Sequence record: OL964745.1 | Reading direction: 5' to 3' (one strand) | DNA: 64,000 nt | Origin: Escherichia phage T4 | Part shown: positions 1 to 64,000 of the stretch, one piece after another | Layout of the letters: every line of letters begins with the position of its first letter | Position numbering within the stretch: position 1 is the stretch's first letter | The notes under the pieces: model-generated | Seen by the model: only the letters and a program-made list of their open reading frames with translations | The model's database searches: none | What the model was told of the DNA's origin: nothing | Made by a program: the position numbers and the translations under genes

Positions 1-204
1 TTAATTCATATTACGCTTAATAACTTCAGCAACTTCTAGTAGTTCATCTTTAGTTGCGGTGTCGGATTGAATTTTATCTCTAATATCTTTAAAGCGGGTT
101 TTAAATTCTTCGGCTTCTCCCATATCGAAAAAGCGTTGAATGATTCTATATTCTCGATGAACTGCTTTATCAAAAAGTTCTAAATTTACTTTATATGATT
201 TCAT
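1..204 (-). CDS. rIIA.1: small early protein, rIIA.1-like (67 aa)
   Basis: Complete minus-strand ORF immediately downstream of gene 60; position matches T4 order. No functional motif recognised. Confidence 0.45.
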   Translation of the reverse strand: MKSYKVNLELFDKAVHREYRIIQRFFDMGEAEEFKTRFKDIRDKIQSDTATKDELLEVAEVIKRNMN

Positions 205-228
205 TTCAATATCCTCATTTGCCCAATT

Positions 229-259
229 AATTATACCACATCCTTGTGGTAAAGTAAAC
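229..259 (-). promoter_or_regulatory. sigma70-type T4 early promoter
   Basis: Minus strand reads GTTTAC (rc of 254-259), spacer, TGGTATAAT (rc of 230-238), upstream of the 1..204 ORF. Confidence 0.5.
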
Positions 260-791
260 TACTGGCTCATCCATTCTTTACGAAGGTCAGCATTATCTCC
301 CATGAGCATTTCAAAAAGCTCTTTCCAGTTCTCAGGAAGTTTAACAACATCATATACTGGGTTTTGAATCATCTCACGATATTCAGATTTTTCCAAAGAG
401 CCAAGTCCCTTAATATAACGGATGCTATGTTTAGGTAGAGCATCTTTGGCACTCTCATATTCAGCGACTGTATAAAACCATTCTTGTTTTTTACCGACCT
501 GAGCGATGATTACAGGAGTTTTGACAAAGCGAATTCGTCCTTGCTCAAACAATTCTGGCCAATTACTAAAAAATCCGAGCAGAGAAGGATAAATAGAACC
601 TAATCCAATAATCTCTTAATTATGAGGTATTTCTATAGATAGCCCGAAGGCTATCCATCGTGATCTGCGTCTGTCATAATAGCGACATTCGCATAGTTCA
701 TTGAAGAGGATTTAATAGAACGACGAACATTGTTCTGCAATTTATATTTTTTCATATCAACGCTAGAAGAATCAATTTTTACAAATTTCAT
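259..791 (-). CDS. 60: DNA topoisomerase II medium subunit gp60; two coding segments (654..791 and 259..603) joined by ribosomal bypass
   Basis: N-terminal 46 codons MKFVKIDSS...MTDADHDG end at GGA followed by UAG; coding resumes LGSIYPSLLGFFSNWPELFEQGRIRFVKTP...KGLGSLEKSEY. 46+114 = 160 codons. Confidence 0.92.
604..656 (-). promoter_or_regulatory. gene 60 translational bypass (hop) element
   Basis: Minus strand: take-off GGA (654-656), UAG (651-653), hairpin CCUUCGGG..., 47-nt gap, landing GGA (604-606), resume codon UUA (601-603). Confidence 0.88.
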
Positions 792-1590
792 TATACACCT
801 CATAGAACTTTTCATCAGGAATCCAACCGCGTTTAAATTCATTAAATGCTCGGCCGAATAATTTTGAATTCACAGTTATATTATTAACTGATTTCCATTT
901 AGCAACTCCCGTTCGTTTATAATGATCGGGGTCATATTTCGTGACGTACCATTCATATAAATTTGGTATTAATTTTACAGCCTCTGGATTTGTCGCTGAT
1001 TTATTATACCATGGTTTCGCTTTTTCAAGTTCAGCTGCTTTTGCAGTAGCAGCAACAGTATTTCCAATACCAACTAATTTTTCAGTTTTAATGCGTGGAT
1101 CATTAACATGAAGACGAAAAACTTCGCCCTTTTCATTTTTAAAGCATGTCATGCCTTTAATTCCAGGAAGCTTAACACCTTTATTAACACCGCACCATTC
1201 CTTTGGGTTAAATGATCCTTTAATTAATAAGGCGCATTTACCCGATTTAATACTTCTCATTAAAACTTTATCTTTCATAAAGTTTTTTGACCATTCAGAT
1301 ACTGCTCTTTGATGGTAAATTCTAGCAATTTCATATAATTTACTAGAACGTAAATATTTTTCAGTGTTTAACATTCTATTCATCGCATATGCCATTTCAC
1401 GATTACGATGAATTTTATATAGTAGAAAATGTGCTAAAAAGTGTTCACGAAAAGTCAGTTTCACCAAATTTTCTTTATCATCAGAACCTCCCATTGATCT
1501 TGGAAGGATATGATGAATTTCACCCTTAAATTTAGAAACGCGGGTTTTACCCCGCACTATTAAGTCATTATAGATTTTTTCGTAATTCAC
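772..1590 (-). CDS. mobA: HNH homing endonuclease, MobA-like, inserted between genes 39 and 60
   Basis: HNH motif EIHHILPRSMGGSDDKENLVKLTFREHFLAH; lies between the two topoisomerase genes. True start may be downstream of the first in-frame start. Confidence 0.7.
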   Translation of the reverse strand: MNYEKIYNDLIVRGKTRVSKFKGEIHHILPRSMGGSDDKENLVKLTFREHFLAHFLLYKIHRNREMAYAMNRMLNTEKYLRSSKLYEIARIYHQRAVSEWSKNFMKDKVLMRSIKSGKCALLIKGSFNPKEWCGVNKGVKLPGIKGMTCFKNEKGEVFRLHVNDPRIKTEKLVGIGNTVAATAKAAELEKAKPWYNKSATNPEAVKLIPNLYEWYVTKYDPDHYKRTGVAKWKSVNNITVNSKLFGRAFNEFKRGWIPDEKFYEVYNEICKN

Positions 1591-3121
1591 CTACTGTTAT
1601 CCATTTACCATTAATCTGTACTTCATCATTTTCATTTACGATAATTGTATCGCCATTTAGCTCGAAAGTAAACCACTCGCCATCTTCTTTTTCTTCAAAC
1701 GCTTTTTCACCGAGAACTAGACCAGTGATTGCGCAAATATCAAATAGTTCTTTGTTTTTAAGCATATCTGCATAAGACATACCCCAACTGTTGAGAACTT
1801 TACCACGCAATGGATAACCACCGTGAAGTTCTTTATCACGAACATCAATAAGATATCCGATAGCCGAATCACCCTCAGTCAAGAAAAGAGTAGTATCAGC
1901 ATCTTTACCGCAAAGATTCGCTTTGATATGTTTATGAACCTTAGCTTTAGAAGCCTTTTTAGCTGCTTTAGTTTCTGCTGCTTTTTCTGCCGCCAATTTA
2001 CGAGCCAAAGCAGCTTCAATAATCGGCATTAGAATTGCTTCATTATTTAGAATAGCACGTGAAATCTTTTTAGCATCAAGTTGAATATGACTACGAATTT
2101 CGCCAAATGGAGAAGTCAAACGCTCTTTAGTTTGAGAATCAAATCGCATGTTTTTCATATCACGAACAAACATAACGATAGTCAAACATTCTTTGACACG
2201 TGCTTTAGTCACATCAATTTTGAACTTACGTTTGATTTGTGGAATAAGGTCTTCACAAATATCATCCATAGCGCAGTCAATGTGATGGCCACCATTCTTA
2301 GTATGAATGTTATTGACGTATGTTAATTGACGAAAACCATCCGGTGAACGACCAACCGCAATAGAACAATTTTCTTGCTCTTGAACAATAGCATGTTCAT
2401 CATACTGCCGTGCATATTTCTTAAAATTGCCCTGAACCTTTTTACCATTAAAGGTAAATTGAATATCAGGATAAACTACAGCAAGTGTCTGGAGACGATC
2501 CAGTGTAATGTCAAGATAAACTTGGGACAGCTCATTAGTTTCAAATGACATAAAATCAGGAATGAAAGTAACACGAGTTCCTTTCCATTTTCCAGGAATA
2601 TCTTCCCATGATTTATTTTCCATGCCATTTGAACAACGAACTACAATATTATTTTGACCGTCGCCAGTTTCACCGACAAACATCACAGAAAAAATGTTTG
2701 TCAAACTAGAACCAACACCGTTCATACCGCCGGTGACGCGTTCTTTATCATCACCAAAGTTACCACCTGCTTTTGGAATAGTCCATGCGGCAACAGGACC
2801 AGGAATTTCTTCACCGGTAGGTGTTTTAACCATCGCTTGTGGAATACCGCGACCGTTATCTTCAACTGTTACTTGATTGTTTTTAATAGTAACATTAATT
2901 TTATTCGCGAATTTAAACTTAGTACGAATACCTTCATCTACTGAGTTATCGATAATTTCATCAATAAGCTTAACAAGACCAGGTACATACTGAACACTTT
3001 CCCATTTACCAAACATAAAGCGCTCATGCGTTTCATTAGCAGAAGAGCCAATGTACATGCCACTACGCTTTTTGATATGTTCAATATCGCTCAGAATTTT
3101 AATTTCATTCTTAATCATCAC
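1568..3121 (-). CDS. 39: DNA topoisomerase II large subunit gp39 (GyrB-like ATPase)
   Basis: 517-aa ORF with GHKL ATPase signatures (IIDNSVDEG, GRGIP, GxxGxG-like loop). Confidence 0.92.
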   Translation of the reverse strand: MMIKNEIKILSDIEHIKKRSGMYIGSSANETHERFMFGKWESVQYVPGLVKLIDEIIDNSVDEGIRTKFKFANKINVTIKNNQVTVEDNGRGIPQAMVKTPTGEEIPGPVAAWTIPKAGGNFGDDKERVTGGMNGVGSSLTNIFSVMFVGETGDGQNNIVVRCSNGMENKSWEDIPGKWKGTRVTFIPDFMSFETNELSQVYLDITLDRLQTLAVVYPDIQFTFNGKKVQGNFKKYARQYDEHAIVQEQENCSIAVGRSPDGFRQLTYVNNIHTKNGGHHIDCAMDDICEDLIPQIKRKFKIDVTKARVKECLTIVMFVRDMKNMRFDSQTKERLTSPFGEIRSHIQLDAKKISRAILNNEAILMPIIEAALARKLAAEKAAETKAAKKASKAKVHKHIKANLCGKDADTTLFLTEGDSAIGYLIDVRDKELHGGYPLRGKVLNSWGMSYADMLKNKELFDICAITGLVLGEKAFEEKEDGEWFTFELNGDTIIVNENDEVQINGKWITVGELRKNL

Positions 3122-3165
3122 TTATCCTCGTTTGGTTTCGGGAATATTATACTCCGGTAATCATA

Positions 3166-3191
3166 AAGCTAAAGGCCCGAAGGCCTTTTAT
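3166..3191 (-). terminator. UUCG-tetraloop hairpin
   Basis: Plus aaaggcccgaaggccttttattt; minus-strand RNA AAAGGCC-UUCG-GGCCUUU followed by a U-containing tract. Confidence 0.45.
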
Positions 3192-3446
3192 TTAAAACGA
3201 ATAGTTGAATCCTTAAAGAACAGCCCAGAACATACTGTTCCTTCTACTTTCTGCCCGGTAGGTCCAATAGCACGAAATCCAGTATGCTGGAAATCATTTT
3301 CAGAGCAACCGAACCAATTATATCCAGTGATTTCAATATTAGTAAAACCACTTGAAGACAAAACTTTGGTTGCATTATCAGCATCAGTACATCCTATTAA
3401 AGACACTGCTAATACTAATGCTGCAATAGAACGATTAATATTTCAT
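3188..3446 (-). pseudogene. small lipoprotein gene with frameshift between start codon and signal peptide
   Basis: ATG AAA TAT TAA at 3446 is out of frame with the downstream signal peptide and lipobox (..SIAALVLAVSLIGC TDAD..); restoring 2 nt (TATT to TATATT) gives one ORF. Confidence 0.4.
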
Positions 3447-3454
3447 AATTACCC

Positions 3455-3625
3455 TTTAAGCAAGTCGTAAAATCCACCATTCACATGCTTAGGAGCGGAA
3501 ACTAACCGAACAGCCAGCCGATGACAATCAGGACATACATCAGTATCTCTTTCAGAAATTTTCTTGATTTTTTCGTATTCTTTTGCACAGTCTTTGGATT
3601 GACATTTATAATCATAAAGCGGCAT
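3455..3625 (-). CDS. small zinc-ribbon protein (about 56 aa)
   Basis: Hand translation MPLYDYKCQSKDCAKEYEKIKKISERDTDVCPDCHRLAVRL...; two CxxC pairs; below the ORF-track size cut-off. Confidence 0.45.
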
Positions 3626-3627
3626 AA

Positions 3628-4053
3628 TTATTCCTTAAAGTAAGCTTTCAACATCTGATATAAAGACCACGCCTGATCATTATTTTCAATAGTAACTTTC
3701 ATGACTGGGAATTCTGTGAAATCTTCTATTTGTTCTTGCTCTTTCTCTTCCTGCTCTTGCTCTTCAACCGCCTGATATGGATTTTCCACTTCATCAAAGA
3801 ACCCAGCTTCGTTAGTAGAGAGCCAGATAAAGTTTTCGTCAAGGATATCACCGCCGGCACAACGTTTGAGTACACCTATGGATGTCATAATTTTAGTAGG
3901 ACGCCCAAGATAATCAGCATCTAAAATTTTAAAAGGCTCCATACCTAAACGTCGTGCATAGATTCCGTTATCAGTATGGTCTTTAATAAAATTTTCTTGA
4001 GCTTGTTTATTTTTAAATTGATACCATTTATTAACTTCAAATTTAATAGCCAT
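3628..4053 (-). CDS. hypothetical early protein (141 aa, acidic C-terminal region)
   Basis: ORF track; tight packing with neighbours on the coding strand. Confidence 0.45.
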
Positions 4054-4268
4054 TAATAAATTTCCTTCCAGTAAGTTGTGCCGTCTTCAGTAATTTCACG
4101 AAATACACCATAAATTGGCTGTTTATCACCGACTTTCTCATACACATAAACAGAAGTCAAGTGAGTAAACTTGCTAGTATGTTCCTTTTGAACTACTACC
4201 AAATTTGGATCAAATAATACATCTTCAAATTCATCATTAGTGCAATTCTGAACAATTTTACGTTTCAT
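4053..4268 (-). CDS. hypothetical early protein (71 aa)
   Basis: ORF track; start overlaps upstream stop in T4 style. Confidence 0.4.
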
Positions 4269-4436
4269 TACAATTTCCTCATTAATTGAACAGTGGAGCG
4301 ATACGTTTCAGAAGAGTATCAACACCTTTAGCGAATTTTCCATTTTATTCTCCAAGTTGTTTTCTGTATCAGTAGTTGATATTGATATAGTACCATAATC
4401 AACTACTGATGTATAGTTTTATGAAAAATTTAAACT

Positions 4437-4922
4437 TTATGCATAGAGAGCATTGCTATAGTGTTTAATCCAACTTTCAGGAATGACTTTGTATGTTCCT
4501 AAAAATACCACGTTGTACAACTTAACACCATCTTCTACCCATTGATCGGTAATGTATCCACACATAGCGCGAGTATAAACAACCCTTCCATCATCTTTAA
4601 TAAAGTTAAATTCACAAGGAGCAATGAACTTGATAGCCTGACCGAGTTTCCACTTAAAGTCTACACCTACATGCGAAGTATCAATCGTTTCAATTCCTTT
4701 AGCAGGAACAGCTTTTAAAAACGCAGACTCAAGAAATTTCGCACGAACATAGCCAAACTGGGGTTTAGACTTTCCATCTTTAGGAATGATACGCACTTTT
4801 ACTTCAGAATCTTCATCTTTAACACCATGCTTAAGCTGAATGCTTACAACTTCGACCAATTTTCCTGCTGCTTTAGAACGGGATTTATCAGATACACGAG
4901 CTAATTCACCAATATTAATCAT
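4437..4922 (-). CDS. motB: MotB-like early protein
   Basis: 161-aa ORF at the T4 motB position; shares a C-terminal domain with the next ORF. Confidence 0.5.
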   Translation of the reverse strand: MINIGELARVSDKSRSKAAGKLVEVVSIQLKHGVKDEDSEVKVRIIPKDGKSKPQFGYVRAKFLESAFLKAVPAKGIETIDTSHVGVDFKWKLGQAIKFIAPCEFNFIKDDGRVVYTRAMCGYITDQWVEDGVKLYNVVFLGTYKVIPESWIKHYSNALYA

Positions 4923-4998
4923 AGTTATCTCTCACTTGTTAAAAAGATTTTATACTCCACGGGACCATTATACTCTGGTCCCAAGAGTTTGTAAACTA

Positions 4999-5430
4999 TT
5001 AATTCAAAATAGCTACCACTGCACTACGAGGAACTACGGAGTACTCTCCAGCATGAACTACGTTCAGAAGTTCAACGCCATCTTCAATCCATTGGTCAGT
5101 TACCCAACCACCAATCGGATTCGCAAATGGACGACGAATGTAAACTGCCTTACACAACAAATCAGTCGGGTCTTCAGGTTTTTCAATTTCTGTCAATAGA
5201 TTAAAATCTTCTTCATAGATGATGAATGATGATACCCTTCCATAATAGTTTCTAATTTCCATGTACACTGTACCAATGAGAATTCCACTATTAACACTAA
5301 TGACAGTAAAAGGATATCCGCCAGTTGTACCAAGAAGTTCCCAAAATTTGCTATCAGTCGTATTCGACATTGTCTGAAAATCAATTTCAGATGGTTTTTT
5401 CATTTGATACGCAGTATTAATTTTAATCAT
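4999..5430 (-). CDS. MotB paralogue (143 aa)
   Basis: C-terminal GGWVTDQWIEDGVELLNVV resembles ITDQWVEDGVKLYNVV of the preceding ORF. Confidence 0.45.
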   Translation of the reverse strand: MIKINTAYQMKKPSEIDFQTMSNTTDSKFWELLGTTGGYPFTVISVNSGILIGTVYMEIRNYYGRVSSFIIYEEDFNLLTEIEKPEDPTDLLCKAVYIRRPFANPIGGWVTDQWIEDGVELLNVVHAGEYSVVPRSAVVAILN

Positions 5431-5543
5431 AATTTTCTCTTTAGTTTAAGGTAATAAAGCCTTTTAGTTCGGCATAGGATTTTATTATCCTCAGTAGCTA
5501 TGGTGTTATAGTACCACAACTAACCGAGGAAGTAAACAACTTT

Positions 5544-6227
5544 TTATCGTTTTGTTGGAAGAGATAGAGGATCGCATTCTTCCTCTGATGGAGCATCTTC
5601 AAGACCCATAGCATATCGCAAAGCATACTTCATCATCAGGATGTCTTTCGCACAGTCATGAATAGAATCATGTGCAACGAATCCATCTAAAGTTCCCTTT
5701 GGAAGAGGACACGTTGTCATATCACGAACAAGCAGAAGTGCTTCAATTCTAGTACGAATATCACGCTGATTCCAAAATTTACAAGGTTCTAACTTAAATG
5801 TATCAAGCTCATTCTCGGAAACGCCGTTAAGACGTTGAATATCGCGAATAAGATCGACTAAAATTGGAAAATCAAACGACATTCCACGGCACCAGCCTTG
5901 AGATTTCCAAGGATCGATATTATGTGCATTGATGTAATCATTAAATTTTGCAATACCGTCGATAGTGCTTACATCTTCATCGGATGGTGCAATATTTTTT
6001 CGAGCTTCAGGAGATTGATTCTTCCACCATTCGATAGTACTTTTAGTAAAAAGACGGTGTCCTTTTTGGCTTTTTAAATCAAATTTGATTTTAATGCCAC
6101 GTGAAACTAATTCATCGAATGTTTCAACTACTTCTGGATTAGGGTCAAAAGCAATTACAGCCAAATCAATAACCGCTGCTTTTTCACCACTTCCCATTGT
6201 TTCAAAATCTATAATAAAATCAAACAT
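5544..6227 (-). CDS. dexA: exonuclease A (DexA), DnaQ-like 3'-5' exonuclease
   Basis: 227-aa ORF with DEDD-type motifs (FDFETMG, HDSIHDCAKD). Confidence 0.85.
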   Translation of the reverse strand: MFDFIIDFETMGSGEKAAVIDLAVIAFDPNPEVVETFDELVSRGIKIKFDLKSQKGHRLFTKSTIEWWKNQSPEARKNIAPSDEDVSTIDGIAKFNDYINAHNIDPWKSQGWCRGMSFDFPILVDLIRDIQRLNGVSENELDTFKLEPCKFWNQRDIRTRIEALLLVRDMTTCPLPKGTLDGFVAHDSIHDCAKDILMMKYALRYAMGLEDAPSEEECDPLSLPTKR

Positions 6228-6424
6228 TAAATTTTCCTCGCTAAATCACGAATTTGACCTACAGTATAGTCTTGAATATAAACTTTATTAATAGGCTCAT
6301 CAATAAATTTTGCCATAGATTCAATATCTTTTTGTATTTCTTCAAGACTGTATACTCTTTGAAGCTTTTTCGCGAATAGTGATATTTTCAGGACCCGGAT
6401 TTTCTTGAATGACAACTTTAACAT
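6227..6424 (-). CDS. hypothetical protein (65 aa)
   Basis: ORF track; position of T4 dexA.1. Confidence 0.4.
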   Translation of the reverse strand: MLKLSFKKIRVLKISLFAKKLQRVYSLEEIQKDIESMAKFIDEPINKVYIQDYTVGQIRDLARKI

Positions 6425-6459
6425 TTGTCATAAGAGATTTAAACTGGTACCAACTTAAT

Positions 6460-6720
6460 TCAATCATTAATAATCGCCTCATAAAGATAGCTAATTTCGC
6501 CTAAAACATAATCATTGATTGTAACAGTTTTAACTTCACCGCAAAAGAATTCTAACGCAATTAAATCTCGTTCAATTTCTTCTAATTGAAGCATCAACTT
6601 ACTAGATTCAATTTTTACAGTTTCACGATTTTTGCTATAAGCTATTTCATAAATTTCGCTTACTTTATCTTGAAGAAGATAAAACTGATCTTTAGTTATT
6701 TCCACGAATAGCTTCCTCAA
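6460..6720 (-). CDS. hypothetical protein (86 aa)
   Basis: ORF track; position of T4 dexA.2. Confidence 0.4.
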   Translation of the reverse strand: MRKLFVEITKDQFYLLQDKVSEIYEIAYSKNRETVKIESSKLMLQLEEIERDLIALEFFCGEVKTVTINDYVLGEISYLYEAIIND

Positions 6721-6726
6721 ATTTAA

Positions 6727-8046
6727 TCATACATAAAACACATCATAACGACCACGGGTGACACCAACATAAAGAAGTTGTTGAGCTAATTCAGCATCTG
6801 CATAATGAATACAAGGCGTATAAATGAAAGCACGGTCTACAGACATACCCTGCGCTTTATGGAATGTTGATGCAGGAAGTGCTTTCACTTTACTAAACTG
6901 TGATTTAGCATCCCAAAAATCACTCCACGGAGCTTTTCCGCCTTTGTTCCAATTTTTATAAGTTTCTGCTGTTTTACCTAAAAATAGGTTAAACTTATAC
7001 AATTCTTCGTCAGATGAAATTATTTTAATCTTTTCACGATAATATTCATCATCGCCATAAGTTTCTACTGTTAAATCCCAATGACGAATTAGATATTCTC
7101 CAGGAACACCACGGGCTTTAACAAACGTTGATGTATACTCTGCTTCTATAATACGAACTAATTGTCCGTTATTAAAAATAATTTCTGACACAGGCTTTCC
7201 ATCAATTTTATATGTTTTAATTAATGGTTCCTGCATTACAATAATTTCACCGACAATAAAATCTTTATCAGTTTCAAAAATCTTTTTACGAATAATGCTA
7301 TTTAACTTGTCAACAGATTTATTCGTAAATGCCATTACGCGATTTTCAAACAAATCATCTAGTGATTTGACGATTGAAAAATAATTTACCATAAAATCGC
7401 GTAAAGCGGTATCACCAGTAAATCCACGTACTCCATGCCCGTCAACAACTTTATCATAAATCCACTTACCGTTGCGAACGTCAGTAGCTACATCAATAAT
7501 AGGAGCATTACTGCGTTTAACTTCAGTGAGTTCACACTGATAAAAATCTTTATGTGTAAAGAATGGACTGATATAAGCAGTATTTTCTCCTGGGTCAACA
7601 GGTCTGATTTGCTTATTATCCCCTATTCCAATTATAGTACACCAAGGTGGAATAGTTGAAAGCAGAATTTTAAATAGCTTTCTATCATACATTGACACTT
7701 CGTCGCAGATTAATACTCTGCATTTGGCTAAATCAGGTACTTCTTTTTGTTCAAAAAGAACATTTTCTTCATATGTTACTGGGTTAATTTTAAGAATACT
7801 ATGAATAGTACTCGCTTCTTTCCCTGATAGTTTTGAAAGAATCTTTTTAGCTGCATGTGTAGGAGCTGCTAAAATAATACCAGTTTCACCCGTAGATATT
7901 AAAGCTTCAATGATGAACTTAGTAAGAGTAGTCTTACCGGTACCAGCAGGTCCATTAATAGTTACATGATGTTTCTTTTCTTTAATAGCCTTCATAACAA
8001 TGTTAAAGGCATTTTTCTGGCCTTCGGTCAAATCATCAAATGTCAT
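6727..8046 (-). CDS. dda: Dda DNA helicase (SF1B)
   Basis: 439-aa ORF; Walker A GPAGTGKT, Walker B LICDEVSM; N-terminus MTFDDLTEGQKNAFNIV as recalled for T4 Dda. Confidence 0.95.
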   Translation of the reverse strand: MTFDDLTEGQKNAFNIVMKAIKEKKHHVTINGPAGTGKTTLTKFIIEALISTGETGIILAAPTHAAKKILSKLSGKEASTIHSILKINPVTYEENVLFEQKEVPDLAKCRVLICDEVSMYDRKLFKILLSTIPPWCTIIGIGDNKQIRPVDPGENTAYISPFFTHKDFYQCELTEVKRSNAPIIDVATDVRNGKWIYDKVVDGHGVRGFTGDTALRDFMVNYFSIVKSLDDLFENRVMAFTNKSVDKLNSIIRKKIFETDKDFIVGEIIVMQEPLIKTYKIDGKPVSEIIFNNGQLVRIIEAEYTSTFVKARGVPGEYLIRHWDLTVETYGDDEYYREKIKIISSDEELYKFNLFLGKTAETYKNWNKGGKAPWSDFWDAKSQFSKVKALPASTFHKAQGMSVDRAFIYTPCIHYADAELAQQLLYVGVTRGRYDVFYV

Positions 8047-8354
8047 CGTAAATTCCCTGCAATTGGTATACTAACAATACGCCCAGTATCTAAAATTCGC
8101 TGATATAATCTTTGCGTGTCTACGTCAGGCTTAACATGTTTAACTTCTATTTTATTAAACCAAAATTTACGTGGAGTCTCAACTAATCTTGGAATTCCCT
8201 TACCTAAAGCTAATCGATACTGCTCTTTAAGAGTGGTAAATACTTTATCAGCAATCTTCCATTCAAAAAATACAGCAGGACGATGTTCATCAAGCGGAAC
8301 TGGCGCTGTAAATCCGTCTTTGTCTCGGTAAACTATCGCATATACATAAACCAT
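8043..8354 (-). CDS. hypothetical protein (103 aa)
   Basis: ORF track; position of T4 dda.1. Confidence 0.45.
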   Translation of the reverse strand: MVYVYAIVYRDKDGFTAPVPLDEHRPAVFFEWKIADKVFTTLKEQYRLALGKGIPRLVETPRKFWFNKIEVKHVKPDVDTQRLYQRILDTGRIVSIPIAGNLR

Positions 8355-8467
8355 ATTATCCTCGGATAAGTTTAAAAATTGAACAATTTAGCGGATATCC
8401 TCTTTTCAGTTTAAGTTTATCAATAAAAGACAAATTTTGATACCGCTCTACACCTTGAATAATTTTA

Positions 8468-9100
8468 TCACACATCATATTGCATTTCTGCTTCTGACAA
8501 CTTTTTCACAATTTTCCAATCCGAGCCTTTAAGAAGAACGTTCAATTTAACAACTTCAGCGCCTTCTGCTATGCGAGAACCATCAATACGTGCTTTAAGT
8601 GCTATAATTCTCAGCTTAATGTCAGAGGTCTGTTTTGATTTAGAAAGCTGAGAAATGTGTTCAATTCGATTTTCACGTTTTTTCTGTATAGCTTTAATTT
8701 GATTATAAGTCTTTTTGATTTTAGCCCATTTCTTTTCATCTAAATTTAGTTTATGAACTTTTTTCGCAGATGAACGACCAATTCGCAAAGCAAATAAATC
8801 ACGCTTTTCAATCAACTCTTCTAAAGTATAATCAGAACGAAATGTATTATACTTTTTCTTTACTGCAATAACATTCCCTTTAATGTATCCAACGTTATTA
8901 TCAAAACGTTCTAATGATAATTTCTCTCCTTCAATACGATTATCAAAAGGTTCTCCCGAGTAAGCACAAACTTTTTGATCTAAAATGTTCTTAATGTAAT
9001 TGAAGTCTAAGTTAAAATCTTTAGAACGTCTTTTTGCAGATGCCTGAGTATGCTCTAAACGACGTTTAATTTTACGAATTTGGTTATTAGACAGCTTCAT
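8468..9100 (-). CDS. srd: basic early protein, Srd-like (210 aa)
   Basis: Lys/Arg-rich ORF between dda and modA; name by position only. Confidence 0.4.
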   Translation of the reverse strand: MKLSNNQIRKIKRRLEHTQASAKRRSKDFNLDFNYIKNILDQKVCAYSGEPFDNRIEGEKLSLERFDNNVGYIKGNVIAVKKKYNTFRSDYTLEELIEKRDLFALRIGRSSAKKVHKLNLDEKKWAKIKKTYNQIKAIQKKRENRIEHISQLSKSKQTSDIKLRIIALKARIDGSRIAEGAEVVKLNVLLKGSDWKIVKKLSEAEMQYDV

Positions 9101-9222
9101 ATTTTTCTCACATCTTACGGACGGTTAACTACTTATACTATAACATTTTTACTTTAACTTGTAAACAACTTTATGAAAAATGCTTTAAAACTTTCATGGT
9201 ATAATGAATCTAAGTCCTTCCA

Positions 9223-9825
9223 TTATAGATTAAATCCTTCAAAATCAAGAGTATAGATAGTGTATGTTGAACACTTTTTATACTCATATCTATCTGCAAT
9301 TCTAAATACACTTCCAGCTGGTATCATTACTTCTTGTTCATCTGAAACTAATTCCATATTACGATAACGATGACTATCCGGAAACTTAAAGTTTGGATTG
9401 TATTCTTTACAGCGTAGAGCTTTTATAGCATACTCCTGGAAATTGAATACCATAGGAGCTTTGAATTCAAAAATAACTTGTGTGTTATACTCTAAACCAG
9501 AAGCAAAATGTAGAGCTATATTTTTATCATATGAAGCTGATACGACTTTATCAAATGTAATAATATCAATTCCTTGATTTAATACTTGTTTAGTCTCAGC
9601 TGGAACACCTCTCCAAAGAGGTTTATCGTTTGGAACCAAACGAGATTTGATTATTTCATTTAACCAAGAATGGTCATCTGGTTTATTAGTAATACAATGA
9701 ATTAAAAGTTCAATTTCAGATAAATTAAACCCTTCAGAAAGTAATTCTTCACGAATAGAAGCACGCACCGATGCATCCATTGATTTTATTTTAAAATCTT
9801 TTAGTTGCATTACTGAGTATTTCAT
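9223..9825 (-). CDS. modA: ADP-ribosyltransferase ModA
   Basis: 200-aa ORF adjacent to a 207-aa paralogue; size and order match T4 modA/modB. Confidence 0.75.
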   Translation of the reverse strand: MKYSVMQLKDFKIKSMDASVRASIREELLSEGFNLSEIELLIHCITNKPDDHSWLNEIIKSRLVPNDKPLWRGVPAETKQVLNQGIDIITFDKVVSASYDKNIALHFASGLEYNTQVIFEFKAPMVFNFQEYAIKALRCKEYNPNFKFPDSHRYRNMELVSDEQEVMIPAGSVFRIADRYEYKKCSTYTIYTLDFEGFNL

Positions 9826-10445
9826 TCAACTACCTCAATATCATAAACTTTAAATGTTCCAAATGAATCGTGTAATTTTTCTTTTGAAATAGAAGTTATT
9901 TTATACTTTCCAATTGGAATCATCCATTCTTGTTCACGCACAATCATCATTAAGTTATCAGTACGCTCTGAATCTAATCCATCAGTATCTTCATACGTGT
10001 ACTTAAACTCAGTATTAGGAGAAGAAAGTATAATATCGCTGATATGGTCAGAATAATTAAAAGCTTTATCAGTTTTTAAACGAAGTATTGTTTCAGTGAA
10101 ATATTCAGCATAAGAAAAAGAACACGCTGTATGCAAACTAGTAGTAAATGAATCTACCCTGTTCGTTGAAAACACTTCTCCAACTTGTAAATCTTTAATG
10201 AGTTCTTTTGTCGATTTTGATATACCACGATATAATTGATAAGGCGATTTAGTTAAATGCTTTTTAATGATTTCATTTAAATGCTTATGAAGAGCTTCAT
10301 TCTTTTTGGCTTCCATACATTGCCAAAGAACAGACTGCTCAAAGTCAGTAAATTTTTCACAGACCTTTTTATACATATCATATTGAAAATCAACGCTTTC
10401 AGCTTTTATAGATAACTGTTCAACATCTGCAAGATTAATAATCAT
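9822..10445 (-). CDS. modB: ADP-ribosyltransferase ModB
   Basis: 207-aa paralogue of the preceding ORF. Confidence 0.75.
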   Translation of the reverse strand: MIINLADVEQLSIKAESVDFQYDMYKKVCEKFTDFEQSVLWQCMEAKKNEALHKHLNEIIKKHLTKSPYQLYRGISKSTKELIKDLQVGEVFSTNRVDSFTTSLHTACSFSYAEYFTETILRLKTDKAFNYSDHISDIILSSPNTEFKYTYEDTDGLDSERTDNLMMIVREQEWMIPIGKYKITSISKEKLHDSFGTFKVYDIEVVE

Positions 10446-10512
10446 GATAGCCTCCGTATACTTCAGAAGCTATCATATCATCGTTAGAAAGGAAAGTAAA
10501 CAACTTTTTGAA

Positions 10513-10695
10513 TTATTTTGCCCAGGGAGCCCAAGGCGGAGGGTCAAGATGGTATGAAGCTAGTTCTTCTAGAAGAGCATCTGGGGCTTCAATTCCATAA
10601 TTCTGTAATACTATACGGTACTCTTTCTTATAATCACTAGAATCATTCTGGTTATTCGTAGAATGATTATCTTCTAACATCTCAAATAAATCCAT
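10513..10695 (-). CDS. hypothetical protein (60 aa)
   Basis: ORF track. Confidence 0.35.
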   Translation of the reverse strand: MDLFEMLEDNHSTNNQNDSSDYKKEYRIVLQNYGIEAPDALLEELASYHLDPPPWAPWAK

Positions 10696-10703
10696 ATTAA
10701 TTC

Positions 10704-11174
10704 CTAGCGATAAAAACCAAATTTACGATTAGTTTCAATGATCTTTCTTTCTTCTTCGGACATTCTCCAGCGTAGTCCAACATCAAAATGAGCCCAGACC
10801 ATCCTAACAAATGCATTTATATCTTTAATATCTTCAATAATGAATGTTTTACTTTTAGAAGGTTGACTCGCTAATTTAACTTTATCGTCTTCAAACATGT
10901 CAAAAAGACCATATTCATGAGCTCTTTTATAGCCTTTAATAGTTAAAGCTTCAGAAGAAGAAAATGGTGAATCTGTATTCTGCAAAATATCTTCAGTATG
11001 CTTTATAATTAGAATAATATTTTCTGGATATTTTCTTTCTTTTATATCTTTAATTAAAAAATCCGGATTTTCTGCTAAAGGAATAATTAATGAGCAATTT
11101 TTATCAAGTGTATTTACTGATTTACCTTCTTTAGACATAAATTCTATTGAATATAATTTTGCTACTTCAATCAT
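10704..11174 (-). CDS. hypothetical protein (156 aa)
   Basis: ORF track. Confidence 0.45.
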
Positions 11175-11327
11175 GTGATTTCCTTTTGCCTACTAATGGA
11201 CCGTCAGGAATTTTATTTTCCTGGATATATTTCTCATTTTCTTCCATCATTTTACTGCCAATTTTAAGAAGCAAATCCATTGCTTCATTTGCTTTTGCTT
11301 TAGCTTCTTCTAACGTCATATCTTTGT

Positions 11328-11531
11328 TCATGATTTATCACCATAGATGTCTCTCATCAATTTAAGCGCTGAGCGTTCTAGTTTCTTTTCTTTCTCAGCA
11401 CTAATCATTGATTTCATCCATTCTTCTGATTCATTCTGCATTTCTTTATTTGCTTGTTCAACCCAACCGTCATCAATATACATTGAGTTTGGTCTATTGA
11501 ACCATTCAAGCATCTTCTTCAGAACTTTCAT
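11328..11531 (-). CDS. hypothetical protein (67 aa)
   Basis: ORF track. Confidence 0.4.
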
Positions 11532-11805
11532 TCGTTTTACCTAAAACAATAGTAGGAGCATCGTCAAATTTATGAATTTTTAGCAAATTTGGATTTAAAT
11601 TATTCCATAAAGAGGTAATAAAATATGATAGCGCACTTTCGTCCGTAATTATAAATTTATTTCCTTTATCTATTTTCCAATCATATATTGAATCATATGA
11701 ATAGAAGGATAACGGTTTATTATTATAATATGCTTCAGCAACATCAATAGTTAGATTTAGTAAATGCTTGAATTGCCATAAATGGAGAATTTTGTACAGT
11801 TTCAA
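11506..11805 (-). CDS. hypothetical protein (99 aa); may be the 3' part of a frameshifted gene
   Basis: Overlaps the next ORF by 62 nt in another frame. Confidence 0.35.
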
Positions 11806-11971
11806 TAATTCCGATCTTTTTAAGTTTTATTTCAACATCTTCTGGAATTGGCATTGAAATAAAATCTTCTACTAGATACATATTATTGTCATATCTTTTA
11901 TCAATCATTACTGCTACAGTAATTGGAACATCCTTGACAAACGCCATACTTACTATTGATAGACATTTCAA
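11744..11971 (-). CDS. hypothetical protein (75 aa); may be the 5' part of a frameshifted gene
   Basis: ORF track; long overlap with 11506..11805. Confidence 0.35.
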
Positions 11972-11995
11972 ACAAAATTGCTTCCATAATTTTCC

Positions 11996-12229
11996 TCAAT
12001 CACAAGATGTAGATGAACAACTAGAATCACAAGAACTTCCACATGAATCACCTGCCCATACATGAACAGGAACATTAGTATCATATGAATCAGAACTAGA
12101 CTGTGTATTCTGTGTGTTAGATGATGTAGTAGGTGTTGACCAGCGCCAAGGATTTTTATAATATTCTTGGGCTTCTTCATAAGTCATAGTAACTGCTTCT
12201 ACTGTTCCATCTCCCATAAACATATTCAA
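11996..12229 (-). CDS. hypothetical Cys/Ser-rich protein (77 aa)
   Basis: C-terminal CGSSCDSSCSSTSCD. The overlapping 11968..12180 ORF is judged spurious. Confidence 0.4.
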   Translation of the reverse strand: MNMFMGDGTVEAVTMTYEEAQEYYKNPWRWSTPTTSSNTQNTQSSSDSYDTNVPVHVWAGDSCGSSCDSSCSSTSCD

Positions 12230-12334
12230 CTACAGTTAAAGGAAGGTAGTCATTTGAAATAGGAACTACACCTTCCCCAGGAGTTGTAGAGAAAAAATCC
12301 GTAAAGAAACTTTTAAACCAATTAAAGATAAACA

Positions 12335-12541
12335 TTACAAAAAGCCTCTTTTGAATTCGACTTGCTTCTCACCATAATCATATCGAATCTCTGCATTAAA
12401 TTCGACAGAACCATCTGCGTACATCATAAATGAATGCACAACAACTTCTGTAGACCATGGTTGTAGTTCATATTTCTTCATTACATGTCGTGAAATGATA
12501 ATATCTAAATCTTCATTTGGTTTAATCCAACGATTTAACAT
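12335..12541 (-). CDS. hypothetical protein (68 aa)
   Basis: ORF track. Confidence 0.4.
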   Translation of the reverse strand: MLNRWIKPNEDLDIIISRHVMKKYELQPWSTEVVVHSFMMYADGSVEFNAEIRYDYGEKQVEFKRGFL

Positions 12542-12604
12542 AGTACTCTCCTCTATAAGATAATTCTATTATACCATACTCATTTTGGAAAGTAAACCAT
12601 TTAA

Positions 12605-12633
12605 ATGAAAAAAGGACTCCCGAAGGAGTCCTT
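12605..12633 (-). terminator. rho-independent terminator after soc
   Basis: Minus RNA GGACUCC-UUCG-GGAGUCC followed by UUUUUU. Confidence 0.6.
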
Positions 12634-12639
12634 GAGTTA

Positions 12640-12882
12640 TTAACCAGTTACTTTCCACAAATCTTCATTTGCAGCAATCCATTCAGTACGTTGATTTTCT
12701 TCATATACTGTAGAATATGCTGCTTTTTCTGAAGGGAATGTCTGGTAATGAGCGCCAGAAATTTTGTGAACGTCAGAATAAAGAGGGAAAGCTACAGAAA
12801 TTTCCTTTCCTTCAATTTTCTTATTTCCATCTAATTTCTGCTCAAATGTTTTGATATTAACATAACCGCGAGTACTAGCCAT
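12640..12882 (-). CDS. soc: small outer capsid protein Soc
   Basis: 80-aa ORF MASTRGYVNIKTFEQKLDGNKKIEG... matches T4 Soc as recalled. Confidence 0.95.
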   Translation of the reverse strand: MASTRGYVNIKTFEQKLDGNKKIEGKEISVAFPLYSDVHKISGAHYQTFPSEKAAYSTVYEENQRTEWIAANEDLWKVTG

Positions 12883-12914
12883 GTAATTCTCCTTTATTTA
12901 AATTACATGATTAT

Positions 12915-13505
12915 TTATACATCTTCTTTTCTGAATAAGTAAATTAAATTCTTAAGAGCCGAACTTGTTACATCATATTTTCCTTTAAGCGCCTTTACAA
13001 CCGGGCCTGTTGCTGGTTTACCTAAAGAAACCCATAACTCGTGTATTTCGCTTTTAAGTGGTTCATGCCAATGCGGTGCTTTTCTTTGCGCCCTTGAAGT
13101 TCCTTCTGAAATCTTTTTATTTCCGCCATTCGAATAAAACTTTTTCATTACTTCAGATTGCCGAGCTTTTCTTTCTGCCCTATTTTGGGCTATACGTTGT
13201 GAATTCTTCATCCGAGTTTTTGTTTCAGGATTGTTTAATCTAAGTTTATGTTCTAATCGTTGTTGCTCAGTCCATTTTCTTCCTTCTCCACCCTGACCAC
13301 CAGGAGAAATATTAATGCAAGTATCTGGGTGTTTACGTTTTAATGCAGATTAGCTCACGTTCAACTTCATATGATTTTTCTCTAGAACCATGGCATTTTG
13401 ACCATCGTATTTTATAATTATCCATACTTACGATATATGTTCCATAGTATTTTACCTGAACCCGGATATTTATCATTATATGGATTTACAATAAATGATT
13501 CATGT
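12915..13505 (-). pseudogene. segF: segF-like homing endonuclease remnant in at least three frames
   Basis: Fragments ..YPGSGKILWNIYRKYG*, MDNYKIRWSKCHGSREKSYEVERELICIKT*, and a 144-codon C-terminal frame with ISPGGQGGEGRKWTEQQRLEHK; resemble SegA/SegB. No intact GIY-YIG N-terminus. Confidence 0.45.
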
Positions 13506-13514
13506 TTCCCAGCG

Positions 13515-13540
13515 TACCAAAAGACGCCTTTCGGCGTCCT
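13515..13540 (-). terminator. hairpin terminator after gene 56
   Basis: Minus RNA GACGCC-GAAA-GGCGUC followed by UUUUGG. Confidence 0.55.
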
Positions 13541-13572
13541 AACTTTTACTATATGTTCTATAAAATTTTTGT

Positions 13573-14103
13573 TTAATATCCATTATCTTGACGTTCAAAA
13601 TTATGTTTGTTCTTCAGATAATAAAGTTTAAAGATTTCTTCCGCATTCATTCCAAGGCCAACAAACATATTTAATACGAAATGAAATATATCCACAAGCT
13701 CAAATTTAATTTCGAGCTGGTCTTCGGGGGACATTTCATCAATGCGTTTTTCTTGCGCTTCAATATAACGTGCTTTCCATTTTTTCCATACAGCAGAAGC
13801 TTCTTTTTCACCACGTGACATTTCACCAAGAGAAGTCAGAAGTTCGCGGAATTCATCATCAATACAGTCTTTTTGTTCACGCATCCAAGAAACAACATCA
13901 CCGGCAGTTTCTAATTTATCTGGATGATAGCAGTATTCGCGGACATTAGCCAAACGAATCTGTAAAGACCGCTGCATATCAAGCATAACTTGCAGCGGAT
14001 CTTTTTCATCACCGAGAATATCCCAGTATTCATTTTGAGCTTTATCAACACCTTCGATCAAATGAGCACATTCATTAAAGTGAGCCATTAGTTTTCCTTT
14101 CAA
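13573..14103 (-). CDS. 56: dCTP/dUTP pyrophosphatase gp56 (MazG-like)
   Basis: 176-aa all-alpha ORF at the T4 gene 56 position. Confidence 0.8.
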   Translation of the reverse strand: MKGKLMAHFNECAHLIEGVDKAQNEYWDILGDEKDPLQVMLDMQRSLQIRLANVREYCYHPDKLETAGDVVSWMREQKDCIDDEFRELLTSLGEMSRGEKEASAVWKKWKARYIEAQEKRIDEMSPEDQLEIKFELVDIFHFVLNMFVGLGMNAEEIFKLYYLKNKHNFERQDNGY

Positions 14104-14123
14104 TTCATTAATAAGTTAAATAA

Positions 14124-14920
<797 letters not shown>

Positions 14921-15220
14921 ATTCTCTCATTTATTGCAGCAAAAATGAATTATACAATTCTTCATCATATGTATTTGATAGTAATACTAACACGTTTTGC
15001 GATAAATATTAATTTAAAGGAGGATATGGTACAAAAATTAATGGCACTTGTTAATGCCATAAAAGGTAATAAGAAACGTATAGCTTTTACTTTCTGCTAT
15101 GGTAGGAATTTTACTCTGGAACTTTATTTTATCACCTGTTGCAATTGCACATGGTGTTAATATTCCAGTAGTTACTCTTGATACATTCGTAGATTTAGCA
15201 TTTGCTTTAGTTGGGTTAAT

Positions 15221-16249
15221 TTAAATCTTAGCATATTTAGATAGCCGCATTTTAGCCATTAACCCCTGGGCAATATTATTTTTCATATATTCCATAATTT
15301 GTTCAGGGGTTGCACCTTCCTTTCTAATCATATCATTAACATCTTTTGATTTCCAGGGAGATTTATCCCAAAACATAACCCTTTCTCCTGCATCAACTAA
15401 TTTAGTCATTCGTTTAATAGTGTCAGGGTGACGAGGTTCATTATCTAAGACCCACACACGTCTATCTTTAAATGGAACAACTTCTAGGTCTAATTGACCG
15501 CCCGTAATAGCTATACCATTTTCAATAAAAAGTGAATCTATAGGTCCTTCTAGAACATATACATCACCATCTTTAACTCGTTCGACTCCATAGATTTTTG
15601 TTGCCTCAGGATAAGCTTTGATGGTGATATATTTTTGAGGAGCATCTTTCTTTAATGCACGTCCTTGAAAAGACTCAGCTTTTCCATTAGCATTATAAAT
15701 TGGAATAACAAGACGAGGCTCAGAAATTTCCTTTTTGTATGTTCCCGGTGCTATGCTATTAACTAATTTAGGCCATTCGGTTGTAAACCAAAGATATTTC
15801 CATTTATCCTTTGGAATACAACGAGCTTTTACGTATTTTATAATTGGATGGTCTTCCGCCAGTTTATCTAATCTAACACATGACGGAAGAGATTTAATTA
15901 TTTTCTTCTCGGGTTGTTTAGGAAGTTCTTTAGGTTTTTCTATTGGACGACTTTTACCTTTTTCTTTTCTTATTTCAAAGATATACTCACGATATAAATC
16001 GGGTTCAAACTCCTTTAAATATATTCCGATTGGTGCATGATAGTTACAGTTATAACAATGAATATTTCCTTCATTATTATCACCATAATACCATCCACGG
16101 GCTTTATTCTGGTCGGTTTTTGAATCTCCACAAACAGGGCATCTAAACCGTAATTTAAAAGTTGAACTATTATTTACTTGTGTGAATTTAGGTAAATGAG
16201 CTAATGCACGGTATGCAAACTCATTATCAATCCAAGGTATTGATGACAT
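15221..16249 (-). CDS. 61: DNA primase gp61
   Basis: 342-aa ORF with N-terminal zinc ribbon (CPVCGDS...CYNC) and TOPRIM-like region. Confidence 0.92.
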   Translation of the reverse strand: MSSIPWIDNEFAYRALAHLPKFTQVNNSSTFKLRFRCPVCGDSKTDQNKARGWYYGDNNEGNIHCYNCNYHAPIGIYLKEFEPDLYREYIFEIRKEKGKSRPIEKPKELPKQPEKKIIKSLPSCVRLDKLAEDHPIIKYVKARCIPKDKWKYLWFTTEWPKLVNSIAPGTYKKEISEPRLVIPIYNANGKAESFQGRALKKDAPQKYITIKAYPEATKIYGVERVKDGDVYVLEGPIDSLFIENGIAITGGQLDLEVVPFKDRRVWVLDNEPRHPDTIKRMTKLVDAGERVMFWDKSPWKSKDVNDMIRKEGATPEQIMEYMKNNIAQGLMAKMRLSKYAKI

Positions 16250-16251
16250 TT

Positions 16252-16416
16252 TTACTCTTCTTTTTCTTTAGATTCCTCTTTTTTCTTTTTAGGAATCTGT
16301 TCAGGACCTTTATTTACTACAGCGCCTGATGTTGTTCCAGTAGAGATATTTTCAGGATTACCACCTGAATCTCCAGCGACCATATCTTCTTTGATAAATT
16401 CTTTAAATGTTTTCAT
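16252..16416 (-). CDS. small protein (54 aa), 61.1-like
   Basis: Hand translation MKTFKEFIKEDMVAGDSGGNPENIS...KKKKEESKEKEE. Confidence 0.4.
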   Translation of the reverse strand: MKTFKEFIKEDMVAGDSGGNPENISTGTTSGAVVNKGPEQIPKKKKEESKEKEE

Positions 16417-16417
16417 A

Positions 16418-17044
16418 TTAACCTCTATTCATAAAAGCATTAAAAATTTGGTCATCAATAGAAACATTTACTTTAGGCTGTTTTTCAGATGGCAATTCAT
16501 ATCCACATATTACAATTTTATGATCAATATCAAAATACACAGAAGCAATATGATTAATGATATTTTCAGTAAAGTCTAAATCAACATCAATATCTTTTTG
16601 ACCAAAGCCCAAAGGATAAATAATGCGAGTAATTCGATTATCTTTAACAAAGATTCCACCGACATACTCTGTGCTGCGTTTAAAGTCTACACGCCGACGA
16701 AATGAAAAATATTCAGGCTCTTTATGAGCTCGGCTCATAGGACACAACGAATAACTAGAATAAGAGATGTCAAATCCTACGCCTTCAATATGAACTAAAT
16801 TGTCATGATTAAACCAATTATAATCATATGCCAAGTCCATTAGATTGTCATATGTGAAAGGCACCGGATTAACATCATTGGTCACAAGCATATAATTAGC
16901 AACTGCTATAATTTCATTATTTTTAACGAATACAAACCGTGATTGATGCGAATGGCCTGGACCTGCGTTTTCACGATTAATGATATAACACTGGGCACCT
17001 TTATATTTGTACGTGTCTTTACACTTGTGCATTTGATAAAGCAT
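16418..17044 (-). CDS. hypothetical protein (208 aa), 61.2-like
   Basis: ORF track; tightly packed after primase. Confidence 0.5.
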   Translation of the reverse strand: MLYQMHKCKDTYKYKGAQCYIINRENAGPGHSHQSRFVFVKNNEIIAVANYMLVTNDVNPVPFTYDNLMDLAYDYNWFNHDNLVHIEGVGFDISYSSYSLCPMSRAHKEPEYFSFRRRVDFKRSTEYVGGIFVKDNRITRIIYPLGFGQKDIDVDLDFTENIINHIASVYFDIDHKIVICGYELPSEKQPKVNVSIDDQIFNAFMNRG

Positions 17045-17337
17045 TATTCACCTACCACTTCAGCGATGATATTTTTGTTATTAAAGTTTTTATCGCAATA
17101 CAGAACATAATTATACTGCATTACACCACCAGACTTAAGCTGTTTTTGCACTTCAGCTTTCATTTCAGGACGATCACGCTTAACGATATTCATAATATCT
17201 GCTTCAATTTGAGTTTCAACCTCAGTCTGATCCGCAGTCATAGACCATTCGCACAAATCTTTATCATAACCTGCCATAGCAGGCTGAGCAGCACAAGAAG
17301 CTAAAGCAAAAATTGTAGCAAAGATGAATTTTTTCAT
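17044..17337 (-). CDS. sp: Spackle (Sp) periplasmic protein
   Basis: 97-aa ORF with signal peptide MKKFIFATIFALASCAAQPAMA at the T4 sp position. Confidence 0.8.
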   Translation of the reverse strand: MKKFIFATIFALASCAAQPAMAGYDKDLCEWSMTADQTEVETQIEADIMNIVKRDRPEMKAEVQKQLKSGGVMQYNYVLYCDKNFNNKNIIAEVVGE

Positions 17338-17397
17338 GATAATCTCCTCAGTAGTTTATGTTTATATAGTATCTCAATTTCCAACAAAAGTAAACAG

Positions 17398-17697
17398 TTA
17401 TTTTAAAATTTCTGCGTAATCACATGTTACAAACTGTTTCTCTAACTTGACGATTTTACGAAAGTATCTTTTGCATTGGCGAATCTGCCTCTTCGTAGGG
17501 CGAACAGCAAACTTAATAAATTCCACTCGACCAAATGGAGGGCTTTCTTCTGCTGGAATATCTAACACCAATTCCCACGTATCTGCAATAAGTGCTTTGA
17601 ATTGCGTATTTTTCCTGACGTTATACGGAGTAGGTTTAAATAAAACAATATGCATATTATCCTCGGCAATCCACTTCACATACTTTCTTGTCATCAA
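17398..17697 (-). CDS. hypothetical protein (99 aa)
   Basis: ORF track. Confidence 0.4.
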   Translation of the reverse strand: MMTRKYVKWIAEDNMHIVLFKPTPYNVRKNTQFKALIADTWELVLDIPAEESPPFGRVEFIKFAVRPTKRQIRQCKRYFRKIVKLEKQFVTCDYAEILK

Positions 17698-17839
17698 TGA
17701 AAGCTTTAACTAATGCTTTATTAACTTCAGCATATTGAGTAGTAGCCCATTGAACGTCATCTTTCATCATTGTGATTTCTTTAGTAAACATGCTTTCATT
17801 CTTAAACCACCCCATAAAAACTACCTTTACCAATTCCAT
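17657..17839 (-). CDS. dmd: Dmd, discriminator of mRNA degradation
   Basis: 60-aa ORF immediately downstream of gene 41; size and position as in T4. Confidence 0.75.
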   Translation of the reverse strand: MELVKVVFMGWFKNESMFTKEITMMKDDVQWATTQYAEVNKALVKAFIDDKKVCEVDCRG

Positions 17840-17867
17840 AACAATCTCCTCATTTAACCGACAAGAC

Positions 17868-17898
17868 TACTATACCATAGTCTTGTCAGCTTGTAAAC
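17868..17898 (-). promoter_or_regulatory. T4 early promoter upstream of dmd
   Basis: Minus strand GTTTAC (rc 17893-17898) then TGGTATAGT (rc 17868-17876). Confidence 0.45.
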
Positions 17899-19325
17899 TA
17901 AAATTTTAATTCATTCGCCAAAGCATCTAACTGAGCTCGAGTCGATTCATTTCTTTGATAGCGATTCTGCTCAGCCTGAATCTGTTGTGAACCTGCTACT
18001 TCGTTCACTTCAGTTGGAGTAGAATCTTGTTCAATTTCTACCCATTTTTGATTTCCTTTTTGAACACCCATCAAAAACTTATTCCACTTATTCTTATCAC
18101 CATATCGTGATTTGATTTGCTTAATGAGTTGTTGTTCAGCAGCTGCTAGCTCCTCGGTTTCAATGACCGCAAGCATAAAATCGGCTGTTGCTGGAAGACC
18201 GGCAGATTCTGCAATATCGCTCATGTTAACATCGGAAGAGTCCCAAGCTTGTTTACCAACCTGTGCTGCAGTCCAAAGAACAGTTTCGGTTTCAACAGCC
18301 AGAGCACGTAATTCCTCTGCAATAGCTTTAACAGTTGTGTAACTATTTTCTGAATAAACTCTAATGCGGCAAGATTTACAAATACCTAGATAGTCGACAA
18401 TAATGATTGTTGGAACAAAATTCTTCTTGAGCTTCAATTCGTTTAAAAGTGATCGAAATGTATTAGCGTCTGCTCCACCAGTAGGATACTGTTTAACGAT
18501 TAAACGACCAAGAGTAGATTTCTCACGCCATTTTTCCATTTTTCCTTTATACTCAGCGTAAGAAATATGCCCATCATCAATGTCATCAAGAGAAACATCA
18601 AGCATATTAGCGTCAATACGTTTAGCACAGACTTCTTCTGCCATTTCCATGGAAATGTAAAGAACATTATGTCCGAGCTGTAAATAATCTGCCGCTAATG
18701 AACACAATCCTAATGATTTACCAACGTTAACGCCAGCCATTAAAACGTTCAGTGTTCCAGTTTCAGCTCCGCCTTTCGTAATTTTGTTCAGAATTCTGAG
18801 TTTAAATGGAACCTTACGAGCTTTATTCATATAAGATAGCCAACGTGCTTCGTAGTCATCCATCCAATCATGACCAACGTAACTATCAAATGAAATTGAT
18901 AATGCCTGGCGCATGATGTCAGGAATAGCACCAACATCCGGCATTTTCTTATTTCGTTTTTCCGGAGGAAGCTCAGCATTAGTTTGAATTTCGATTATTT
19001 TAGACGTAGCATTAAACATCGCCCTTTGCTGAACATATTTTTCTGTTTCTTTTACTAACCAGCTGTGGTCTTCCGGAGAATCAGCCAGTTTTGAAATAAG
19101 TGTTTTTACACCAGAATATTCTGTTTCAGTAAATGAACTATTTTCTAATGCAACATTTAACGCATTAATAGATGGAACGCTATGGTACTCATTAACATGA
19201 GATTTAATTAATTTGAATGTATTTTTAGCTGGACCACTTTCAAAATATTCTGAATCCATATATGGCCAAACTTTTGAAAAATAAGCTTGATCAAATATGA
19301 GATGAGAAAGAATAATTTCTACCAC
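17898..19325 (-). CDS. 41: replicative DNA helicase gp41 (DnaB-like)
   Basis: 475-aa ORF with Walker A GVNVGKS and RecA-like fold motifs. Confidence 0.95.
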   Translation of the reverse strand: MVEIILSHLIFDQAYFSKVWPYMDSEYFESGPAKNTFKLIKSHVNEYHSVPSINALNVALENSSFTETEYSGVKTLISKLADSPEDHSWLVKETEKYVQQRAMFNATSKIIEIQTNAELPPEKRNKKMPDVGAIPDIMRQALSISFDSYVGHDWMDDYEARWLSYMNKARKVPFKLRILNKITKGGAETGTLNVLMAGVNVGKSLGLCSLAADYLQLGHNVLYISMEMAEEVCAKRIDANMLDVSLDDIDDGHISYAEYKGKMEKWREKSTLGRLIVKQYPTGGADANTFRSLLNELKLKKNFVPTIIIVDYLGICKSCRIRVYSENSYTTVKAIAEELRALAVETETVLWTAAQVGKQAWDSSDVNMSDIAESAGLPATADFMLAVIETEELAAAEQQLIKQIKSRYGDKNKWNKFLMGVQKGNQKWVEIEQDSTPTEVNEVAGSQQIQAEQNRYQRNESTRAQLDALANELKF

Positions 19326-19334
19326 ACTTACTCC

Positions 19335-19697
19335 TTAAAAGAATTTAAATTTTTTCTTTGACCTTTTATTAAATGCATCTTGCAGTTGCATTGTAATACA
19401 TTTTTCTACATGAGGAGCTAACTCAGCTTTTCTTTCTTGGTCAAGAACAGCAAAGTCCATTACAACCTTTCCATCAACCCAATCCAGTTTAGTTACATAC
19501 ACTATATGCGTAGAACCATCTTCTAGTTTAATGACAATCTCCTGGATAACATTTTCCATAGCAGATTTAATTATCTTAAGAGACTCATTAAAAAGACGTT
19601 CTTTTCTTTCTTCTTCCCCCTCCGAAGAGGGGGATTCATCGATAATTTCTAGATCTAAATCTAAATCATCTTTATTCATTAAATTCTTCCATATCAC
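19335..19697 (-). CDS. 40: gp40-like protein (120 aa)
   Basis: ORF between uvsX and 41, as in T4. Confidence 0.55.
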   Translation of the reverse strand: MIWKNLMNKDDLDLDLEIIDESPSSEGEEERKERLFNESLKIIKSAMENVIQEIVIKLEDGSTHIVYVTKLDWVDGKVVMDFAVLDQERKAELAPHVEKCITMQLQDAFNKRSKKKFKFF

Positions 19698-20847
19698 TTA
19701 GCTGTTCGAGGTCAGTTTCTAAATCAGCAGCTGATTTACTTTTACTTTCTGGAGATTTAAATTTTTCAACCTTTGAGTTAATCAATTCATCAACTTCAGC
19801 TTCAACAATTTCATTACTATCAATAGCACCTAACTGATAAGCACGTTTAATAGCATCTCGGAATGGTTGATGCTTAAATAAAGGACCCCAGAATGTAGTG
19901 CAGTTGGTATCTTTTGCACGCCAAGATTTTTCTTCGCGAATCATCTCGCCAGTTTCTTCGTCAAGAAATTCACGAGCATACCAGCCATTTTTAGGTTTTA
20001 CCACGAATCCTAATTCTAGAGCCATATCTAACAATCCAGAATAAGGATCGATACCACCGTCAAATTTAACATCAATAAAGAATTTACTTTTTTCTTTAAC
20101 GGTACGAGATTTTTCTACATTTAGAACAAATTGATACCCCTGAAGATCAGAACCATCTTTAATCTGGCGTTTACCGATAATGAATACGGTATCAGCCGAA
20201 TACATCGGTCCAGTACCACCTCCCATAACTGTTTTACTAAACATTTCTTGTGTTTCGTATGTATGGTTAATAGCAATACATGGAATATTTTTAGTACTAA
20301 AATAGGGAGTTACGATACGAAATAAGCTTTTCATTGTTTTAGCTCTAGTCATATCACTAACAACTTTTTCATTTAAAGCATCTTCAGTTTCTTTCTTAGA
20401 AGCTAAGTTACCAAGTGAATCGATAAAAACGACTACCTTTTCGCCGCGTTCAATTGCATCCAATTGATTAACCATGTCAATACGTAATTGCTCAAGTGAT
20501 TGAACCGGAGTATGAATTACTCGTTCTGGATCGACTCCCATAGACCGCAAATAAGCAGGAGTAATACCAAATTCACTATCATAAAACAAACATACTGCAT
20601 CAGGATATTGACGCATGTAAGATGACACCATTGTTAATCCAAAGTTTGATTTAAATGATTTTGATGGACCTGCCAAAATTAACAGACCAGATTGCATACC
20701 ACCAGTAATTTCACCAGAAAGTGCAATATTCATCATAGGAATTTTTGTTCGAACTACATCTTTTTCATTAAAGAATTTAGATGCTGTTAATTCTGCAGTC
20801 AATTTAGAAGTAGAAGCTTTAATCAAACGAGATTTTAAATCAGACAT
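19672..20847 (-). CDS. uvsX: UvsX recombinase (RecA/Rad51 family)
   Basis: 391-aa ORF with RecA-like ATPase core. Confidence 0.95.
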   Translation of the reverse strand: MSDLKSRLIKASTSKLTAELTASKFFNEKDVVRTKIPMMNIALSGEITGGMQSGLLILAGPSKSFKSNFGLTMVSSYMRQYPDAVCLFYDSEFGITPAYLRSMGVDPERVIHTPVQSLEQLRIDMVNQLDAIERGEKVVVFIDSLGNLASKKETEDALNEKVVSDMTRAKTMKSLFRIVTPYFSTKNIPCIAINHTYETQEMFSKTVMGGGTGPMYSADTVFIIGKRQIKDGSDLQGYQFVLNVEKSRTVKEKSKFFIDVKFDGGIDPYSGLLDMALELGFVVKPKNGWYAREFLDEETGEMIREEKSWRAKDTNCTTFWGPLFKHQPFRDAIKRAYQLGAIDSNEIVEAEVDELINSKVEKFKSPESKSKSAADLETDLEQLSDMEEFNE

Positions 20848-20855
20848 ATAATACC

Positions 20856-21533
20856 TTATAGTAGTGTTCTTGTTCCACGAAATACTTCGAGCATTCTTGC
20901 ATAAGATTTATTTGGAAATCCAGCTTCAATTGCTAATTTTTTAAGCTTAATAGCACCGGGTTTTCCAGAGTTTTCCCATATTTCTTTAATCTTTTCAATG
21001 TTATCCCACATTATTGGGTCACGTTTATGTGATGGTTTATTTCTATTATAACCATATGGATTATTAAGCAAAGCTTCTTTTCGTTTTGCTTTAGTTTCTT
21101 CTGACTGCTTTTTGCCTAGCTGGGCTTTCCGGCAAACATCACTAAATCCAAGATGTTTTGGTTTTCCTTTTTGAGCTTTTGAAATTTTTTCTTTGGTTTC
21201 TGATGAAACTCTATAACCAATTCTTCTACCACCCTCTCCACCAATTTTTAAATTATAAGTCATAGGATCATTTACCACATCTATTGTTACTAATTCTCTT
21301 TCAGCATCACGGGCTGATTTAAAATCTTTATAAAACCCAAGAATGCTTAAATTAAAATTTTTCTTACCATACTTTTTCTTGGCTTGTGCTAATAAAGTTC
21401 CTGATCCCATATAACCATCATTTAAATCATCGGTTGAATGAGTTCCATAGTAAATTTTATTATTAACTAAATTAGTTATAACATAAGTATAATTATATTT
21501 CTTTTCTTTATGTCTTTTCATGTCATTAATCAA
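20856..21533 (-). CDS. segA: GIY-YIG homing endonuclease SegA
   Basis: 225-aa ORF; GIY-YIG-type YTYVITNLVNNKIYYG plus NUMOD-like HSEETKxK repeats; between uvsX and beta-gt. Confidence 0.8.
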   Translation of the reverse strand: MINDMKRHKEKKYNYTYVITNLVNNKIYYGTHSTDDLNDGYMGSGTLLAQAKKKYGKKNFNLSILGFYKDFKSARDAERELVTIDVVNDPMTYNLKIGGEGGRRIGYRVSSETKEKISKAQKGKPKHLGFSDVCRKAQLGKKQSEETKAKRKEALLNNPYGYNRNKPSHKRDPIMWDNIEKIKEIWENSGKPGAIKLKKLAIEAGFPNKSYARMLEVFRGTRTLL

Positions 21534-21685
21534 CTGCTATTCGATGAACTTCTCTCTTTTCTAATCAATATAACAAAAGAAGTCCCAAAAAGCAAACAGA
21601 CCTAAACCGATAATAAGCAATAAAGGTCCTAACATTTATTCCACCGGTTAAAGATAAATAACTTTCTAATAATAGTTCATAATTT

Positions 21686-22741
21686 TTATAAATCAATAGC
21701 TTTTTTGAACGCATCTTGCCATTCGGCTTTCTTTGCACGGGTTTTATTTAAAATATCATGTTGAATAGAAAGCATCTCTTTACGCAAAACATCACTGTGT
21801 TTTAACTCATTGACTCTATCAATGAGTTCAGCACGATTATTTACATAAAAACGAGCATCATTAATAATTCGATGTTTGGTATCAAATTCTTCGTCAATTA
21901 GCATCACTGCATCAGATGCCATTGTTTCCCAGACGCGTAAGGTAATAAAGTTGTCATTATAATTCTTGTCACCAATAATTAATGCAGCAATAGCTTGACT
22001 ATTCTTTTCAGATACCATGTTCATAGGAATTTTTCCAGTGAACACCGGAGCTTTGGTCCAAGGATATTTAGGATTTTTAAACTGTTTTTCTCGTGCATTG
22101 CCAAAAAACTCAATATTTAAACCGGTGTCAAATAAGAATTCTACCATCTTGGATTCGCGTTGACCGGACCGAAATGAACCGCCATAAATAACATCCAAAG
22201 TTTTCTTGGTAGGCTTAGATAATTGAAAATCGTTCATATGAATTTTATATTGTTCAATAGGAAAATATTCAAATTCAATAACATTATCAACTTTCTTATG
22301 CGCAGCCTTAGCAATGTCTAAATTTATACCTTGGGAAATCACTTTAATTGGTGATTTAATTAATAGCTCTTCTTCAGTGTACAAATATGCCCATGGTCTA
22401 TTTTTAACATTTGGCCAAGACTGCGAAAACGGCAAACGTATATCTGTAAATAAATAATAAATTTTACTTTTGTATTTTGCCATAAATTTTTGCGCAGATA
22501 AAATTGCTAAATTAGGTTTACCGCCAAAAAAGTTAATAGAAGAATTAACAACTATCAAACGGTCATAATCATTAACATCTACTTCATCAAAAGATTTAGT
22601 GTAAACACCATTTTTAAGAGAAATAATGTCGACATTAAGACCCATTTCAGAAATAACTTTAAAAAGATAAATAGTTTCAGAAGATGGAACAGTTTTAAAA
22701 TTAATAACATTATTACCCATATTAATTATAGCAATTTTCAT
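21686..22741 (-). CDS. bgt: DNA beta-glucosyltransferase
   Basis: 351-aa ORF beginning MKIAIINMGNNVINFKT, consistent with T4 beta-gt. Confidence 0.9.
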   Translation of the reverse strand: MKIAIINMGNNVINFKTVPSSETIYLFKVISEMGLNVDIISLKNGVYTKSFDEVDVNDYDRLIVVNSSINFFGGKPNLAILSAQKFMAKYKSKIYYLFTDIRLPFSQSWPNVKNRPWAYLYTEEELLIKSPIKVISQGINLDIAKAAHKKVDNVIEFEYFPIEQYKIHMNDFQLSKPTKKTLDVIYGGSFRSGQRESKMVEFLFDTGLNIEFFGNAREKQFKNPKYPWTKAPVFTGKIPMNMVSEKNSQAIAALIIGDKNYNDNFITLRVWETMASDAVMLIDEEFDTKHRIINDARFYVNNRAELIDRVNELKHSDVLRKEMLSIQHDILNKTRAKKAEWQDAFKKAIDL

Positions 22742-22764
22742 ATTATTCCTTTTATGTTAAACGA

Positions 22765-23505
22765 TTAAGCGTATTTTCCTACATAATCTTTTTTCGAAAT
22801 ATGTGTTTCGCCAGTTTTCCACCAATGATCAACCAAATAAAAATGACGAGAATACACATGTAGGCTTCCAACATTCCATATAATGGAACCTGCTTTATAC
22901 TGGCGAGTTGAATCACCTGCATTCAAATCAGATACTAATTTATCTAATACGTATTTTTGCCATGCATAATCATTACGGAATCCGAAGACCACGTCATTTG
23001 AGCGCATGTTAACAACCGCATTGATTTTCTTGTCACGAATCAGGTATTGTACTGTATTCGTGCACATGAAATCTGACATACCATCTTTATTATAGTCAAA
23101 CTGCATAGATGGACGAGTATAAATCATGATACCACGTCGAGAATCAGGATTTTGACCAAGTTCAGCTAAACACATGTCATACTGAGCATAGTTATCTTCT
23201 GACCAGATAGCCCAACCATAATTCGAGTTAATTTCACCTTTAGAAGATGCTACTTGTTGCCAAATCTTCGGTGTTTCACCCGGAATATCTTTAACGAACA
23301 AGCTTTTAGATTTATACCATTCAAGTTCACGCTGAATGTATTCATCATTAAGAGCGCCAAAAATAAACGGTTCATCTGCTACAAATGATGCGCCAATAAT
23401 TTCAATAGTTTTAACACCTGTTTTATCAACTACGAAATCTTTTTCTTTTAATGCAAGCCCCAAATGAAGACGGATTTCTTCAACTGTCATAGAGTCACTA
23501 ATCAT
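22765..23505 (-). CDS. 42: dCMP hydroxymethylase gp42
   Basis: 246-aa thymidylate-synthase-fold ORF. Confidence 0.92.
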   Translation of the reverse strand: MISDSMTVEEIRLHLGLALKEKDFVVDKTGVKTIEIIGASFVADEPFIFGALNDEYIQRELEWYKSKSLFVKDIPGETPKIWQQVASSKGEINSNYGWAIWSEDNYAQYDMCLAELGQNPDSRRGIMIYTRPSMQFDYNKDGMSDFMCTNTVQYLIRDKKINAVVNMRSNDVVFGFRNDYAWQKYVLDKLVSDLNAGDSTRQYKAGSIIWNVGSLHVYSRHFYLVDHWWKTGETHISKKDYVGKYA

Positions 23506-23658
23506 TTAAACCTCAATTGATACATTCATATTTAACTTGTAACAGTAATAAACTCCAACCTAAAATAATAGTTGGAATCATAAGAGGAACCGTTACACTA
23601 TAGTATATACTTATTATAATCATCAAGATTAAAAGCAATGCTGCTATAATTTTGCTTT

Positions 23659-23910
23659 TCATTCCTTCTCTCTGATGATAATTACCTGATTTGGCTGCGC
23701 AGACTTTTTAGTTTCACCTGCAATTGACCAAATAAATGTAATAAACCAACCAATAATTGACCAGTTAAACAGTAAAGATGCGAAAAAGATTCCTACTGTC
23801 GATTTTGACCCACGCATCAAGGCGATAAACCATGGAAGCATGTATATAATAATAGCCAACACGCCTGAAACTAAAACCATAAAAATTGAACCTGCTACTA
23901 AAGTTTCCAT
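23659..23910 (-). CDS. imm: Imm immunity (superinfection exclusion) membrane protein
   Basis: 83-aa ORF with two hydrophobic helices. Confidence 0.85.
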   Translation of the reverse strand: METLVAGSIFMVLVSGVLAIIIYMLPWFIALMRGSKSTVGIFFASLLFNWSIIGWFITFIWSIAGETKKSAQPNQVIIIREKE

Positions 23911-23917
23911 GTTTTCC

Positions 23918-24310
23918 TCACTTAGTCAAATTTTTTACACATGAATTATAAGAATTCACTACATACTCCATCGGAGCGTTTTTACCTGTACGCCACTGGT
24001 AATTATTAGCCCAATTTGCCCAAAGCTCAGCGCAGTAGTTTTCAATTTTTTCTTCGCGTGTAATTACATCTGAATTACGATATGCTTGAGCAGATTCATC
24101 TGGACGAATAGCTTCGTCAAAATTCGCCTGCATTTGTTCTACTGTCTGTTTTGGAGCTTCTTTATAACACTTGACATTAGGATTATAAAATTTGCTTGAA
24201 CAGTTTACAATTTTTCCTACATCAGACTGATTTACTACCGGTCCTTGAGCTACACAACCAGCAAGACCTAATGCAATAACCAAAATAGCGATTTTCATTT
24301 CATTCTCCAA
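23918..24310 (-). CDS. lipoprotein (130 aa), imm.1-like
   Basis: Signal peptide with lipobox LAGC. Confidence 0.5.
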   Translation of the reverse strand: MENEMKIAILVIALGLAGCVAQGPVVNQSDVGKIVNCSSKFYNPNVKCYKEAPKQTVEQMQANFDEAIRPDESAQAYRNSDVITREEKIENYCAELWANWANNYQWRTGKNAPMEYVVNSYNSCVKNLTK

Positions 24311-24385
24311 ATCCGTATCAGTAGTTGATAGTTGTATAGTACCATGGAAGAACAGTCTTGTAAACAGTTTTGTGAAAAAATTTTT
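24305..24385 (-). repeat. conserved early promoter plus 5' leader element
   Basis: About 80-bp element also at 49601..49675, 60773..60862, 4347..4440, 48166..48225, 63647..63715; minus-strand core GTTTAC...GGTACTATACAACTATCAACTA...GGAG. Confidence 0.55.
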
Positions 24386-24447
24386 AGGGAATCCAAAGGG
24401 TCCAGAATCATCTCTTTTTCATAAGTATAGATTTATATTACTTGTAT

Positions 24448-24470
24448 GAAAAAGGGACCTGGAGGTCCCT
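24448..24470 (-). terminator. hairpin terminator after gene 43
   Basis: Minus RNA GGGACC-UCCA-GGUCCC followed by UUUUU. Confidence 0.55.
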
Positions 24471-24482
24471 AGATTTATTCTA

Positions 24483-27179
24483 TCAGCCAAACAGGAAGTC
24501 TAACGAAGCTTTTTCTTCATAGTCCATGCCAGCCGATTCACACATACCCGCAAGCGGTTTAACAAACGATTTTTGGAACAAAGTTGAGTGGTCAATCCAA
24601 GATAGCACATCAGAACGAATTTCTTTTGGAAGTTCTGTACCCGATGGCCAAGCAATGCACTTGTCACCAAATGGATTTCCTTCACGTAATGGAAGAACCA
24701 TTACTTTATTTCCATCCAAAATTGGAGCTACACCTAAACCGCTAACAGCTCGACGATAAGTTAGCACACCACGAATATGGAACGGGCATTTAAATCCTGG
24801 CCAACCTTTATCATCATATTTCGCTATATCGTTCGCAGTTTTTACTTCAGCAATAACTTTATAGTCAAGTTGACGATATTCTTTCTCGAAGTTCTTGTAG
24901 TATTCTTGGACAGACTCTTCACCTTCCTGAAGAATACGACGAATACTTTCTTCGAGAGCTTCTTGCACTGCTTTTGGTGTTGAACTCTGCTGAGTTTCCA
25001 TACCCATGATTTTTAGATGCGGTTCAGCAAATCGCTTATCTTCCATATCATAAACGTTCAGAGCATAACGCTTTTTCGCTTTCCAAAATCCACCAACGCC
25101 CTTTGAACCAAGCGGAGGGCAAGAAATAGCTTCACGGTCCATATGCATCAGATGCTCGCGGTTATTCATATAATCACATAACTCACGATATGCAACATCA
25201 ATCATAGGTTCCATCTTTTTCTTACCGAACTGATTCATGAATTCAACCAAATCGTTCTGCTCTTTGAATCGGTCAAGACCAACTTTTTCAATAACTTTAT
25301 CTACGCAAACATATACCGAATCAGTATCACCTGCTGCAATGAAATCTTCATCATTAGTTCCGCATACTTTATTCAGATATTCATTAATTTTACGAGCAAT
25401 CCACTGAATACCGACTTGGCCGAAAATTGTGATAGCAGTAGCATTTCGCAAATCATAGTAACGGAAATGAATATTACCAAGAGCACCATAAAGACTGTTA
25501 ATGAGAATTTTACGGTTCAGCTGATTTGTATTAGCAAGTGTAGCTGCTTTTTCACATTCTTCAATCAGACTATTGAGAACAGATTCGGTGTAATTCGATA
25601 GTTCATTTAAGAAATCATCACTGAACTTAACATATCGTTCAACTTCTGGTTTAGTTGAACAAGACCCTGCGCCTTTCATAATAATCTTTTTAATAGCTTC
25701 GGCATTCATTTCTTCAGCGAACATTTTCTTTTTCCAGTCTTTACGCTGGAAAAATACTTTAGCGATTTCCTTTGGAATGATACCTTCTTGATGTTTATCA
25801 TACATCCATCCATTCGGAGAACAAGAATATTCATCACTCGGTTTAGGAGCTGTTCCTGCGATATATTCATGAATTGGATGAACTTTAAACTGACCACGAA
25901 TAGTTTCAGGACTAATGTTAACCTGGCGAATAATGCTCGGATACAGAGACGTCAAGTCAAAACTCATAATGTATCGACGTGCAATTGGTTTAGGTTCAAA
26001 CACAAATGCACCCGGAAAACTCTGTTTAACGTGCGAACCTTGTTGAGGAATAACCTTATGTTCACCTTTCAATGAGTTAAAAATAATAGCATCCCAAGTT
26101 TTAATAGGACTCATTACACCAGAAAAAGGCATTTTAGCGTAATAAGACATACTTAAAACTAGATCGATAAACCCACGAATTTTATCGATTGCTTGAACTG
26201 ATTCTACGTCAATGATGTTATAACTAATGTATCGTTGATGATTAGTCTCACGAAGTTTATTAATAGGACCGTCGTATGGTAATTTACCTTTTTTGGTTTC
26301 ATGTTGAGCAACTGATTCCAAAGAGAATGACGGCAAATTAGTAAAAGCGAATTTCTTGTACAAATCTAAATAATCAAGAATAGATACGCCATCAATAGAA
26401 TAAATTTCTTTGCTACCGTACATATTTTGAATTAGTTTAGATTTTACCCGACCGATTGGAGAGAAACGTTTCATACTACGTTCACCCAGAATCATTTTAA
26501 CACGATTCATGATATACGGAACGTCAAACCCCTCAATATTCCAACCAGTAAAAATAGCAGGTCGTTTCTGTTCCCAAAGATTGATATATTCCATGAGCAT
26601 ATCACGCTCATTATCGAATGGCATATAAATTACTCGGTCAAGAATTTCTTGAGGAACTTCATCACCACCTTCACAGTCAAGCTTAGCAGCTAACTTTGCA
26701 TCCCATTTTGATACTGAACCGTACATTGAATTCAAAAGGTCGAAAACATAAAAACGATCGTCAATTGAATCGTAATGAGTGATAGCATCAATTTCATATT
26801 CTGCTTTCATTGGGTCAGGAAATTTATCACCAGTAACCTCAATGTCACAGTTAGCTACACGAACAAATTTTCGGTCATAAACAATTTCTGAACCATATGT
26901 ATCACTTATATAAGCGAGTTTAAAATCGTTCATACCGAGAGCTTCGAGACCGATGTCTTCCATTCGCTTCATCCAATCTCGAGCATCTTTCATTGATGGA
27001 AATTTTTGAGGAGCGCAGTTTTTACCATAGATGTCTTTGTATTTTGACTCTTCCTTACAATGCCTAAACATAGTTGGAAGATATTCTACTTCACGGGTAC
27101 GTTCCTTTCCATTTTCATCAATATAACGTTCAACAATGTTATTTCCGACTGTTTCAATAGAGATATAAAATTCTTTCAT
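24483..27179 (-). CDS. 43: DNA polymerase gp43 (family B)
   Basis: 898-aa ORF with exonuclease and polymerase motifs (YGGF..., DTDS). Confidence 0.97.
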   Translation of the reverse strand: MKEFYISIETVGNNIVERYIDENGKERTREVEYLPTMFRHCKEESKYKDIYGKNCAPQKFPSMKDARDWMKRMEDIGLEALGMNDFKLAYISDTYGSEIVYDRKFVRVANCDIEVTGDKFPDPMKAEYEIDAITHYDSIDDRFYVFDLLNSMYGSVSKWDAKLAAKLDCEGGDEVPQEILDRVIYMPFDNERDMLMEYINLWEQKRPAIFTGWNIEGFDVPYIMNRVKMILGERSMKRFSPIGRVKSKLIQNMYGSKEIYSIDGVSILDYLDLYKKFAFTNLPSFSLESVAQHETKKGKLPYDGPINKLRETNHQRYISYNIIDVESVQAIDKIRGFIDLVLSMSYYAKMPFSGVMSPIKTWDAIIFNSLKGEHKVIPQQGSHVKQSFPGAFVFEPKPIARRYIMSFDLTSLYPSIIRQVNISPETIRGQFKVHPIHEYIAGTAPKPSDEYSCSPNGWMYDKHQEGIIPKEIAKVFFQRKDWKKKMFAEEMNAEAIKKIIMKGAGSCSTKPEVERYVKFSDDFLNELSNYTESVLNSLIEECEKAATLANTNQLNRKILINSLYGALGNIHFRYYDLRNATAITIFGQVGIQWIARKINEYLNKVCGTNDEDFIAAGDTDSVYVCVDKVIEKVGLDRFKEQNDLVEFMNQFGKKKMEPMIDVAYRELCDYMNNREHLMHMDREAISCPPLGSKGVGGFWKAKKRYALNVYDMEDKRFAEPHLKIMGMETQQSSTPKAVQEALEESIRRILQEGEESVQEYYKNFEKEYRQLDYKVIAEVKTANDIAKYDDKGWPGFKCPFHIRGVLTYRRAVSGLGVAPILDGNKVMVLPLREGNPFGDKCIAWPSGTELPKEIRSDVLSWIDHSTLFQKSFVKPLAGMCESAGMDYEEKASLDFLFG

Positions 27180-27231
27180 AGATATTCCTTAGTTTATAGC
27201 CCGAGTTATTAGGCTCTTGATATATTATACT

Positions 27232-27256
27232 CCAAATAAGGGGCCGAAGCCCCTTG
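27232..27256 (-). terminator. UUCG hairpin after regA
   Basis: Minus RNA GGGGC-UUCG-GCCCC. Confidence 0.5.
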
Positions 27257-27257
27257 C

Positions 27258-27626
27258 TTAATTACCAATCGTATATTTAGGAACGAGCTTCCATTCATGT
27301 TTTTGTTTAAAAGAAATAACTCGGAAGTTATTAGTTAAATCTTTCATAAAAGTTCTTTGACCAGGAACGATTTCAATTAGTCCCCAATCTTCTAATAGCC
27401 ATGCAATCGAATCACGACGAACTTCATCTTCTTCTGTCATTTCAACTTGACGACCATCCATACGAAGCATTTCTTTAAAATGAACGATATAGTATAGTCC
27501 TTTTTTCTGAAGAATATGACAGGACTGATATAGAACTTTATCTTTATTATTAGCAATTCCCATACGAGTCAAAGTTTCTTTTACTTTCAGAAAATCTTCA
27601 GGTTTTTTAAGAGTAATTTCAATCAT
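27258..27626 (-). CDS. regA: RegA translational repressor
   Basis: 122-aa ORF between gene 43 and gene 62. Confidence 0.9.
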   Translation of the reverse strand: MIEITLKKPEDFLKVKETLTRMGIANNKDKVLYQSCHILQKKGLYYIVHFKEMLRMDGRQVEMTEEDEVRRDSIAWLLEDWGLIEIVPGQRTFMKDLTNNFRVISFKQKHEWKLVPKYTIGN

Positions 27627-27627
27627 T

Positions 27628-28191
27628 TTACCATTCCAATGCTAGTTTTTTGAGTTGTTTCTGTTCTTTTACGTTCTTAGTCACTTCTTTCAAAAAATCA
27701 TCCGTGACTAAACCTTTTAGTTCTTTTAATACTAAAGGAAGTTTTCCATTTTTAGTAAGAATTGATTTATAGTTAATTGCATCATTTGTATTAACTTGAT
27801 ACCGCTTAGCAAGTAACTTAATAATCAATACTTCGGTGGAATCTTCAACCAGTTTTGCCCATTTACCATATCTTTTACCACGAGGAACTGCAGCCATTAG
27901 ATAATTAAAATGAGCTTCATCACTTAAGCCTGATCCAATTAAATTCATAGCATATACAGCTGGCATACACTCTGGAAATTGTGATAATGCATTTTCAACC
28001 ATGAATTTTGAATAATCTTTTTGAGCAATAGAGCATTTAGTTTTATTATTAATAGCTCCAATTATTTCAAAAAATTCATTTTCTGCTTTTTCTTTAAAAG
28101 AATCAGCAGCGGATTGGACAGCTGTCCAATCTTTTGAATACCAAGCAACTTGATGCTCGTTTAATTGAATATCATCTTTAAATAAGCTCAT
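27628..28191 (-). CDS. 62: clamp loader small subunit gp62
   Basis: 187-aa ORF downstream of gene 44. Confidence 0.9.
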
Positions 28192-28192
28192 A

Positions 28193-29167
28193 TCACTTCC
28201 ACTGCATTTCGCATGCTAATTGAATGAAAAGATAAGCTAAATGCAATTCAGTATTAGCTGCAATACCATGATACTGATTATTTTCGCCGACAATTTCGTA
28301 CATACGAATAATACTTTGTGGAGTTACACGTGAATAGATTTCTTCGGCAAGTTTACCCACGAACCACGAATAATCAGCCGCATATTTTGGTGCTAAAGCT
28401 CTGAGTTGTTTAACATCTTTATTTTTGAGAGACTCAAGAACATCATCAATAGCACCACGATCGTTAGTAACCAGTGATAAAATACCAGCATCCAAAACAC
28501 CTTTAGACGAATAACTATCGAGCTCGCCAATAGTTTTACGAAAATCAGGAAAATTCTTTTTAACCAAAGCTGCTACAACTTTCATATCAGCTATAGCAAT
28601 TCCTTCATGCTTGCAGATTTCAGTCAATCGACGAATCATCTGCTTCATCATTTCAATTTTATCTTCATCAGTTGGTTGACCGAATGTAATAACTCGGCAG
28701 CGTGACTGAAGCGGTTTAATAATACCATCAATATTATTAGCAGTAATAATAATACTACAGTTTGAACTATAAGCTTCCATAAAGGAACGAAGATGTCGCT
28801 GAGACTCTGCTAACCCTGAACGGTCAAATTCATCAATAACGATTACTTTTTGACGACCATCAAATGAAGCGGCGCTGGCAAAATTAGTCAAAGGACCACG
28901 AACGAAATCAATTTTACAATCTGACCCATTCACAAACATCATATCAGCATTTACATCATGACATAATGCTTTTGCTACAGTTGTTTTACCTGTTCCTGGA
29001 GAAGGAGAATGAAGAATAATATGTGGAATCTTACCTTTACTTGTAATAGATTTAAAGGTTTCTTTATCAAAGGCGGGAAGAATACATTCATCGATAGTAG
29101 ATGGACGATATTTCTGTTCAAGAATGTGTTCTTTTTCATTTACAGTAATCATAATTTCCTCATTCAA
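28193..29167 (-). CDS. 44: clamp loader ATPase gp44 (AAA+)
   Basis: Walker [11 protein letters not shown], Walker B VIVIDEFD; real start probably the internal MITVNEKEH. Confidence 0.92.
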
Positions 29168-29179
29168 GTTTTAGTGTAA

Positions 29180-29202
29180 ATTATAAAGGGCCGAAGCCCT
29201 CT
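29180..29202 (-). terminator. UUCG hairpin between 45 and 44
   Basis: Minus RNA GGGC-UUCG-GCCC. Confidence 0.45.
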
Positions 29203-29203
29203 A

Positions 29204-29890
29204 TTAAAAATCGTGGGTAGAATCAGCTTCAAGAGCTACCACATAATTCGCGTGTTCACCTTCAAATTTAGCAGCACCTTGTTTACCTTTTGCCCAAAGC
29301 AGAAGTTTATAATTTCCTGGTTGCATTTTCATATTTGCCATATTGATAATGAAATTAAATGTATTTTCACCATCATAATCACCAAGAGTCAAAGAATATT
29401 TAACACGGGTCAGAGCAGAATCTTCTACTTTATTAAAACCGTTAATTACGATTTTACCTTCTTTTACCGTGATAGCAATTGTATCAATTTGCAGACCACG
29501 AGATACACGCAACAGCTGTTGAAGGTCTTCAGCTTTAATTTCAGTAACAGCAGATGCTACCGGGAATGGAATTGGTTTATTAGGAGCAACTACTGTACTC
29601 GGATCGGCTGCTGGCCAAAAAATTGTTGAGCGGGCATCAGCAATTTTAATATTTCCATCTTCTGACTGGGAAATTTCTGCATCATCATTAACTAAAGACA
29701 GAATACCGAGAAAACCGTTCAAATCGTAAATTGCTACATCAAAATCAATAACGTCAGAAATATTTGCTTCCGCATAAGTTGTACCATTAACTGCGCGAGT
29801 CATAATAAATTGACCGGATTTAAGCATAATACCAGAGTTAATAGTAGCGAAATTTTTAAGCAGAGCAGTAGTATCTTTAGACAGTTTCAT
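29204..29890 (-). CDS. 45: sliding clamp gp45
   Basis: 228-aa ORF at the head of the 45-44-62 cluster. Confidence 0.95.
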   Translation of the reverse strand: MKLSKDTTALLKNFATINSGIMLKSGQFIMTRAVNGTTYAEANISDVIDFDVAIYDLNGFLGILSLVNDDAEISQSEDGNIKIADARSTIFWPAADPSTVVAPNKPIPFPVASAVTEIKAEDLQQLLRVSRGLQIDTIAITVKEGKIVINGFNKVEDSALTRVKYSLTLGDYDGENTFNFIINMANMKMQPGNYKLLLWAKGKQGAAKFEGEHANYVVALEADSTHDF

Positions 29891-29945
29891 GTAATTTCCT
29901 TCAATTCAAATGAGATTTAATTTTATAACTAATTTAATAAAGCAA

Positions 29946-30335
29946 TTAACGATTAAAATCAGCCGCAATTGTTTCCGCAACAATTTGAGCAGCAACAATT
30001 AGACGTTCATCTGCATTACCGCAATAATCATCTTCAAGGCGTTCACCACATGAAGTCATAATAAATTTAGCACCGGCGTTTAGGGATTCTGTAGTATGTT
30101 TGCGCATTAGTTCAATCCATTTATTACTTACTTCACGATCGATAGCTTCATAATACGCATGACGAGCAGGTGCAGATTTAATTTTGTTCTGAATAACTTC
30201 CATTGCGTTATCAGAAAGAGACAAAACCCATGCTCGACGAATTTTATTTTGGTTTTGTGGATTTGATTCAGAACGCACGTGTTTTGGCTGAATATCTTTT
30301 ACATCAACAGTATAATTCACAGTAATTTTAGTCAT
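29946..30335 (-). CDS. rpbA: RNA polymerase-binding protein RpbA
   Basis: 129-aa ORF between 45 and 46. Confidence 0.75.
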
Positions 30336-30344
30336 AATACACCT

Positions 30345-30533
30345 TTAGTCATAATAATCAGTAACAGTCCAAGCTTCATTTCTATTGGACATTATTTTTG
30401 TATATTCTGCTTTAAATGCATTCCTAAGCATAGATTCAGTAACTATATGCTCTTCATTAGAAAAATTATTTCTCAGAATATATCGTTTTATTTCAGGAAT
30501 AGTTAATAGATGCTGTCCAGTTGAATATTCCAT
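30345..30533 (-). CDS. hypothetical protein (62 aa)
   Basis: ORF track. Confidence 0.4.
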   Translation of the reverse strand: MEYSTGQHLLTIPEIKRYILRNNFSNEEHIVTESMLRNAFKAEYTKIMSNRNEAWTVTDYYD

Positions 30534-30588
30534 GTTTTTCCTCCATAGAGATTATACTCTAATAAATTAAAGCATAATCTCTTATAAA

Positions 30589-32271
30589 TTAAACCATTAC
30601 AGTAAATCGACCAACTTTCTTCATTTGAAGATGCTGACCATATTCTTGCGGGTCATGGTCTTTATGCGAAATTATAAAAACGTTAGTGTTTTTCATTGAA
30701 TTTATAATATTAGCTACACCTTTAATACCTTCGGCATCAAATGACCCATCAAACACTTCATCAAGAATTAATGTACTAATACTAACACCAGATACGATAG
30801 AAGCAATATCACGCCAAGTAAATAAAAGAGCAATATCGATTCGTGCCTTTTCACCTTCACTAAATGAAGCATAACTAAAATCTTCACGACCACGGGATTT
30901 AATTGTCTCATTAAATTCTTCATCTAATGTAAACACATAATCCGCTTCCATTATTTTAAGATAATGGTTAATCTGCTTATTAAATAATGGAATGTACTTT
31001 TTAATAATAGCACCTTTAATACCAGAATCTTTGAGCATATCAGTCAAAATTCCTCGGTGGTATTTTTCCATTACTAAATTAGTTTTTGTCTTAACAATTT
31101 TATCAAGTTCTTCTTGAAGCAGTGCTATTTCATCAGCATGGTCAATAAACTCAGAAGATGCTTTTTCTATAGCCGCTTTAACTTTTTTAGCTTTATCTAC
31201 TGCTGCGATCAGAGATTGCTTTTTATTGCGAATATCATTTGCCAACGACTGCTGGGTTTTAATATTATCTCGGTATTCATCAACAAGAACTTTTAAATTA
31301 TCACGATGTGTTGAAAGCTGTTCAAACGAATGTGTGCATTCAGAAACTTTATCTTTAATTTTAGAAACAACTTTATCACCGGAACTCAATTGTGACAAAC
31401 AGGTTGGACATAATCCACCTTCGTGATACATATTAATGACTTTATTATACGAGTCAATTTTTGATTTAATTAAAAATGCTTCTTGACCGATTTTATTAAA
31501 TGCATCAGTCGGGTCTTCGTCCAAAACAATATTAACTAATCTTTCGTTAGCTTCTTCTATTTCCGATTTTAGCGTTCTAGCTTCTTTTGCCAAATCATCA
31601 TACATATTTTGTAGACGAGTAAGGTTGTCACCCGTTAATTTTTTCTGGCGTTCAACATTATCATTATATATTTTAATTTGTTGGATAATACTATCTTTTT
31701 TAACATCAAGCACTTGGTTCTGCGAATTTAATTCACGTATTAGTGCTTTATTAAGCTTATCCATTTCAGCTAATGTTCCTACCTCAAGCAGGTCTTCCAC
31801 AAGCTTTCTTCGCGCAGGGGTCGACAAACCCATGAAAGGGGTATACCCTGCTGTACCAAGGACAACAATCTGCTTGAAACTGGCATATGACATTCCGATA
31901 AGCTGTTCAAATTCTGCTTGGAAATCTTTACTGCTGGCAGATTCATTAAGACGTGTACCGTTAACGGTGATTTCGAAAACGTTTGGTTTTTGTCCTCTTT
32001 TGATATAGTACTTTTTCTCATCATATTCCATCCACAGTTCAACTAAAAGTTCTTTCTTATTTGTGCTGTTTATTAATTGACCTTTCTTTACATCGCGAAA
32101 TGGCTTACCAAAAAGCCCAAATGTGATGGCTTCTAGCATAGTAGACTTACCACCGCCATTTCGTCCAGTAATAAGAGTTTTTTGAACCTTATCTAATTGA
32201 ATGTCAATCCCATTTTGACCAACTGACATTATATTTTTATATTTTACTCTATTAAGTTTAAAATTCTTCAC
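30589..32271 (-). CDS. 46: recombination endonuclease subunit gp46 (Rad50/SbcC-like ATPase)
   Basis: 560-aa ORF; Walker A GRNGGGKST, coiled-coil middle with CPTC zinc hook, signature and Walker B LILDEVFD. Confidence 0.92.
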   Translation of the reverse strand: MKNFKLNRVKYKNIMSVGQNGIDIQLDKVQKTLITGRNGGGKSTMLEAITFGLFGKPFRDVKKGQLINSTNKKELLVELWMEYDEKKYYIKRGQKPNVFEITVNGTRLNESASSKDFQAEFEQLIGMSYASFKQIVVLGTAGYTPFMGLSTPARRKLVEDLLEVGTLAEMDKLNKALIRELNSQNQVLDVKKDSIIQQIKIYNDNVERQKKLTGDNLTRLQNMYDDLAKEARTLKSEIEEANERLVNIVLDEDPTDAFNKIGQEAFLIKSKIDSYNKVINMYHEGGLCPTCLSQLSSGDKVVSKIKDKVSECTHSFEQLSTHRDNLKVLVDEYRDNIKTQQSLANDIRNKKQSLIAAVDKAKKVKAAIEKASSEFIDHADEIALLQEELDKIVKTKTNLVMEKYHRGILTDMLKDSGIKGAIIKKYIPLFNKQINHYLKIMEADYVFTLDEEFNETIKSRGREDFSYASFSEGEKARIDIALLFTWRDIASIVSGVSISTLILDEVFDGSFDAEGIKGVANIINSMKNTNVFIISHKDHDPQEYGQHLQMKKVGRFTVMV

Positions 32272-32531
32272 AAAAGATTCCTTTTAATGTATCTTTTAGA
32301 CCATTCTATCATATCATCATAATCTAAAAAGTATTCATCAAATTCAGCCATGCAAACAACGCCTTGTGCTGTTTTTGATGTGATATAAATTATTCCAACA
32401 TATCTAGAATCTTCTTCGGTATAATCAATATTTGCTATGAATTCATCATTAATGTCAAATGTCGAAAACTTCACAGTATGCATCCTTAATACAAGATACA
32501 GCCATATCTCGTAATGATTTAGGTGTGTCAT
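32268..32531 (-). CDS. hypothetical protein (87 aa)
   Basis: ORF track; overlaps next ORF. Confidence 0.4.
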   Translation of the reverse strand: MTHLNHYEIWLYLVLRMHTVKFSTFDINDEFIANIDYTEEDSRYVGIIYITSKTAQGVVCMAEFDEYFLDYDDMIEWSKRYIKRNLL

Positions 32532-32718
32532 TATCTAAAATGTTGAAGTTAAAAGATACAGCCCAGTCAGTGCAGACAGTAACCTTTTTAATACAATTAT
32601 CTTCAACCTCTAACGGTTCAAACCAGTATTCAATAATTTCTTTATGACCAATATCATCTTTTACTTCACATTTAAAATGCTGACTCATCATAACATTTTT
32701 AAATTCATCAAAAGTCAT
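32455..32718 (-). CDS. hypothetical protein (87 aa)
   Basis: ORF track. Confidence 0.4.
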   Translation of the reverse strand: MTFDEFKNVMMSQHFKCEVKDDIGHKEIIEYWFEPLEVEDNCIKKVTVCTDWAVSFNFNILDNDTPKSLRDMAVSCIKDAYCEVFDI

Positions 32719-33734
32719 TGTGTTGCCTCTACATATAGCTGATTTGCATATTGAATAAGTGCTTCACGGTCAGAATCAGTGATGTCTGGAATTGCATTAA
32801 TATACTCTTCCATTAATGTCTGAAGCGATTGAACTTCAACTTCTTCACTGTCATCTGACTCGACAGAGTTATCAATCTTTGACACAACTCGTAATGAATG
32901 CACAACTTTTTCTAGTTCAGATTCGAACTTCGTCAGATTTTTGTCTACTTCAGTTACTATAACACGTACTGATAGATTTGTAAAATCTTTATAGTCAATT
33001 TTTCCTTTAAATGGATAATGAATTCTACGATGCCAGGTAGTATTGTTTGGAATAAATTCCGTTCGTTCTGTTTCTGTATCAAACATCCAGAACCCACGAG
33101 GGTCATTCTCGTCACCTGCGGTTAGTGTCCATGGTGTCCCAATATATCTGACGTTTGCAGCCTCAGAAATAGTATGGAAGTGACCAGACCACACTTCTTT
33201 ATAAGTCTTAAGGAAATCGGGTTCAAGACCATGAGATTTCATTCCTTTATAAAAATAAAATCCATTCAGTTCCCAGTGACCAACACAAAAAGAAGCAGAT
33301 GAAGTTTTGATATGCTCAAGAATTTCACCAGTATTTTCTTCGCACATCCAAGGAATCAAATCAATCAAACACCCGTCAAAATCTACTGTAGTAGGCTTAT
33401 CATACACTTTAACATTAGGATATTTAGCCAAAAGCTCAGTAGAAGCATTTGGATGCATTACATTTTTATAGTGGAGATCGTGATTTCCTACAATAGTGTG
33501 TAATGTAATTCCAGCATCATCAAGCGTTTGAACTATTTCACGGGCAAACTCCATAGTTTTATGTGTGATCGCTTTTCGCACATCAAAAATATCACCGTAT
33601 TGAATCCAGGTAGTAATTCCATTTTTCTTAGAATATTCTATCGCTTGCTTAATTCCATCAATTTGAATACCGCGAATCCACTCATCATCAGCTTTAACGC
33701 CTAAATGCCAATCACCTAAATTTAAAATTTTCAT
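32715..33734 (-). CDS. 47: recombination nuclease subunit gp47 (Mre11/SbcD-like)
   Basis: 339-aa calcineurin-like phosphoesterase (DWHLG, GNHD, GHWE). Confidence 0.92.
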   Translation of the reverse strand: MKILNLGDWHLGVKADDEWIRGIQIDGIKQAIEYSKKNGITTWIQYGDIFDVRKAITHKTMEFAREIVQTLDDAGITLHTIVGNHDLHYKNVMHPNASTELLAKYPNVKVYDKPTTVDFDGCLIDLIPWMCEENTGEILEHIKTSSASFCVGHWELNGFYFYKGMKSHGLEPDFLKTYKEVWSGHFHTISEAANVRYIGTPWTLTAGDENDPRGFWMFDTETERTEFIPNNTTWHRRIHYPFKGKIDYKDFTNLSVRVIVTEVDKNLTKFESELEKVVHSLRVVSKIDNSVESDDSEEVEVQSLQTLMEEYINAIPDITDSDREALIQYANQLYVEATQ

Positions 33735-33889
33735 ATATCAAGAACCGTCATTGAAATGCAAAATAAAATTATTGAAATAAATCCATCTGGAGTGCTAAAG
33801 AACCCAATCCAACATGCTCTAGTGAATAGATAAAATGCAAGAAAAAGTATCACATATCCAAGAAATATCATTATATCAAACTCCGTATA

Positions 33890-33912
33890 AAGCTAAAGGG
33901 CCGAAGCCCTTT
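33890..33912 (-). terminator. UUCG hairpin after alpha-gt
   Basis: Minus RNA GGGC-UUCG-GCCC followed by a U-containing tract. Confidence 0.45.
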
Positions 33913-35110
33913 ATTTTGTAATAATGTCAAACTGTTCTTTAAAGCAGAAGCTTGAATCTTGATGCTGATACAAAAATTCATATGCTTTTTCTCGCTCACG
34001 GTCATAAAGAGCTCGGTCAGATGACAGTTCTTTAATACGTTCAAATGTTGATTCCATATCATTTTCATCAAACCAAATGATACCGCTATCATGCGAGGTC
34101 AAAGGAGTATTATCAACACGGAATTTTAAATTTTCGCCAGTAGATTTCCAAAATACCGGAATTGTTCCACATGCACCAAGCTCGAGATGAGTATATTCGA
34201 GTGAGCGTTGTAAGTATTTCTGGTTAAGTTTACTCAACTGATATCCAAAGCCAGATTTACTCATTCGTTCAAGCATTTCACTATTAATATAACAATCTAG
34301 GATTTGTGCCGGTTGATTCGGCGCGAGATTCATTTTATCAATCTCACGATTACCGTAATATTCATACGGAATACCTTTTTCCTTAATTGCAATAAAAGCA
34401 GGGGAACGTTCCAGACCTTCCATTACAGTGGATTTACCAGCAGGTTTTAAGAATTTTTCATGAAAATCAAACATCTGGTAAAAACCTTTCCATGTAGTCG
34501 TACGACCAATCCAACGGTTGATATTCATGTTAATTTCAGAAACATCTTTCCAATAAGTTGACCGAACCTTCACAATATCCATAGGAGGCTGAAAATTATA
34601 TACTGTCGGTGCTTCTTCAATATCATCAAACAGAGAAACAGTTTCTGGATACCATTCTTTCATCAGAACTTTATTAAAATCACCATTATCAGAATGGCTA
34701 AAAATAACATCAGCTCGACGAACAGTTTCTTCTAATCCCAAATTTCGACGCAAAGAAAGAACAGAATGATCATGCTGATAAACTACAACACGAATAGAAG
34801 GTTTAATATTATCTAAAAGTTTTTTATAGTTAATCGTAGCTTCTTGAACGGAAGTAGCAGGAACAGAATTAATAATTAGAATATCACAATCATTTACTAG
34901 CTTAAGTGCTTTATCGTATTCTTTAGCTAAAATAACTGGAATTGAAAATGATTTGTGGTCATGAGAACTTGTACGAGTAAATGATTTATCTTTAGCATAA
35001 ACCAAAGTTACTTCATGACCATTTTTAATAAACCAATCACGTTGCTCGAGTGAGAATTTTGTTACACCACAACCTTCAAGACCTCGAGCCATAAAAATGC
35101 AAATACGCAT
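33911..35110 (-). CDS. agt: DNA alpha-glucosyltransferase
   Basis: 399-aa ORF beginning MRICIFMARGLEGCGVTKF. Confidence 0.9.
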   Translation of the reverse strand: MRICIFMARGLEGCGVTKFSLEQRDWFIKNGHEVTLVYAKDKSFTRTSSHDHKSFSIPVILAKEYDKALKLVNDCDILIINSVPATSVQEATINYKKLLDNIKPSIRVVVYQHDHSVLSLRRNLGLEETVRRADVIFSHSDNGDFNKVLMKEWYPETVSLFDDIEEAPTVYNFQPPMDIVKVRSTYWKDVSEINMNINRWIGRTTTWKGFYQMFDFHEKFLKPAGKSTVMEGLERSPAFIAIKEKGIPYEYYGNREIDKMNLAPNQPAQILDCYINSEMLERMSKSGFGYQLSKLNQKYLQRSLEYTHLELGACGTIPVFWKSTGENLKFRVDNTPLTSHDSGIIWFDENDMESTFERIKELSSDRALYDREREKAYEFLYQHQDSSFCFKEQFDIITK

Positions 35111-35158
35111 AGTTTTCCTCTTTTCATTTAATAAATCATGTAAATAATATTTTATTTT

Positions 35159-35940
35159 CTATAAAACGCTACGAATAGGCCCAAACATATCCATAAGCAA
35201 TTTTGCTTTTTCCAGATTGCACTTTTTAATATTAGACATGCATCCTTTAACGGATACAGCTGCGTCTTTAATTCTAGGAAATACTCGTAATAATTTTCCA
35301 GTAGTATCATATTGAAATACTGGCACATTTCTTTTCTGAGTTATCCCACGTAGATTTAGACATTTTTTGTTTAGTTGCATTAGACATCCTAGAGGGCTTT
35401 CCTATGTTATCAGAATAATATTTCCATTGAAATCCTCCAGCGGTTTTCCTTTTACCATCTACACATTGTTTAATTGAAGTTGAACAGCTATGACATATCT
35501 TCTGCAGCATCTGTAATACATCTATATTTGCGAATAAAATTTCCATTTAAATCATATTGATAAATTGGTTTTCCAGCATTTCGTCTAGCGTTAGACATGT
35601 ATTTATTATCATCTTTCCAGAACTCTTTCATGCTTTCCGATATTGAAGAAGATACAGCTGTTTTAATCCATCCATACATTATTATTTAGTCTTGTTCCGT
35701 CAGAACTATAACATCATACGAATAGCTAAAGCCAATTTAGGAAGTCTATAAATTTTAAATAATAAATGCGCGGTAAAATGTTCTTCTGGTGTCAAAAGAA
35801 CTAAATTAGTTTTATCATCTGTACCACCCATACATCTAGGAATTATATGATGTGTTTCAGTATAGTATGTCAAAAGACTTTTATCATTGCCTCTGTTTAG
35901 TCCTTTTTCGATCAGTAAATTATATGTTTAAATAATTCAT
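35159..35940 (-). pseudogene. mobB: HNH homing endonuclease remnant with tandem DNA-binding repeats (mobB-like)
   Basis: ATG at 35940 (MNYLNI*), then HNH motif TETHHIIPRCMGGTDDKTNLVLLTPEEHFTAHLL in another frame; three track ORFs carry repeats PIYQYDLNGNFIRKYRCITDAAEDM and PVFQYDTTGKLLRVFPRIKDAAV. Confidence 0.5.
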
Positions 35941-35967
35941 TTTAGTTTATTTTACCAAAAAATTTAT

Positions 35968-35992
35968 AAAGCAATAGGAGCCGAAGCTCCTA
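35968..35992 (-). terminator. UUCG hairpin
   Basis: Minus RNA GGAGC-UUCG-GCUCC. Confidence 0.4.
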
Positions 35993-36181
35993 TCCACATA
36001 ATACGCCATACAGAGGCTCGTTAGAACTTTTAAATTTTATGCGCTTATATGTTATAGTTCCTTCTGCTTTAGCTTTATCATGAGCCTCTTTAAAGCGTCT
36101 CATCATTTCCTCTCTAGAGGAACGAATTTTATTATAATCTATTTCAGAAGTCGGATGTTCATCTTTCACAGTTGCCACCAT
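35990..36181 (-). CDS. hypothetical protein (63 aa)
   Basis: ORF track. Confidence 0.4.
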   Translation of the reverse strand: MVATVKDEHPTSEIDYNKIRSSREEMMRRFKEAHDKAKAEGTITYKRIKFKSSNEPLYGVLCG

Positions 36182-36372
36182 TTTTTGACTTGATAAGAAT
36201 CAACCCACACTTTCATATTAGGGTCTGCTCTTACAATAGGAGGATTAACTTCTTTGATTGAACTATCACGGTATTCTTTTTCAGAAATTTTCACGCAAAG
36301 ATGACCATTCAAAGATTCAGTAAATCCTGCATTAATTTTAAGACGCTTGAATTTTACGTGTGTAAGCATCAA
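36166..36372 (-). CDS. hypothetical protein (68 aa)
   Basis: ORF track. Confidence 0.4.
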   Translation of the reverse strand: MMLTHVKFKRLKINAGFTESLNGHLCVKISEKEYRDSSIKEVNPPIVRADPNMKVWVDSYQVKKWWQL

Positions 36373-36655
36373 TCATATCCTCAATCTGCGATCTAGTAGT
36401 CTTCCAAAGAATACTGATGAGTTCATCGTTATATGGCTGTTTTAGAATATCCCGACTTTTCTTGATAGCATATTCGTATTGAGCAAAATTATTATTTTCA
36501 GCTGCGATCTGAGCGTGCTTATAAAGACGATTCAGTTCGCGTTTGTTTTTAGACAATAACTTATTTGCTTTTCTTTCTGCTTCAAGACGGTTCTTTTCTT
36601 CAATAGAAGAAATAAGCTTTTCCACTTCATCATTAATTTCGGGTTTATCAGTCAT
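36338..36655 (-). CDS. hypothetical protein (105 aa)
   Basis: ORF track. Confidence 0.4.
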   Translation of the reverse strand: MTDKPEINDEVEKLISSIEEKNRLEAERKANKLLSKNKRELNRLYKHAQIAAENNNFAQYEYAIKKSRDILKQPYNDELISILWKTTRSQIEDMIDAYTRKIQAS

Positions 36656-36656
36656 A

Positions 36657-36902
36657 TTATTTCTCTAATATAAAATAAAAATCATCATCTGTTAAATGAT
36701 ACCGATAGTTTAATTCTACACCATTAGATTTAAAAGCGGTATCATACGGATTTTCTGGATCAATATCAATGTCAAGAGCTAAAACTTCCCTGAGATACAT
36801 TTTAAGTAAATAGGGAATAGCTTCAACTTCAGGTATTTCTTCCAAGAATCCGGAGAGGTTAATCGTTAGCCTCATATAAAAAATCCAAACTAGGAGAATC
36901 AT
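36657..36902 (-). CDS. hypothetical protein (81 aa)
   Basis: ORF track. Confidence 0.4.
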
Positions 36903-37422
36903 CTACAACACTTTTCTTTTCAGCCCCCGGTGTTCTATAGGTTGATTCTTCGTAATGCGTCATTTTATCATAGATGTCTTGAATAAAAGTTTCATCTACT
37001 AACGCAACCATATCGTCGTCACGGCTGTCATAGACATTGTGAACGAAGTAACTATATTTCTTTGCAACTTCCTTACGTTCTTTTTTAATACGTTGGACGA
37101 ATGCATTAAAACAAGCTTGAGTTATATACGCATGTGGGTTTTTATATTTCGTTTCATCAAAATTGTGAAGCCCCTTAATAGAAGCTTCTATACCATCTGC
37201 AATCATTTCTTGTTTCCAAGACTGGGTGTATCCTGAAAAGTTGAAACGTTTAGATAAGCCTTCTGCAATAAGCATAATGGCTAATCCGATAGTATCATTC
37301 TGACGAACTACTTTATTTGGGTCTTTATTATTTGCTAATTCTGTTTTCCAATCAATAATAGCTTGTAAAAGCTCTTTATTGTTTACGTAATTATATTTAG
37401 GCTTAGTTTCTGACATTTTCAC
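36859..37422 (-). CDS. 55: late-transcription sigma factor gp55
   Basis: 187-aa ORF (real start probably MSETKPKY) at the T4 gene 55 position. Confidence 0.88.
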
Positions 37423-37498
37423 CTCTTAGCTCAATTCATAGATCTATTATATCATAATATTTGAAGACCTATCTTAAAGCATAGAGGATGAATCAATT

Positions 37499-37714
37499 TC
37501 AAGCATTCATCAGATTAGCCGCTCCAAGAGCTGCATCTAGTGAATCAAATTGGTCAACATATTCAATTAATTCGCCGTAATTAGCGTATAACCACCATTG
37601 GCTAAATTCATACTCAAGGATGAATCCATTTCCTTCAATTTGAGTTAAACCAATGCCATTTGTATTTACTTCATACCCAGCGAGACGTAAATCGTTAATA
37701 AGAGCTTCGTTCAT
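37499..37714 (-). CDS. hypothetical protein (71 aa)
   Basis: ORF track. Confidence 0.4.
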   Translation of the reverse strand: MNEALINDLRLAGYEVNTNGIGLTQIEGNGFILEYEFSQWWLYANYGELIEYVDQFDSLDAALGAANLMNA

Positions 37715-37716
37715 AA

Positions 37717-38043
37717 TTATACCTTAGTAATTTTCAGGTCTGCAAATTTTTTCTTGCGTTGATTTTTCATGCGACGAATAGTTTTATCGGAAATTTCATG
37801 CTTTTGATAAGCTTTAGATTCTACACCAAAAGCTTTAACATCAAATTCTGACAAGATATATTGAACCAACAATTCACGGACAGTATTGCGTCCAATCTTC
37901 TGATCATTCTGTTTCATCGTTTGATGAAGCTCTTTTTCCCATTTATCCAAAATTTGAGGAGTTACAATATCGCCTTTTTCTAGCAAAGAAACTACTTTAT
38001 CATATGCGTAAGAATTGATGGCGTTTTTAATTTGAATAGTCAT
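37717..38043 (-). CDS. hypothetical protein (108 aa)
   Basis: ORF track. Confidence 0.4.
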   Translation of the reverse strand: MTIQIKNAINSYAYDKVVSLLEKGDIVTPQILDKWEKELHQTMKQNDQKIGRNTVRELLVQYILSEFDVKAFGVESKAYQKHEISDKTIRRMKNQRKKKFADLKITKV

Positions 38044-38095
38044 ACATTATCCTCAATTACGTTAAAATTTTATTATCCAAAAAGGGCCGAAGCCC

Positions 38096-38296
38096 TTAGC
38101 TAAACTTTTTGGCACCCTTCCAGCCTTCGTACATCATTGCGACTGACAATGACAAAGCTCCTTCACATGCTGCATACTTATTATTCCAGAACCAATTTAG
38201 AAAAACTTCATCCTCAATACCGTTGTGTTTCATGTTCTGGAAAAATTTGGCGCGTTCTTCAGCAATTCGCTGCGATAATTTAGATTCAGGATTCAT
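38096..38296 (-). CDS. hypothetical protein (66 aa)
   Basis: ORF track. Confidence 0.4.
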   Translation of the reverse strand: MNPESKLSQRIAEERAKFFQNMKHNGIEDEVFLNWFWNNKYAACEGALSLSVAMMYEGWKGAKKFS

Positions 38297-38512
38297 TTAA
38301 ATTTCCCAATTGCCATTTTCATCAATAAATTTAATCCAGTCATTTACTGACCACTTGGTCGTATCGCCTTTTGGAGTAACATTTAAAGTGTATAGCCCTT
38401 GCTTAAAAAGCATGCGTTTGATATTCATATTTTCCTCAGCTGTAACGATAACACTCGTTTGATTTACGTTTAGCAACTCGTTGAGAAGTATTATAATCAA
38501 AATCATCATCAA
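38297..38512 (-). CDS. hypothetical protein (71 aa; start probably internal)
   Basis: ORF track. Confidence 0.4.
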   Translation of the reverse strand: MMMILIIILLNELLNVNQTSVIVTAEENMNIKRMLFKQGLYTLNVTPKGDTTKWSVNDWIKFIDENGNWEI

Positions 38513-38774
38513 TGTAAACTGATTTTTTCAACTTTCTTACTTCACCGCGTAATTGACGATTTAACTCATCTTTAACTTCTGAATCAATACCTTTCATTCT
38601 ACGCCATTTATCTGAGCGAAAAATGTTTTCAACCATATCTTTATGACTTACCCCATCAGGAGCTTTACGCTTTCCGAAATAGTCATAATCACGCACTTTT
38701 AAGTCTTTACGACGATACGTTTTACCCATGGAGTTTAATTTCCTTAGCAACTGAACTAAATACAGCACGATCAC
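38436..38774 (-). CDS. hypothetical basic protein (112 aa; start probably internal)
   Basis: ORF track. Confidence 0.4.
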   Translation of the reverse strand: MIVLYLVQLLRKLNSMGKTYRRKDLKVRDYDYFGKRKAPDGVSHKDMVENIFRSDKWRRMKGIDSEVKDELNRQLRGEVRKLKKSVYIDDDFDYNTSQRVAKRKSNECYRYS

Positions 38775-38904
38775 AAATCATACGTTTATGTAACTTGAGT
38801 ATAAGATAGTAAACATCAAAACCATTTACATAAGTAACACGAACAACATTACCATTCACGAGATAATACTGTCCCTTTTTAATCTCTTTATCAACCACAA
38901 CCAT
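38722..38904 (-). CDS. hypothetical protein (60 aa)
   Basis: ORF track. Confidence 0.35.
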   Translation of the reverse strand: MVVVDKEIKKGQYYLVNGNVVRVTYVNGFDVYYLILKLHKRMICDRAVFSSVAKEIKLHG

Positions 38905-39035
38905 ATCAATTCCTCAAAGGTAATTCATATGTTAATAATACCACGGTTTGAACTTGTTGTAAACAACTTTGTGAAAAATATTTTAGGGAATGATAAGAAA
39001 GGAACGATAGCTTAGAATGGTAATATACAGAATGT

Positions 39036-39060
39036 GAGAAAGAAAGGCCCAGAGGGCCCG
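39036..39060 (-). terminator. hairpin after nrdH
   Basis: Minus RNA GGGCCC-UCU-GGGCC followed by a U-rich tract. Confidence 0.45.
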
Positions 39061-39062
39061 TC

Positions 39063-39371
39063 TTAATCTTCTATGATATCTCTATCATATCCAAGTGAAA
39101 TGAGAGTTTCTTTGAAGTGTTTAATGTTCTTTTGTCTAGAATCATTAATGAAAATGACTGGATAACGAATGTTAAGAGATGTGAATCCAGCGCGTTTAGC
39201 AAGAGATACAATCAGCGGACGATCATACTCAATCTTACCATTATTTGTAAGAACTTTATAGAAAGTAAAAGGAGCATTGAGCTCCTTTAGAAGTTTTGTA
39301 ACTGATTGACATCCAGGACAACGACCTACTTCATCTGGAATTCCATAGACTTCAATCTTATTTTGTTTCAC
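39063..39371 (-). CDS. nrdH: glutaredoxin-like NrdH
   Basis: 102-aa ORF with CPGC redox motif. Confidence 0.85.
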   Translation of the reverse strand: MKQNKIEVYGIPDEVGRCPGCQSVTKLLKELNAPFTFYKVLTNNGKIEYDRPLIVSLAKRAGFTSLNIRYPVIFINDSRQKNIKHFKETLISLGYDRDIIED

Positions 39372-39373
39372 AA

Positions 39374-39586
39374 CTATTCCTTACTAAGAGCAGCATTCAG
39401 CTTGTTAGTAATTTTATCCAGACGCTCATTGAATTCACTAGAAGATAAGCCCTTTTCTGGAGAAATCAAACTAATCACGAAAAATATAGCAATAAAAGGA
39501 ATAAGGAAAATAGCTCCAACTGCCATAAACAGAAAGAATGTTACAGTTGTAAGAAAATCAGCTAAACCTTTACGAAATTTATACAT
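39374..39586 (-). CDS. small membrane protein (70 aa)
   Basis: Hydrophobic segment FLFMAVGAIFLIPFIAIFFVISLI. Confidence 0.45.
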   Translation of the reverse strand: MYKFRKGLADFLTTVTFFLFMAVGAIFLIPFIAIFFVISLISPEKGLSSSEFNERLDKITNKLNAALSKE

Positions 39587-39701
39587 TTACATTTACCTTT
39601 AATTGATTAACCAAGCATTGATAAGCACTAAACTCTGCGAATAAAATTCTGGACCAAAATGAAAAATCATATCATTTATAGTATCCATAATGTAATTCAA
39701 T

Positions 39702-40055
39702 TTAATCATGTTTCCACACCCCATCGGTATTTGACCAAAGTCGCTGATTATCTGATCCTCGCCACAGCTTTTTGGTCGGAAGATTTTTCTCATACTTCCC
39801 ATCAATAATAACATCAACATATTTAAGCATTTCTAGTTGTTTAATATCTTCAAACTTATATCCTGTCCACAACCAGATATCTTTCTCCGGAAATCTTGCT
39901 TTAACCCAAGAAACTAAATTTGAAATCTCTTCTCGGTTCTGTGGATAAAGTGGGTCACCGCCGGTTAAGGTAAGGCCTTGGATATACGATTTGCTTAAAT
40001 GGGACGCAAGTTCTTTAACGGTATTCATAGTGAATAACTGTCCGTTACGAGCATT
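39702..40055 (-). pseudogene. nrdG: NrdG activase, 3' part only
   Basis: NARNGQLFTMNTVKELASHL..LTGGDPLYPQN...KDIWLWTGYKFED...IIDGKYE...WRGSDNQRLW aligns with the C-terminal two-thirds of NrdG; the CxxxCxxC radical-SAM N-terminus is absent. Confidence 0.75.
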
Positions 40056-40822
40056 CCCCGTTTATATGAAACAATGTAATTTGGATAATTGTCATCTAAA
40101 CACAAATCTTTAATACGACTTGGGTGGAGTTTTAAATCTTTAGCAGCATCCACAAATGATTTATAGATATTGTCATTTATTTTAACATATTCTGGGACGG
40201 GATGAATTGTTATTTTTATATCTATAACATTTGGATGATTACTAACCTGTTCTTCAGAGCATTTAAGAAATTTTGCAGCTGATTTAAAACTTCTAAATTT
40301 ATTTCCGGATTTTAAAGCTATAGAAACAGTCTTTTTAGCCGTTCTACTACCAATATTATTTTTAACATGAGCTTCACTTCTACTATTATTTTTATAATGC
40401 TCAATCAATTTCTCTCGTATCTTATCTTTATGTTTTAAAGATAAGATTTTACCTTTATGGGCATTACTAAGTTTTTGCTTATGTTCTTCTGAATCCGGAT
40501 ATTTGTTAAATTTATATCCACCTATAGATTTATTAAGAATAAATTCGTTATTAAAATATTTCCTAATAAGCATTTCTTCATGTTTAAGGGCCGATTCATA
40601 AGAATCAAAAACTTGAAGAATTATCCACTTAGCTTTATAATCTTTAAGCTTTTCTTTAACAAGCTTAGATGACGAATTGTATTCTTTCCAATTTGTATCT
40701 TTACCATATATAGTTTTGAATTTTTTAAAACCTATATAAAAAGACTTATCAGGAAATCTTACCATATAGGTAAATGCTACAGAATTGGCAATTTTTAAGC
40801 TTTTTCTTAATTTCCATTTCAT
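40025..40822 (-). CDS. GIY-YIG intron endonuclease, I-TevII-like, with altered C-terminal tail
   Basis: 265-aa ORF (FTYMVRFPDKSFYIG plus NUMOD-like repeats) just 3' of a group I intron core; last ~10 codons run across the junction into nrdG sequence. Confidence 0.75.
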   Translation of the reverse strand: MKWKLRKSLKIANSVAFTYMVRFPDKSFYIGFKKFKTIYGKDTNWKEYNSSSKLVKEKLKDYKAKWIILQVFDSYESALKHEEMLIRKYFNNEFILNKSIGGYKFNKYPDSEEHKQKLSNAHKGKILSLKHKDKIREKLIEHYKNNSRSEAHVKNNIGSRTAKKTVSIALKSGNKFRSFKSAAKFLKCSEEQVSNHPNVIDIKITIHPVPEYVKINDNIYKSFVDAAKDLKLHPSRIKDLCLDDNYPNYIVSYKRGMLVTDSYSL

Positions 40823-41057
40823 CGTTTCACCTCGTATTCATATTTATACGAGGATAAACAGCTGCATGTCACCATGCAGTTCAGACTATATCTTCAACTC
40901 TTAGAGTTGTCTGCCGTTTCGGGTCGCTTGACCCTACTCCCTTACATTCATCAGGGATAGTCGTTGGGCATTTACAGCTACTGCTGATTTAGCAACGGAT
41001 TGTCTCAGTGAGAGTTTCCCGTTTTAGGCAGATTTTACATGAGCTTGACTTACGTTA
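40056..41057 (-). mobile_element. group I intron of nrdD (sunY type) carrying the I-TevII ORF; 3' terminus apparently missing
   Basis: Minus RNA from 41057: UAACGUAAGUCAAGCUCAUGUAAAAUCUGCCUAAAACGGGAAACUCUCACUGAGACAAUCCGUUGCUAAAUCAGC... (td-like core), then the endonuclease ORF. About 1002 nt against about 1033 recalled for T4. Confidence 0.75.
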
Positions 41058-41595
41058 ACTCATAAGCTTGGAATGCATCGTATACGTCTTTTTCTGTTTT
41101 AGATTGAGCATAATTCAACGCATCAGCGATTTGCCATTTTTCTGCATCCTCAATATGTTTTGCATAGGTGCGTTTAACATAAGGAGAAAGTACTTTATCT
41201 ACATTCGCAAAAGTCGTTCCGCCGTATTGGTGAGAAGCAACTTGCGCAGTAATTTGTGCCATAATTGCAGTAGCAACTCCAATTGATTTAGGAGTTTCAA
41301 TCTGCGCATTACCAAGCTTAAATCCGTTTTCAAGCATTCCTTTTAAATATACTAAACAGCAATTAGTAAATGGAAGAGCAGGGGAATAATCAATATCATG
41401 CACGTGAATAATTCCGCTTTCATGCGCTTTCATAATAAAAGACGGGACCATATTTTTGGCAATGTGTTTAGACACAATACCAGCCATAAGGTCCCGTTGA
41501 GTTGGAAAAACACGAGAATCTTTATTAGCATTCTCGTTTAAAAGGTCTTTATTAGTTTTATGAATTAATCCTTCAATTTCTTTTTCAATTGTCAT
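41058..41595 (-). pseudogene. nrdD: anaerobic ribonucleotide reductase NrdD, exon 1 only
   Basis: N-terminal class III RNR sequence (ENANKDS, HVHDIDY, FTNCC with Cys at residue 79), ending ..FQAYE at GCTTATGAGT immediately before the intron; no exon 2 in the window. Confidence 0.8.
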
Positions 41596-42065
41596 TTTAA
41601 ACTCTTTCTAAGCTGCTTCTTGAATGAAGCTATTAATTGTGTTTTGGTGTCAGATTCATTATATTCAAATCCTCTTTGAAGCATCTCGGCCATCATTTCC
41701 TCTTTTCCTAAACGAGAAAATTCCTTTGATTTATCTCCAACAAAGTTAGGGTGAATATTATTTTGGGTGTAATCGGATTTTAAATAAGTAAGTAAATTTT
41801 CTAACCATTCAAGATAATCAACACCTTGTCCCTTTAAGCCAGAACGATTAAATTTATGCTTCATTTGACCTTCTGCAGCATTGCATAGATTACAAAGCAA
41901 TCCACGCACCTTTCCTGCTTTTGGTCCATTTAATTCATGGTCATGGTCGAGGTGATTAGCTTGAACATCAGGATTTAGTTCTCGTTGGCAAATTAAGCAT
42001 TTACCGTTTTGTGCATCATAAAATTTCTGTTTTTCTTCTTTGTATAATTTGCCAGTCAATAACAT
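41592..42065 (-). CDS. 49: endonuclease VII gp49 (Holliday junction resolvase)
   Basis: 157-aa ORF with zinc-binding CLICQ...HLDHDH...CNLCN motif. Confidence 0.9.
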   Translation of the reverse strand: MLLTGKLYKEEKQKFYDAQNGKCLICQRELNPDVQANHLDHDHELNGPKAGKVRGLLCNLCNAAEGQMKHKFNRSGLKGQGVDYLEWLENLLTYLKSDYTQNNIHPNFVGDKSKEFSRLGKEEMMAEMLQRGFEYNESDTKTQLIASFKKQLRKSLK

Positions 42066-42106
42066 AATAAACCCTTACCTTAAATAGATAAGGGTATTTA
42101 TTATTT

Positions 42107-42610
42107 TCAAGTATTGTAAAACATTTGATGCAATCGCTTATATTGCTGAATCATTCGGTCAGAAAAAGAAATTTGAGTTTCAAGCCATTCAATGTACTCT
42201 GCGGCAGCTTGCATTAAATTTCCTTCATAGCCATCGTTATTTTCTTGTGCAGCTAATTTAGCTAATGCGTATGAAATACGTTCACCTTGAAAATCGGCTT
42301 TAGGCTTCTGAACAACTTGATTAGTTCGCTCTACAACTTCTTCAATTTCGCCATTTTCTACTGATTCAGTATTCCACAAACACCAATACGTAATTGGCTT
42401 ATCGTAGATGTTAATAATCTTTCCATCAGAAAGTTCAATTTCAATAATTCCAGTGTCAGGCTCTATATCATCTTCACATTCTTTTACAAGTTCACGAACT
42501 TTAAAGACAGTACCTGCACTAAGTTCCGGCCAGTAATTACACAGCCCTGTATCAGCACGATTAATTCTAAACCATTTATCTACTGTAATCATGTCCCATC
42601 TCCATATCAA
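42107..42610 (-). CDS. pin: Pin (inhibitor of host Lon protease)-like protein
   Basis: ORF between 49 and nrdC; real start probably MITVDKW (161 aa). Confidence 0.55.
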   Translation of the reverse strand: MIWRWDMITVDKWFRINRADTGLCNYWPELSAGTVFKVRELVKECEDDIEPDTGIIEIELSDGKIINIYDKPITYWCLWNTESVENGEIEEVVERTNQVVQKPKADFQGERISYALAKLAAQENNDGYEGNLMQAAAEYIEWLETQISFSDRMIQQYKRLHQMFYNT

Positions 42611-42715
42611 TTAAGTCATTTATCGTTGGTTCATTATACACCGTTTCTTCATCAGTGTAAACCGGTTCTTCCGGCTCTGGCTCTACAGTTTCCCATCTAG
42701 CCGCCCACCAAGGTT

Positions 42716-43036
42716 TTATAGCGTAATCCATTCTCGTACTGTCTGAGTTACTACACGTTCTCGAAGCTCAACCAGTTCAACAGTAGGAACTGCATAATAC
42801 CAGTCAGAATGGTAAGAACCTGAGCGAGATTCATTTACAGCCACATGTACATTATGTTTTGGACTAAAATAAACACACTGACGATATTGGCATTTACCAT
42901 CTTGCACCCAGTCTTCTATTTCGATAGGTTTAAGATAGTCGGAAAAATCGAAATCATAGTTTTCCGAAAATGCATCATGGTCTTCAATGATTTCGCTCAG
43001 AACTGCATCAACATCTAATTTATTTTCAATATTCAT
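42716..43036 (-). CDS. hypothetical protein (106 aa)
   Basis: ORF track. Confidence 0.4.
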   Translation of the reverse strand: MNIENKLDVDAVLSEIIEDHDAFSENYDFDFSDYLKPIEIEDWVQDGKCQYRQCVYFSPKHNVHVAVNESRSGSYHSDWYYAVPTVELVELRERVVTQTVREWITL

Positions 43037-43341
43037 TTTTCACACCACCAACTGCTTACTTCAAAATCGGGTTCGCCATGTTCCCAGAACCAGGGGCCGA
43101 TAGGAATCCACTTACCTTCATCGGTGACGTCATATTCTTCGGATTTAAGCCCAACGTATCGCCATTCGACTTCATAAGCGGTACCACCGATTACAACTGT
43201 GTTCTCGCCATACGGGTTAGACACAACAAAGTCTATACCTTCTGCTTTAGCTAACCAAATCATGTATTCATAGAGTTTATATTCCAGGTCGCCTTCTGTT
43301 CCATCGCCTAGAAAAATAATTTGTTCATTTAATTCTATCAT
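43033..43341 (-). CDS. hypothetical protein (102 aa)
   Basis: ORF track. Confidence 0.4.
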   Translation of the reverse strand: MIELNEQIIFLGDGTEGDLEYKLYEYMIWLAKAEGIDFVVSNPYGENTVVIGGTAYEVEWRYVGLKSEEYDVTDEGKWIPIGPWFWEHGEPDFEVSSWWCEK

Positions 43342-43601
43342 TTAAAGTATTCCCGCAATTGGTCAAATCCACCAATATGACTTCCATCAGGAGCAAATAC
43401 CTGAGGCATTGTTAAGCCGATTTGAGTATCACGACCTAGTTTAGTCAGAAGCTCAGCAATTTTCTCATCATCAAAAACACCTTTTTCCGGCATAATGTTG
43501 ATAAATTCAAACGGCTGTTTCTTCACAGTCAAAAGACGTTTTGCATTATCGCAATACACACATTTATGAATGTTGCTATCATAACCATATACTTTAAACA
43601 T
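43338..43601 (-). CDS. nrdC: thioredoxin/glutaredoxin NrdC
   Basis: 87-aa ORF with CVYC active site. Confidence 0.85.
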   Translation of the reverse strand: MFKVYGYDSNIHKCVYCDNAKRLLTVKKQPFEFINIMPEKGVFDDEKIAELLTKLGRDTQIGLTMPQVFAPDGSHIGGFDQLREYFK

Positions 43602-44208
43602 ATTATTCCTTAATTCCTAGTACTTGTTTAAAAGTCTCGTCGTAATCAAGACTTTGGCCCGTTTGTTCTTTATGCTTGTATATAATCACTTACTTCTGAT
43701 AGCATATTTTTATATGAACGAGTTAAAGCAGATTTAAGCACGCTGTATCTATCAGGAAATTTACCGTGTTCATTATAATAAGCTTGCTAATTCACGGACT
43801 GCCTTTTCAGCAGTCTCCATATTCTTTACGCTTTGTCATTTTCTTCTCGGTCAAATCGGTGTTTACAATGGCGACATTTAACGAAGATTATTAGTCTGCC
43901 AATGGACCAATTGCACCTGTTCAGTTCCACATTCAGGGCAATTAGGAACGTTTTTAGAAGCCCTTTCGCGACGTTCAACCATGACCATTACAGAATCCCA
44001 ATTAACAGGAGGGCTAATCATCACAACCATAAATCTTTCCACGCATTTCCAGATCGTCTTCTTCACCAGCCATAATAATTTTAATTAGACTAGAATTACT
44101 TGAAGCTGCAATGTCTTCTAATAGACGCTTTTTCATTTCAATACCTCAATAGCAGTTCTTCTCACTTGGTTAATGATTTATACTCCGAGCCATCCTTGGC
44201 TTTAAATT

Positions 44209-44499
44209 TTACTTAATTAACTGCAAAGCTTGTTCTAGACGATCAAGACGATTAACGGATTCTTCCCAAATCTTTTTAGCCTGCTCATATTCTTTCTGCG
44301 CTTTATTAGAAATTTCTAGAACTTCTTTATAAGCTTTTTCTAGTGCAATAACTTCTGGACGAATTTCTATCGGTTCAGGTGAATCATCAAGACATTCCAT
44401 TAGTTCCTCAAGGGTAGTTTCTTCTTTAGGAGTATTCACAATTTCATCACATTTTTGTTGGTAAATTTCTTTACTAGTAGGTGAATAAGCACATTTCAC
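44209..44499 (-). CDS. hypothetical protein (96 aa)
   Basis: ORF track. Confidence 0.4.
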   Translation of the reverse strand: MKCAYSPTSKEIYQQKCDEIVNTPKEETTLEELMECLDDSPEPIEIRPEVIALEKAYKEVLEISNKAQKEYEQAKKIWEESVNRLDRLEQALQLIK

Positions 44500-44900
44500 T
44501 TCACGAAGGCTAATTACGAGTTTATATCCTTCCCAACCGCATATTCTTAAAAGGATATGTATGAATTTCTACTGTTTCCATACAAAGTAATGCGGTCTCT
44601 AATTGACGAGTTAGTGCTAGCAATTGAGAAAAATTTATTAATATTCTTTTGGTTAGTTTCTGGTGTAAAAAATCCATAATTCACAAATAGATACTTTATT
44701 TTTATCAAGTTCATATTCTTTTATGATAATCATATCAGAAGCCAAAGGATGAATTTGACGATAATCGCCAACATAATTTAGAAGCTGATTTTAGAATTTG
44801 CTTCTTGAAAAGTCTGAAATTACTAATCCAACGACGAGTAAAAATATTCTCAGGGTCTTCTTTATTATTGAGATGATAAGAATTAACATCACCGAACCAA

Positions 44901-45155
44901 TTATCCTACTACATCTTTAGTTCGTTTAATTTCTTTCCCAAAATTACCAAGAATATCCCGATTAACCAAATATGAAAGAAGACGAGACTCTTTAAAGGTT
45001 TTCTTGATAACATCTTTATCTACACGGCTAGAAATTTTACGAATTTCATGAATAAATTTAGTAGAAGAAACAATACTTGCATCAACACTATTGAGCCACT
45101 GATTGATAATAGAAAGAACGCTATTTTGGCCAAACATCGGTATAGCTATCATCAA
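44901..45155 (-). CDS. hypothetical protein (84 aa)
   Basis: ORF track. Confidence 0.35.
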   Translation of the reverse strand: MMIAIPMFGQNSVLSIINQWLNSVDASIVSSTKFIHEIRKISSRVDKDVIKKTFKESRLLSYLVNRDILGNFGKEIKRTKDVVG

Positions 45156-45221
45156 TAACGCTATTGAATGATTTGATATTCGTTACGAGTCATATTAATC
45201 TCCTCAGTAGAAAGTAAGAAC

Positions 45222-45252
45222 ATTATACCACATCCTTGTGGCAAAGTAAACT
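45222..45252 (-). promoter_or_regulatory. T4 early promoter
   Basis: Minus strand GTTTAC (rc 45247-45252) then TGGTATAAT (rc 45222-45230). Confidence 0.5.
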
Positions 45253-45511
45253 AGTTCAGTGCATTTAGTGCATTGTTCAGTTTAGAACGTTGCTTTGTCA
45301 GATTTTGAACCCTTGACTGAGCTTGTTCTAACGCCTTTTCAGCTTCTAGCACTTCATTGGTCGCTTTAACTAATTCAGCATCTACTGCCTTAAGAGACTT
45401 CTCAATCGCATCCGCGTGCCATTTTTCAACAGGTTTAAGACTTGGATTTTCAACAGGAAGAAAATTCACTTTATTGAATTTCCATGCATCTTTATTACCT
45501 GAGCTATACAT
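45251..45511 (-). CDS. hypothetical coiled-coil protein (86 aa)
   Basis: ORF track. Confidence 0.4.
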   Translation of the reverse strand: MYSSGNKDAWKFNKVNFLPVENPSLKPVEKWHADAIEKSLKAVDAELVKATNEVLEAEKALEQAQSRVQNLTKQRSKLNNALNALN

Positions 45512-45539
45512 CCAAAATTTAGGATCGTTTGATAAGTAA

Positions 45540-46271
45540 TTAGATATTTAAGTTATCTTGCACTTCTTGCTTTTTCTCTTGTGTGACTTCGTCCTTTCTC
45601 AAAAATTCATATTTAAATGAAACGATCATATCAAGTTCATATGATGTTGTATCTAACTTAAATCGTTCAAAACGAGGTAAAATCTTAGATTGAACAGCAG
45701 CAACAACATCCATATACTTAAATGCTTCTGTCAACTGCGATTTAAGGCATTCGCAAATTGAAAGAGAATTTTTTGTATTAGGTTTAAAGCTAATTCGTGC
45801 AGTTCTATTATTTTCTTTTAACGGTCTTACTTCCATCTGAAGAGTATAACCATCAAATTTCAGATTCTTTAAGTTAATGTCAGAGCCTTTTAATCGACTA
45901 GCAGTAGACAAAATTTGCTTTAATTGTCTACGGAACAGAGCAATAAATCTCCATTCAATACGATAATGATTTGGATTGAAAAATCCAGATGATAAATCGA
46001 CCTTACTTTGACCAACGCCTTGAACAAATAGAGGATTTTTATAATCAATAGTTTTACAGAAATCGGTGAGCTGTTCACGAGCAGTCATTTGAGTAATATA
46101 CCCTGCTTTACTAAAATTACGCACCCATTCACTGCTATTCGTATACTTAAAGTGATGAATAACACGATTAACTTTATCAGGGTCTAAATTATTTTCACAC
46201 AAAAATGTCATAACATCACGAGTATAGCTGGCATTACGAACCATATCTTCAATTTGAGAACGAGTTTTCAT
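45540..46271 (-). CDS. hypothetical protein (243 aa)
   Basis: ORF track. Confidence 0.5.
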   Translation of the reverse strand: MKTRSQIEDMVRNASYTRDVMTFLCENNLDPDKVNRVIHHFKYTNSSEWVRNFSKAGYITQMTAREQLTDFCKTIDYKNPLFVQGVGQSKVDLSSGFFNPNHYRIEWRFIALFRRQLKQILSTASRLKGSDINLKNLKFDGYTLQMEVRPLKENNRTARISFKPNTKNSLSICECLKSQLTEAFKYMDVVAAVQSKILPRFERFKLDTTSYELDMIVSFKYEFLRKDEVTQEKKQEVQDNLNI

Positions 46272-46279
46272 GGTGTTCC

Positions 46280-47191
46280 TTAAGATTTAAGTAAATCAAC
46301 AATTTTAATTAACTTTTCACGCTCAGATTTAGCTTTACTACTCAATCCAGATAGTCTGAAAATTTCATCATATTGTTGAATAGAAATATTCAGCTCTTCA
46401 ATTTGCTTATTAAAATAATCAATTTGTTCAGAATGTTTTTCGTTACTACGAACTGGTACAGGTTTTGTAGGCAATTTAGTTGAACTGGATTCATTCGGGC
46501 GATAAATTAAAATGCAATTTGAACCAATCGGGCATTTAGCACCAGATGAATATTCTAACGTTCCAGCTTCTTTTAAAACTTCAAAAGCTAAACAGAGATG
46601 ATGCCCCATATTAACATAATCAGTAGAGCGAGCTCTGATGTAATAATCATCTCCACGAGTGCTAAATTTAAAGCATTTAAGGTCTTCTGTATTATTAGTT
46701 TTAAAAATCATTTGTTTATCTAGACCTTTAGCCAATCGAGCACCTAATGCTAATAATCGTCGTTGATTTTCCCACAAATCTGCGATCATTTGGTCAAATG
46801 ATAATTTCGGCATTAGCCGACCATAAAGGTCATATCCTTTATTATAATTGCGAAGGATTTCACTCGCATTAATACGAGACAACGCTCCAATTTTATTAAG
46901 GGCTTTCATAATACGATTAGATAAACTCATTCCAGACCCGTTTGTTCGCTGTAAATGTTTTTCTAATCCAAATCCAATATCAACTTTAAATTTATCTAAA
47001 ATTTCAGCATGAACATCTCTGTCAATAACATTCAAATCCAAAGTTGGGTTAAATCTATGAAAAAATTTATCTGGCTCTCCACGACGTAAAACAGTCCATT
47101 CATTCATCATTTTTTTATTAACTAAAGATTTAATTACTGCGTTGACATTATTAATTACTACTGACATATTTTCCTCACTCAATTTTACCAA
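46280..47191 (-). CDS. hypothetical protein (303 aa)
   Basis: ORF track. Confidence 0.5.
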   Translation of the reverse strand: MVKLSEENMSVVINNVNAVIKSLVNKKMMNEWTVLRRGEPDKFFHRFNPTLDLNVIDRDVHAEILDKFKVDIGFGLEKHLQRTNGSGMSLSNRIMKALNKIGALSRINASEILRNYNKGYDLYGRLMPKLSFDQMIADLWENQRRLLALGARLAKGLDKQMIFKTNNTEDLKCFKFSTRGDDYYIRARSTDYVNMGHHLCLAFEVLKEAGTLEYSSGAKCPIGSNCILIYRPNESSSTKLPTKPVPVRSNEKHSEQIDYFNKQIEELNISIQQYDEIFRLSGLSSKAKSEREKLIKIVDLLKS

Positions 47192-47408
47192 TTACGCGGA
47201 ATAAGATTGAACAGACTATATAAGTACCACATATAGATTGAACTAATGCCATTCCAAAGAACCAAACAATATTATCAAACCATGTCTGTTTTACGTCGAA
47301 AGGACGTAAACTTACAGTAATATTATCACCTTTTTCTATTGAAGAATACATCTCTGGGGGAAATATATTCACTAAATCTATAACCGTCTTTGAGTTCATA
47401 TACAGCAA
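47175..47408 (-). CDS. hypothetical membrane protein (77 aa)
   Basis: ORF track; overlaps next ORF by 83 nt. Confidence 0.35.
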   Translation of the reverse strand: MLYMNSKTVIDLVNIFPPEMYSSIEKGDNITVSLRPFDVKQTWFDNIVWFFGMALVQSICGTYIVCSILFRVIGKIE

Positions 47409-47577
47409 TAAACGATAAACTAGACCCCTTTCCTTGAGTTCCTGTAAGGGTATTAACTACAGTAACATCATAATCTTTATAATGCATATAATCATTAATT
47501 GCGTAATAACCATATGCAATTACTATACATAAACAACATATCAATAAATTCAATCTTTTAATTATCAACTGTTTCAT
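47326..47577 (-). CDS. hypothetical membrane protein (83 aa)
   Basis: ORF track. Confidence 0.35.
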   Translation of the reverse strand: MKQLIIKRLNLLICCLCIVIAYGYYAINDYMHYKDYDVTVVNTLTGTQGKGSSLSFIAVYELKDGYRFSEYISPRDVFFNRKR

Positions 47578-47632
47578 AATAATCTCAATTAAAAGGGCTT
47601 AGAACCATTATACCATCCTTGGTATAAAGCGG

Positions 47633-48220
47633 TTATGCGAGTACCGTATTTAACCGTTCTTCAAACTTCCGAAGAGTGTTCTGGCGTTCAGCTCTTTGCT
47701 TTTTGTAAGTTTCAATACGCTCTGAAATGAGAGTGTATCGTTCATTTACTGATTCTTTCATAAAATCAGGAATTTCACGAGAAGCTTTAATCTCGTCAAA
47801 TTTATCAATAACAGCTTGCTCTTCAGCAATTAAGTTATCATACATCAAAATATCTTTCTTGATGAACTCAATATCTTCTTGAGTTACACGAGATAATTTA
47901 GATGCTTTATCCTTTTTGTACTGTTCGTTAGTATCACGAGACCAGTGTAATGTACGATTTTTATTCGTATTCTTGTAAATTTCTACAATACCAATCTCAT
48001 CGATAATAACGATCCAATTCCAACGGGATTTGTAAATTTGTCCTCCATTAACAGTGATTTCACCTCCGATTGAGATGTCATTAAAGAACTTGCTTTGTGC
48101 TTCTGATTTAAATTTACCATCGTTGTAATTTACCAGGTTGAAAATATCTTTAGCGTTCATTTTGTGTTCCTCCGTAGTTGATAGTTGTATAGTACCACAG
48201 AGGAACGGTCTTGTAAACAA
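47633..48220 (-). CDS. hypothetical protein (195 aa)
   Basis: ORF track. Confidence 0.45.
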   Translation of the reverse strand: MFTRPFLCGTIQLSTTEEHKMNAKDIFNLVNYNDGKFKSEAQSKFFNDISIGGEITVNGGQIYKSRWNWIVIIDEIGIVEIYKNTNKNRTLHWSRDTNEQYKKDKASKLSRVTQEDIEFIKKDILMYDNLIAEEQAVIDKFDEIKASREIPDFMKESVNERYTLISERIETYKKQRAERQNTLRKFEERLNTVLA

Positions 48221-48535
48221 CTAAAAGAAACTTCTTTCACAATTTTTTCCACTGAACCAAGCGCTCACTGCTTTCTTAGTTTCAGGAGCAGTGTTATCCA
48301 TAAACCATTCAAAGGCAGCCTTTTTATGATTCTGGAGGGCTTCTCGGGCTTTAATCTGCTCACGGTCTATTAACACTAACATATGAGCCTTTCTTGTCAC
48401 CAGGGGCTTCTTATGATTTTTTGAATACTCCCAATCATTTGTCCATCGCATCGTTGTTGCGAATTGAAATACAGCTTCTTTAATCTTAGTTTCGTAAATT
48501 TCACGAGCCTTTGAGTATAACATCATTACCTCCAT
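48221..48535 (-). CDS. hypothetical protein (104 aa)
   Basis: ORF track. Confidence 0.4.
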   Translation of the reverse strand: MEVMMLYSKAREIYETKIKEAVFQFATTMRWTNDWEYSKNHKKPLVTRKAHMLVLIDREQIKAREALQNHKKAAFEWFMDNTAPETKKAVSAWFSGKNCERSFF

Positions 48536-48625
48536 TTACCAGTTTAATTCTAGTCATCTTTTTGATGGCAGTCCATATAATCTATTTCTGAACTGCCTTT
48601 TTGTCTTAGAAGGCCTCTTATGAAT

Positions 48626-49606
48626 TTATTTCAGAAGAGTAACCGTAGCGATTTCTTCCCAACCGTTTTTGTCGGTCATAATAAAGTCAGCAAGATAAAG
48701 TGCAGTACGCAGTGAAACATTACGTAAACGGTTAACATTGACTTTCATCCATGATAATGCTTTATAAGTTTCTTCATCAGAAAGACCACGCTTTTGCATC
48801 ATGTCGGTTGAAAGAATAACATCTTCAACCCTGACCATAATTTCTTCATTAGTGTGAACACCCAAATCCAAATAAACTGAGCGGGACACTAATGCTTGTA
48901 AATGTGGAGCAAGTTTAGTACCACGGTCTAATTCGCGGTCAATGTCAACGTTTGTGATAAAAACAATTGTTCCTTTAAATTCAAACTCACGCTCAATGCC
49001 TTTTTCTTCTAAGTAAGAAGATGCAGTGCTCCAGCAGACTTTACGGGTCTCTCCAGTGTCCAGAGCAGCTTTCAGAAGATTAAGAATGTCCATATCAGAG
49101 AAAACATCCACATCATCAATCAAAAGGACAGAATTCTCTTCACGATTATTCCAAAGCTGTTCATAAAGACCGATACCAGAGATTTTACCGTTAATGCTTT
49201 TATACTCAATGTATCCAATATCATTTGCTTTATTCAAAGCTTTATCTAAAGAATATGTTTTACCAATACCCGCCGCACCAGAGATAATTAATGAACGAAT
49301 ATTTCCGTTAATAATACCATTCGTCATCATTCCCATAACATTAAATCTTTTATTAATGCGGGTTTTCATATCTTCATATGATTCTTTAACTTCTTCAACT
49401 TTTACACCATCATATGAAATGTCTGATTTGTAAACCCAAACACCGCGACGTTTACCGTCAATTTCAACAAAAACTTTACCATCTCCTTGTGCATCTACCG
49501 GAGCATTATCAGGGAACCATTCACCTAAGAGCTCAAAAGTTCCAGAGATTTCTTTACCGAAGTAGATACCCTTATTGATAGTTACAGTTTTCATTTTATT
49601 CTCCAA
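48626..49606 (-). CDS. AAA+/P-loop ATPase of unknown function (326 aa)
   Basis: Walker A ISGAAGIGKT and Walker B VLLIDDVD. Confidence 0.55.
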   Translation of the reverse strand: MENKMKTVTINKGIYFGKEISGTFELLGEWFPDNAPVDAQGDGKVFVEIDGKRRGVWVYKSDISYDGVKVEEVKESYEDMKTRINKRFNVMGMMTNGIINGNIRSLIISGAAGIGKTYSLDKALNKANDIGYIEYKSINGKISGIGLYEQLWNNREENSVLLIDDVDVFSDMDILNLLKAALDTGETRKVCWSTASSYLEEKGIEREFEFKGTIVFITNVDIDRELDRGTKLAPHLQALVSRSVYLDLGVHTNEEIMVRVEDVILSTDMMQKRGLSDEETYKALSWMKVNVNRLRNVSLRTALYLADFIMTDKNGWEEIATVTLLK

Positions 49607-49680
49607 ATCCGTATCAGTTGATAGTTGTATAGTACCATAAAGCTTTATGCTTGTAAACCGTTTTGTGAAAAAATTTTGAA

Positions 49681-49708
49681 ATAAAAAAGGGAGCCCGAAG
49701 GCTCCCTA
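49681..49708 (-). terminator. UUCG hairpin terminator
   Basis: Minus RNA GGGAGCC-UUCG-GGCUCCC followed by UUUUUU. Confidence 0.6.
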
Positions 49709-50056
49709 TCATTTATAATAACTTCGATGGTTTTCAAGATAAACCCTCTCAAGGAAGTCATCCCAGAAACTCATGTCTACTTTTTGCTGCATACCGTTCT
49801 TAGAAGCTTCAGTAGATGCTGCTTCTATAAATCCTGGGCATGAAGAATAAAAATGAATTTTATGCTCATCATTAATGCTTACAATTTTATCAGTGTAAGC
49901 ATATTCAATTTGGGTTAAACGAACAATTTCGCTAGGCGTAAAATATAACATGTCATCTTCTTGCGTCAAACGATACATGTTATTTACTTTTTCTATAGCC
50001 AATTCACCAAAAAGTGGACTAACTTCTAATACTAGTCGTTTCGCCTCGCTCATCAT
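49709..50056 (-). CDS. hypothetical protein (115 aa)
   Basis: ORF track. Confidence 0.4.
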   Translation of the reverse strand: MMSEAKRLVLEVSPLFGELAIEKVNNMYRLTQEDDMLYFTPSEIVRLTQIEYAYTDKIVSINDEHKIHFYSSCPGFIEAASTEASKNGMQQKVDMSFWDDFLERVYLENHRSYYK

Positions 50057-50383
50057 TACATACTCCTCTGAATCATATTAATAATGTTATTCACCAGATT
50101 ATAAGTAAACATTGGGTAATTATATTGAATCATCACATATATAACAAACAAAACTTTCATTCTCTTCTCCTTGGCAGTTGACAAGATTACTATACCATAA
50201 TCTTGTCAACTTGTAAACCATTAAATGACGTTTTCGATAAAATTTTGAAGCTTTGTATGAGCATCAACCATGATTTTCATTTCTTCCTTGGCAAAAGCTG
50301 TGCCTCTTTCCCGAGAAGAACATTCATAGTCAGAAACTGCATTAGCATATTCTTCAATTAGCTTCATTAAAAACATCTGTTTT

Positions 50384-50578
50384 TCAGTTTTCATTATTCC
50401 ACCTAATCATTTCAAGATATTGAACTAACTTAGCTTTGGATTTATCCAAATCCCTTTTAGCTGCTTCTATACCGTCGTATGAATATCCTTCACAATGCTC
50501 AACTGCTAATTGATATGAATCTATTTCAATATCATGCGCTAATTTAATGATTTTTTCAAACTGTTCGCGTGTTAGCAT
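50384..50578 (-). CDS. hypothetical protein (64 aa)
   Basis: ORF track. Confidence 0.35.
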   Translation of the reverse strand: MLTREQFEKIIKLAHDIEIDSYQLAVEHCEGYSYDGIEAAKRDLDKSKAKLVQYLEMIRWNNEN

Positions 50579-50580
50579 AC

Positions 50581-50799
50581 TTAAACTCTCGTATTATGAT
50601 CGATAATTTCATCAAGAAACATATCTAACGCTTCTACAGCATTATTAACTTTAGCTTCAAATTCTTCAATACCTGATAAGGCAAAGTTAATGCGTTCCTC
50701 ATCTGCTTTACGAATTAAAGCTACCAATTCCTTAATTTTATCCGCTTGTTCGATACTAATCATTATTCCACCACATATGAAAGAGAGAATATTGCACAC
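50581..50799 (-). CDS. hypothetical protein (72 aa)
   Basis: ORF track. Confidence 0.35.
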   Translation of the reverse strand: MCNILSFICGGIMISIEQADKIKELVALIRKADEERINFALSGIEEFEAKVNNAVEALDMFLDEIIDHNTRV

Positions 50800-51016
50800 G
50801 CCATGTGAGTTGCAACTTCATCACACATTATAACGTTTCTTAAGAAGTTCTACAAGTTCTTCACTAGTAACTTCATCCATGTCGACGAAAAAATCACCAT
50901 TAATGATGACGTAGATATTTCCTTCTTGATTGAGTGCTTCAATTTTCATGATGTTCTCCTCTTTATCCGATGGTTGTATAGTACCACAGCTCAAACGGAA
51001 AGTAAACCGGTAAAAT

Positions 51017-51042
51017 GAAAAAAAGTCTCCCGAAGGAGACTA
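51017..51042 (-). terminator. UUCG hairpin terminator
   Basis: Minus RNA GUCUCC-UUCG-GGAGAC followed by UUUUUUU. Confidence 0.6.
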
Positions 51043-51045
51043 ATG

Positions 51046-51432
51046 TTATTCGAGGGAAAGAAGATACTTACTCTGGTAAAACATTCCAGTAATATCATCT
51101 ATCGTGCTTTGGATGGCTGGAGGCATTTCTTTATAAATGCTGTTAGATTGGTCTAGTATGCGATCAATCATTTTAATTGTGTCGGTAGGAAGTTTACTGG
51201 CATCTGGAATTGAAGGCGTGTATTTTCGACCAGAATACCCCAAATATTGCTCACCAAATTTATCAATCAAATCTGGCAACTCGGAAAAAATAAAATCGTA
51301 TGCTTTGTGTCTAGCATAACTTTTAGTTTCAAAATGTGCAGAATGAAAATAAGCTTGTGCAGCCATTAATAAACCTAAGTATTCATCTGCCTTTGAAGGT
51401 TTTCCACTTTGTGAAAAGTCGCTGAATTTCAT
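51046..51432 (-). CDS. hypothetical protein (128 aa)
   Basis: ORF directly downstream of rI. Confidence 0.45.
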   Translation of the reverse strand: MKFSDFSQSGKPSKADEYLGLLMAAQAYFHSAHFETKSYARHKAYDFIFSELPDLIDKFGEQYLGYSGRKYTPSIPDASKLPTDTIKMIDRILDQSNSIYKEMPPAIQSTIDDITGMFYQSKYLLSLE

Positions 51433-51722
51433 TCAGTCTCCAATTTAATGTTCATAATTCTAGCGTATGATTGTGCCATCTCCGCGCCTCGCTCTATACA
51501 TTCAAAATCAGAAGAGCACGGGTCATTTTTATAGGTCGTTCTCATAAAACTATAGAATTGTTCAGACGATTCTACGCTTTTATTTTCAAAAAGCATATAA
51601 ACGTGCCTAATACCAGATTCCATAAATTTATCAAAATGAGGATCGACATTCGCTTCAATCGATGGAGATAAAACAAATGACAATCCTAGCATGGCAAAAA
51701 GTGCTGTTGCTTTTAAGGCCAT
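51429..51722 (-). CDS. rI: RI lysis-inhibition protein
   Basis: 97-aa ORF with N-terminal signal-anchor MALKATALFAMLGLSFVLSPSIEA, upstream of tk. Confidence 0.75.
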   Translation of the reverse strand: MALKATALFAMLGLSFVLSPSIEANVDPHFDKFMESGIRHVYMLFENKSVESSEQFYSFMRTTYKNDPCSSDFECIERGAEMAQSYARIMNIKLETE

Positions 51723-51980
51723 AAAGGCCTCCTATCATTTTTGTCCTGTATTTACTTTGTGCCGATGCACGGCCTTAACATCAAGGTATTTTTCAAAATT
51801 TCGCAATAGTATAGTCTGCCGGAGATTGGTTGAGTGATACTTCTCGACGCAAAGCTGAAATGATATTTCCAACTTCCCTACGAATTTCATCTAATTGAAG
51901 AACAGTAAGATTGCGAAGTTGCTTTTCAGTTAATTGTAGCATATACCCCTTTAGTTAGATACCTATTTATAACTTTTGCA

Positions 51981-52562
51981 CTAACCGAGCTTTTTAGTTA
52001 ATTCATTCCAATGTTTTCTACACAAAGAAACATAAATTTCATCACCAATACAAATTTGATTACCTTCTTTAACTGGTGTTCCATCTTCCATTAATCGAGC
52101 TGTCATAATCGCTTTTTTACCACAATGACAAACTGCTTTTAGTTCAATAAGTTTATCTGCAATCGCTAAAAGTTCTTTAGAACCTTCAAATAATTTTCCA
52201 GCGAAATCAGTCCTTAGCCCATAAGCCATAACAGGAACATTATATGTATCAACAATTCGGCTCAATTGATGCACCTGTTCAGTTTTTAAAAACTGAGCTT
52301 CATCTACAAATACGCAATGAATATCTTTTTGTGCTTCAGCCCATTTATAGAACTCGAAAATATCCATATCATCTGTAATAATATTCGCTTCCTGCTTAAT
52401 TCCAATGCGAGAAACGACTTCACAGACAGAATCGCGAGTATCAATAGCAGGCTTAAGAACTAATACACTCATTCCACGTTCTTTATAATTATGTGCAGCA
52501 GTCAAAAGAGAAGCAGATTTTCCAGCATTCATTGCTGCATAAGTAAAAATTAAACTCGCCAT
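51981..52562 (-). CDS. tk: thymidine kinase
   Basis: 193-aa ORF; P-loop YAAMNAGKS, FVDEAQF, zinc-ribbon CHCGKKA...C..H. Confidence 0.95.
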   Translation of the reverse strand: MASLIFTYAAMNAGKSASLLTAAHNYKERGMSVLVLKPAIDTRDSVCEVVSRIGIKQEANIITDDMDIFEFYKWAEAQKDIHCVFVDEAQFLKTEQVHQLSRIVDTYNVPVMAYGLRTDFAGKLFEGSKELLAIADKLIELKAVCHCGKKAIMTARLMEDGTPVKEGNQICIGDEIYVSLCRKHWNELTKKLG

Positions 52563-52563
52563 C

Positions 52564-52752
52564 TTAGTCCTTAGTTAAATTTTCTAAATATGTTTCTAAA
52601 TCATTTTCAGCTTTATCGATAGATTTTACTAATTCGTAATATGTTTCGGCATCTCCATATTCAGAAGATATTTCAAAAGACAAATCCTTTTCTAAACTAA
52701 TAATTTCACCAACTAAAAATAATATTTCGTTCTTTTGTTCGCGAGTAATCAT
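52564..52752 (-). CDS. hypothetical protein (62 aa)
   Basis: ORF track. Confidence 0.4.
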   Translation of the reverse strand: MITREQKNEILFLVGEIISLEKDLSFEISSEYGDAETYYELVKSIDKAENDLETYLENLTKD

Positions 52753-52940
52753 AAGGAATTTATATAATCAATGAGTTCTTGTTCTTTATTATCGAATTCT
52801 TTAGAAAGTTCTTCGTACTCGTTTGCGCTAAAAGGACCGCATTCATTACAAACTTTTTCCAATTCACTATTTTTATCCATAACTTCGTGGATAAGAGAAA
52901 AGAGTGTGTCTTTTTGTTCTTTGCTTAAACTCATAACCAT
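52749..52940 (-). CDS. hypothetical protein (63 aa)
   Basis: ORF track; paralogous to 52564..52752. Confidence 0.4.
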   Translation of the reverse strand: MVMSLSKEQKDTLFSLIHEVMDKNSELEKVCNECGPFSANEYEELSKEFDNKEQELIDYINSL

Positions 52941-52962
52941 GTCACCTTTAAGCAGTATTCTT

Positions 52963-53154
52963 CTACATGCTGTTTACGACCTTTCTTATCAATAAAGGTA
53001 TATTCAACGAATGTTCCAATGTAGTCTTATCTACATCATGTGGACTATTAATTGGACATTTAGTGCGACAAATGCGTTCCCATTGACGAATAATTACTGC
53101 CTTATTCTTTGGGTCATATGGATGTGGATAATGTATATTCATAATAGTTCCCAA
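52963..53154 (-). CDS. hypothetical protein (63 aa)
   Basis: ORF track. Confidence 0.35.
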   Translation of the reverse strand: MGTIMNIHYPHPYDPKNKAVIIRQWERICRTKCPINSPHDVDKTTLEHSLNIPLLIRKVVNSM

Positions 53155-53571
53155 TCAACAATCACAATTTCTAATTTAGAGGAATATGTATCTAAAATCC
53201 CCTCAATAATATCCCAGTTCCCTTTACCTATGCCTGCACCAATCCTAGGCATATAGATTGTAGGTTTAATCAGTTTATTTTCACCAAACTCATTTAATTC
53301 TAACATACAATTCATTAAAGCGGAATACTCAATTTGGCCCTGGTTGAAATTGAGTATAAAGATTGAAGCAGTAAGCTTTATGAGTCCTAAAGTATTTTTC
53401 ATAGACTGAGTAAGAACCGAGTTTAGTTACATCACCCCATTCAGTCTGTAATTTATCAGCTTCCAAAATTTTAGGGAAAGCTTTGGTTAATTGACCCGCT
53501 ACGCCTGAACCCATAGTATGAAAACAATTATCCATGTGCAATATTTTTACCTTCAGCGAAAAGGGCGACAA
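53139..53571 (-). pseudogene. macro-domain-like protein split into two overlapping frames
   Basis: 53329..53571 carries HTMGSGVAGQLTKAFP; 53139..53402 carries IYMPRIGAGIGKGNWDIIEGIL; 74-nt overlap in different frames. Confidence 0.4.
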
Positions 53572-53593
53572 TATCGCCCTTGATATTTTACAA

Positions 53594-53941
53594 TCATCTA
53601 GTACTCAATCCTCGATTATAAGAATCTACCAAACGGTCAACCATTGAATGACAAGCGGCTTTATCTTTCTCCTCCGCAACTGAACATTCTAAGGTATTCC
53701 ACTTTTTAGCATATCGTTTTAACAATGTATCGTTTTTGTATCTGCTTGATTTATCTCTTTCTCCGTCTTTATATGCATATATTAATTTCTGTGCAAATTC
53801 AGCTTGGCATGCCTTATTTTTCCCACAATAATCTGCCGCAGTGCGGTTTACATATTCTCTAATTTCAGTATATGATGTATCTGCTGACGCAGAAGCAGAA
53901 AATGAAATTAATCCTATACATAAAACCAAAATTTTAGTCAT
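53594..53941 (-). CDS. vs: Vs (valyl-tRNA synthetase modifier)-like protein with signal peptide
   Basis: 115-aa ORF between tk and regB. Confidence 0.6.
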   Translation of the reverse strand: MTKILVLCIGLISFSASASADTSYTEIREYVNRTAADYCGKNKACQAEFAQKLIYAYKDGERDKSSRYKNDTLLKRYAKKWNTLECSVAEEKDKAACHSMVDRLVDSYNRGLSTR

Positions 53942-54479
53942 TTACTATTTCCAAAAGTTTATTATTTTTAAGGTAATTAGCCTTTTCTAGGACTTCAGAA
54001 GCATATTTAGAACCTGCTTTAACATTCCATCCCGAATTATAAGAGGATATTGCTTTTCTTATATCGCCCTTATGTATATTTAACCAATAAGAAAGTTCAA
54101 TGTACGCCCAGGAAGCTGAATTGGATCGTTTATTCAACATTCTTTTTATTTCAGCATCGGTCATATTATAACCAAGTTCCTTAACTCTTGCTCGCATAGT
54201 AGGCAAATAATTTTGGAACATTCCGTAGGCGTGATGCTTTGGTTTAGATTTTAAATTAACTCCGCCAGAGCTTTCTTGCCATAAAATGGCAGCCATTATA
54301 TGACCTAATCCGCTCTTGTGGATATTTTTGTGTGTTTTATATTTTCCATCCTTAGAAAATTGTTCCCCGAATTGATACGCGTAACGCATGTTATCGAGTT
54401 GGACATTACTGAAATTATGCTCGGAGCTATGTGCCATCATTGAAATGGCCAATAGACCAGCGAGTAGTGCTTTTCTCAT
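53934..54479 (-). CDS. lytic transglycosylase-like protein (181 aa)
   Basis: Signal peptide plus SLT-like motif ...ESSGGVNLKSKPKHHAYGMFQ... Confidence 0.55.
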   Translation of the reverse strand: MRKALLAGLLAISMMAHSSEHNFSNVQLDNMRYAYQFGEQFSKDGKYKTHKNIHKSGLGHIMAAILWQESSGGVNLKSKPKHHAYGMFQNYLPTMRARVKELGYNMTDAEIKRMLNKRSNSASWAYIELSYWLNIHKGDIRKAISSYNSGWNVKAGSKYASEVLEKANYLKNNKLLEIVND

Positions 54480-54486
54480 GCTTACC

Positions 54487-54948
54487 TCATTGAGTTTTAA
54501 TTACTGCTTTAGAAGCCTTTCCTGGTAAACGACGACTGTTGATAATTGCCATCCTACATTGAAGTGACGGGTCTTTGAACTTCTCGTTAGGTTTACAAAC
54601 TGTAAATCCAAGCCAAAGATTTCCATCTGTGATTTCTAAACGTCCAGGACGATATTCAACCCCATCAATAAAATCCTCGTCAATGTCAGGACGCGGAGGC
54701 ATACTCAGGAATTCATTAACTTCTAAAACATGGTCTTTTATTTTATGGAATAATTCAAAAACGTATGTCTCATCAATCTCCCGTTGAATTGCGCGATCAA
54801 GAAGATGTTGAGAATATTTTAGATGAAACGATGAGACTCCTGCTGCTTTTGATGCCTCACGAATCTCATTGTTAATTTGACGAAACTCCGACTCAAAGTG
54901 ACGACGAAGCTTATTTCGACGGATAAAAACTTCTGTATTGATAGTCAT
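54487..54948 (-). CDS. regB: RegB site-specific endoribonuclease
   Basis: 153-aa ORF upstream of denV-ipII-ipIII-e. Confidence 0.8.
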   Translation of the reverse strand: MTINTEVFIRRNKLRRHFESEFRQINNEIREASKAAGVSSFHLKYSQHLLDRAIQREIDETYVFELFHKIKDHVLEVNEFLSMPPRPDIDEDFIDGVEYRPGRLEITDGNLWLGFTVCKPNEKFKDPSLQCRMAIINSRRLPGKASKAVIKTQ

Positions 54949-55092
54949 GTTATTCTCCTCTTAACTGATAGAAAAATTATACCACAGTCAAGAGGAGTCC
55001 ATTTCTGTATTTACCCATTACCGCGCTTGGGCTCGACCTTATTACAGGTTGGCGGGAATCCCTCATATAATCATGAGGTCCAGGTTGTTCCC

Positions 55093-55509
55093 TTATGCAT
55101 AAATCGCCTTACCGTAGTATTTGTACCAAGTAGGACGTTGTGCAATTTTTTCATCTAAACGAGCTTGTGATATAGCAATAGAAGCTTCATGGGGAATATA
55201 ATCACCACGGAATTCCTGAGGAATATCACTAATATCCTGGACTGTAGTATCCTTGATATTAAAACCACGTTTTAAACATTCAGCTATAAGCTCAATTTGA
55301 CGTTTACGTAAGAACTCGAGCTTATCGTAAAAGAATGTAACATGACCTGCGCCAAGGATAAAAGTAGGACTGATTTTAAAATCACGAACACGTTTACCGT
55401 TAGCAACATGCTTACGAACTGCACCAAAAACACGCGGCAATTCACGATATTCAGCCATTAAGTGTTGGTCAGCCAATTCAGATACTAAAGTAAGGTTGAT
55501 ACGAGTCAT
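55093..55509 (-). CDS. denV: endonuclease V (DenV), pyrimidine-dimer DNA glycosylase
   Basis: 138-aa [30 protein letters not shown]... Confidence 0.95.
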
Positions 55510-55569
55510 TTTAGTGTTCTCCTGTAGTTGATAGGTCTATAGTATCATACCTACAGGAGATGTAAACTG

Positions 55570-55872
55570 TTATTTATCTTTAATTGCTTTAGCTGCTTCG
55601 ATAGCCGCTTGCTGAAGGTCATCCATAGACATGCCGAACTTAGAAGCAAAGTTATCAATTTTCTTTTCGACGGCATTCAAAGGCTTGGCCTGTTTACCTT
55701 CATTAGCGCCAGGAAGAGCGAGAATACGCTCTCTGTCAATATAAAGGCTTACAAGTTTCTTACGGTCTTTATCGGGCAAATCATGAAATGAATGGGCCTT
55801 TTTATTTACAGCGGCTTCTAATTTACCTGCGCCCACTCGCGCTTCGGCAATAAATTCTTGATATGTTTTCAT
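55570..55872 (-). CDS. ipII: internal protein II
   Basis: 100-aa ORF beginning MKTYQEFIAEA (capsid targeting sequence). Confidence 0.85.
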   Translation of the reverse strand: MKTYQEFIAEARVGAGKLEAAVNKKAHSFHDLPDKDRKKLVSLYIDRERILALPGANEGKQAKPLNAVEKKIDNFASKFGMSMDDLQQAAIEAAKAIKDK

Positions 55873-55987
55873 ATGTTTCCTTTAAATGTAAATATTTTTA
55901 TTATTCTATCCTAGAATTGTGATAATATATTCACAATTCTAGGAGTTGTAAACTGCTTTTATTTAAGCGTCCCAAGTATAAGCTTTA

Positions 55988-56569
55988 TTAAGAATTACCA
56001 CGGGCTGCATTAGCAACGGCGTAAGCGTACTGAATATTAGCGTCTTTAAACTTACCTTTAGAGGTATCTATTTCTGCCTTAAAGCCGCCTTTAGTCATAA
56101 CATCGGCAAATTCTTTACGGAAAGCCATTGCATCAAGACCTTTCCATGATGATTTATGCTTGGCAAATTCAAGACCTGCGAAGTTGACAGCTTTAGCCAA
56201 TTTATTATCAATGACCCATTTACCGGCTTTAGGCACAAACTTCGGGCCTTTCTGTTTAGAGAACAGTTTTAAATTCCAGCGGCGAAGGTCTGCATCAGCT
56301 TTAACAAATTCTGAGTCTAAGTTACTAGCAACAACATCTTCAATATGAGCAAATTTAAGTCCGTCAACTTCAATATTTAAATCGGTACGCCAGCGAAGTC
56401 CTTCCCAAGCGAAGGCTTTAAAGTCGGAAGCCTTTGTAGCTAAGTACCGTTCAATAGGAGCTGTTTTAGGGTCAAAGCCGTTTCCTGATCGGTAGGTCCA
56501 CTCATCTTTGTTAATGCCTTTGGCCTTTACTACAGAAGCTTCGGCAATAAATTCTTGATATGTTTTCAT
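55988..56569 (-). CDS. ipIII: internal protein III
   Basis: 193-aa ORF beginning MKTYQEFIAEA. Confidence 0.85.
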   Translation of the reverse strand: MKTYQEFIAEASVVKAKGINKDEWTYRSGNGFDPKTAPIERYLATKASDFKAFAWEGLRWRTDLNIEVDGLKFAHIEDVVASNLDSEFVKADADLRRWNLKLFSKQKGPKFVPKAGKWVIDNKLAKAVNFAGLEFAKHKSSWKGLDAMAFRKEFADVMTKGGFKAEIDTSKGKFKDANIQYAYAVANAARGNS

Positions 56570-56656
56570 ATGTTTCCTTTAAATATTTTAATTAGTAATT
56601 GTCTATTCAAGTAATTGTGAATATACTATCACAATTCCAAGAGAAAGTAAACAGCT

Positions 56657-57620
<964 letters not shown>

Positions 57621-57793
57621 TTTAATTTCCTGCATTCAGTGATAAAGTTATTTAAATTTTGAGCATATTTCTTTTCATCAAAAATCTTTTGCTGTCTGCG
57701 TAACCGCCATGGCATTTCAATGAACATACGCCATATTCCTGATAATACTGCTGCTGTAAAAATATTAACAAGTAGTTAAAAGAATCCAATCGC

Positions 57794-58102
57794 CTATTCT
57801 GTCCATTGGATTTTTATAAAAAAGTAAAATACGAATGATGATATAGGAAGACTAATGATATACCACAGAAGAACCTTCTTATCTGTGAACCAATCAGCAT
57901 TCGTTAACTTAGCGCGACCATTTTGAATACACACGAATTTATCATCTGTTACAGTAAATGGCTTAGCTGCTTGATATCCCATTCTAAACTCCCTAATTAA
58001 TCGTTTCTTTGTATCTTCGGAACAACCATTCCAATCAACTCTATCAACTGGAATGCCATCATCCCCATCATCTAAATCATACCAGCGAGTTTTTAAAATC
58101 AT
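57794..58102 (-). CDS. hypothetical membrane protein (102 aa)
   Basis: ORF track. Confidence 0.4.
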   Translation of the reverse strand: MILKTRWYDLDDGDDGIPVDRVDWNGCSEDTKKRLIREFRMGYQAAKPFTVTDDKFVCIQNGRAKLTNADWFTDKKVLLWYIISLPISSFVFYFFIKIQWTE

Positions 58103-58461
58103 TTAATTTTCCTGCAATCAATCACAAACTCTTTCATTGATTCATTTTCAATATAAGACATGTAGCTATTATATTCTTTTAATTGTATTTTGTAATCCTT
58201 TTTTCTTTGCCAATTTATTTTAAAATTATCATAATGAAAATATAAAATGATACCAAAGAATGAAAACAATGAAATAATTTTAGTATAACAAAGCTCGCTC
58301 CAAACTTCTATTATATCTACTGTACCACTGATTTTTAAAATAAAACAGTCAATTAATAGTCCAATAAGACTACCTGTAAGAGCTGCAGCCAACGCCACAG
58401 CAAAAATTAAAAATGACTCAGAAAACGAATATTTGACTTTATTTAGCTTTGGCTTTTGCAT
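58099..58461 (-). CDS. hypothetical membrane protein (120 aa)
   Basis: ORF track. Confidence 0.4.
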   Translation of the reverse strand: MQKPKLNKVKYSFSESFLIFAVALAAALTGSLIGLLIDCFILKISGTVDIIEVWSELCYTKIISLFSFFGIILYFHYDNFKINWQRKKDYKIQLKEYNSYMSYIENESMKEFVIDCRKIK

Positions 58462-58856
58462 CGTGATTCCTTAACAAATTTCATAATTTCATTAAATTCA
58501 TACTCAGCAAGTTTAAGCTGGTGTTCCTTTTTAATCTTTTTGCACTGGGCTTTCCAATCACGTACGCGTTTACGATAATGTCTTCCTTGATACCAGTATC
58601 CTATCCAATTTACGGGTACTAATAAAAATGGAACTACCAATGGAAGAGTTAGCATTAACATAATTATTACGCCAGAATCAATATCAGTCATAACATCTAA
58701 AACACCTCCAATAATCAATAGAATTACAAATGATATAGCTATCACAGGACCTATTAATACATCAGTAGAAATTATCTGGCGCTTTAATTCATACTTCAAA
58801 GGTTTACTTGGAAGGTATAGTGATGGCTTTGACATATTCTCTACATTCCTTAACAA
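58443..58856 (-). CDS. hypothetical membrane protein (137 aa)
   Basis: ORF track. Confidence 0.4.
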   Translation of the reverse strand: MLRNVENMSKPSLYLPSKPLKYELKRQIISTDVLIGPVIAISFVILLIIGGVLDVMTDIDSGVIIMLMLTLPLVVPFLLVPVNWIGYWYQGRHYRKRVRDWKAQCKKIKKEHQLKLAEYEFNEIMKFVKESRCKSQS

Positions 58857-59412
58857 ATTTTTCTAGTAATAAATCACTTTCAAAATTAGGATTTTCCACT
58901 AATTTATCAAAAAGATCATCAACAATATTCAAGATATTTCTTTTACTAAGAATACGTTTATTTTCATGCTTCGTTTCAGAATCAACTATAAGAGTAAAGA
59001 AATATTTCTTTCCCTGAAATTTTACCGTAGTATCAATATAAAATAAATTTGACTTTTGTAAATTACGTTTAAACCATGCGTCACTTAAACTATAAACACC
59101 GAGATAATCAAAATCGTCGTTTAAATAACAAACTGACCATTCAGGAGAAATGAAATCAGTAAATTCAACATCAAAATCACATGTCAATGAATGAATTGAT
59201 TCAATACTGTTAATAAGTATTCCAGGACGTATTAAAGACTTTTTACCTCTGGAAAATCTTCCAGAAAGACTTTCATCAGTTTCATATGAAGAACCCCAAT
59301 AATAATTACGTCCTTTTGCCATATGTTTAAGAGCATTTAGTAATTGGTCTGGAACATCAACGTGTCTTTGGAACTCTTCAAACATTGAATTGAAATCACT
59401 TTGCATTTTCAT
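58804..59412 (-). CDS. hypothetical protein (202 aa)
   Basis: ORF track. Confidence 0.45.
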   Translation of the reverse strand: MKMQSDFNSMFEEFQRHVDVPDQLLNALKHMAKGRNYYWGSSYETDESLSGRFSRGKKSLIRPGILINSIESIHSLTCDFDVEFTDFISPEWSVCYLNDDFDYLGVYSLSDAWFKRNLQKSNLFYIDTTVKFQGKKYFFTLIVDSETKHENKRILSKRNILNIVDDLFDKLVENPNFESDLLLEKFVKECREYVKAITIPSK

Positions 59413-59429
59413 TCCTATTTACTCCAAGT

Positions 59430-59452
59430 AATAGGGGGCCGAAGCCCCTTAT
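59430..59452 (-). terminator. UUCG hairpin
   Basis: Minus RNA GGGGC-UUCG-GCCCC. Confidence 0.45.
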
Positions 59453-59454
59453 CA

Positions 59455-60048
59455 TTATTTCAGAGAATTAATATATTCCTGAACATCGGCAGAGGTAGTT
59501 TCAACCCCAGAAATATTACCATTAAAGGTTTCAACTCGAGCAAGAGTATCTTCAATATCAACCTTAGTCAGTGCTGCAATTTCAACTACATCATCAGCAG
59601 TACTAATTCCAAGGGCATTTGCTGCACGAGTTTCACGGATATATTCCAATTTAACTGCAAGTTCTTGGCGAGCATCATCTAACTCAACTACTTTCTTGGC
59701 GATTTCAATTCGCATTTCAGCATAACCATCAGCTTTAGTAGTCAGCTGTTCAGCTGTTCGACGATATAGCAAGCCGAGTTTAGCATGCATTGTTACATCT
59801 TGACCTTCGGAAAGAAGCTTGCGAATTTCACGCTCTTTTGATTCGGCCTGTTTATTCTTTTCAACAATAAGTTCACGAATACGTTTTTCTTCATTAATAG
59901 ATTTAACAGAAGCAGTTTTTAGGTCTTTAATTTTATCAAGTAGTTTTGCTGCTGCAGCAGTATACTGTTCTTCAACAGATAGATTTTTAGCCATTGCAGA
60001 ACCAAGTTTAGTGCGAATAAACTCAACAATTTTCTTCAGTGTGTTCAT
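59455..60048 (-). CDS. coiled-coil protein (197 aa), PspA/IM30-like by composition
   Basis: Long heptad-like helices; family assignment tentative. Confidence 0.4.
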
Positions 60049-60110
60049 AGTATTTCCTTAGGTTGGTATAATTAGATAATATAATATCACGTTTCTAATA
60101 GATTGTAAAC

Positions 60111-60446
60111 TTATTCTTCGTCTAGCTCGTCGATAAAGGCGTTGATGGCCTCGATAATGGCATCATTGATAGCCAATAAAATAAAATCATCGTCAGTACC
60201 TTTAGAAGATTCTAAAGCATTGATATATGCTTGGTTGACGAGTTCCCAAGCCTTTTTAAAATAAGGAGCTTCATCATCAGGACAAATATCCCGCACGCCT
60301 TCAAAGATACGTTTGGCATAATCTAACACCCATTGTACAGGCATGTTTTGAGAACGTTCGTTAAACTCTTTAAAGTCCTTAGATTCAAAAAGCTCTTCAG
60401 GATAATTATTTCTATTACAAAAAGCTTTACTAAAGTTACGTTTCAT
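60111..60446 (-). CDS. hypothetical protein (111 aa)
   Basis: ORF track. Confidence 0.4.
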   Translation of the reverse strand: MKRNFSKAFCNRNNYPEELFESKDFKEFNERSQNMPVQWVLDYAKRIFEGVRDICPDDEAPYFKKAWELVNQAYINALESSKGTDDDFILLAINDAIIEAINAFIDELDEE

Positions 60447-60502
60447 AATGTTTTCCTCATTTGTATAGGCTCATAATATCTCAATCATGAGCCTATGTAA
60501 AC

Positions 60503-60829
60503 TTATTTCATATTATTGAAATATTCTTCTGCGATTTCGTCGTTATCATGGTAAACTTTAGAAGACAGTTTAACATAACTTTCAGCAGTGAACATGTTAA
60601 TCACAACCTTTACAGTATACCACTGACCGTCTTCATTACCCATTACTGCGTAAGTTTCAAACATCGGATGGTCAGGACCGATAACTTTAATATCATTCAC
60701 CGTACGACCGAAATCTTCTGAAACACATTTCATAAAGAAGTTGAAAAGTTCACCGTAATTATCCATTTTATTCTCCAAGTTATTTTCTGTATCAGTAGTT
60801 GATAGTTGTATAGTACCATGGAAGAACAA
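60503..60829 (-). CDS. hypothetical protein (108 aa)
   Basis: ORF track. Confidence 0.4.
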   Translation of the reverse strand: MFFHGTIQLSTTDTENNLENKMDNYGELFNFFMKCVSEDFGRTVNDIKVIGPDHPMFETYAVMGNEDGQWYTVKVVINMFTAESYVKLSSKVYHDNDEIAEEYFNNMK

Positions 60830-61039
60830 GGATGTAAACAGTTTTGTGAAAAAATTTTTAAAAAGTTTTAGGGAATTCTAGGGCGGAGAGGGGCAATTAA
60901 AAGATAGGATAATATATTATAAAGGGTATAAACTAAATGATGCCTAGAGAGGTCTGGAAAGGCTTAGATACCAAAAAGCCCCAACCTTTCGGTCGGGGCT
61001 AAGCCTTGCGGCAACCTTGTCGGGGTTCCACCTGCCAAG

Positions 61040-61310
61040 GCAAGTGTTTGTACGAAACGCCGGGATTCGAACCCGGTTATTAAGTAGTTGACGCTACTCA
61101 ATATTTTTAAAAGGCCATATCTCAACCATATCCGAACGTTCCGTCAAAAACGCTACTCGGCTTACGGCAAAGATATTTCCTCGAATCGATAATTTGGTGC
61201 GCCGTTTCTGCTGTGATGTAAGAGGGCATCAATAAACGCAAAGATTATTAACGCAATTCCTTACTCAGGGAACATCAGTCCGACGACTTACCGGTAGCGA
61301 CCCGGTTTCT
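61040..61310 (-). ncRNA. tRNA-like small stable RNAs (T4 RNA C / RNA D region)
   Basis: Downstream of tRNA-Arg: segments with T-arm CCGGG-UUCGAAU-CCCGG and ...ACGGCGCACCA 3' end; boundaries approximate. Confidence 0.45.
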
Positions 61311-61314
61311 CATT

Positions 61315-61389
61315 TGGTATCCCGCCCTGGGATCGAACCAGGACCGCAAACTTAGAAGGATCGTATGCTATCCATTACACCAGCGGGAC
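61315..61389 (-). tRNA. tRNA-Arg (anticodon UCU)
   Basis: rc gives GTCCCGCTGGTGTAATGGATAGCATACGATCCTTCTAAGTTTGCGGTCCTGGTTCGATCCCAGGGCGGGATACCA; loop CUUCUAA. Confidence 0.8.
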
Positions 61390-61711
61390 GTAATTTAAAA
61401 TTTCATTTTTCGACCTTTAAACCATCCTTCTGGAATTGGGTCAGTTTTCTTAATACGTTTAGAAACTTTTTCATCTAATGAATGAATCCACATCATACCG
61501 AATTGGGAATTCTTTTCACCTTTCTGGTGATTATTTTTGGCGTGAGATTCTTTCATTTTATTAATAGTTTCAGGAGTATGATGCTTATTTAGATCTGCTA
61601 TTATTTAAAAATTTTTCCCTGTATTCAGGAGTTGACCACAAACGTTTAAATACATTTGAACCAATTTTACGATATTTTTCTTGAAGTAAAATATCATTTT
61701 CAAAACGTGAC

Positions 61712-62052
61712 TTAAACGATAGCTCCTTTTAAGCTAGCATCTTTCTTCTGGTTTAGCATTCCAGGAATATTTACATGATCCCATCCACCTTCACCGCCAA
61801 GTTTTAAATTATACACATCTGGTCTATTTAAAAACTCTTCTGTGACAATATTTTTCTCGGCTTCAAGCATAGATTCTTTATCGTCAAAATACTCTAATAT
61901 TTCTTTAGAAAAATTTTCTATACCATATTTATCTTGGGCTCTTTTTAATAATTTACCAGAACCCATATCCATCATCTAAATTTTCGGTAGAATGCACACC
62001 AATATAAATTTTATTATTAATTTTATTTGTTATTTTATAAGTGTAATAGAAC
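61712..62052 (-). pseudogene. segB: GIY-YIG homing endonuclease SegB-like, frameshifted, inside the tRNA cluster
   Basis: MFYYTYKITNKINNKIYIGVHSTENLDDGY then out of frame into MGSGKLLKRAQDKYG...YNLKLGGEGG (track ORF 61712..61975); TATATG reads TATG at about 61964-61967. Confidence 0.7.
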
Positions 62053-62095
62053 ATAAATATCTCCTATTTCTAAGAGTATTTATGTTCTCAAAATA

Positions 62096-62169
62096 TGACC
62101 CAGACCAGATTTGAACTGGTAACCTTTCCCTTATGAGGGGACTGCTGCTAACCATTGAGCTACAGGGCC
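62096..62169 (-). tRNA. tRNA-Ile (anticodon CAU)
   Basis: Cloverleaf with loop CUCAUAA; T-arm ACCAG-UUCAAAU-CUGGU. Confidence 0.75.
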
Positions 62170-62170
62170 T

Positions 62171-62246
62171 TGGTGCTGATTGACGGAATCGAACCGCCGA
62201 CATCCTCATTACAAGTGAGGTGCTCTACCTACTGAGCTAAATCAGC
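62171..62246 (-). tRNA. tRNA-Thr (anticodon UGU)
   Basis: GCTGATTTAGCTCAGTAGGTAGAGCACCTCACTTGTAATGAGG...GGTTCGATTCC...AATCAGCACCA. Confidence 0.85.
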
Positions 62247-62253
62247 AAAATTA

Positions 62254-62340
62254 CGGAGGCGATAGGATTTGAACCTATGAGTCGCCGGAGCGACTGCCGG
62301 TTTTCAAGACCGGTGCATTAAACCACTCTGCCACGCCTCC
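62254..62340 (-). tRNA. tRNA-Ser (anticodon UGA)
   Basis: GGAGGCGTGGCAGAGTGG...CCGGTCTTGAAAACCGG... long variable arm ...GGTTCAAATCC...CGCCTCCG. Confidence 0.85.
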
Positions 62341-62342
62341 AG

Positions 62343-62416
62343 TCTCCATACAAGGATTTGAACCTTGGACCTCCTGATCCCAAATCAGGCGCTCTACCAA
62401 ACTGAGCTACACGGAG
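62343..62416 (-). tRNA. tRNA-Pro (anticodon UGG)
   Basis: Anticodon arm CCTGA-TTTGGGA-TCAGG; T-loop GGTTCAAATCC. Confidence 0.8.
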
Positions 62417-62426
62417 TAAATTAAAT

Positions 62427-62500
<74 letters not shown>

Positions 62501-62505
62501 AAATT

Positions 62506-62592
62506 TGGTGCGAGAAGTGGGACTCGAACCCACAAGGAAATCATTCCGCAGCATTTTAAGTGCTGTGCCTTTACCAATTTGACCATTCTCGC
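62506..62592 (-). tRNA. tRNA-Leu (anticodon UAA)
   Basis: GCGAGAATGGTCAAATTGGTAAAGGCACAGCACTTAAAATGCTG... long variable arm ...GGTTCGAGTCC...CTCGCACCA. Confidence 0.85.
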
Positions 62593-62593
62593 G

Positions 62594-62666
62594 CTGGGAA
62601 TAAAGGACTCGAACCTTTGCATCTAGCAGTCAAAGTGCTATGCCTTACCAACTTGGCTAATTCCCA
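62594..62666 (-). tRNA. tRNA-Gln (anticodon UUG)
   Basis: TGGGAATTAGCCAAGTTGGTAAGGCATAGCACTTTGACTGCTA...GGTTCGAGTCC...ATTCCCAG. Confidence 0.85.
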
Positions 62667-62760
62667 ATTATTAACAAAGGCTCTCTAACAAGAACCCTTG
62701 ATGATAGAGGGTATTAATCAGTGCGGTATGAGTTAATAACAAATAATTCTTAAAGCATAT

Positions 62761-63036
62761 TTACCATTTATGATGATACGTATTTACGATACATTCAAGA
62801 CCCAAAGGATTCTTGAAAATATCATATTCAAGAGGACCTTTTTCTGTTTCAATAAAGAAATCAAAATTTACTGTATTAAATTTACGGTCTTCCTTTACTA
62901 ATTTAACTTGAGAAGATGAACGATCAATGTAAACCTTTTCAACTTCAAAACACGTTAAAATGCCATAATCATCAATCAAGGCTTTAGCTGCTTCTTGATC
63001 ATATTTATCCATTTTCAACGGATGATACTTTCGCAT
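62761..63036 (-). CDS. hypothetical protein (91 aa)
   Basis: ORF track. Confidence 0.4.
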   Translation of the reverse strand: MRKYHPLKMDKYDQEAAKALIDDYGILTCFEVEKVYIDRSSSQVKLVKEDRKFNTVNFDFFIETEKGPLEYDIFKNPLGLECIVNTYHHKW

Positions 63037-63457
63037 AAAGAATCATCATCAACCTCTATCAACAATAGCATGAGTATGGGCATTTACGATTTGCCACCAG
63101 TCGAAACGATTGGAACCATAATCTGGTTTATTTTCATTTTCTTTAATGATATCACGCAGTTTATCTTCTGTTTCAGCATACGCAATTAAATCATCATATC
63201 CACCACAAGGATAATAATTATCACCTGCGAATAAAAGAAAATTTACCTTAGATGGATTTACGTAATAATGGTCTTTAGGATATAGTTCCTCTCCAATCAG
63301 TTACTTCAACATAACGGTAAGAAAATCCATTTTTACTTTCAATCCAACTCCACGCTTCAAAAGGAGTATTAAAAACTTTATCAGGTATTAAATTACCTTC
63401 AAAATGAGAAGGATTTGCATAATCCCCGGCATAAACATAATATTCGTTAATACTCAT
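63037..63457 (-). pseudogene. hypothetical protein apparently split by a frameshift
   Basis: Track ORF 63275..63457 (..EYYVYAGDYANPSHFEG..) is followed in a shifted frame by 85 start-less codons (..DHYYVNPSKVNFLLFAGDNYYPCGGYDD..) with the same internal repeat. Confidence 0.35.
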
Positions 63458-63643
63458 TTATTCACCTTTAGAAATTTTATCCATAACGATAGCAATTAAA
63501 CCAATTAAAAATGCTACTACAAGTGAAAACACATTTTCTGCTGTAGTTAATAATCCGCATATAAATCCAACAAACATTGAAAAACTAAAAGCAGAAGCAG
63601 AAATTGCAATAGCAACATTTCGAATTAATTCACAGCGTTTCAT
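63458..63643 (-). CDS. small membrane protein (61 aa)
   Basis: Two hydrophobic helices. Confidence 0.4.
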   Translation of the reverse strand: MKRCELIRNVAIAISASAFSFSMFVGFICGLLTTAENVFSLVVAFLIGLIAIVMDKISKGE

Positions 63644-63719
63644 TTTATTCTCCTCAGTAGTTGATAGGGTAATAGTATCACAGCTAAAACCCTATGTAAA
63701 CAACTTTGTGAAATATTTA

Positions 63720-64000
63720 TTACAAAAGATTTTTAGCAATAATCTTGAGATGTGCCGCAGAAATGTGTTTAGCTTTAAACAACGCAGTTTCTTCAGCAGG
63801 AGAGATAACGATTGTAGCACCATCCTTTTTAGCAGACCACCCATCACCTAGGTAAACAGTACCTTTGATTTCTTCGCCATCAACCAGACTAATCATTGGT
63901 TTACCTTCTCGTCCTTTATTTGCTTTAATAACTTCAGAAGTAAGAGTAGCTTCGGTAATGGTAGAAACCGGGGTAGTTGTAGAAGTAAATTCTTTAAATG
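63720..64000 (-). CDS. hypothetical protein, 3' portion only (5' end beyond window)
   Basis: Open frame from the window edge to TAA at 63720-63722 (...GDGWSAKKDGATIVISPAEETALFKAKHISAAHLKIIAKNLL*). Confidence 0.45.
   Translation of the reverse strand, partial: FKEFTSTTTPVSTITEATLTSEVIKANKGREGKPMISLVDGEEIKGTVYLGDGWSAKKDGATIVISPAEETALFKAKHISAAHLKIIAKNLL

Follow-up and report, generated by a model that had tools for sequence, protein, structure and literature searches.

Whether two separate open reading frames on the minus strand of a phage genome are in fact one gene, and how ribosomes might pass from the first to the second across an intervening stop codon, is the question raised by the locus at 259..791 of a 64,000-nucleotide stretch of sequence record OL964745.1 (the window). 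Programmed translational bypassing has its founding example in gene 60 of bacteriophage T4, which is also a main model for movement of the ribosome without decoding; the bypass of this gene has reportedly been studied by Huang et al. in 1988, Weiss et al. in 1990, Samatova in 2014, Chen in 2015 and Agirrezabala in 2017. Compared with the element of those studies, the one in the window differs in nothing, the distinctive feature being its carrier genome, which belongs to a genome-reduced laboratory mutant lineage. A preliminary description, made from the letters of the window alone, had taken the locus for this well-described element, and the match to the published T4 gene 60 bypass was borne out. 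The feature is almost certainly phage T4 gene 60 with its programmed translational bypass, the ribosomal steps being drawn from published work. As such the element is already known, and its finding adds no new biology.

Identity to T4 and the gene 60 product

Positions 200..900 of the window are 100% identical to 13 T4 records, including AF158101.6, NC_000866.4 and T4T; this is the outcome of the alignment to T4 gene 60 that had been proposed as a check. Identity to T4T extends over 1..3437, and because the first difference is found only at 3438, rIIA.1, gene 60, mobA and gene 39 are all identical to their T4T counterparts. The window is recognised as T4 by an identity of 100% across 3.4 kb and of 99.8% across 25 kb. 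The take-off codon GGA, the UAG, the hairpin and the landing codon GGA had been described as exactly those of the classic T4 case, and every one of them is present and identical to T4. No difference in the take-off codon, the stop or the hairpin, of the kind that would abolish bypass, was found, the element being letter-for-letter that of T4.

An artefact of sequencing or assembly would be conceivable in a window with many small deletions relative to T4 elsewhere. However, there is no difference to T4T within 1..3437, and the 81-nt core of the element is identical in 28 independent records, which makes such an origin of the interruption extremely improbable.

The 160-aa protein obtained by splicing the two parts shows 100% identity to residues 517-676 of the solved T4 topoisomerase II gp39-gp60 (PDB 8yo3 and four further entries), which upholds the earlier claim that the two open reading frames listed by the program (651..842 and 259..552) are one gene. 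The first 46 residues of gp60 are identical to 5np6_C, the nascent chain of the cryo-EM take-off complex. The protein scored 33.3 bits against the Pfam TOPRIM_C domain (cut-off 29), and it matched PHROG 7229 (DNA topoisomerase II) with an E-value of 2.4e-81.

Anatomy of gene 60

Gene 60, encoding the 160-aa DNA topoisomerase II subunit gp60, occupies 259..791 on the minus strand and is read in two frames, 791..654 and 603..259. The start codon ATG at 791..789 is preceded by a Shine-Dalgarno sequence GAGG (799..802), located 7 nt 5' of the ATG within the 3' end of mobA. The first part, ORF1 (654..791), consists of codons 1-46 with the translation MKFVKIDSSSVDMKKYKLQNNVRRSIKSSSMNYANVAIMTDADHDG, the nascent peptide that would signal bypass from the exit tunnel. 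It ends in the take-off codon GGA (Gly46, 654..656), directly followed by a UAG stop at 651..653. The second part, ORF2 (259..603), extends from the resume codon UUA (Leu47, 603..601) to the TAG at 261..259, comprising 114 codons and the stop, and its translation begins LGSIYPSLLGFF..., i.e. LGSIYPS... The junction peptide obtained by translation is ...DADHDG|LGSIYPSLLGFFSNWPELFEQGR, and the translations of ORF1 and ORF2 show that the junction ...DADHDG-LGSIYPS... had been predicted correctly.

Between the two parts lies a coding gap of 50 nt (604..653), transcribed without being translated and annotated as a misc_feature in both T4 and T4T. By convention the gap is counted from the UAG through the landing GGA (653..604), while the strict spacing between the UAG and the landing codon is 44 nt. 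The 47 nt given in the preliminary description is obtained if counting begins after the UAG and runs through the landing GGA; it corresponds neither to the conventional gap length nor to the strict spacing. The landing codon GGA (604..606) is not decoded a second time. It is preceded at a distance of 6 nt (AUUAUU) by a Shine-Dalgarno-like GAG (613..615), which lies inside the invariant motif AGAGAU.

Stop-codon read-through and frameshifting are recoding events much commoner than bypassing, and a combination of the two, rather than a long hop, might be thought to carry ribosomes across the gap. Against this, the zero frame contains, besides the UAG at 653..651, two further in-frame UAG codons (635..633 and 602..600), and the frame of ORF2 is closed by a UAA (618..616) upstream of the landing site. 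Moreover, the gaps of related elements are 48, 50 and 51 nt long, with no consistent frame relation, and read-through has been reported to be negligible (PMC5462505). Crossing by read-through and frameshifting is therefore vanishingly unlikely, and bypass of the gap as a whole is the preferred reading.

The open reading frames called by the program differ from the actual coding parts at both sides of the gap. The one at 651..842 is over-extended, beginning at an upstream in-frame ATG inside mobA instead of the true start at 791, and the one at 259..552 is under-extended, beginning at an internal TTG where true coding resumes at 603. The T4T annotation, transferred to window coordinates, gives a CDS joined from 259..603 and 654..791 and a misc_feature 'non-coding translational bypass region' at 604..653, and the annotations of T4 and HY01 put the join and the bypass feature at the same place. 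Several database records for gene 60 carry two CDSs, or ORF2 alone.

The bare pattern GGAUAG-N44-GGA arises in 17% of window shuffles, so the codons alone prove little, and the case rests on the full set of features together with the identity to T4. As a separate observation, the sequence itself offers nothing against a reading as gene 60 with bypass.

Hairpins, nascent-peptide signal and other bypass signals

The take-off stem-loop (635..658, minus strand) has a 10-bp stem and a UUCG tetraloop, with the take-off GGA and the UAG contained in its 5' arm. The 5' arm AUGGAUAGCC occupies 658..649, the loop 648..645, and the 3' arm GGCUAUCUAU 644..635; the sequence CCUUCGGG (650..643) forms the tip. 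The predicted fold has a free energy of -14.7 kcal/mol (z = -5.1), and none of 200 shuffled sequences was as stable. In an alignment of seven distinct natural sequences, 100% of the cells of the stem are paired, compared with 26-40% if the partner is slid by 1-3 columns. Covariation among the seven sequences (A-U, U-A, G-C) is seen at the pair in which the third take-off base takes part, and two more pairs of the stem alternate between G-U and G-C. With so few sequences (n=7) the covariation statistics are modest, 5 of 500 shuffles reaching the score, and their direction is clear.

A second stem-loop is predicted upstream of the take-off hairpin, at 666..693 on the minus strand. The minimum free energy (MFE) fold of 660..700, which contains this 5' stem-loop, has -10.7 kcal/mol (z = -2.35), and the same hairpin is formed within a 123-nt fold. 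A role of the 5' stem-loop in bypass has been described (Manning and Atkins 2022, PMC7026636), and it is kept only within the T4 clade according to Manning and Atkins (2022). For the published 3' stem-loop following the landing codon, the MFE fold of 603..545 was no better than random (z = +1.1). The sequence of the window is identical to that in which the 5' and 3' stem-loops were mapped experimentally. The SD-like GAG has been assigned a role in landing (Manning and Atkins 2022, PMC3014915).

The nascent-peptide residues K5, I6, Y16, R24, S28, Y33, M39, T40 and H44, known from a published list of contacts (PMC5462505), are all present in ORF1. The central part of the nascent-peptide signal is formed by codons 14-29 (705..752, minus strand), translated as KYKLQNNVRRSIKSSS, for which a role in the bypass signal has been reported (Manning and Atkins 2022, PMC5462505). 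Within this part, Y16, Q19, V22 and R24 are invariant in an alignment of the T4, Salmonella phage S16 and Proteus-phage copies.

An Rfam scan of 1..3500 at E-values up to 1 revealed no family for the bypass element and no intron, the only hits being two chance matches, TeloSII_ncR30 and HOTTIP_2. A scan for sigma-70 promoters, which is uninformative for T4 middle or late promoters, found 8 sites in comparison with 12.5 in shuffled sequences, and nothing convincing just upstream of gene 60.

The Rfam result bears on the possibility that a small intron or an editing event takes the 50 nt out of the RNA, leaving the ribosome an uninterrupted message. Self-splicing group I introns do occur in T4, that of nrdD in the window among them, and the spliced protein sequence alone would fit removal at the RNA level or at the ribosome equally well. 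However, neither an intron nor any other relevant family was matched in the scanned region, and a group I intron is far larger than 50 nt. The segment is transcribed and persists in the mRNA, as stated in PMC3014915 and in PMC7026636, the latter citing Huang et al. (1988). In addition, bypass has been reconstituted in vitro with unspliced mRNA and purified ribosomes, and a take-off complex has been visualised by cryo-EM (PMC7026636, PMC5462505). Removal of the gap from the RNA is thus very unlikely compared with its bypass by the ribosome.

The mobile cassette, mobA and gene 39

Comparison by blastn with T2 (AP018813) delimited the insertion in which the gap is located. The MobA mobile cassette of 1106 nt spans 595..1700 (minus strand) and replaces 64 nt of T2 (2783..2846). 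On its two sides, the DNA of T2 agrees with that of the window at 96% identity as far as 1701 and at 98.8% from 594 on, and at the DNA level ORF2 is 98.8% identical to the 3' end of T2 gene 39. The cassette comprises a C-terminal extension of gp39, mobA, an N-terminal extension of gp60, the segment HomR, the 50-nt gap and 9 further nt. HomR (655..700, minus strand, MNYANVAIMTDADHDG) is a cassette copy of a topoisomerase segment, a concept introduced by Manning and Atkins (2022); it replaces the deleted T2 segment, to whose DNA it is only 76% identical. The 9 cassette-derived nt after the gap read UUA GGU UCU, versus CUA GGA AGC in T2.

The mobA gene (772..1590, minus strand) is an intact open reading frame for a 272-aa HNH homing endonuclease, identified by the T4T annotation and by PHROG. 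It overlaps the start of gene 60 by 20 nt and the end of gene 39 by 23 nt. Its product scored 20.1 bits with the Pfam HNH profile, just below the cut-off of 21.4, and the assignment was settled by the match to PHROG 655 (homing endonuclease, E = 2.2e-57). While mobA is intact at 272 aa in the window and in T4T, it is treated as a pseudogene in the old reference AF158101.6 and, following that record, in the Manning and Atkins preprint. Gene 39 (1568..3118, minus strand) encodes the N-terminal ATPase part of the split large subunit of topoisomerase II, with the Pfam domains DNA_gyraseB and HATPase_c, and ends in a cassette-encoded extension of ~43 aa.

Manning and Atkins (2022) described the MobA element as 1097-1106 nt long, with a 64-nt deletion, CTE, NTE and HomR, and with 9 extra nt in clade 1, which corresponds to the Tequatrovirus of E. 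coli. The cassette of the window shares with this family (Bonocora et al. 2011; Manning and Atkins 2022) the topoisomerase site, the parts and the 64-nt deletion of clade 1. The gap forms the 3' end of the cassette, whose insertion divided one ancestral topoisomerase gene into the present genes 39 and 60. The gap is reported to destroy the MobA target site, whereby the carrier genome is protected, in the work of Bonocora et al. (2011) as cited in Manning and Atkins (2022) and PMC7026636, and MobA is reported there to nick targets that are free of the cassette; judging from such published experiments on the identical sequence, the gap of the window would likewise provide immunity to MobA.

In T2 and RB14 the topoisomerase is encoded by a single uninterrupted gene of 605 aa. 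In an alignment the 50-nt gap is absent from these genes, which read ...IMTDADHDGLGSIYPS... straight across the gap site; in T2 the protein runs ...NYHNIAIMTDADHDG LGSIYPS... without interruption. This comparison bears on the alternative that gene 60 is simply broken, giving a 46-aa peptide, with ORF2 either silent or translated on its own from a start codon within it (for example TTG 552). A broken gene would agree with the two separate open reading frames yielded by the program, with the divided or ORF2-only database records, and with the fact that about half of the ribosomes do stop at the 46-aa product (Manning and Atkins 2022, PMC7026636). However, the Toprim motif IMTDADHDG-(L)GSIYP, continuous in T2, is split exactly at the gap, and residues 47-63, encoded ahead of TTG 552, show 100% conservation relative to T2, while neither a start codon nor an SD is present at 603. 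In three genera the take-off and landing codons still match, one tRNA reading both, even though the codons themselves differ, and mass spectrometry found a single full-length bypass product (Manning and Atkins 2022). A broken gene is accordingly highly improbable, and a functional gene 60 read by bypass remains the preferred interpretation.

Splicing, a broken gene, read-through with frameshifting and a sequencing artefact were the four alternatives considered, and all were rejected.

Distribution and relatives of the element

The 701-nt query was matched by 498 records of the phage collection, only 41 of which contain all of it; most T-even relatives therefore are without the cassette. A query of 81 nt centred on the gap found the same 41 records at >=97.5% identity and, in addition, 11 diverged copies at 77-82%. 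Among the 41 carriers, ~16 are T4 or T4-derived and ~25 are other Tequatrovirus phages of Escherichia, Shigella and Salmonella, including HY01, HY03, vB_EcoM_112 and Salmonella phage Manna. The use of the element as a landmark of T4 identity, put forward in the preliminary description, is consequently justified only in part: the element is identical to that of T4, but it is not T4-specific, and as judged from these sequence matches the element alone would not confirm that a genome is T4.

Small variations were observed within the T4 clade. In HY01, ELT1 and G50 one G-U pair of the hairpin is changed to G-C, HY01 and ELT1 are without the second in-frame UAG, and in GRNsp7 the spacer from the GAG to the landing GGA is longer by one U.

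The diverged copies belong to Salmonella phage S16 (Gelderlandvirus) and to the Proteus phages SJ_PmiM, PM2 and Pm5461 (Bragavirus). Their cassettes share the order found in T4, namely gene 39, HNH endonuclease, ORF1, gap and ORF2. In place of the GGA/GGA take-off and landing codons and the 50-nt gap of T4, S16 has GGU/GGC with a gap of 48 nt, and the Proteus phages have GGG/GGA with a gap of 51 nt. Alignments of the T4, S16 and Proteus-phage copies show that the UAG, the CC-UUCG-GG tip, ACCUCA and AGAGAU are invariant, and the hairpins of S16 and the Proteus phages are fully paired, with compensatory change. Both keep Y16, Q19, V22, R24, Y33, M39 and T40 of the T4 nascent peptide, whereas His44 of T4 is replaced by Val, at a core identity of 77-82%. 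The matched codon pairs and the compensatory hairpin change of these relatives have already been published by Manning and Atkins (2022).

A protein-guided scan of IMG/VR returned 57 loci, 55 of which are uninterrupted genes. Of the two interrupted ones, L050 is Proteus phage Pm5461, and L063, with a short 17-nt GAC/GAC hop, apparently belongs to an Aeromonas-type clade, so that the scan was a poor source of additional hairpin diversity.

A comparable phenomenon is known from the mitochondria of Magnusiomyces capitatus, whose 'byp' elements (Lang et al. 2014) resemble T4 gene 60 in having matched take-off and landing codons and a take-off hairpin. The poorly decodable A-site codon is an unassigned sense codon in 'byp' and the UAG stop in T4; further, 'byp' elements occur as dozens of inserts of 27-55 nt, without a linked homing endonuclease and unrelated in sequence to T4. 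The resemblance is described in Manning and Atkins (2022) and PMC7026636. The 'byp' elements are not of the same family as the T4 gene 60 bypass.

Proposed mechanism of bypass

The anatomy and identity of the element, the boundaries of the insertion relative to T2, the fold and covariation of the hairpin, the matched codons and the identity of the product come from the present analysis, and the ribosomal steps are taken from published experiments on the identical sequence (PMC7026636, PMC5462505, PMC3014915, Manning and Atkins 2022). Operation of the bypass on gene 60 of the window is inferred from its 100% identity to the sequence studied and to the gp60 of PDB 8yo3.

According to this model, ribosomes would translate from the ATG at 791 through 46 codons, slowing down and finally pausing on GGA46. 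The stalled ribosome would hold peptidyl-tRNA-Gly on the GGA at 656..654, with the UAG in the A site. Through Y16, R24, S28, Y33, M39, T40 and H44 the nascent peptide would contact L22, L4 and 23S rRNA, and this grip in the exit tunnel would anchor the peptidyl-tRNA while the peptidyl-transferase centre stays inactive. The tip of the take-off hairpin (CC-UUCG-GG) would fold in the A site, hindering release factor 1, and codon-anticodon pairing would dissolve. Sliding over 50 nt, in a hyper-rotated or rolled state, would be driven by EF-G and GTP hydrolysis and assisted by refolding of the upstream mRNA. Near the landing site the GAG would pair with the anti-SD, the same peptidyl-tRNA-Gly would re-pair at the GGA at 606..604, and decoding would restart at the UUA at 603. 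The expected outcome is one 160-aa subunit of topoisomerase II from about 50-60% of ribosomes, in line with the published finding that this fraction finishes the full protein and that about half end as the 46-aa product (Manning and Atkins 2022, PMC7026636).

Genome-reduced background and tRNA context

The window belongs to a genome-reduced mutant T4 lineage and is not wild type. Relative to T4T it lacks ~457 bp (motB.2), ~2045 bp (nrdG, mobC, nrdD), ~905 bp (nrdC.3), 2046 bp (nrdC.11, mobD, mobD.1) and 2046 bp (vs.3 to vs.8), in addition to ~70 small deletions (1-4 nt) that are concentrated in non-essential genes; no lesion touches 1..3437. Its first position coincides with that of MZ375356.1 ('Mutant Escherichia phage T4 clone T4_583L'), with which it has most of the micro-deletions in common. 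T4_583L comes from a study of iterative genome reduction with CRISPR/Cas9 (Yuan et al. 2022, PMC9825161), and since the starting base and most of the micro-deletions match this clone, the window most likely represents a sibling or intermediate clone of the same work.

Two of T4's own tRNAs are encoded in the window: tRNA-Gly(UCC) (62427..62500), which is cognate to GGA, the codon of take-off and landing, and tRNA-Leu(UAA) (62506..62592), which is cognate to the resume codon UUA. T2 uses GGU and CUA where T4 has GGA for take-off and landing and UUA for resumption. Because T4 encodes the cognate tRNAs and T2 has other codons, the clade-1 cassette may be tuned to phage tRNAs, in which case the efficiency of bypass in infected cells may depend on the phage tRNA cluster. 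In a sibling genome-reduced mutant 284 bp of mobA are lost and gene 60 is untouched; the loss of part of mobA with retention of gene 60 suggests, as a second possibility, that bypass is maintained solely through selection for gp60 when the phage can spare the endonuclease. Taken jointly, tuning to phage tRNAs and selection for gp60 alone make up an improbable reading of the context.

Implications

The gene 60 element anchors the window as T4 (coordinates ~2200 onward). The interrupted anatomy explains why gene 60 appears split or truncated in automatic calls of open reading frames and in many GenBank records, and the gene can be used as a positive control for the detection of recoding signals. 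Finally, the matched but differing codon pairs and the compensatory change in the hairpin independently reproduce the evolutionary support for the bypass presented in the 2022 preprint.

Genome background of the sequenced phage

Comparison with the annotated T4 genome T4T shows that the sequence in the window is not that of wild-type T4. Five larger deletions relative to T4T are located at window positions about 5482, 40057, 44154/5, 49827/8 and 54996/7; they comprise deletions of about 457 bp at motB.2, about 2045 bp at nrdG, mobC and nrdD, about 905 bp at nrdC.3, 2046 bp at nrdC.11, mobD and mobD.1, and 2046 bp at vs.3 to vs.8. Three of the five are of nearly equal size (about 2046 bp). In addition, about 70 micro-deletions of 1-4 nt were found relative to T4T, clustering in non-essential genes, such as mobB, nrdC.4, segF, dam, rI.1, tk.3/tk.4, nudE and mrh (for example, at 3438, 4412, 4916, 6356, 13349-15091, 35218-35974, 44541-45546, 51780-53583 and 57234-57773).

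Most of these micro-deletions are shared with T4_583L (MZ375356.1), a mutant T4 clone that the CiPGr study of genome reduction produced (PMC9825161). The first base of the window is also the first base of that record. The sequenced genome is probably a sibling clone of T4_583L.

Two of the micro-deletions, at positions 14919 and 15024 (17610 and 17718 in T4T), fall in the spacers that separate the Shine-Dalgarno sequences of dam and dam.1 from their start codons, changing GAGAATATAATG to GAGAATATG at dam and AGGAGGATATATATG to AGGAGGATATG at dam.1. Such changes would affect the spacing for translation initiation, leaving the reading frame unaltered.

mobA and gene 60 in database records

The mobA gene (772..1590), encoding an HNH homing endonuclease upstream of gene 60, is an unbroken open reading frame of 272 amino acids in both the window and T4T. 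In the older T4 reference, AF158101.6, the gene departs from this sequence at 15 sites (window 1068..1474), mostly by additional single G's, and because of these differences it is annotated there as 'MobA pseudogene' and 'gp60.1'. A 2022 preprint considered mobA to be pseudogenised in laboratory T4 (Manning and Atkins 2022); this statement may originate from old sequencing errors. In T4_583L, 284 bp of mobA (window 869..1152) have been lost, while gene 60 and its gap are intact.

Gene 60 (259..791, minus strand) is wrongly annotated in many GenBank records, including MZ375356.1, ON720975.1, MK327942.1, MZ892903.1, HQ331142.1, MW367898.1 and others. Some records contain ORF2 alone, begun at an internal TTG; others present two separate 'topoisomerase' CDSs, or name parts of the gene 'hypothetical protein' or 'frameshift'. 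Mechanical ORF tracks contain the same errors.

Bypass elements in related phages

Within the T4 clade, Salmonella phage GRNsp7 (locus L067:191-288) has one more U between GAG and the landing GGA, resulting in a 51-nt gap and 7-nt spacing. One G-U pair of the stem is replaced by G-C in HY01, ELT1 and G50, and the second in-frame UAG is absent (UAG to UUG) from HY01 and ELT1 (loci L069 and L070).

Diverged bypass cassettes were found in phages of two further genera, namely Salmonella phage S16 (L004:2480-2575) and Proteus phages SJ_PmiM, PM2 and Pm5461 (L005, L006, L007:2480-2578). Their hairpins carry a compensatory change at the position facing the third nucleotide of the take-off codon, and the bypass genes are entered in database records as two separate CDSs. 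These cassettes are already known, having been described by Manning and Atkins (2022).

A candidate for a much shorter hop is present at the equivalent position of a 165.8-kb contig (IMG/VR UViG 2974724359; L063:2480-3000), with the layout ...MTDADPD GAC-UAG-CGGGGUUAAUC-GAC GGU CAA GGU UCA. The Asp codon GAC would serve for both take-off and landing across a gap counted as 17 nt, with a merely rudimentary hairpin. This candidate resembles the Aeromonas clade of the preprint, where the gap is about 20 nt (Manning and Atkins 2022).

Codons and hairpin motif of the gene 60 element

The T4 tRNA cluster within the window comprises eight tRNAs (61315..62666). Among them, on the minus strand, tRNA-Gly(UCC) (62427..62500) is cognate to GGA, the take-off (654..656) and landing (604..606) codon of gene 60, and tRNA-Leu(UAA) (62506..62592) to the resume codon UUA (601..603). 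In T2, which has an uninterrupted topoisomerase gene, the matching codons are GGU and CUA instead of GGA and UUA.

C(UUCG)G hairpins are a known repeated feature of T4 transcripts. The 8-mer CCUUCGGG occurs five times in the window against 0.45 expected by chance (643..650, 3176..3183, 12619..12626, 49694..49701 and 51029..51036, all on the minus strand), always on the sense strand of early genes. These five occurrences are consistent with the known recurrence of such hairpins, and the motif by itself is therefore not specific for the bypass element.

Follow-up and report, generated by a model that had tools for sequence, protein, structure and literature searches.

The open reading frame at positions 772..1590 of the window (the whole 64,000-nucleotide stretch of Escherichia phage T4 DNA analysed here, record OL964745.1) is almost certainly mobA of T4, which encodes an HNH homing endonuclease of the free-standing kind. 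A mobile cassette of ~1.1 kb carries it, lodged in the part of the topoisomerase II large-subunit gene that codes for TOPRIM. The mobA cassette is a textbook case of an essential gene split by a free-standing homing endonuclease that comes with its own repair kit, which consists of protein tails, a translation start and a 50-nt bypass gap reported to double as self-immunity. Since the cassette and all of these features are already known from T4 itself, the finding is not new; the re-analysis is of use in confirming that mobA is intact in T4, contrary to AF158101/NC_000866 and a 2022 preprint, and in fixing where the element begins and ends in the window.

Identity and intactness of the mobA frame

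Bases 1-3200 of the window are 100% identical to T4T (HM137666), RB55, RB59 and several T4 records, and the annotation of HM137666 puts mobA, genes 39 and 60 and the bypass at positions that match the window. In the ORF listing mobA, encoding an HNH homing (nicking) endonuclease of 272 aa, is an 819-nt frame on the minus strand with a GTG start at 1588-1590 and a TGA stop at 772-774. Its T4T counterpart is ADJ39722.1, annotated as 'homing endonuclease', and its product matches PHROG 655, also named 'homing endonuclease', with E=2e-57. By a rough estimate, an open frame as long as this would arise by chance in DNA of ~35% GC with a probability of ~1e-9; the short plus-strand ORFs within 772-1590 (43-56 aa) were set aside as antisense noise.

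The preliminary description had placed a 272-aa ORF at 772-1590, between gene 39 and gene 60 and overlapping both, and these coordinates agree exactly with the ORF listing. It had also called the ORF mobA-like; the assignment as an HNH endonuclease stood, while the qualifier did not, since the ORF is T4 mobA itself (ADJ39722.1 in HM137666). The T4 gene described by Bonocora, Zeng, Abel & Shub (PNAS 2011) is the same, with the same location between 39 and 60, the 23-nt overlap, the GTG start and the bypass cassette. ADJ39722.1 and the window do not differ in this region, and the older AF158101/NC_000866 alone depart from them.

Compared with the window, AF158101 has 11 extra bases, scattered over 9 sites, and 5 substitutions, all in 1068-1474, and because of the 11 extra bases AF158101.6/NC_000866 annotate a 'MobA homing endonuclease pseudogene' and a separate ORF 60.1. 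This annotation would fit a T4 mobA that is a decayed pseudogene, in which case the cassette would be no more than a dead footprint and no active enzyme would be made from the 272-aa frame; in keeping with this, mobA has been termed 'apparently defective' (Uzan & Miller 2010), T4 mobA is listed as pseudogenised in a preprint (Manning & Atkins 2022), and the gene has a GTG start without a strong, well-spaced ribosome-binding site. We nevertheless consider decay very unlikely, given that mobA in the window is one uninterrupted 272-codon frame within a 3.2-kb stretch that is 100% identical in T4T, RB55, RB59 and independently sequenced T4 records, that the AF158101 differences are scattered and confined to a single interval, that the catalytic residues of MobA are conserved (see below), and that nicking of the target by MobA and its inheritance at high frequency have been reported (Edgell 2010). 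The comparison suggests that the extra bases of AF158101 are old sequencing errors and not decay, and the earlier impression that mobA is intact is in agreement with T4T and the other resequenced T4 records.

The preliminary description was also right in taking mobB and segB not to be intact here. The DNA of the window comes from a derivative of T4 that has lost many short segments, with the deletions concentrated above all in mobB, nrdC.4, dam, segF and segB; mobA is untouched.

The divided topoisomerase gene and the borders of the cassette

The ORFs that flank mobA each encode one half of a topoisomerase II subunit of the GyrB type. Gene 39 (1568..3118, minus strand) lies upstream of mobA in another frame, with an overlap of 23 nt; the listed ORF runs over 1568-3121, with the annotated ATG at 3118 and a TAA stop at 1568-1570. 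By Pfam, PDB and T4T comparisons its 516-aa product is the N-terminal part of the large subunit (GHKL ATPase, transducer and the start of TOPRIM). Gene 60 lies downstream in the third frame, with its ATG at 789-791 and an overlap of 20 nt. Pfam finds HATPase_c and DNA_gyraseB in gp39 and TOPRIM_C in gp60, and both proteins match the solved T4 topoisomerase II gp39-gp60 chain 8yo3_C, of which gp39 makes up residues 1-516.

Genes 39 and 60 had been said to be fused in related phages, and indeed T2, T6 and RB14 each have a single ORF of 1818 nt in place of the two. Comparison with these fused genes, which the preliminary description had proposed as a way to define the insertion, places the borders at ~595-1700 and the length at 1097-1106 nt. 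Identity to T2/T6/RB14 (96-97%) breaks off after gene-39 nt 1418, which corresponds to window position 1701, and identity of 98-99% starts again past 595-603, where T4 has TTA GGT TCT and the parental sequence TTA/CTA GGA AGC. The whole cassette present in T4 and missing from the fused alleles therefore occupies 595..1700 (minus strand); its length is 1097 nt if counted up to and including the bypass gap and 1106 nt with 9 more divergent bases, in agreement with the size of 1097-1106 nt in Manning & Atkins 2022, where the borders against fused alleles are already mapped in print. The proposal that an insertion split the topoisomerase gene is thus upheld by sharp borders, while its extent is that of the cassette and not of the ORF at 772-1590.

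What the cassette contributes to each half can be read from the same alignments. The upstream half gains an in-frame tail of 43 aa (FEEKEDGEWFTFELNGDTIIVNENDEVQINGKWITVGELRKNL; 1571..1700, minus strand) and a stop codon; this C-terminal extension of gp39 is without counterpart in gp39 of T2/T6/RB14, the alignment breaking past ...LVLGEKA (residue 473), and the match to T6 gp39 (8ylu_C) likewise covers residues 1-473 and ends there. The downstream half receives a Shine-Dalgarno sequence, an ATG and 46 codons. The putative Shine-Dalgarno of gene 60, GAGGTG (796..801, minus strand), was read from the sequence; it falls within the 3'-terminal part of mobA, and 4 nt separate it from the ATG of gene 60. 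The first ORF of gene 60 (654..791, minus strand; translation MKFVKIDSSSVDMKKYKLQNNVRRSIKSSSMNYANVAIMTDADHDG, then stop) is wholly cassette-encoded and comprises 46 codons to the take-off codon GGA (Gly46), of which 30 specify unique residues and 16 stand in for the deleted TOPRIM segment; the 46-aa chain of this ORF is PDB 5np6_C. The resumed frame, ORF2 (259..603, minus strand), encodes the remainder of TOPRIM and the C-terminal domain, with a Pfam TOPRIM_C match, and shares 98-99% identity with the 3' end of fused gene 39, its first 9 nt (595-603) being cassette-derived.

Between the two ORFs of gene 60 lies the bypass gap of 50 nt (UAG...GGA; 604..653, minus strand; TAGCCTTCGGGCTATCTATAGAAATACCTCATAATTAAGAGATTATTGGA), also annotated in T4T, which closes the cassette and which ribosomes must bypass. 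Around it the sequence reads GAT GGA TAG CCTTCGGGCTATC ... ATTATT GGA TTA, with a GGA take-off codon and a matching GGA landing codon, and taking out 604-653 restores a continuous gp60 reading frame. A 10-bp stem-loop capped by UUCG is predicted at the take-off site (fold z=-2.97).

In principle the split arrangement could be ancestral, T2, T6 and RB14 having fused their genes secondarily by deleting the DNA between, in which case the ORF would mark no insertion. The topoisomerase cryo-EM paper allows for 'gene-fusion or gene-separation', and secondary re-fusion is described in one Aeromonas clade (Manning & Atkins 2022). This order of events is nevertheless extremely improbable. The cassette is a presence/absence polymorphism at a single site, with flanks 96-99% identical and sharp borders at 1700/1701 and 595-604, and only 41 of the 532 matching phage records span it. 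The fused genes bear no trace of the C- or N-terminal extension sequences. Furthermore, the cassette substitutes its own diverged copy for 51 nt of the host gene: this segment, homR (655..700, minus strand; BLAST and alignment against RB14, T6 and T2), is 76-78% identical to gene-39 nt 1427-1472 of T2/T6/RB14, a stretch which lies unbroken in the fused gene; the Ser codon at the border is TCT in T4 and AGC in the parental genes. Finally, distant Acinetobacter and Aeromonas phages have this same cassette at the same site, and their close relatives are without it. Insertion into a fused gene accounts for the split.

An intron- or intein-encoded endonuclease was also considered and rejected, as no splicing element came up in Rfam and Pfam searches, and gp39 has its own stop and gp60 its own ribosome-binding site and ATG. 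Window positions 1-3300 gave no intron and no Rfam family, the bypass element included, at E<=1 beyond two matches at chance level, and gp39, MobA and gp60 gave no Hint/intein match in Pfam.

The HNH core and the C-terminal region of MobA

The HNH catalytic core of MobA, assigned by Pfam, conservation and AF2 modelling, spans residues 23-54 (GEIHHILPRSMGGSDDKENLVKLTFREHFLAH; H26/H27, N41, H50, H54), encoded at 1429..1524 (minus strand). Given that the curated cut-off of the Pfam HNH family (PF01844) is 21.4 bits, the full-length protein, at 20.1 bits, falls under it, while the N-terminal 110 aa alone are borderline over it (21.9 bits, E=2e-4); the match covers aa 24-43. The expectation in the preliminary description that profile searches should return an HNH hit was accordingly borne out for the N-terminal 110 aa and not for the full-length protein. 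The assignment itself is upheld at the level of the family, by the PHROG 655 match and by 98 relatives of MobA, among which PF01844 is found in 63, HNH_5 in 36 and HNH_4 in 13. Across these 98 sequences G35, N41, H50 and H54 of the motif EIHHILPRSMGGSDDKENLVKLTFREH are invariant, and E24, H26 and H27 are conserved in at least 90%.

The AF2 model of the MobA N-terminus (pLDDT 92.5) has a predicted beta-beta-alpha core, with strands at 23-27 and 42-46 and a helix at 47-61 bearing the motif residues. In a Foldseek search of the PDB with this model, HNH proteins dominate the top matches (Cas8-HNH with probabilities of 0.82-0.85, IscB, McrA, Gme HNH and colicin E9), none of them significant (best E=0.34), and I-HmuI was not recovered. 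The full-length AF2 model had no significant PDB match in Foldseek; TrwC relaxase and FERM domains appeared with TM 0.11-0.15 and are probably noise, the model being elongated and multi-domain. The BFVD matches comprise T4 MobB, MobC and many HNH homing endonucleases, with E down to 1e-22. In phmmer against PDB sequences the short HNH motif was the only match, to the group II intron maturase 6me0_C (E=0.009), with whose HNH motif that of MobA aligns residue for residue. An NCBIfam scan of MobA returned an IscB match at motif level only, far under cut-off, and a match of aa 60-112 to T4 baseplate gp6 domain III (19.8 bits, cut-off 27) was rejected as spurious helical similarity. The earlier suggestion that MobA be assayed for cleavage of the fused allele has an answer in the literature, as nicking of this allele is already published, as related by Manning & Atkins 2022 from Bonocora 2011.

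The C-terminal region, residues 108-272 (775..1269, minus strand), contains no known domain, with no Pfam match at E<=10 and no match among PDB sequences, and no solved structure resembles it significantly in fold. It is common to only ~10 full-length MobA relatives, hundreds of others sharing just the N-terminal module. By analogy it is presumed to bind the DNA target, and Edgell 2010 describes it as 'presumably the DNA-binding domain'. We would tentatively entertain, as a somewhat doubtful extension, that the C-terminal ~165 residues form a structurally undescribed DNA-recognition module, one that would recognise the conserved sequence coding for TOPRIM and detect the 50-nt gap, which lies ~20 bp from the nick site. 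Were this so, a recognition module of a new type would be a detail of a known system and not a new system.

Homing, expression and related elements

In the mechanism drawn from the literature, MobA would nick one strand of a cassette-free allele during mixed infection, in the region that matches homR, and recombinational repair off the T4 allele would copy the cassette into that allele. The 50-nt gap, ~20 bp from the nick site, would interrupt the recognition site and so spare T4 from cutting itself. For T4 x T2, the accounts of Bonocora 2011 given in Manning & Atkins 2022, Edgell 2010 and Rodnina 2019 state that the element-free allele is cut, that the T4 allele is immune and that the element is over-inherited. 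As relayed by Manning & Atkins 2022 from the same source, the published nick site in T2 falls in the region equivalent to homR, and both they and Rodnina 2019, where they cite it, treat cassette and bypass as one mobile element whose gap blocks self-nicking.

mobA would lack a promoter, and its 23-nt overlap with gene 39 and its GTG start make it probable that it is translated weakly, coupled to gene 39 termination; Edgell 2010 had remarked on this overlap (23 bp) and on the use of GUG as start. In a promoter and terminator scan, promoter-like sites were fewer than in shuffled controls, and one such site upstream of mobA (1672-1644) was discarded as evidence of a promoter.

That mobA overlaps both topoisomerase genes and contains the ribosome-binding site of gene 60 could also mean that its main present role is a service to the phage, such as tuning the translation of gene 60 or 39 or assisting assembly of the split topoisomerase, and not mobility; further functions of bypassing have been speculated upon (Manning & Atkins 2022). 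We hold this to be highly improbable, as several lineages without the endonuclease retain the split gene, the tails and the bypass, the conserved residues of MobA are the catalytic HNH ones, and the split T4 topoisomerase is active when reconstituted from gp39, gp60 and gp52 alone, its inserted tails protruding outside the TOPRIM domain (topoisomerase cryo-EM paper).

The other free-standing T4 enzymes MobE, MobB, MobC and MobD have in common with MobA an N-terminal HNH module of ~100 aa (40-60% identity) and the lack of an own promoter, and MobE, like MobA, nicks one strand (Edgell 2010). They are mostly intergenic and none is tied to translational bypass, unlike MobA, and the C-termini of relatives are often NUMOD3, NUMOD1 or I-HmuI-like modules, none of which is detectable in MobA. 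A similar gene organization is seen in phage Aeh1 of Aeromonas, where mobE, as mobA does, interrupts its host gene, nrdA, and supplies tails to the termini (Manning & Atkins 2022; Edgell 2010). I-HmuI and I-HmuII of Bacillus phages are, like MobA, HNH nicking enzymes with an N-terminal catalytic and a C-terminal DNA-binding module (Edgell 2010), but they are encoded in self-splicing group I introns, whereas mobA is without intron or intein and truly splits a protein. The Pfam I-HmuI_NUMOD-like model matches 7 of the 98 MobA relatives, and neither phmmer against PDB sequences nor Foldseek against the PDB gave a significant match of MobA to I-HmuI.

The full-length homologues of MobA (30-56% identity) all lie between two topoisomerase halves, so that the element recurs at a homologous site. 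The Straboviridae-type elements (Manning & Atkins 2022, clades 1-6 and metagenomic) have the same architecture as T4, in the order tailed topoisomerase ORF, MobA of 269-290 aa, ORF of 45-46 codons, gap and TOPRIM_C ORF, and differ from T4 in sequence, with MobA identity down to 30-56%, and in the length of the gap. The analysis found this architecture in Acinetobacter fHyAci03, whose MobA is 50% identical to that of T4, and in Aeromonas 60AhydR15PP, with 36%. The context of T4 mobA is also shared by the metagenomic contigs L009 and L008, with MobA identities of 56% and 30%; as read from their sequences, L009 apparently has an in-frame gap of 51 nt and L008 one of just ~14 nt.

Layout and borders of the insertion

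Over window positions 1-3200, database comparison gave 100% identity to T4T (HM137666, 2200-5399), RB55, RB59 and several T4 genomes that had been sequenced independently, and 99.4% identity to the older reference (AF158101/NC_000866). Converted into window coordinates, the T4T annotations place rIIA.1 at 1-204, gene 60 at 259-791 (joined across a 50-nt 'translational bypass region' at 604-653), mobA at 772-1590 and gene 39 at 1568-3118, all on the minus strand. In the ORF listing, the 272-aa frame of the preliminary description is a GTG-initiated minus-strand ORF spanning exactly 772-1590, and its placement between and overlapping genes 39 and 60 was likewise borne out. Read from the sequence, the gene 39 stop TAA (1568-1570) gives a 23-nt overlap with mobA and the gene 60 ATG (789-791) a 20-nt overlap, each of the three genes occupying a separate reading frame. 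The ORF is T4 mobA itself, a gene with an existing annotation and published functional work; Edgell et al. (2010) likewise described its GUG start and 23-bp overlap.

Judged from sequence, the ORFs on either side of mobA together encode one GyrB-like subunit, each supplying half of it: the gene 39 product matches Pfam HATPase_c and DNA_gyraseB, the gene 60 product matches TOPRIM_C, both align to the solved gp39-gp60 chain of T4 topoisomerase II (8yo3_C), and T6 gp39 (8ylu_C) aligns to gp39 residues 1-473 and gp60 residues 27-160. That the two are one gene in related phages, as had been proposed, is seen in T2, T6 and RB14, each of which has a single gene of 1818 nt (605 aa) where T4 has 39, mobA and 60.

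The borders were mapped by aligning these three genes with the window in coding orientation. On the left, 96-97% identity runs from the gene 39 ATG to nucleotide 1418 (...GGT GAA AAA GCG, window 1701) and then ends suddenly; on the right, 98-99% identity restarts directly past the bypass gap. Differences remain clustered in the 9 nt that follow the landing codon (595-603; T4 TTA GGT TCT, parental TTA/CTA GGA AGC), among them a Ser codon change beyond the reach of single synonymous substitutions. These breaks in identity thus delimit an element of 604-1700 (1097 nt) or 595-1700 (1106 nt), in agreement with the 1097-1106 nt and 'additional 9 nt in clade 1' reported by Manning & Atkins. The idea that a mobile endonuclease split the topoisomerase gene is supported, while the extent first assigned to the insertion, 772-1590, was too narrow. 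Boundary mapping and cleavage of the fused allele, the two checks suggested at that stage, have both been published before, and the finding is already known.

The cassette is spanned by 41 of the 532 phage records that match window 1-3200, and tblastn found full-length MobA in 72 records. MobA also lies between the topoisomerase II halves in Acinetobacter phage fHyAci03 (50% identity) and Aeromonas phage 60AhydR15PP (36%), and two metagenomic homologues, P0004 (56%) and P0014 (30%), share the T4 order of GyrB-like N-terminal ORF, MobA, 45-46-codon ORF and TOPRIM_C ORF. A split that was ancestral, with secondary fusion in T2 and T6, has a low probability: few of the matching records span the cassette, the fused genes show no trace of the terminal extensions, the cassette brings its own diverged copy of a segment that is uninterrupted in them, and it recurs at one site in lineages as far apart as Acinetobacter and Aeromonas phages, whose close relatives lack it.

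Cassette contents and mobility

Besides mobA, the cassette supplies, all on the minus strand, a 43-aa in-frame gp39 tail with its stop codon (1568-1700), a Shine-Dalgarno sequence for gene 60 (GAGGTG, 796-801), the gene 60 ATG with 46 codons (654-791) and the 50-nt bypass gap (604-653). The last 16 of the 46 codons (MNYANVAIMTDADHDG) are a 76-78% identical substitute for 51 nt of parental sequence displaced by the insertion. Once the 50-nt gap is taken out, the gp60 frame is restored across GGA|TTA, and the take-off codon lies inside a predicted 10-bp stem capped by UUCG. An intron- or intein-encoded endonuclease was excluded, there being no Rfam family in window 1-3300 even at E<=1, no Hint domain in gp39, MobA or gp60, and separate stop and start signals for the two polypeptides.

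Two metagenomic contigs with distant MobA cassettes have variant gaps, which we read manually from the sequence. In a Logan contig (ERR11525658, 4788-5324), the CCUUCGGG stem-loop is shared with T4 and the gap is apparently 51 nt, in frame, with a GGG take-off and a GGA landing codon. In an ENA contig (ERZ27284606, 4870-5372; MobA 30% identity), a hop of only ~14 nt (GAT TAG GT TAG CTT GAC | GGC GTT GGC TCC) seems enough to restore ...MTDADVD-GVGSIYP.

According to Edgell 2010, MobA introduces a nick into a single strand of its target, and the progeny of mixed infections inherit mobA at high frequency. As far as the accounts of Bonocora 2011 in Manning & Atkins and in Rodnina et al. go, mobA and the bypass form one mobile cassette transferable to T2, the nick site lies within the region equivalent to homR (the cassette copy of the replaced parental segment), and self-nicking is blocked by the 50-nt gap ~20 bases away, not by homR polymorphisms. 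The topoisomerase is active though split, the added tails projecting outside the TOPRIM domain (topoisomerase cryo-EM paper). A mobA that mainly serves its host instead of itself has a low probability: several lineages no longer have the endonuclease but retain the split gene, its tails and the bypass, the conserved residues are the catalytic HNH ones, and gp39, gp60 and gp52 suffice to reconstitute active topoisomerase.

Low-level mobA translation probably arises by coupling to gene 39 termination, as the overlap and Edgell 2010 suggest. A promoter scan of the mobA region found nothing above chance. One sigma-70-like site (TTTACT, 17-nt spacer, TACAAT; 1644-1672, minus strand) falls within the gp39 tail-coding region, ~55 nt ahead of the mobA GTG; since shuffled controls contained more sites of this kind than the region did, it is no evidence of a promoter.

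MobA as an intact HNH protein

Membership of MobA in the HNH group is established at family level. Profile searches did return the predicted HNH match: full-length MobA scored 20.1 bits against PF01844 (aa 24-43, E=7e-4), slightly below the 21.4-bit cut-off, and the N-terminal 110 aa alone scored 21.9 bits. Among 98 aligned relatives, 63 matched PF01844, 36 HNH_5 and 13 HNH_4, and PHROG 655 ('homing endonuclease') matched residues 1-265 with E=2e-57. In the alignment of the 98 sequences, G35, N41, H50 and H54 never vary, and E24, H26 and H27 are at least 90% conserved; in the AlphaFold model built for the N-terminal domain (pLDDT 92.5), the conserved residues fall on two strands, beta 23-27 and beta 42-46, and on helix 47-61. 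Foldseek of that model against the PDB gave nothing significant (best E=0.34), the top matches being mostly HNH domains (Cas8-HNH, IscB, McrA, Gme HNH and colicin E9 among them). Among predicted viral structures, matches to the full model comprised many HNH homing endonucleases, T4 MobB and MobC among them, as well as P39487 (the old 'ORF 60.1'), whose sequence is simply the last 126 aa of MobA.

The C-terminal 165 residues, matched neither in Pfam nor among PDB sequences, are common to only ~10 full-length relatives, and the N-terminal module occurs in hundreds of proteins. A weak likeness of residues 60-112 (window 1255-1413) to domain III at the C-terminus of T4 baseplate gp6 fell short of the PF21871 cut-off (19.8 bits, with 27 required; PDB 9f4a_AX, E=0.18) and was rejected; the helical segments most likely resemble each other by chance.

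In favour of T4 mobA being a dead pseudogene are the AF158101 annotation ('mobA pseudogene' and ORF 60.1) and two further papers, one a 2022 preprint, that call the gene defective. Relative to the window, AF158101.6 carries 5 substitutions and, spread over 9 separate sites, 11 additional bases, many of which are G; all lie within 1068-1474, inside mobA, and they account for its 'MobA pseudogene' and 'ORF 60.1' annotations. T4T, RB55, RB59 and several resequenced T4 genomes equal the window exactly over the 3.2-kb stretch containing mobA. We infer from these sequence comparisons that the pseudogene call is due to errors in the old sequence, and the preprint's statement on a pseudogenised laboratory T4 mobA probably derives from AF158101.6. 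A dead gene thus has a low probability; the preliminary description was correct that mobA appears intact, its frame being uninterrupted and an exact match to the resequenced records.

Probable laboratory deletions elsewhere in the window

The mobA region is untouched, but downstream of ~3.4 kb (3400-62600) the window differs from wild-type T4. Dozens of 1-4 nt deletions relative to T4T, nearly all of 2-4 nt and almost all of A/T bases, include many clustered in a few genes, with the rest scattered. There are 12 in mobB (35217-35973) and 3 in segF (13348-13549), with further clusters in genes such as dam/dam.1 (14146-15090), nrdC.1/.2 (43684-44014) and nrdC.4 (44540-45175). Larger deletions of ~0.46, ~2.0 and ~0.9 kb lie at ~5480, 40057 and 44154.

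These deletions explain why mobB and segB had been described as broken, and so they are relative to T4T, segB (~61300-62600) being frameshifted. For both stretches the closest database record is MZ375356 (99.5-99.8%), 'Mutant Escherichia phage T4 clone T4_583L', which was made by genome reduction with CRISPR/Cas9 (CiPGr; PMC9825161). The window probably comes from a laboratory derivative related to T4_583L, in which mobB, segB and segF were probably broken by laboratory work rather than by natural decay.

Follow-up and report, generated by a model that had tools for sequence, protein, structure and literature searches.

Background

Some small lipoproteins encoded by phages alter the cell envelope, among them T5 Llp and phi80/T1 Cor. 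The product of bacteriophage T4 gene 39.1 (gp39.1) resembles them in its small size, its lipobox signal peptide, its early-region location and its apparent dispensability in the laboratory, and its mature domain would likewise be disulfide-bonded, although gp39.1 shares no sequence or fold similarity with these proteins. An envelope-modifying or exclusion role for gp39.1, drawn from this analogy, is speculation.

The copy of gene 39.1 considered here lies in a window of 64,000 nucleotides (the whole stretch of T4 DNA that was analysed, from record OL964745.1). It belongs to the lineage produced by CiPGr, an experiment in which the phage went through as many as about 600 passages on E. coli MG1655 equipped with SpCas9, lambda Red and a plasmid library (Yuan et al., NAR 2022; PMC9825161). 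Each non-essential gene was represented in this library by as many as eight spacers, supplied together with 50-bp homology arms, and clone T4_583L, obtained after about 583 passages on it, was viable with a burst size of 109 compared with 120 for the wild type (PMC9825161). In the portions of that article considered here, one- or two-base deletions leading to premature stops and lying outside the design were reported in CiPGr-evolved T4, some of them were suggested by the authors to be escape mutations, and such small deletions were noted only for T4 (PMC9825161). The event in 39.1 belongs to the same lineage and is of the same kind, and it too was not designed; 39.1 itself is not mentioned in those portions of the text, where escape was invoked for some events (PMC9825161), whereas no association with NGG protospacers was found here, either for 39.1 or for the class as a whole. 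Deletions in non-essential genes of T4 under Cas9 attack have also been described by Wu et al. (mBio 2021; PMC8262927), but these span tens to hundreds of base pairs and remove both protospacer and PAM, whereas 39.1 has lost 2 nt from an (AT)3 repeat that lies in no protospacer. The interval from gene 39 to gene 56 is a known non-essential deletion region of T4 (PMC8262927).

Gene 39.1 in wild-type T4

In wild-type T4, 39.1 is an open reading frame of 261 nt that encodes an 86-aa lipoprotein precursor, represented in GenBank by ADJ39724.1 of T4T (86 aa), which begins with MKYINRSIAALVLAVSLIGC followed by TDADN and whose full translation is MKYINRSIAALVLAVSLIGCTDADNATKVLSSSGFTNIEITGYNWFGCSENDFQHTGFRAIGPTGQKVEGTVCSGLFFKDSTIRFK. 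Restored to the wild-type sequence, gp39.1 matched phrog_902 among the PHROG families over residues 1-86 (E = 1.4e-36), and a search of 5.8 billion proteins returned 52 homologues at E <= 4e-14, mainly from T4-like phages of enterobacteria. Several of these are named "lipoprotein" in their sources, including UniRef and the annotation of Klebsiella phage KP185. Alignment of the homologues revealed a short charged N-terminus, a hydrophobic stretch and a nearly invariant L-x-G-C-T-D motif; Cys20 is conserved in at least 90% of the sequences, the N-terminal MKYINR is conserved too, and two further cysteines, at positions 48 and 73, are nearly invariant in the family.

When examined for a positive n-region, a hydrophobic h-region and a lipobox of the form [LVI][ASTVI][GAS]C within about the first 25 residues, the wild-type protein displays all three elements (MKYINR, SIAALVLAVS and LIGC, respectively), while in the window their codons are present and are not translated from the ATG. 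By established bacterial lipoprotein rules, gp39.1 is thus predicted to be a signal peptidase II substrate. An aspartate directly after the lipidated cysteine (position +2) is the inner-membrane retention signal in bacterial lipoproteins, and because gp39.1 has threonine rather than aspartate at this position, it is probably sorted to the outer membrane. Pfam yielded only a sub-threshold match for gp39.1 and NCBIfam none. The AlphaFold2 model (pLDDT 78.5) consists of one helix packed on a four-stranded sheet; a fold search of the PDB with this model gave nothing below E = 1 (best E = 1.6), and its BFVD matches were exclusively uncharacterised phage lipoproteins from T4-like and jumbo phages. 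A literature search for "gp39.1" gave no T4 result.

The gene occupies a conserved position between 39.2 and gene 39 in the early-region cluster goF-39.2-39.1-39, its surroundings comprising gene 39 (topoisomerase subunit), 39.2 (zinc ribbon), goF, cef and motB according to the open reading frames of the window and the annotations of T4T, NC_000866 and MZ375356.1. Gene 39.2 (minus strand, 3449..3625; open reading frames and annotations) encodes an intact 58-aa zinc-ribbon protein of FmdB-like type. Its stop codon (TAA, 3451-3449) precedes the ATG of 39.1 by 2 nt, an arrangement that suggests translational coupling. A Shine-Dalgarno-like AAAGGG (3452..3457, minus strand) is placed 5 nt upstream of the ATG with the spacer TAATT, its GGG being also the last sense codon of 39.2. 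Directly after the 39.1 stop codon, the GC-rich hairpin AAGGCC-UUCG-GGCCUU is found on the same strand (3172..3187). It is of the C(UUCG)G type, very stable hairpins of which are known from intercistronic regions of T4. Yersinia phages fPS-2 and fPS-90 have an annotated terminator at the corresponding site; in a terminator scan of the window the UUCG hairpin after 39.1 was not called, its T-run being interrupted.

The choice of reference matters for this locus. Comparison of NC_000866.4 (1671-1780) with the window (3380-3480) revealed that the old reference reads TTAATTAATAGTACT where all resequenced T4 genomes read TTAATAGGATGTACT, so that the lipobox cysteine codon is missing from NC_000866 just downstream of the 39.1 start, and the annotation of that record gives 39.1 only 198 nt and 39.2 only 138 nt. 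These differences are probably errors carried over from older sequencing, and they obscure the lipoprotein character of gp39.1. Because NC_000866 appears to be wrong near the lipobox, a resequenced T4 such as T4T is the right comparison.

The lesion in the window

On the minus strand, positions 3446-3435 of the window read ATG AAA TAT TAA, which translates from the ATG as MKY followed by a stop. In this residual mini-ORF (3435..3446) the ATG is the authentic 39.1 start, and the TAA has been made by a frameshift. The frame that follows the TGA at 3445-3443 continues as N I N R, then S I A A L V L A V S, L I G C and T D A D N, and stays open to the TAA at 3190-3188. The body of the gene (3188..3442, minus strand), comprising the rest of the signal peptide, the lipobox and a 66-aa mature domain with the two conserved cysteines, is therefore out of frame with its own ATG. 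The lipobox L-I-G-C (TTA ATA GGA TGT) is encoded at 3389..3400 on this strand, where the cysteine codon at 3391-3389 is the predicted lipidation site and is followed by threonine at +2. According to the listing of open reading frames, the sole start codon in the shifted frame is a GTG at 3406, opening a 72-aa remnant (MSLIGCTDADN..., 3188..3406, minus strand), which corresponds to QZB89654.1 in MZ375356.1 and has neither n- nor h-region nor a visible Shine-Dalgarno sequence. An in-frame ATT (3437..3439, minus strand) overlaps the new TAA as AUUAA by direct reading and would be a candidate start.

Alignment to T4T (HM137666.1) and to NC_000866 showed that the window lacks exactly 2 nt, ATGAAATATATTAAT having become ATGAAATATTAAT. 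In a longer alignment, with T4T and NC_000866 compared, the wild type reads ATGAAATATATTAATCGT, and both the window and MZ375356.1 read ATGAAATATTAATCGT. One AT unit of an (AT)3 tract has been lost (ATATAT to ATAT, T4T 5637-5642), which is the loss of one tandem unit; the deletion junction falls at 3438..3441 on the minus strand of the window, and which unit within the repeat was lost is ambiguous. An earlier note, made from the letters of the window alone, had described the ATG AAA TAT TAA at 3446 followed by an out-of-frame lipoprotein signal peptide and lipobox, a description that proves accurate to the base. It had also proposed that TATATT in place of TATT would keep the frame and had named comparison with the T4 reference as a check; wild-type T4 does carry TATATT and an intact 86-aa lipoprotein precursor, and the 2 nt are indeed missing from the window relative to both T4T and NC_000866.

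The window and wild-type T4 thus have 39.1 at the same locus between 39.2 and gene 39, identical except for the 2-nt deletion, which shifts the frame after codon 3. In the window copy the frame does not run unbroken from the start codon across the signal peptide; this copy is a disrupted allele of a phrog_902 family member.

The short allele among T4 records

A megablast of 3150-3650 found 550 T4-type phage records, a single one of which was 100% identical, namely MZ375356.1 ("Mutant Escherichia phage T4 clone T4_583L", 151,790 bp), and all other T4 records aligned over 503 nt compared with 501 nt for the short allele. Among the 131 phage records matching window positions 3405-3475 (71 nt), the allele that is 2 nt shorter occurs in a single one, again MZ375356.1. 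In the sibling clone T4_3t3 (OL964735.1), from the same study and pipeline, 39.1 is intact (261 nt, 3188..3448). Since T4_3t3 is intact and the short allele is confined to MZ375356.1, this comparison of sequences places the origin of the deletion within the passaging experiment. The window and MZ375356.1 are not identical: 45 differences from wild type are common to both, each has private ones in addition, and the window has fewer large deletions. On this sequence evidence, the window is a sibling sequence of the T4_583L lineage.

The same distribution bears on the idea that the shift is natural, either as programmed recoding, by frameshifting or by a bypass like that of T4 gene 60, or as a T4 pseudogene. 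Translational bypassing is annotated in gene 60, which lies nearby. However, the sequence is in frame in all wild-type T4 and T4-like records and the shift appears only in the engineered lineage, which makes such an origin vanishingly improbable.

Small deletions across the window

Comparison of the window with T4T positions 2200-73849 revealed 66 small deletions, two single-G insertions and seven substitutions. The deletions are predominantly of 2 nt (47), with 13 of 3 nt, three of 4 nt and three of 1 nt; 60 of the 66 removed only A/T, and 42 of the 66 removed a tandemly repeated unit. Their positions in the window include 4412, 4916, 6356, 8474, 11747-15091, 34830-35974 and 43685-46365, and also 50827-53583, 57234-57773 and 61593-63283. 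They are clustered, occupying 23 one-kilobase bins relative to 41.9 expected, with a maximum of 10 per bin. The essential replication and recombination block (T4T 17925-37500, 19.6 kb, genes 61 to 47) contains no deletion, compared with 19.6 expected from matched sequence contexts. Counted by gene, the heavily affected ones include mobB with 10 deletions; the others listed are 8 in nrdC.4, 4 each in nudE and tk.4, 3 each in dam, segF, segB, rI.1 and nrdC.1, and 1 in 39.1. The loss of an AT unit in segB, to which the earlier note had likened the 39.1 lesion, was recovered as cccATATATcc to ATAT at T4T 71805 (window position about 61965), where ATATAT has become ATAT in an event of the same kind as that in 39.1.

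Small deletions that differ between the window and MZ375356.1 and yet lie no more than 10 nt apart occur at 12 places (for example at T4T 7116/7119, 14624/14625, 48600/48605, 50233-50262, 60912/60918 and 61361/61365), a pattern that suggests either mutational hot spots or selection acting on these sites independently in the two siblings.

At window position 15024 (T4T 17718-17725), 4 nt (ATAT) are missing in front of the plus-strand gene dam.1, from the spacer that separates its AAGGAGG Shine-Dalgarno sequence from its ATG, so that the spacer is shortened and the coding sequence spared. The two single-G insertions (GGGG to GGGGG relative to T4T) are at window positions 47356 and 59434; the one at T4T 53070 is also present in MZ375356.1, and the other lies outside the compared part of that record. 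These insertions may be peculiarities of the T4T strain and need not be mutations. The substitution T>C at window position 21719 (T4T 24419) was considered as a stop-codon mutation of the beta-glucosyltransferase gene, with TGA in T4T, TGG in the window and 11 additional codons, and this reading was rejected. The length of beta-glucosyltransferase is one that we take to be 351 aa, and we take the TGA at T4T 24419 to be a nonsense polymorphism specific to T4T and not a change in the window.

Sequencing, assembly and the large deletions

A deletion within a short AT repeat could be produced by sequencing, assembly or reconstruction, leaving 39.1 intact in the phage itself. The genomes of this lineage were assembled with SOAPdenovo (PMC9825161), and the window carries three large deletions that look computational. 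These are 2045-2046 bp each (T4T 42789-44833, 55541-57586 and 62777-64822; window junctions at about 40057, 49827/49828 and 54996/54997) and have no junction homology, while their left ends coincide with MZ375356.1 deletions of 3311, 2678 and 2588 bp, which have 10-20-nt junction homology. The equal sizes of the window deletions suggest a computational limit or a reference-guided reconstruction in the source sequence of the window. Two further deletions, both of nearly a whole gene and both common to MZ375356.1, are those of motB.2 (457 bp, window 5479-5482) and nrdC.3 (905 bp, window 44154/44155), which look like designed "cassette-gene" edits of the CiPGr library.

Several lines of evidence argue against an artefact at 39.1. 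The data combined Illumina HiSeq sequencing, de novo assembly and breseq read mapping, and, in the portions of the article considered here, the authors reported seeing such deletions in the mappings (PMC9825161). The short allele is known from two sequences, deposited or derived, that come from one laboratory: it is found in the window as well as in MZ375356.1, two sequences with many differences elsewhere, and it is absent from T4_3t3, processed through the same pipeline. Furthermore, the deletion class to which it belongs avoids the essential genes (none relative to 19.6 expected), a bias that technical error could not produce. An intact 39.1 concealed by such an artefact is therefore very improbable. 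The earlier note had named resequencing as a check; because the deletion belongs to a lineage-wide class, recurs in a second independent record and does not occur in the sibling clone T4_3t3, it is very unlikely to be a local slip of the kind that resequencing would correct.

Origin of the small deletions

The lineage was held under the pressure of a Cas9 library with up to eight spacers per non-essential gene, and an escape origin of some one- or two-base deletions was proposed by its authors in the portions of the article considered here (PMC9825161). The 2-nt deletion could accordingly have been selected for destroying the Cas9 protospacer or PAM of a spacer directed against 39.1 or 39.2, and two features of the wider class point in this direction: the most heavily affected genes carry about 8-10 deletions (mobB and nrdC.4), and the 12 places at which siblings differ within 10 nt suggest site-specific recurrence. 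In a scan of T4T, however, no NGG protospacer with its PAM overlapped positions 5637-5642 on either strand. Across the class, 42 of the 66 deletions overlap an NGG protospacer compared with 45.2 expected from matched sequence contexts, and 25 of the 66 overlap seed plus PAM compared with 28.8 expected, with no enrichment and no preferred position relative to the PAM. The published escapes of T4 from Cas9 involve either base substitutions within the protospacer or PAM, or larger minihomology deletions through which the target is lost (including PMC8262927). The large deletions of MZ375356.1, with their 10-20-nt junction homologies, match the latter mechanism, whereas the 2-nt events do not. Taken together, selection of the 39.1 deletion as a CRISPR escape is improbable.

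Three other candidate causes were tried and rejected. Synthesis errors carried in from the 50-bp homology arms do not account for the class in general, with 27 of the 66 deletions lying within 50 nt of a gene boundary and 27.2 expected. Designed or selected immediate stops were considered in view of a weak enrichment of deletions with a stop within one codon (16 relative to 10.4 expected, P about 0.03); among the 66 deletions, those creating a stop within three codons were not enriched, and in-frame and intergenic deletions are also present. A mutator allele was sought within the window, where genes 43, 44, 45, 62, 41, 61, uvsX, 46 and 47 carry no substitutions.

With no protospacer at 39.1 and no enrichment in the class, the event is therefore treated as a slippage-type deletion in a dispensable gene. 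The AT unit would have been lost by replication or repair slippage in the short tandem repeat, and the deletion would be neutral, nearly neutral or hitchhiking, as 39.1 appears dispensable in the laboratory. Inactivation of gene 39.1 by a slippage-type 2-bp deletion in a dispensable gene of the CiPGr-passaged lineage is, in our assessment, very probably the correct account.

The usual spontaneous frameshift spectrum of T4 is dominated by gains and losses of one base in homopolymers. Because the spectrum found here differs from it, "simple slippage" may be incomplete as an explanation. A tentative reading, to which we accord a limited chance of being right, is that 39.1 is one instance of a distinct signature of 2-nt, A/T-only deletions in T4 under Cas9 and lambda Red library pressure, the traits of which are a density of up to 10 per kb in particular non-essential genes, recurrence at the same spots in sibling clones and positions away from NGG protospacers, PAMs and homology arms. 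Such a signature could reflect local break-associated error-prone repair or slippage, distinct from the known substitution and minihomology routes of escape.

Expression of the disrupted allele

Ribosomes arriving from 39.2 or binding at AAAGGG would start at the authentic AUG and halt after Met-Lys-Tyr, so that from the authentic 39.1 start neither the signal peptide with its lipobox nor the mature domain would be translated any longer. The allele would then be null or nearly so. Such an allele would be tolerated because the 39-56 region is non-essential and T4_583L is viable with a near-normal burst.

Refutation of a broken gene, according to the earlier note, would come from an alternative in-frame start used in vivo, and two candidates exist. 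The AUU at 3439-3437, reached by re-initiation after MKY, is in frame and overlaps the new stop, and a product beginning MNRSIAALVLAVSLIGC would keep the charged n-region, the h-region and the lipobox. In E. coli, AUU initiates translation very poorly; at this site it stands 12 nt from the Shine-Dalgarno sequence and faces competition from a perfect AUG located 7 nt upstream. The second candidate, the GTG at 3406, opens the remnant that is annotated as a hypothetical protein in the GenBank record of T4_583L. Its product (MSLIGC...) would start five residues before the cysteine, with neither signal peptide nor Shine-Dalgarno sequence, and would be neither exported nor lipidated. Neither start is used by any homologue, all of which have M-K/N before the h-region in the alignment. 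Continued expression of 39.1 through an alternative start is thus unlikely; the AUU is the only conceivable route to an exportable product, and judged from its context more than trace expression by that route is unlikely.

Implications

The lesion in 39.1 is ordinary in kind, and the small deletions of this lineage are already known from publication. For annotation, positions 3188-3446 are best labelled as T4 39.1 in disrupted form, carried by an engineered phage with a reduced genome, rather than as recoding or as a 72-aa "hypothetical protein". That the lineage is viable agrees with a dispensable role of gp39.1 when the phage grows on E. coli K-12 in rich medium. Beyond this single gene, the signature of 2-nt A/T deletions would matter for the understanding of T4 mutation under nuclease pressure and for the genome quality of "minimal phage" chassis.

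Follow-up and report, generated by a model that had tools for sequence, protein, structure and literature searches.

The window, by which we mean the whole 64,000-nucleotide stretch of Escherichia phage T4 record OL964745.1 that was analysed, carries soc, segF, gene 56, dam and gene 61 on its minus strand in the same order as in T4. Within it, segF lies between gene 56 and soc and on the same strand as both, with a start that overlaps the end of gene 56 by a few base pairs (Table 1). When the segF region was aligned to positions 15606-16280 of NC_000866.4, 669 of 669 bases were identical and the only differences were three gaps of 2 bp each (6 bases missing), so the identity of this region with T4 segF is far beyond chance. 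An alignment to T4 segF had been proposed in an earlier note on this DNA, which described the region as a SegF-like endonuclease remnant extending from 12915 to 13505. A disrupted segF at the soc/gene 56 locus is what we find, but it is T4 segF itself, with only six bases missing and no sign of natural decay, and it extends to 13583.

The neighbours of segF are in good order. Gene 56 contains no indel and differs from the reference at a single base, a difference that it has in common with the laboratory stock. Just upstream of soc, and overlapping the segF stop codon (12915-12917), is the sequence TATAAATA (12913-12920, minus strand), which we take to be the T4 late-promoter consensus. This late-promoter-like sequence is intact, as are the gene 56 stop codon, the intrinsic terminator of segF and soc, and removal of the whole of segF would probably take the soc late promoter along with it.

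Table 1. Positions, in the window, of segF and its parts, of its neighbours, and of the larger deletions and deletion clusters
Feature	Position	Strand	Remarks
soc (small outer capsid protein)	12640-12882	minus	intact
segF pseudogene	12915-13583	minus	669 nt vs 675 nt in wild type; ATG 13583-13581, TAA 12917-12915
gene 56 (dCTPase)	13573-14088	minus	intact; stop 13575-13573; no indel
gene 56 end/segF start overlap	13573-13583	minus	11 bp; also in PMC2988022
Intrinsic terminator in segF 5' end	13521-13540	minus	GC-rich stem, GAAA loop, U tract ending UUUUGG
Lesion 1	13550-13554	minus	TATATAT -> TATAT, (AT)3 -> (AT)2; codons 11-12, 'GIY' strand; common to T4_583L
Lesion 2	13419-13421	minus	sense TTT -> T; codon 56 (F56); private to window
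Lesion 3	13348-13351	minus	ATAT -> AT; codons 80-81, just after conserved ERE(L) motif; common to T4_583L
Stub from native start	13539-13583	minus	14 codons, MDIKQKFYRTYSKS then TAG; translation of window allele
Piece A	13551-13583	minus	wild-type codons 1-11, MDIKQKFYRTY; frame of ATG
Piece B	13421-13549	minus	wild-type codons 13-55, VKVRTPKGVFWYAGKH...GSGKILWNIYRKYG; out of ATG frame
Piece C	13351-13419	minus	wild-type codons 57-79, NYKIRWSKCHGSREKSYEVEREL; third frame
Piece D	12915-13349	minus	wild-type codons 81-224 + stop; basic C-terminal part; ATG frame
motB.2, whole-gene deletion vs T4	junction 5479-5482		
mobC to nrdD/I-TevII deletion	junction 40057		~2.0 kb
nrdC.3 deletion	junction 44154/44155		~0.9 kb
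nrdC.11 to mobD deletion	junction 49827/49828		~2.0 kb
vs.3 to vs.8 deletion	junction 54996/54997		~2.0 kb
Small-deletion cluster, mobB	35217-35973		
Small-deletion cluster, nrdC.4	44540-45175		
Small-deletion cluster, tk.4	53146-53582		
Small-deletion cluster, nudE	57233-57568		
Small-deletion cluster, segB	61592-61964		

The three 2-bp deletions, lesions 1-3, split segF into four pieces that lie in three frames. The continuous 224-codon ORF is absent, a stop following codon 14, and lesion 2 makes GGA-TAA, which is a stop in the wild-type codon phase. Minus-strand translation reproduced the three peptides that had been quoted earlier from three frames between soc and gene 56, and the C-terminal piece of 144 codons was likewise given exactly, with a stop codon at its end (12915-13349). 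Because the three lesions together remove 3 x 2 = 6 bases, these last 144 codons regain the frame of the ATG, but the regained frame is without effect because stops come 0-5 codons after each lesion. One could still read the return to frame after six lost bases as programmed recoding, in which ribosomes would make three frame shifts and still yield SegF, much as they bypass part of T4 gene 60. The wild type needs no such recoding, however, the stops follow too closely on each lesion, and a sibling clone discussed below, T4_583L, has two of the lesions with a net loss of 4 bases, so we regard recoding as virtually inconceivable.

Two ORFs are left among the pieces. Piece C sits in a spurious 47-codon ORF (13333-13476), for which an exact-protein look-up matched no record, and inside piece D is a 98-codon ATG ORF (12915-13211) that is in principle translatable, though without the catalytic domain. 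The record of T4_583L (MZ375356.1) labels the same leftover 98-codon ORF, at 11278-11574 of that record, 'SegF homing endonuclease', and this label is misleading in that the catalytic domain is absent.

Wild-type SegF begins MDIKQKFYRTYIVKVRTPKGVFWYAGKH, and the whole of that sequence is still encoded in the window, over two frames. The first GIY-YIG beta-hairpin, which had been thought missing from the region, is coded at 13421-13583, beyond the end at 13505 that had been assigned to the remnant, and it is cut by lesion 1. The GIY-YIG elements are complete in the window DNA (TYIVKV...FWYAGKH...GSG...ERE) but divided among frames, piece B having both the 'YIG' strand and the GSG motif on board. 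In a BLASTP comparison with T4 SegA, wild-type SegF aligned over ~78 residues (E = 3e-5; 26% identity). The alignment brings the YxYxI / YYG-type strands, the GSG motif and the ERELx motif into register, and the lesions in the window fall between or within these aligned motifs. The N-terminal likeness of T4 SegA and SegB to SegF is distant, and their C-terminal halves do not align with it. PHROG 314, 'homing endonuclease', was matched by wild-type SegF (E = 1.5e-23) and also by piece B (E = 5.8e-5) and piece D (E = 5.2e-6). A Pfam scan returned no match for wild-type SegF (E <= 1) or for the three pieces, and a PDB sequence search with SegF returned nothing meaningful and no relative of solved structure. 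In PMC2988022, T4 segF is drawn as a hybrid endonuclease, coloured both GIY-YIG and HNH.

A terminator hairpin had been assigned to gene 56 and placed next to the remnant. The hairpin is actually part of segF itself, where it spans about codons 15-21, and it is unchanged from wild type. It is formed by the stem-loop AGGACGCC-GAAA-GGCGUCUU followed by UUGG, and by sequence it has the features of an intrinsic terminator, namely a GC-rich stem, a 4-nt loop and a U tract directly downstream. Folding of positions 13505-13560 gave -15.1 kcal/mol (z = -2.8), and the stem was also found by a pattern scan. segF has been described as a promoter-less cassette that is transcribed from upstream and overlaps gene 56 by 11 bp, and in segF as in mobE an intrinsic terminator is reported to sit within the 5' end of the coding sequence (PMC2988022). 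The hairpin in the window is this published anatomy and nothing new. mobE of T-even phages resembles segF in being a promoter-less endonuclease cassette with an early internal terminator that limits expression (PMC2988022); unlike segF, it belongs to the HNH family and lies at another locus (nrdA/nrdB).

T4 segF (NP_049645.1) is a free-standing GIY-YIG homing endonuclease gene, and the window gene has the same locus, strand, neighbours, overlap and terminator; it differs in that the 224-codon ORF is broken and a 14-codon stub is the expected product. In the passages of PMC2330249 and PMC2988022 that relay Belle et al. (2002), wild-type SegF is active, cuts T2-type gene 56 and causes the localised exclusion that the T2L gene 56 marker undergoes when T4 is crossed with T2L. 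Those passages bear out the statement, made before the present analysis, that T4 reportedly has an active SegF by which T2 gene 56 is excluded. On the window allele, ribosomes that start from the native ATG would halt after 14 codons, with the result that SegF is expected to be absent, and no piece that could be translated later would hold the whole GIY-YIG catalytic core. Judged from this allele, the clone should make no SegF, T2-type gene 56 would not be cut, and the T2 gene 56 marker should no longer undergo localised exclusion by SegF. The literature already covers segF, what it targets, the terminator within it and its part in T2 marker exclusion, and a near-identical broken allele is already in GenBank: the segF allele of T4_583L (MZ375356.1; PMC9825161) has lesions 1 and 3 and the same leftover 98-codon ORF as the window, but not the codon-56 lesion.

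The relation to T4_583L extends well beyond segF. The 1.7-kb stretch around segF is 99.4% identical to all T4 genome records, and its best match, at 99.6%, is T4_583L ('Mutant Escherichia phage T4 clone T4_583L'), a clone named by Yuan et al. (Nucleic Acids Res 2022; PMC9825161) in their genome-reduction study, CiPGr. In that study, T4 went through up to ~600 passages in E. coli with SpCas9 and a plasmid library that contained <=8 spacers per non-essential gene along with two 50-bp homology arms, which were designed for deleting either 100 bp or the whole gene ('cassette-gene') (PMC9825161). Position 1 of the window corresponds to T4 coordinate 2200, where the records of T4_583L and T4_3t3 (OL964735.1) begin as well. 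The latter record, 'Mutant T4 clone T4_3t3', looks like a CiPGr product as well, given its record start, its locus tags that cite T4583L and its 100-bp deletions. T4_3t3 is a clone from the same laboratory stock as the window, and its segF is intact, with 224 codons. Over 63.9 kb of shared sequence, the window differs from T4_3t3 by one genuine base substitution, 67 deletions of 1-4 bp and one 1-bp insertion.

Most of the small deletions of the window, including segF lesions 1 and 3, are common to T4_583L, but segF lesion 2 and a few other small deletions are private to the window, and the window retains segments that are gone from T4_583L, such as modA/modB. Because lesions are shared while others are private and segments are retained, the window represents a sibling of T4_583L that came out of the same evolving population, and not the same clone. 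To judge by the lesions and the record start that they have in common, the window is a T4 clone of the CiPGr lineage. Relative to T4_3t3, the window has also lost motB.2 and nrdC.3 as whole genes, an outcome to be expected from the 'cassette-gene' design, and it has three multi-gene deletions of ~2 kb each (Table 1). These larger deletions match the designed and large deletion kinds described for CiPGr T4 mutants.

We also considered whether the base substitutions of the window relative to NC_000866.4 arose in the lineage, and rejected this. In the segF-dam stretch, the part that was compared, T4_3t3 has the same substitutions, and T4_583L has nearly all of those elsewhere. Because these two clones carry them, the substitutions are differences between stock and reference and were not made in the lineage.

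In our judgment the flagged region is very probably T4 segF itself, which was inactivated in the laboratory, and quite recently, when three short A/T runs each lost 2 bp in independent events. A laboratory origin is indicated because there is one substitution in ~64 kb, segF is intact in T4_3t3, and lesions are common to T4_583L. A continuous ORF of ~224 codons, which according to the earlier note would argue against a remnant, is present in every other T4 record except T4_583L, but it is not in the window allele.

The tract shortened by lesion 1, at segF codons 10-12, varies in other sequences too. In a contig set that was found via the 98-codon ORF called as a separate gene and is thus biased towards broken alleles, (AT)2 occurs in four SRA-derived contigs, three of them ~98% identical to T4 segF (not T4) and one T4-identical, and (AT)4 occurs in one further SRA-derived contig. 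These contigs with (AT)2 or (AT)4 (loci L009, L010, L011, L015 and L016) have no other frameshift in segF. Of 48 finished phage genomes that hold the segment, 44 have (AT)3, and (AT)2 is found only in T4_583L. Scans of IMG/VR and of JGI metagenomes, for the tract and for the terminator sequence, gave zero matches and no segF. The (AT)n variation in other contigs fits a spontaneous origin of lesion 1, and slippage at the (AT)3 tract may recur in nature and switch segF on and off.

These data bear on the idea that the gene is a naturally decaying SegF-like remnant in a relative of T4, one that had lost its N-terminal GIY-YIG hairpin. Natural decay would account for pieces in three frames, and the SRA contigs with (AT)2 or (AT)4 place frameshifted segF also beyond the CiPGr GenBank records. 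However, the substitutions that would be expected from natural decay are absent, there being none in segF relative to T4 and one in ~64 kb relative to T4_3t3, and the sequence of the N-terminal hairpin is present. Furthermore, two of the three lesions are common to a laboratory mutant, T4_583L, which is alone among the 48 finished phage genomes in having the shortened tract, and all of this makes natural decay very improbable indeed. More generally, windows of this kind may stem from engineered or laboratory-evolved genomes, and 'pseudogene' calls in them are uninformative on natural evolution.

A separate contig, from SRR18506022 (L014), contains a T4-identical segF with a single GAA -> TAA change at Glu76, in the YEVEREL motif. 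This segF adjoins a Soc position that holds a 285-residue CBM_2-containing ORF, and a transposase. The contig appears to come from a further engineered T4 in which segF was knocked out.

The laboratory inactivation of segF that we favour can be set against the small deletions of the whole window. Among the 67 small deletions relative to T4_3t3, 47 remove 2 bp, 13 remove 3 bp, 3 remove 4 bp and 4 remove 1 bp, and 61 are purely A/T. In 43 of the 67, a very short tandem repeat is shortened by one unit, and about a dozen are TTT -> T or AAA -> A, so that these runs lose 2 bases and not the usual 1. Apart from A/T richness, no flanking sequence motif was found at the small deletions. None of the 67 hits an essential gene (39, 60, 56, 61, 41, 42, 43, 62, 44, 45, 46, 47, 55, e), an avoidance with P ~4e-7 relative to matched A/T 4-mer sites. 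The 58 coding deletions sit in 24 genes, and 79 other non-essential genes (29 kb) have none. mobB has the most deletions, with 10, followed by nrdC.4 with 8, tk.4 and nudE with 4 each, and segF, segB, dam, nrdC.1 and rI.1 with 3 each.

This distribution speaks to the concern that segF is truly intact in the clone and that the 2-bp gaps are errors of sequencing or assembly in A/T-rich micro-repeats. All the segF lesions are indeed in A/T micro-repeats, which are error-prone in some pipelines, and the CiPGr isolates were assembled de novo with SOAPdenovo. Yet all 67 deletions spare the essential genes and cluster in 24 dispensable ones, most of them recur in an independently assembled sibling while not occurring in T4_3t3, which was sequenced by the same group, and the CiPGr authors observed such deletions in population reads (PMC9825161). 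The chance of an artefact is therefore quite small, and the three segF deletions in this clone are most likely real.

For some of the small deletions, the CiPGr authors suggest CRISPR escape (PMC9825161). Applied to segF, escape would mean that each of the three lesions alters a protospacer or PAM used by a library sgRNA against the gene and was selected for because it blocks cleavage by Cas9. During its passage the lineage did face Cas9 and as many as eight spacers for each non-essential gene, one NGG protospacer includes lesion 1 at its positions 10-16, and the top genes have 8-10 hits, near the number of spacers per gene. But lesion 3 is in no NGG protospacer, lesion 2 is PAM-distal, at positions 16-18, and by position the segF lesions do not look like changes to the PAM or the PAM-proximal seed of a targeted NGG protospacer. 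In addition, lesion 1 is seen in contigs whose sequence background is not that of T4. The segF escapes documented in T4 under Cas9 are either substitutions within the protospacer or 87-bp deletions that arise by UvsX minihomology recombination (Wu et al., mBio 2021; PMC8262927). They share with the window the loss of a working segF during growth of T4 under Cas9 attack, but the deletions remove the protospacer and PAM between repeats of 3-7 nt, whereas the window lesions are 2-bp contractions for which contact with a protospacer is not needed.

The small deletions as a class show no enrichment near Cas9 cut sites. Their mean distance to the nearest NGG cut site is 10.1 nt, compared to 9.9 +/- 1.3 nt for matched A/T-run controls, and 64% of them fall within any protospacer plus PAM, compared to 66% of controls. 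Furthermore, 24 of the 67, segF lesion 3 among them, are outside every canonical NGG protospacer. A location of the small deletions at Cas9 cut sites or protospacers was accordingly rejected, there being no enrichment over either random or matched A/T-run controls, and the positional test does not support CRISPR escape as the cause of the whole class. For the three segF lesions in particular, we consider escape unlikely. We also rejected the idea that design or selection had favoured deletions with a stop codon close behind them, as 34% of them have a stop within one codon compared to 27% in controls.

Returning to inactivation of segF in the laboratory by independent deletions, we suggest that its lesions are members of a genome-wide class of deletions of 1-4 bp, nearly all A/T-only, that would have gathered over the passages in genes the phage can do without. 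We are less certain of the source of the small deletions; the likeliest is slippage of replication or repair at short A/T repeats, the products of which would be retained since the genes are dispensable under passage. The slippage possibly took place during repeated break-repair synthesis in genes targeted by Cas9. Slippage alone leaves two features unaccounted for, namely the excess of -2 over -1 deletions and the clustering of up to 10 deletions (<=10) per gene. No mutator change was found within the window in 43, 44, 45, 62, 41, 61, uvsX, 46, 47, dda or 49, all of which are identical to the laboratory stock. It is conceivable, although we hold it to be doubtful, that the segF lesions reflect an uncharacterised mutational process distinct from direct Cas9 escape and that, separately, the (AT)3 tract is a natural on/off slippage site. 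If there is such a process, its signature would be one-unit contractions of very short A/T repeats, mostly of 2 bp, in dispensable genes over hundreds of passages under multiplex Cas9, dense in some genes (10 in mobB), unrelated to NGG protospacers and accompanied by one genuine base substitution in ~64 kb; slippage in the course of repeated break-repair synthesis is a candidate cause. The point of remaining interest is this A/T-restricted deletion signature, with 2 bp as the commonest loss, to which PMC9825161 devotes one sentence.

The dam gene (14124-14918, minus strand) is also broken in the window. It has 2-bp deletions at ~14700 and ~14891, a 3-bp deletion in the start region (~14918) and a 4-bp AATT deletion at the 3' end (~14146), and the ORF pieces that are left span 14124-14663 and 14650-14838. 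The broken dam predicts that the clone would have no phage Dam (GATC) methylation.

Elsewhere in the window there is a 75-nt direct repeat whose copies are 93% identical, one at 24312-24386, between imm.1 and gene 43, and the other at 60786-60860, downstream of e.8. This repeat is also in wild-type T4.
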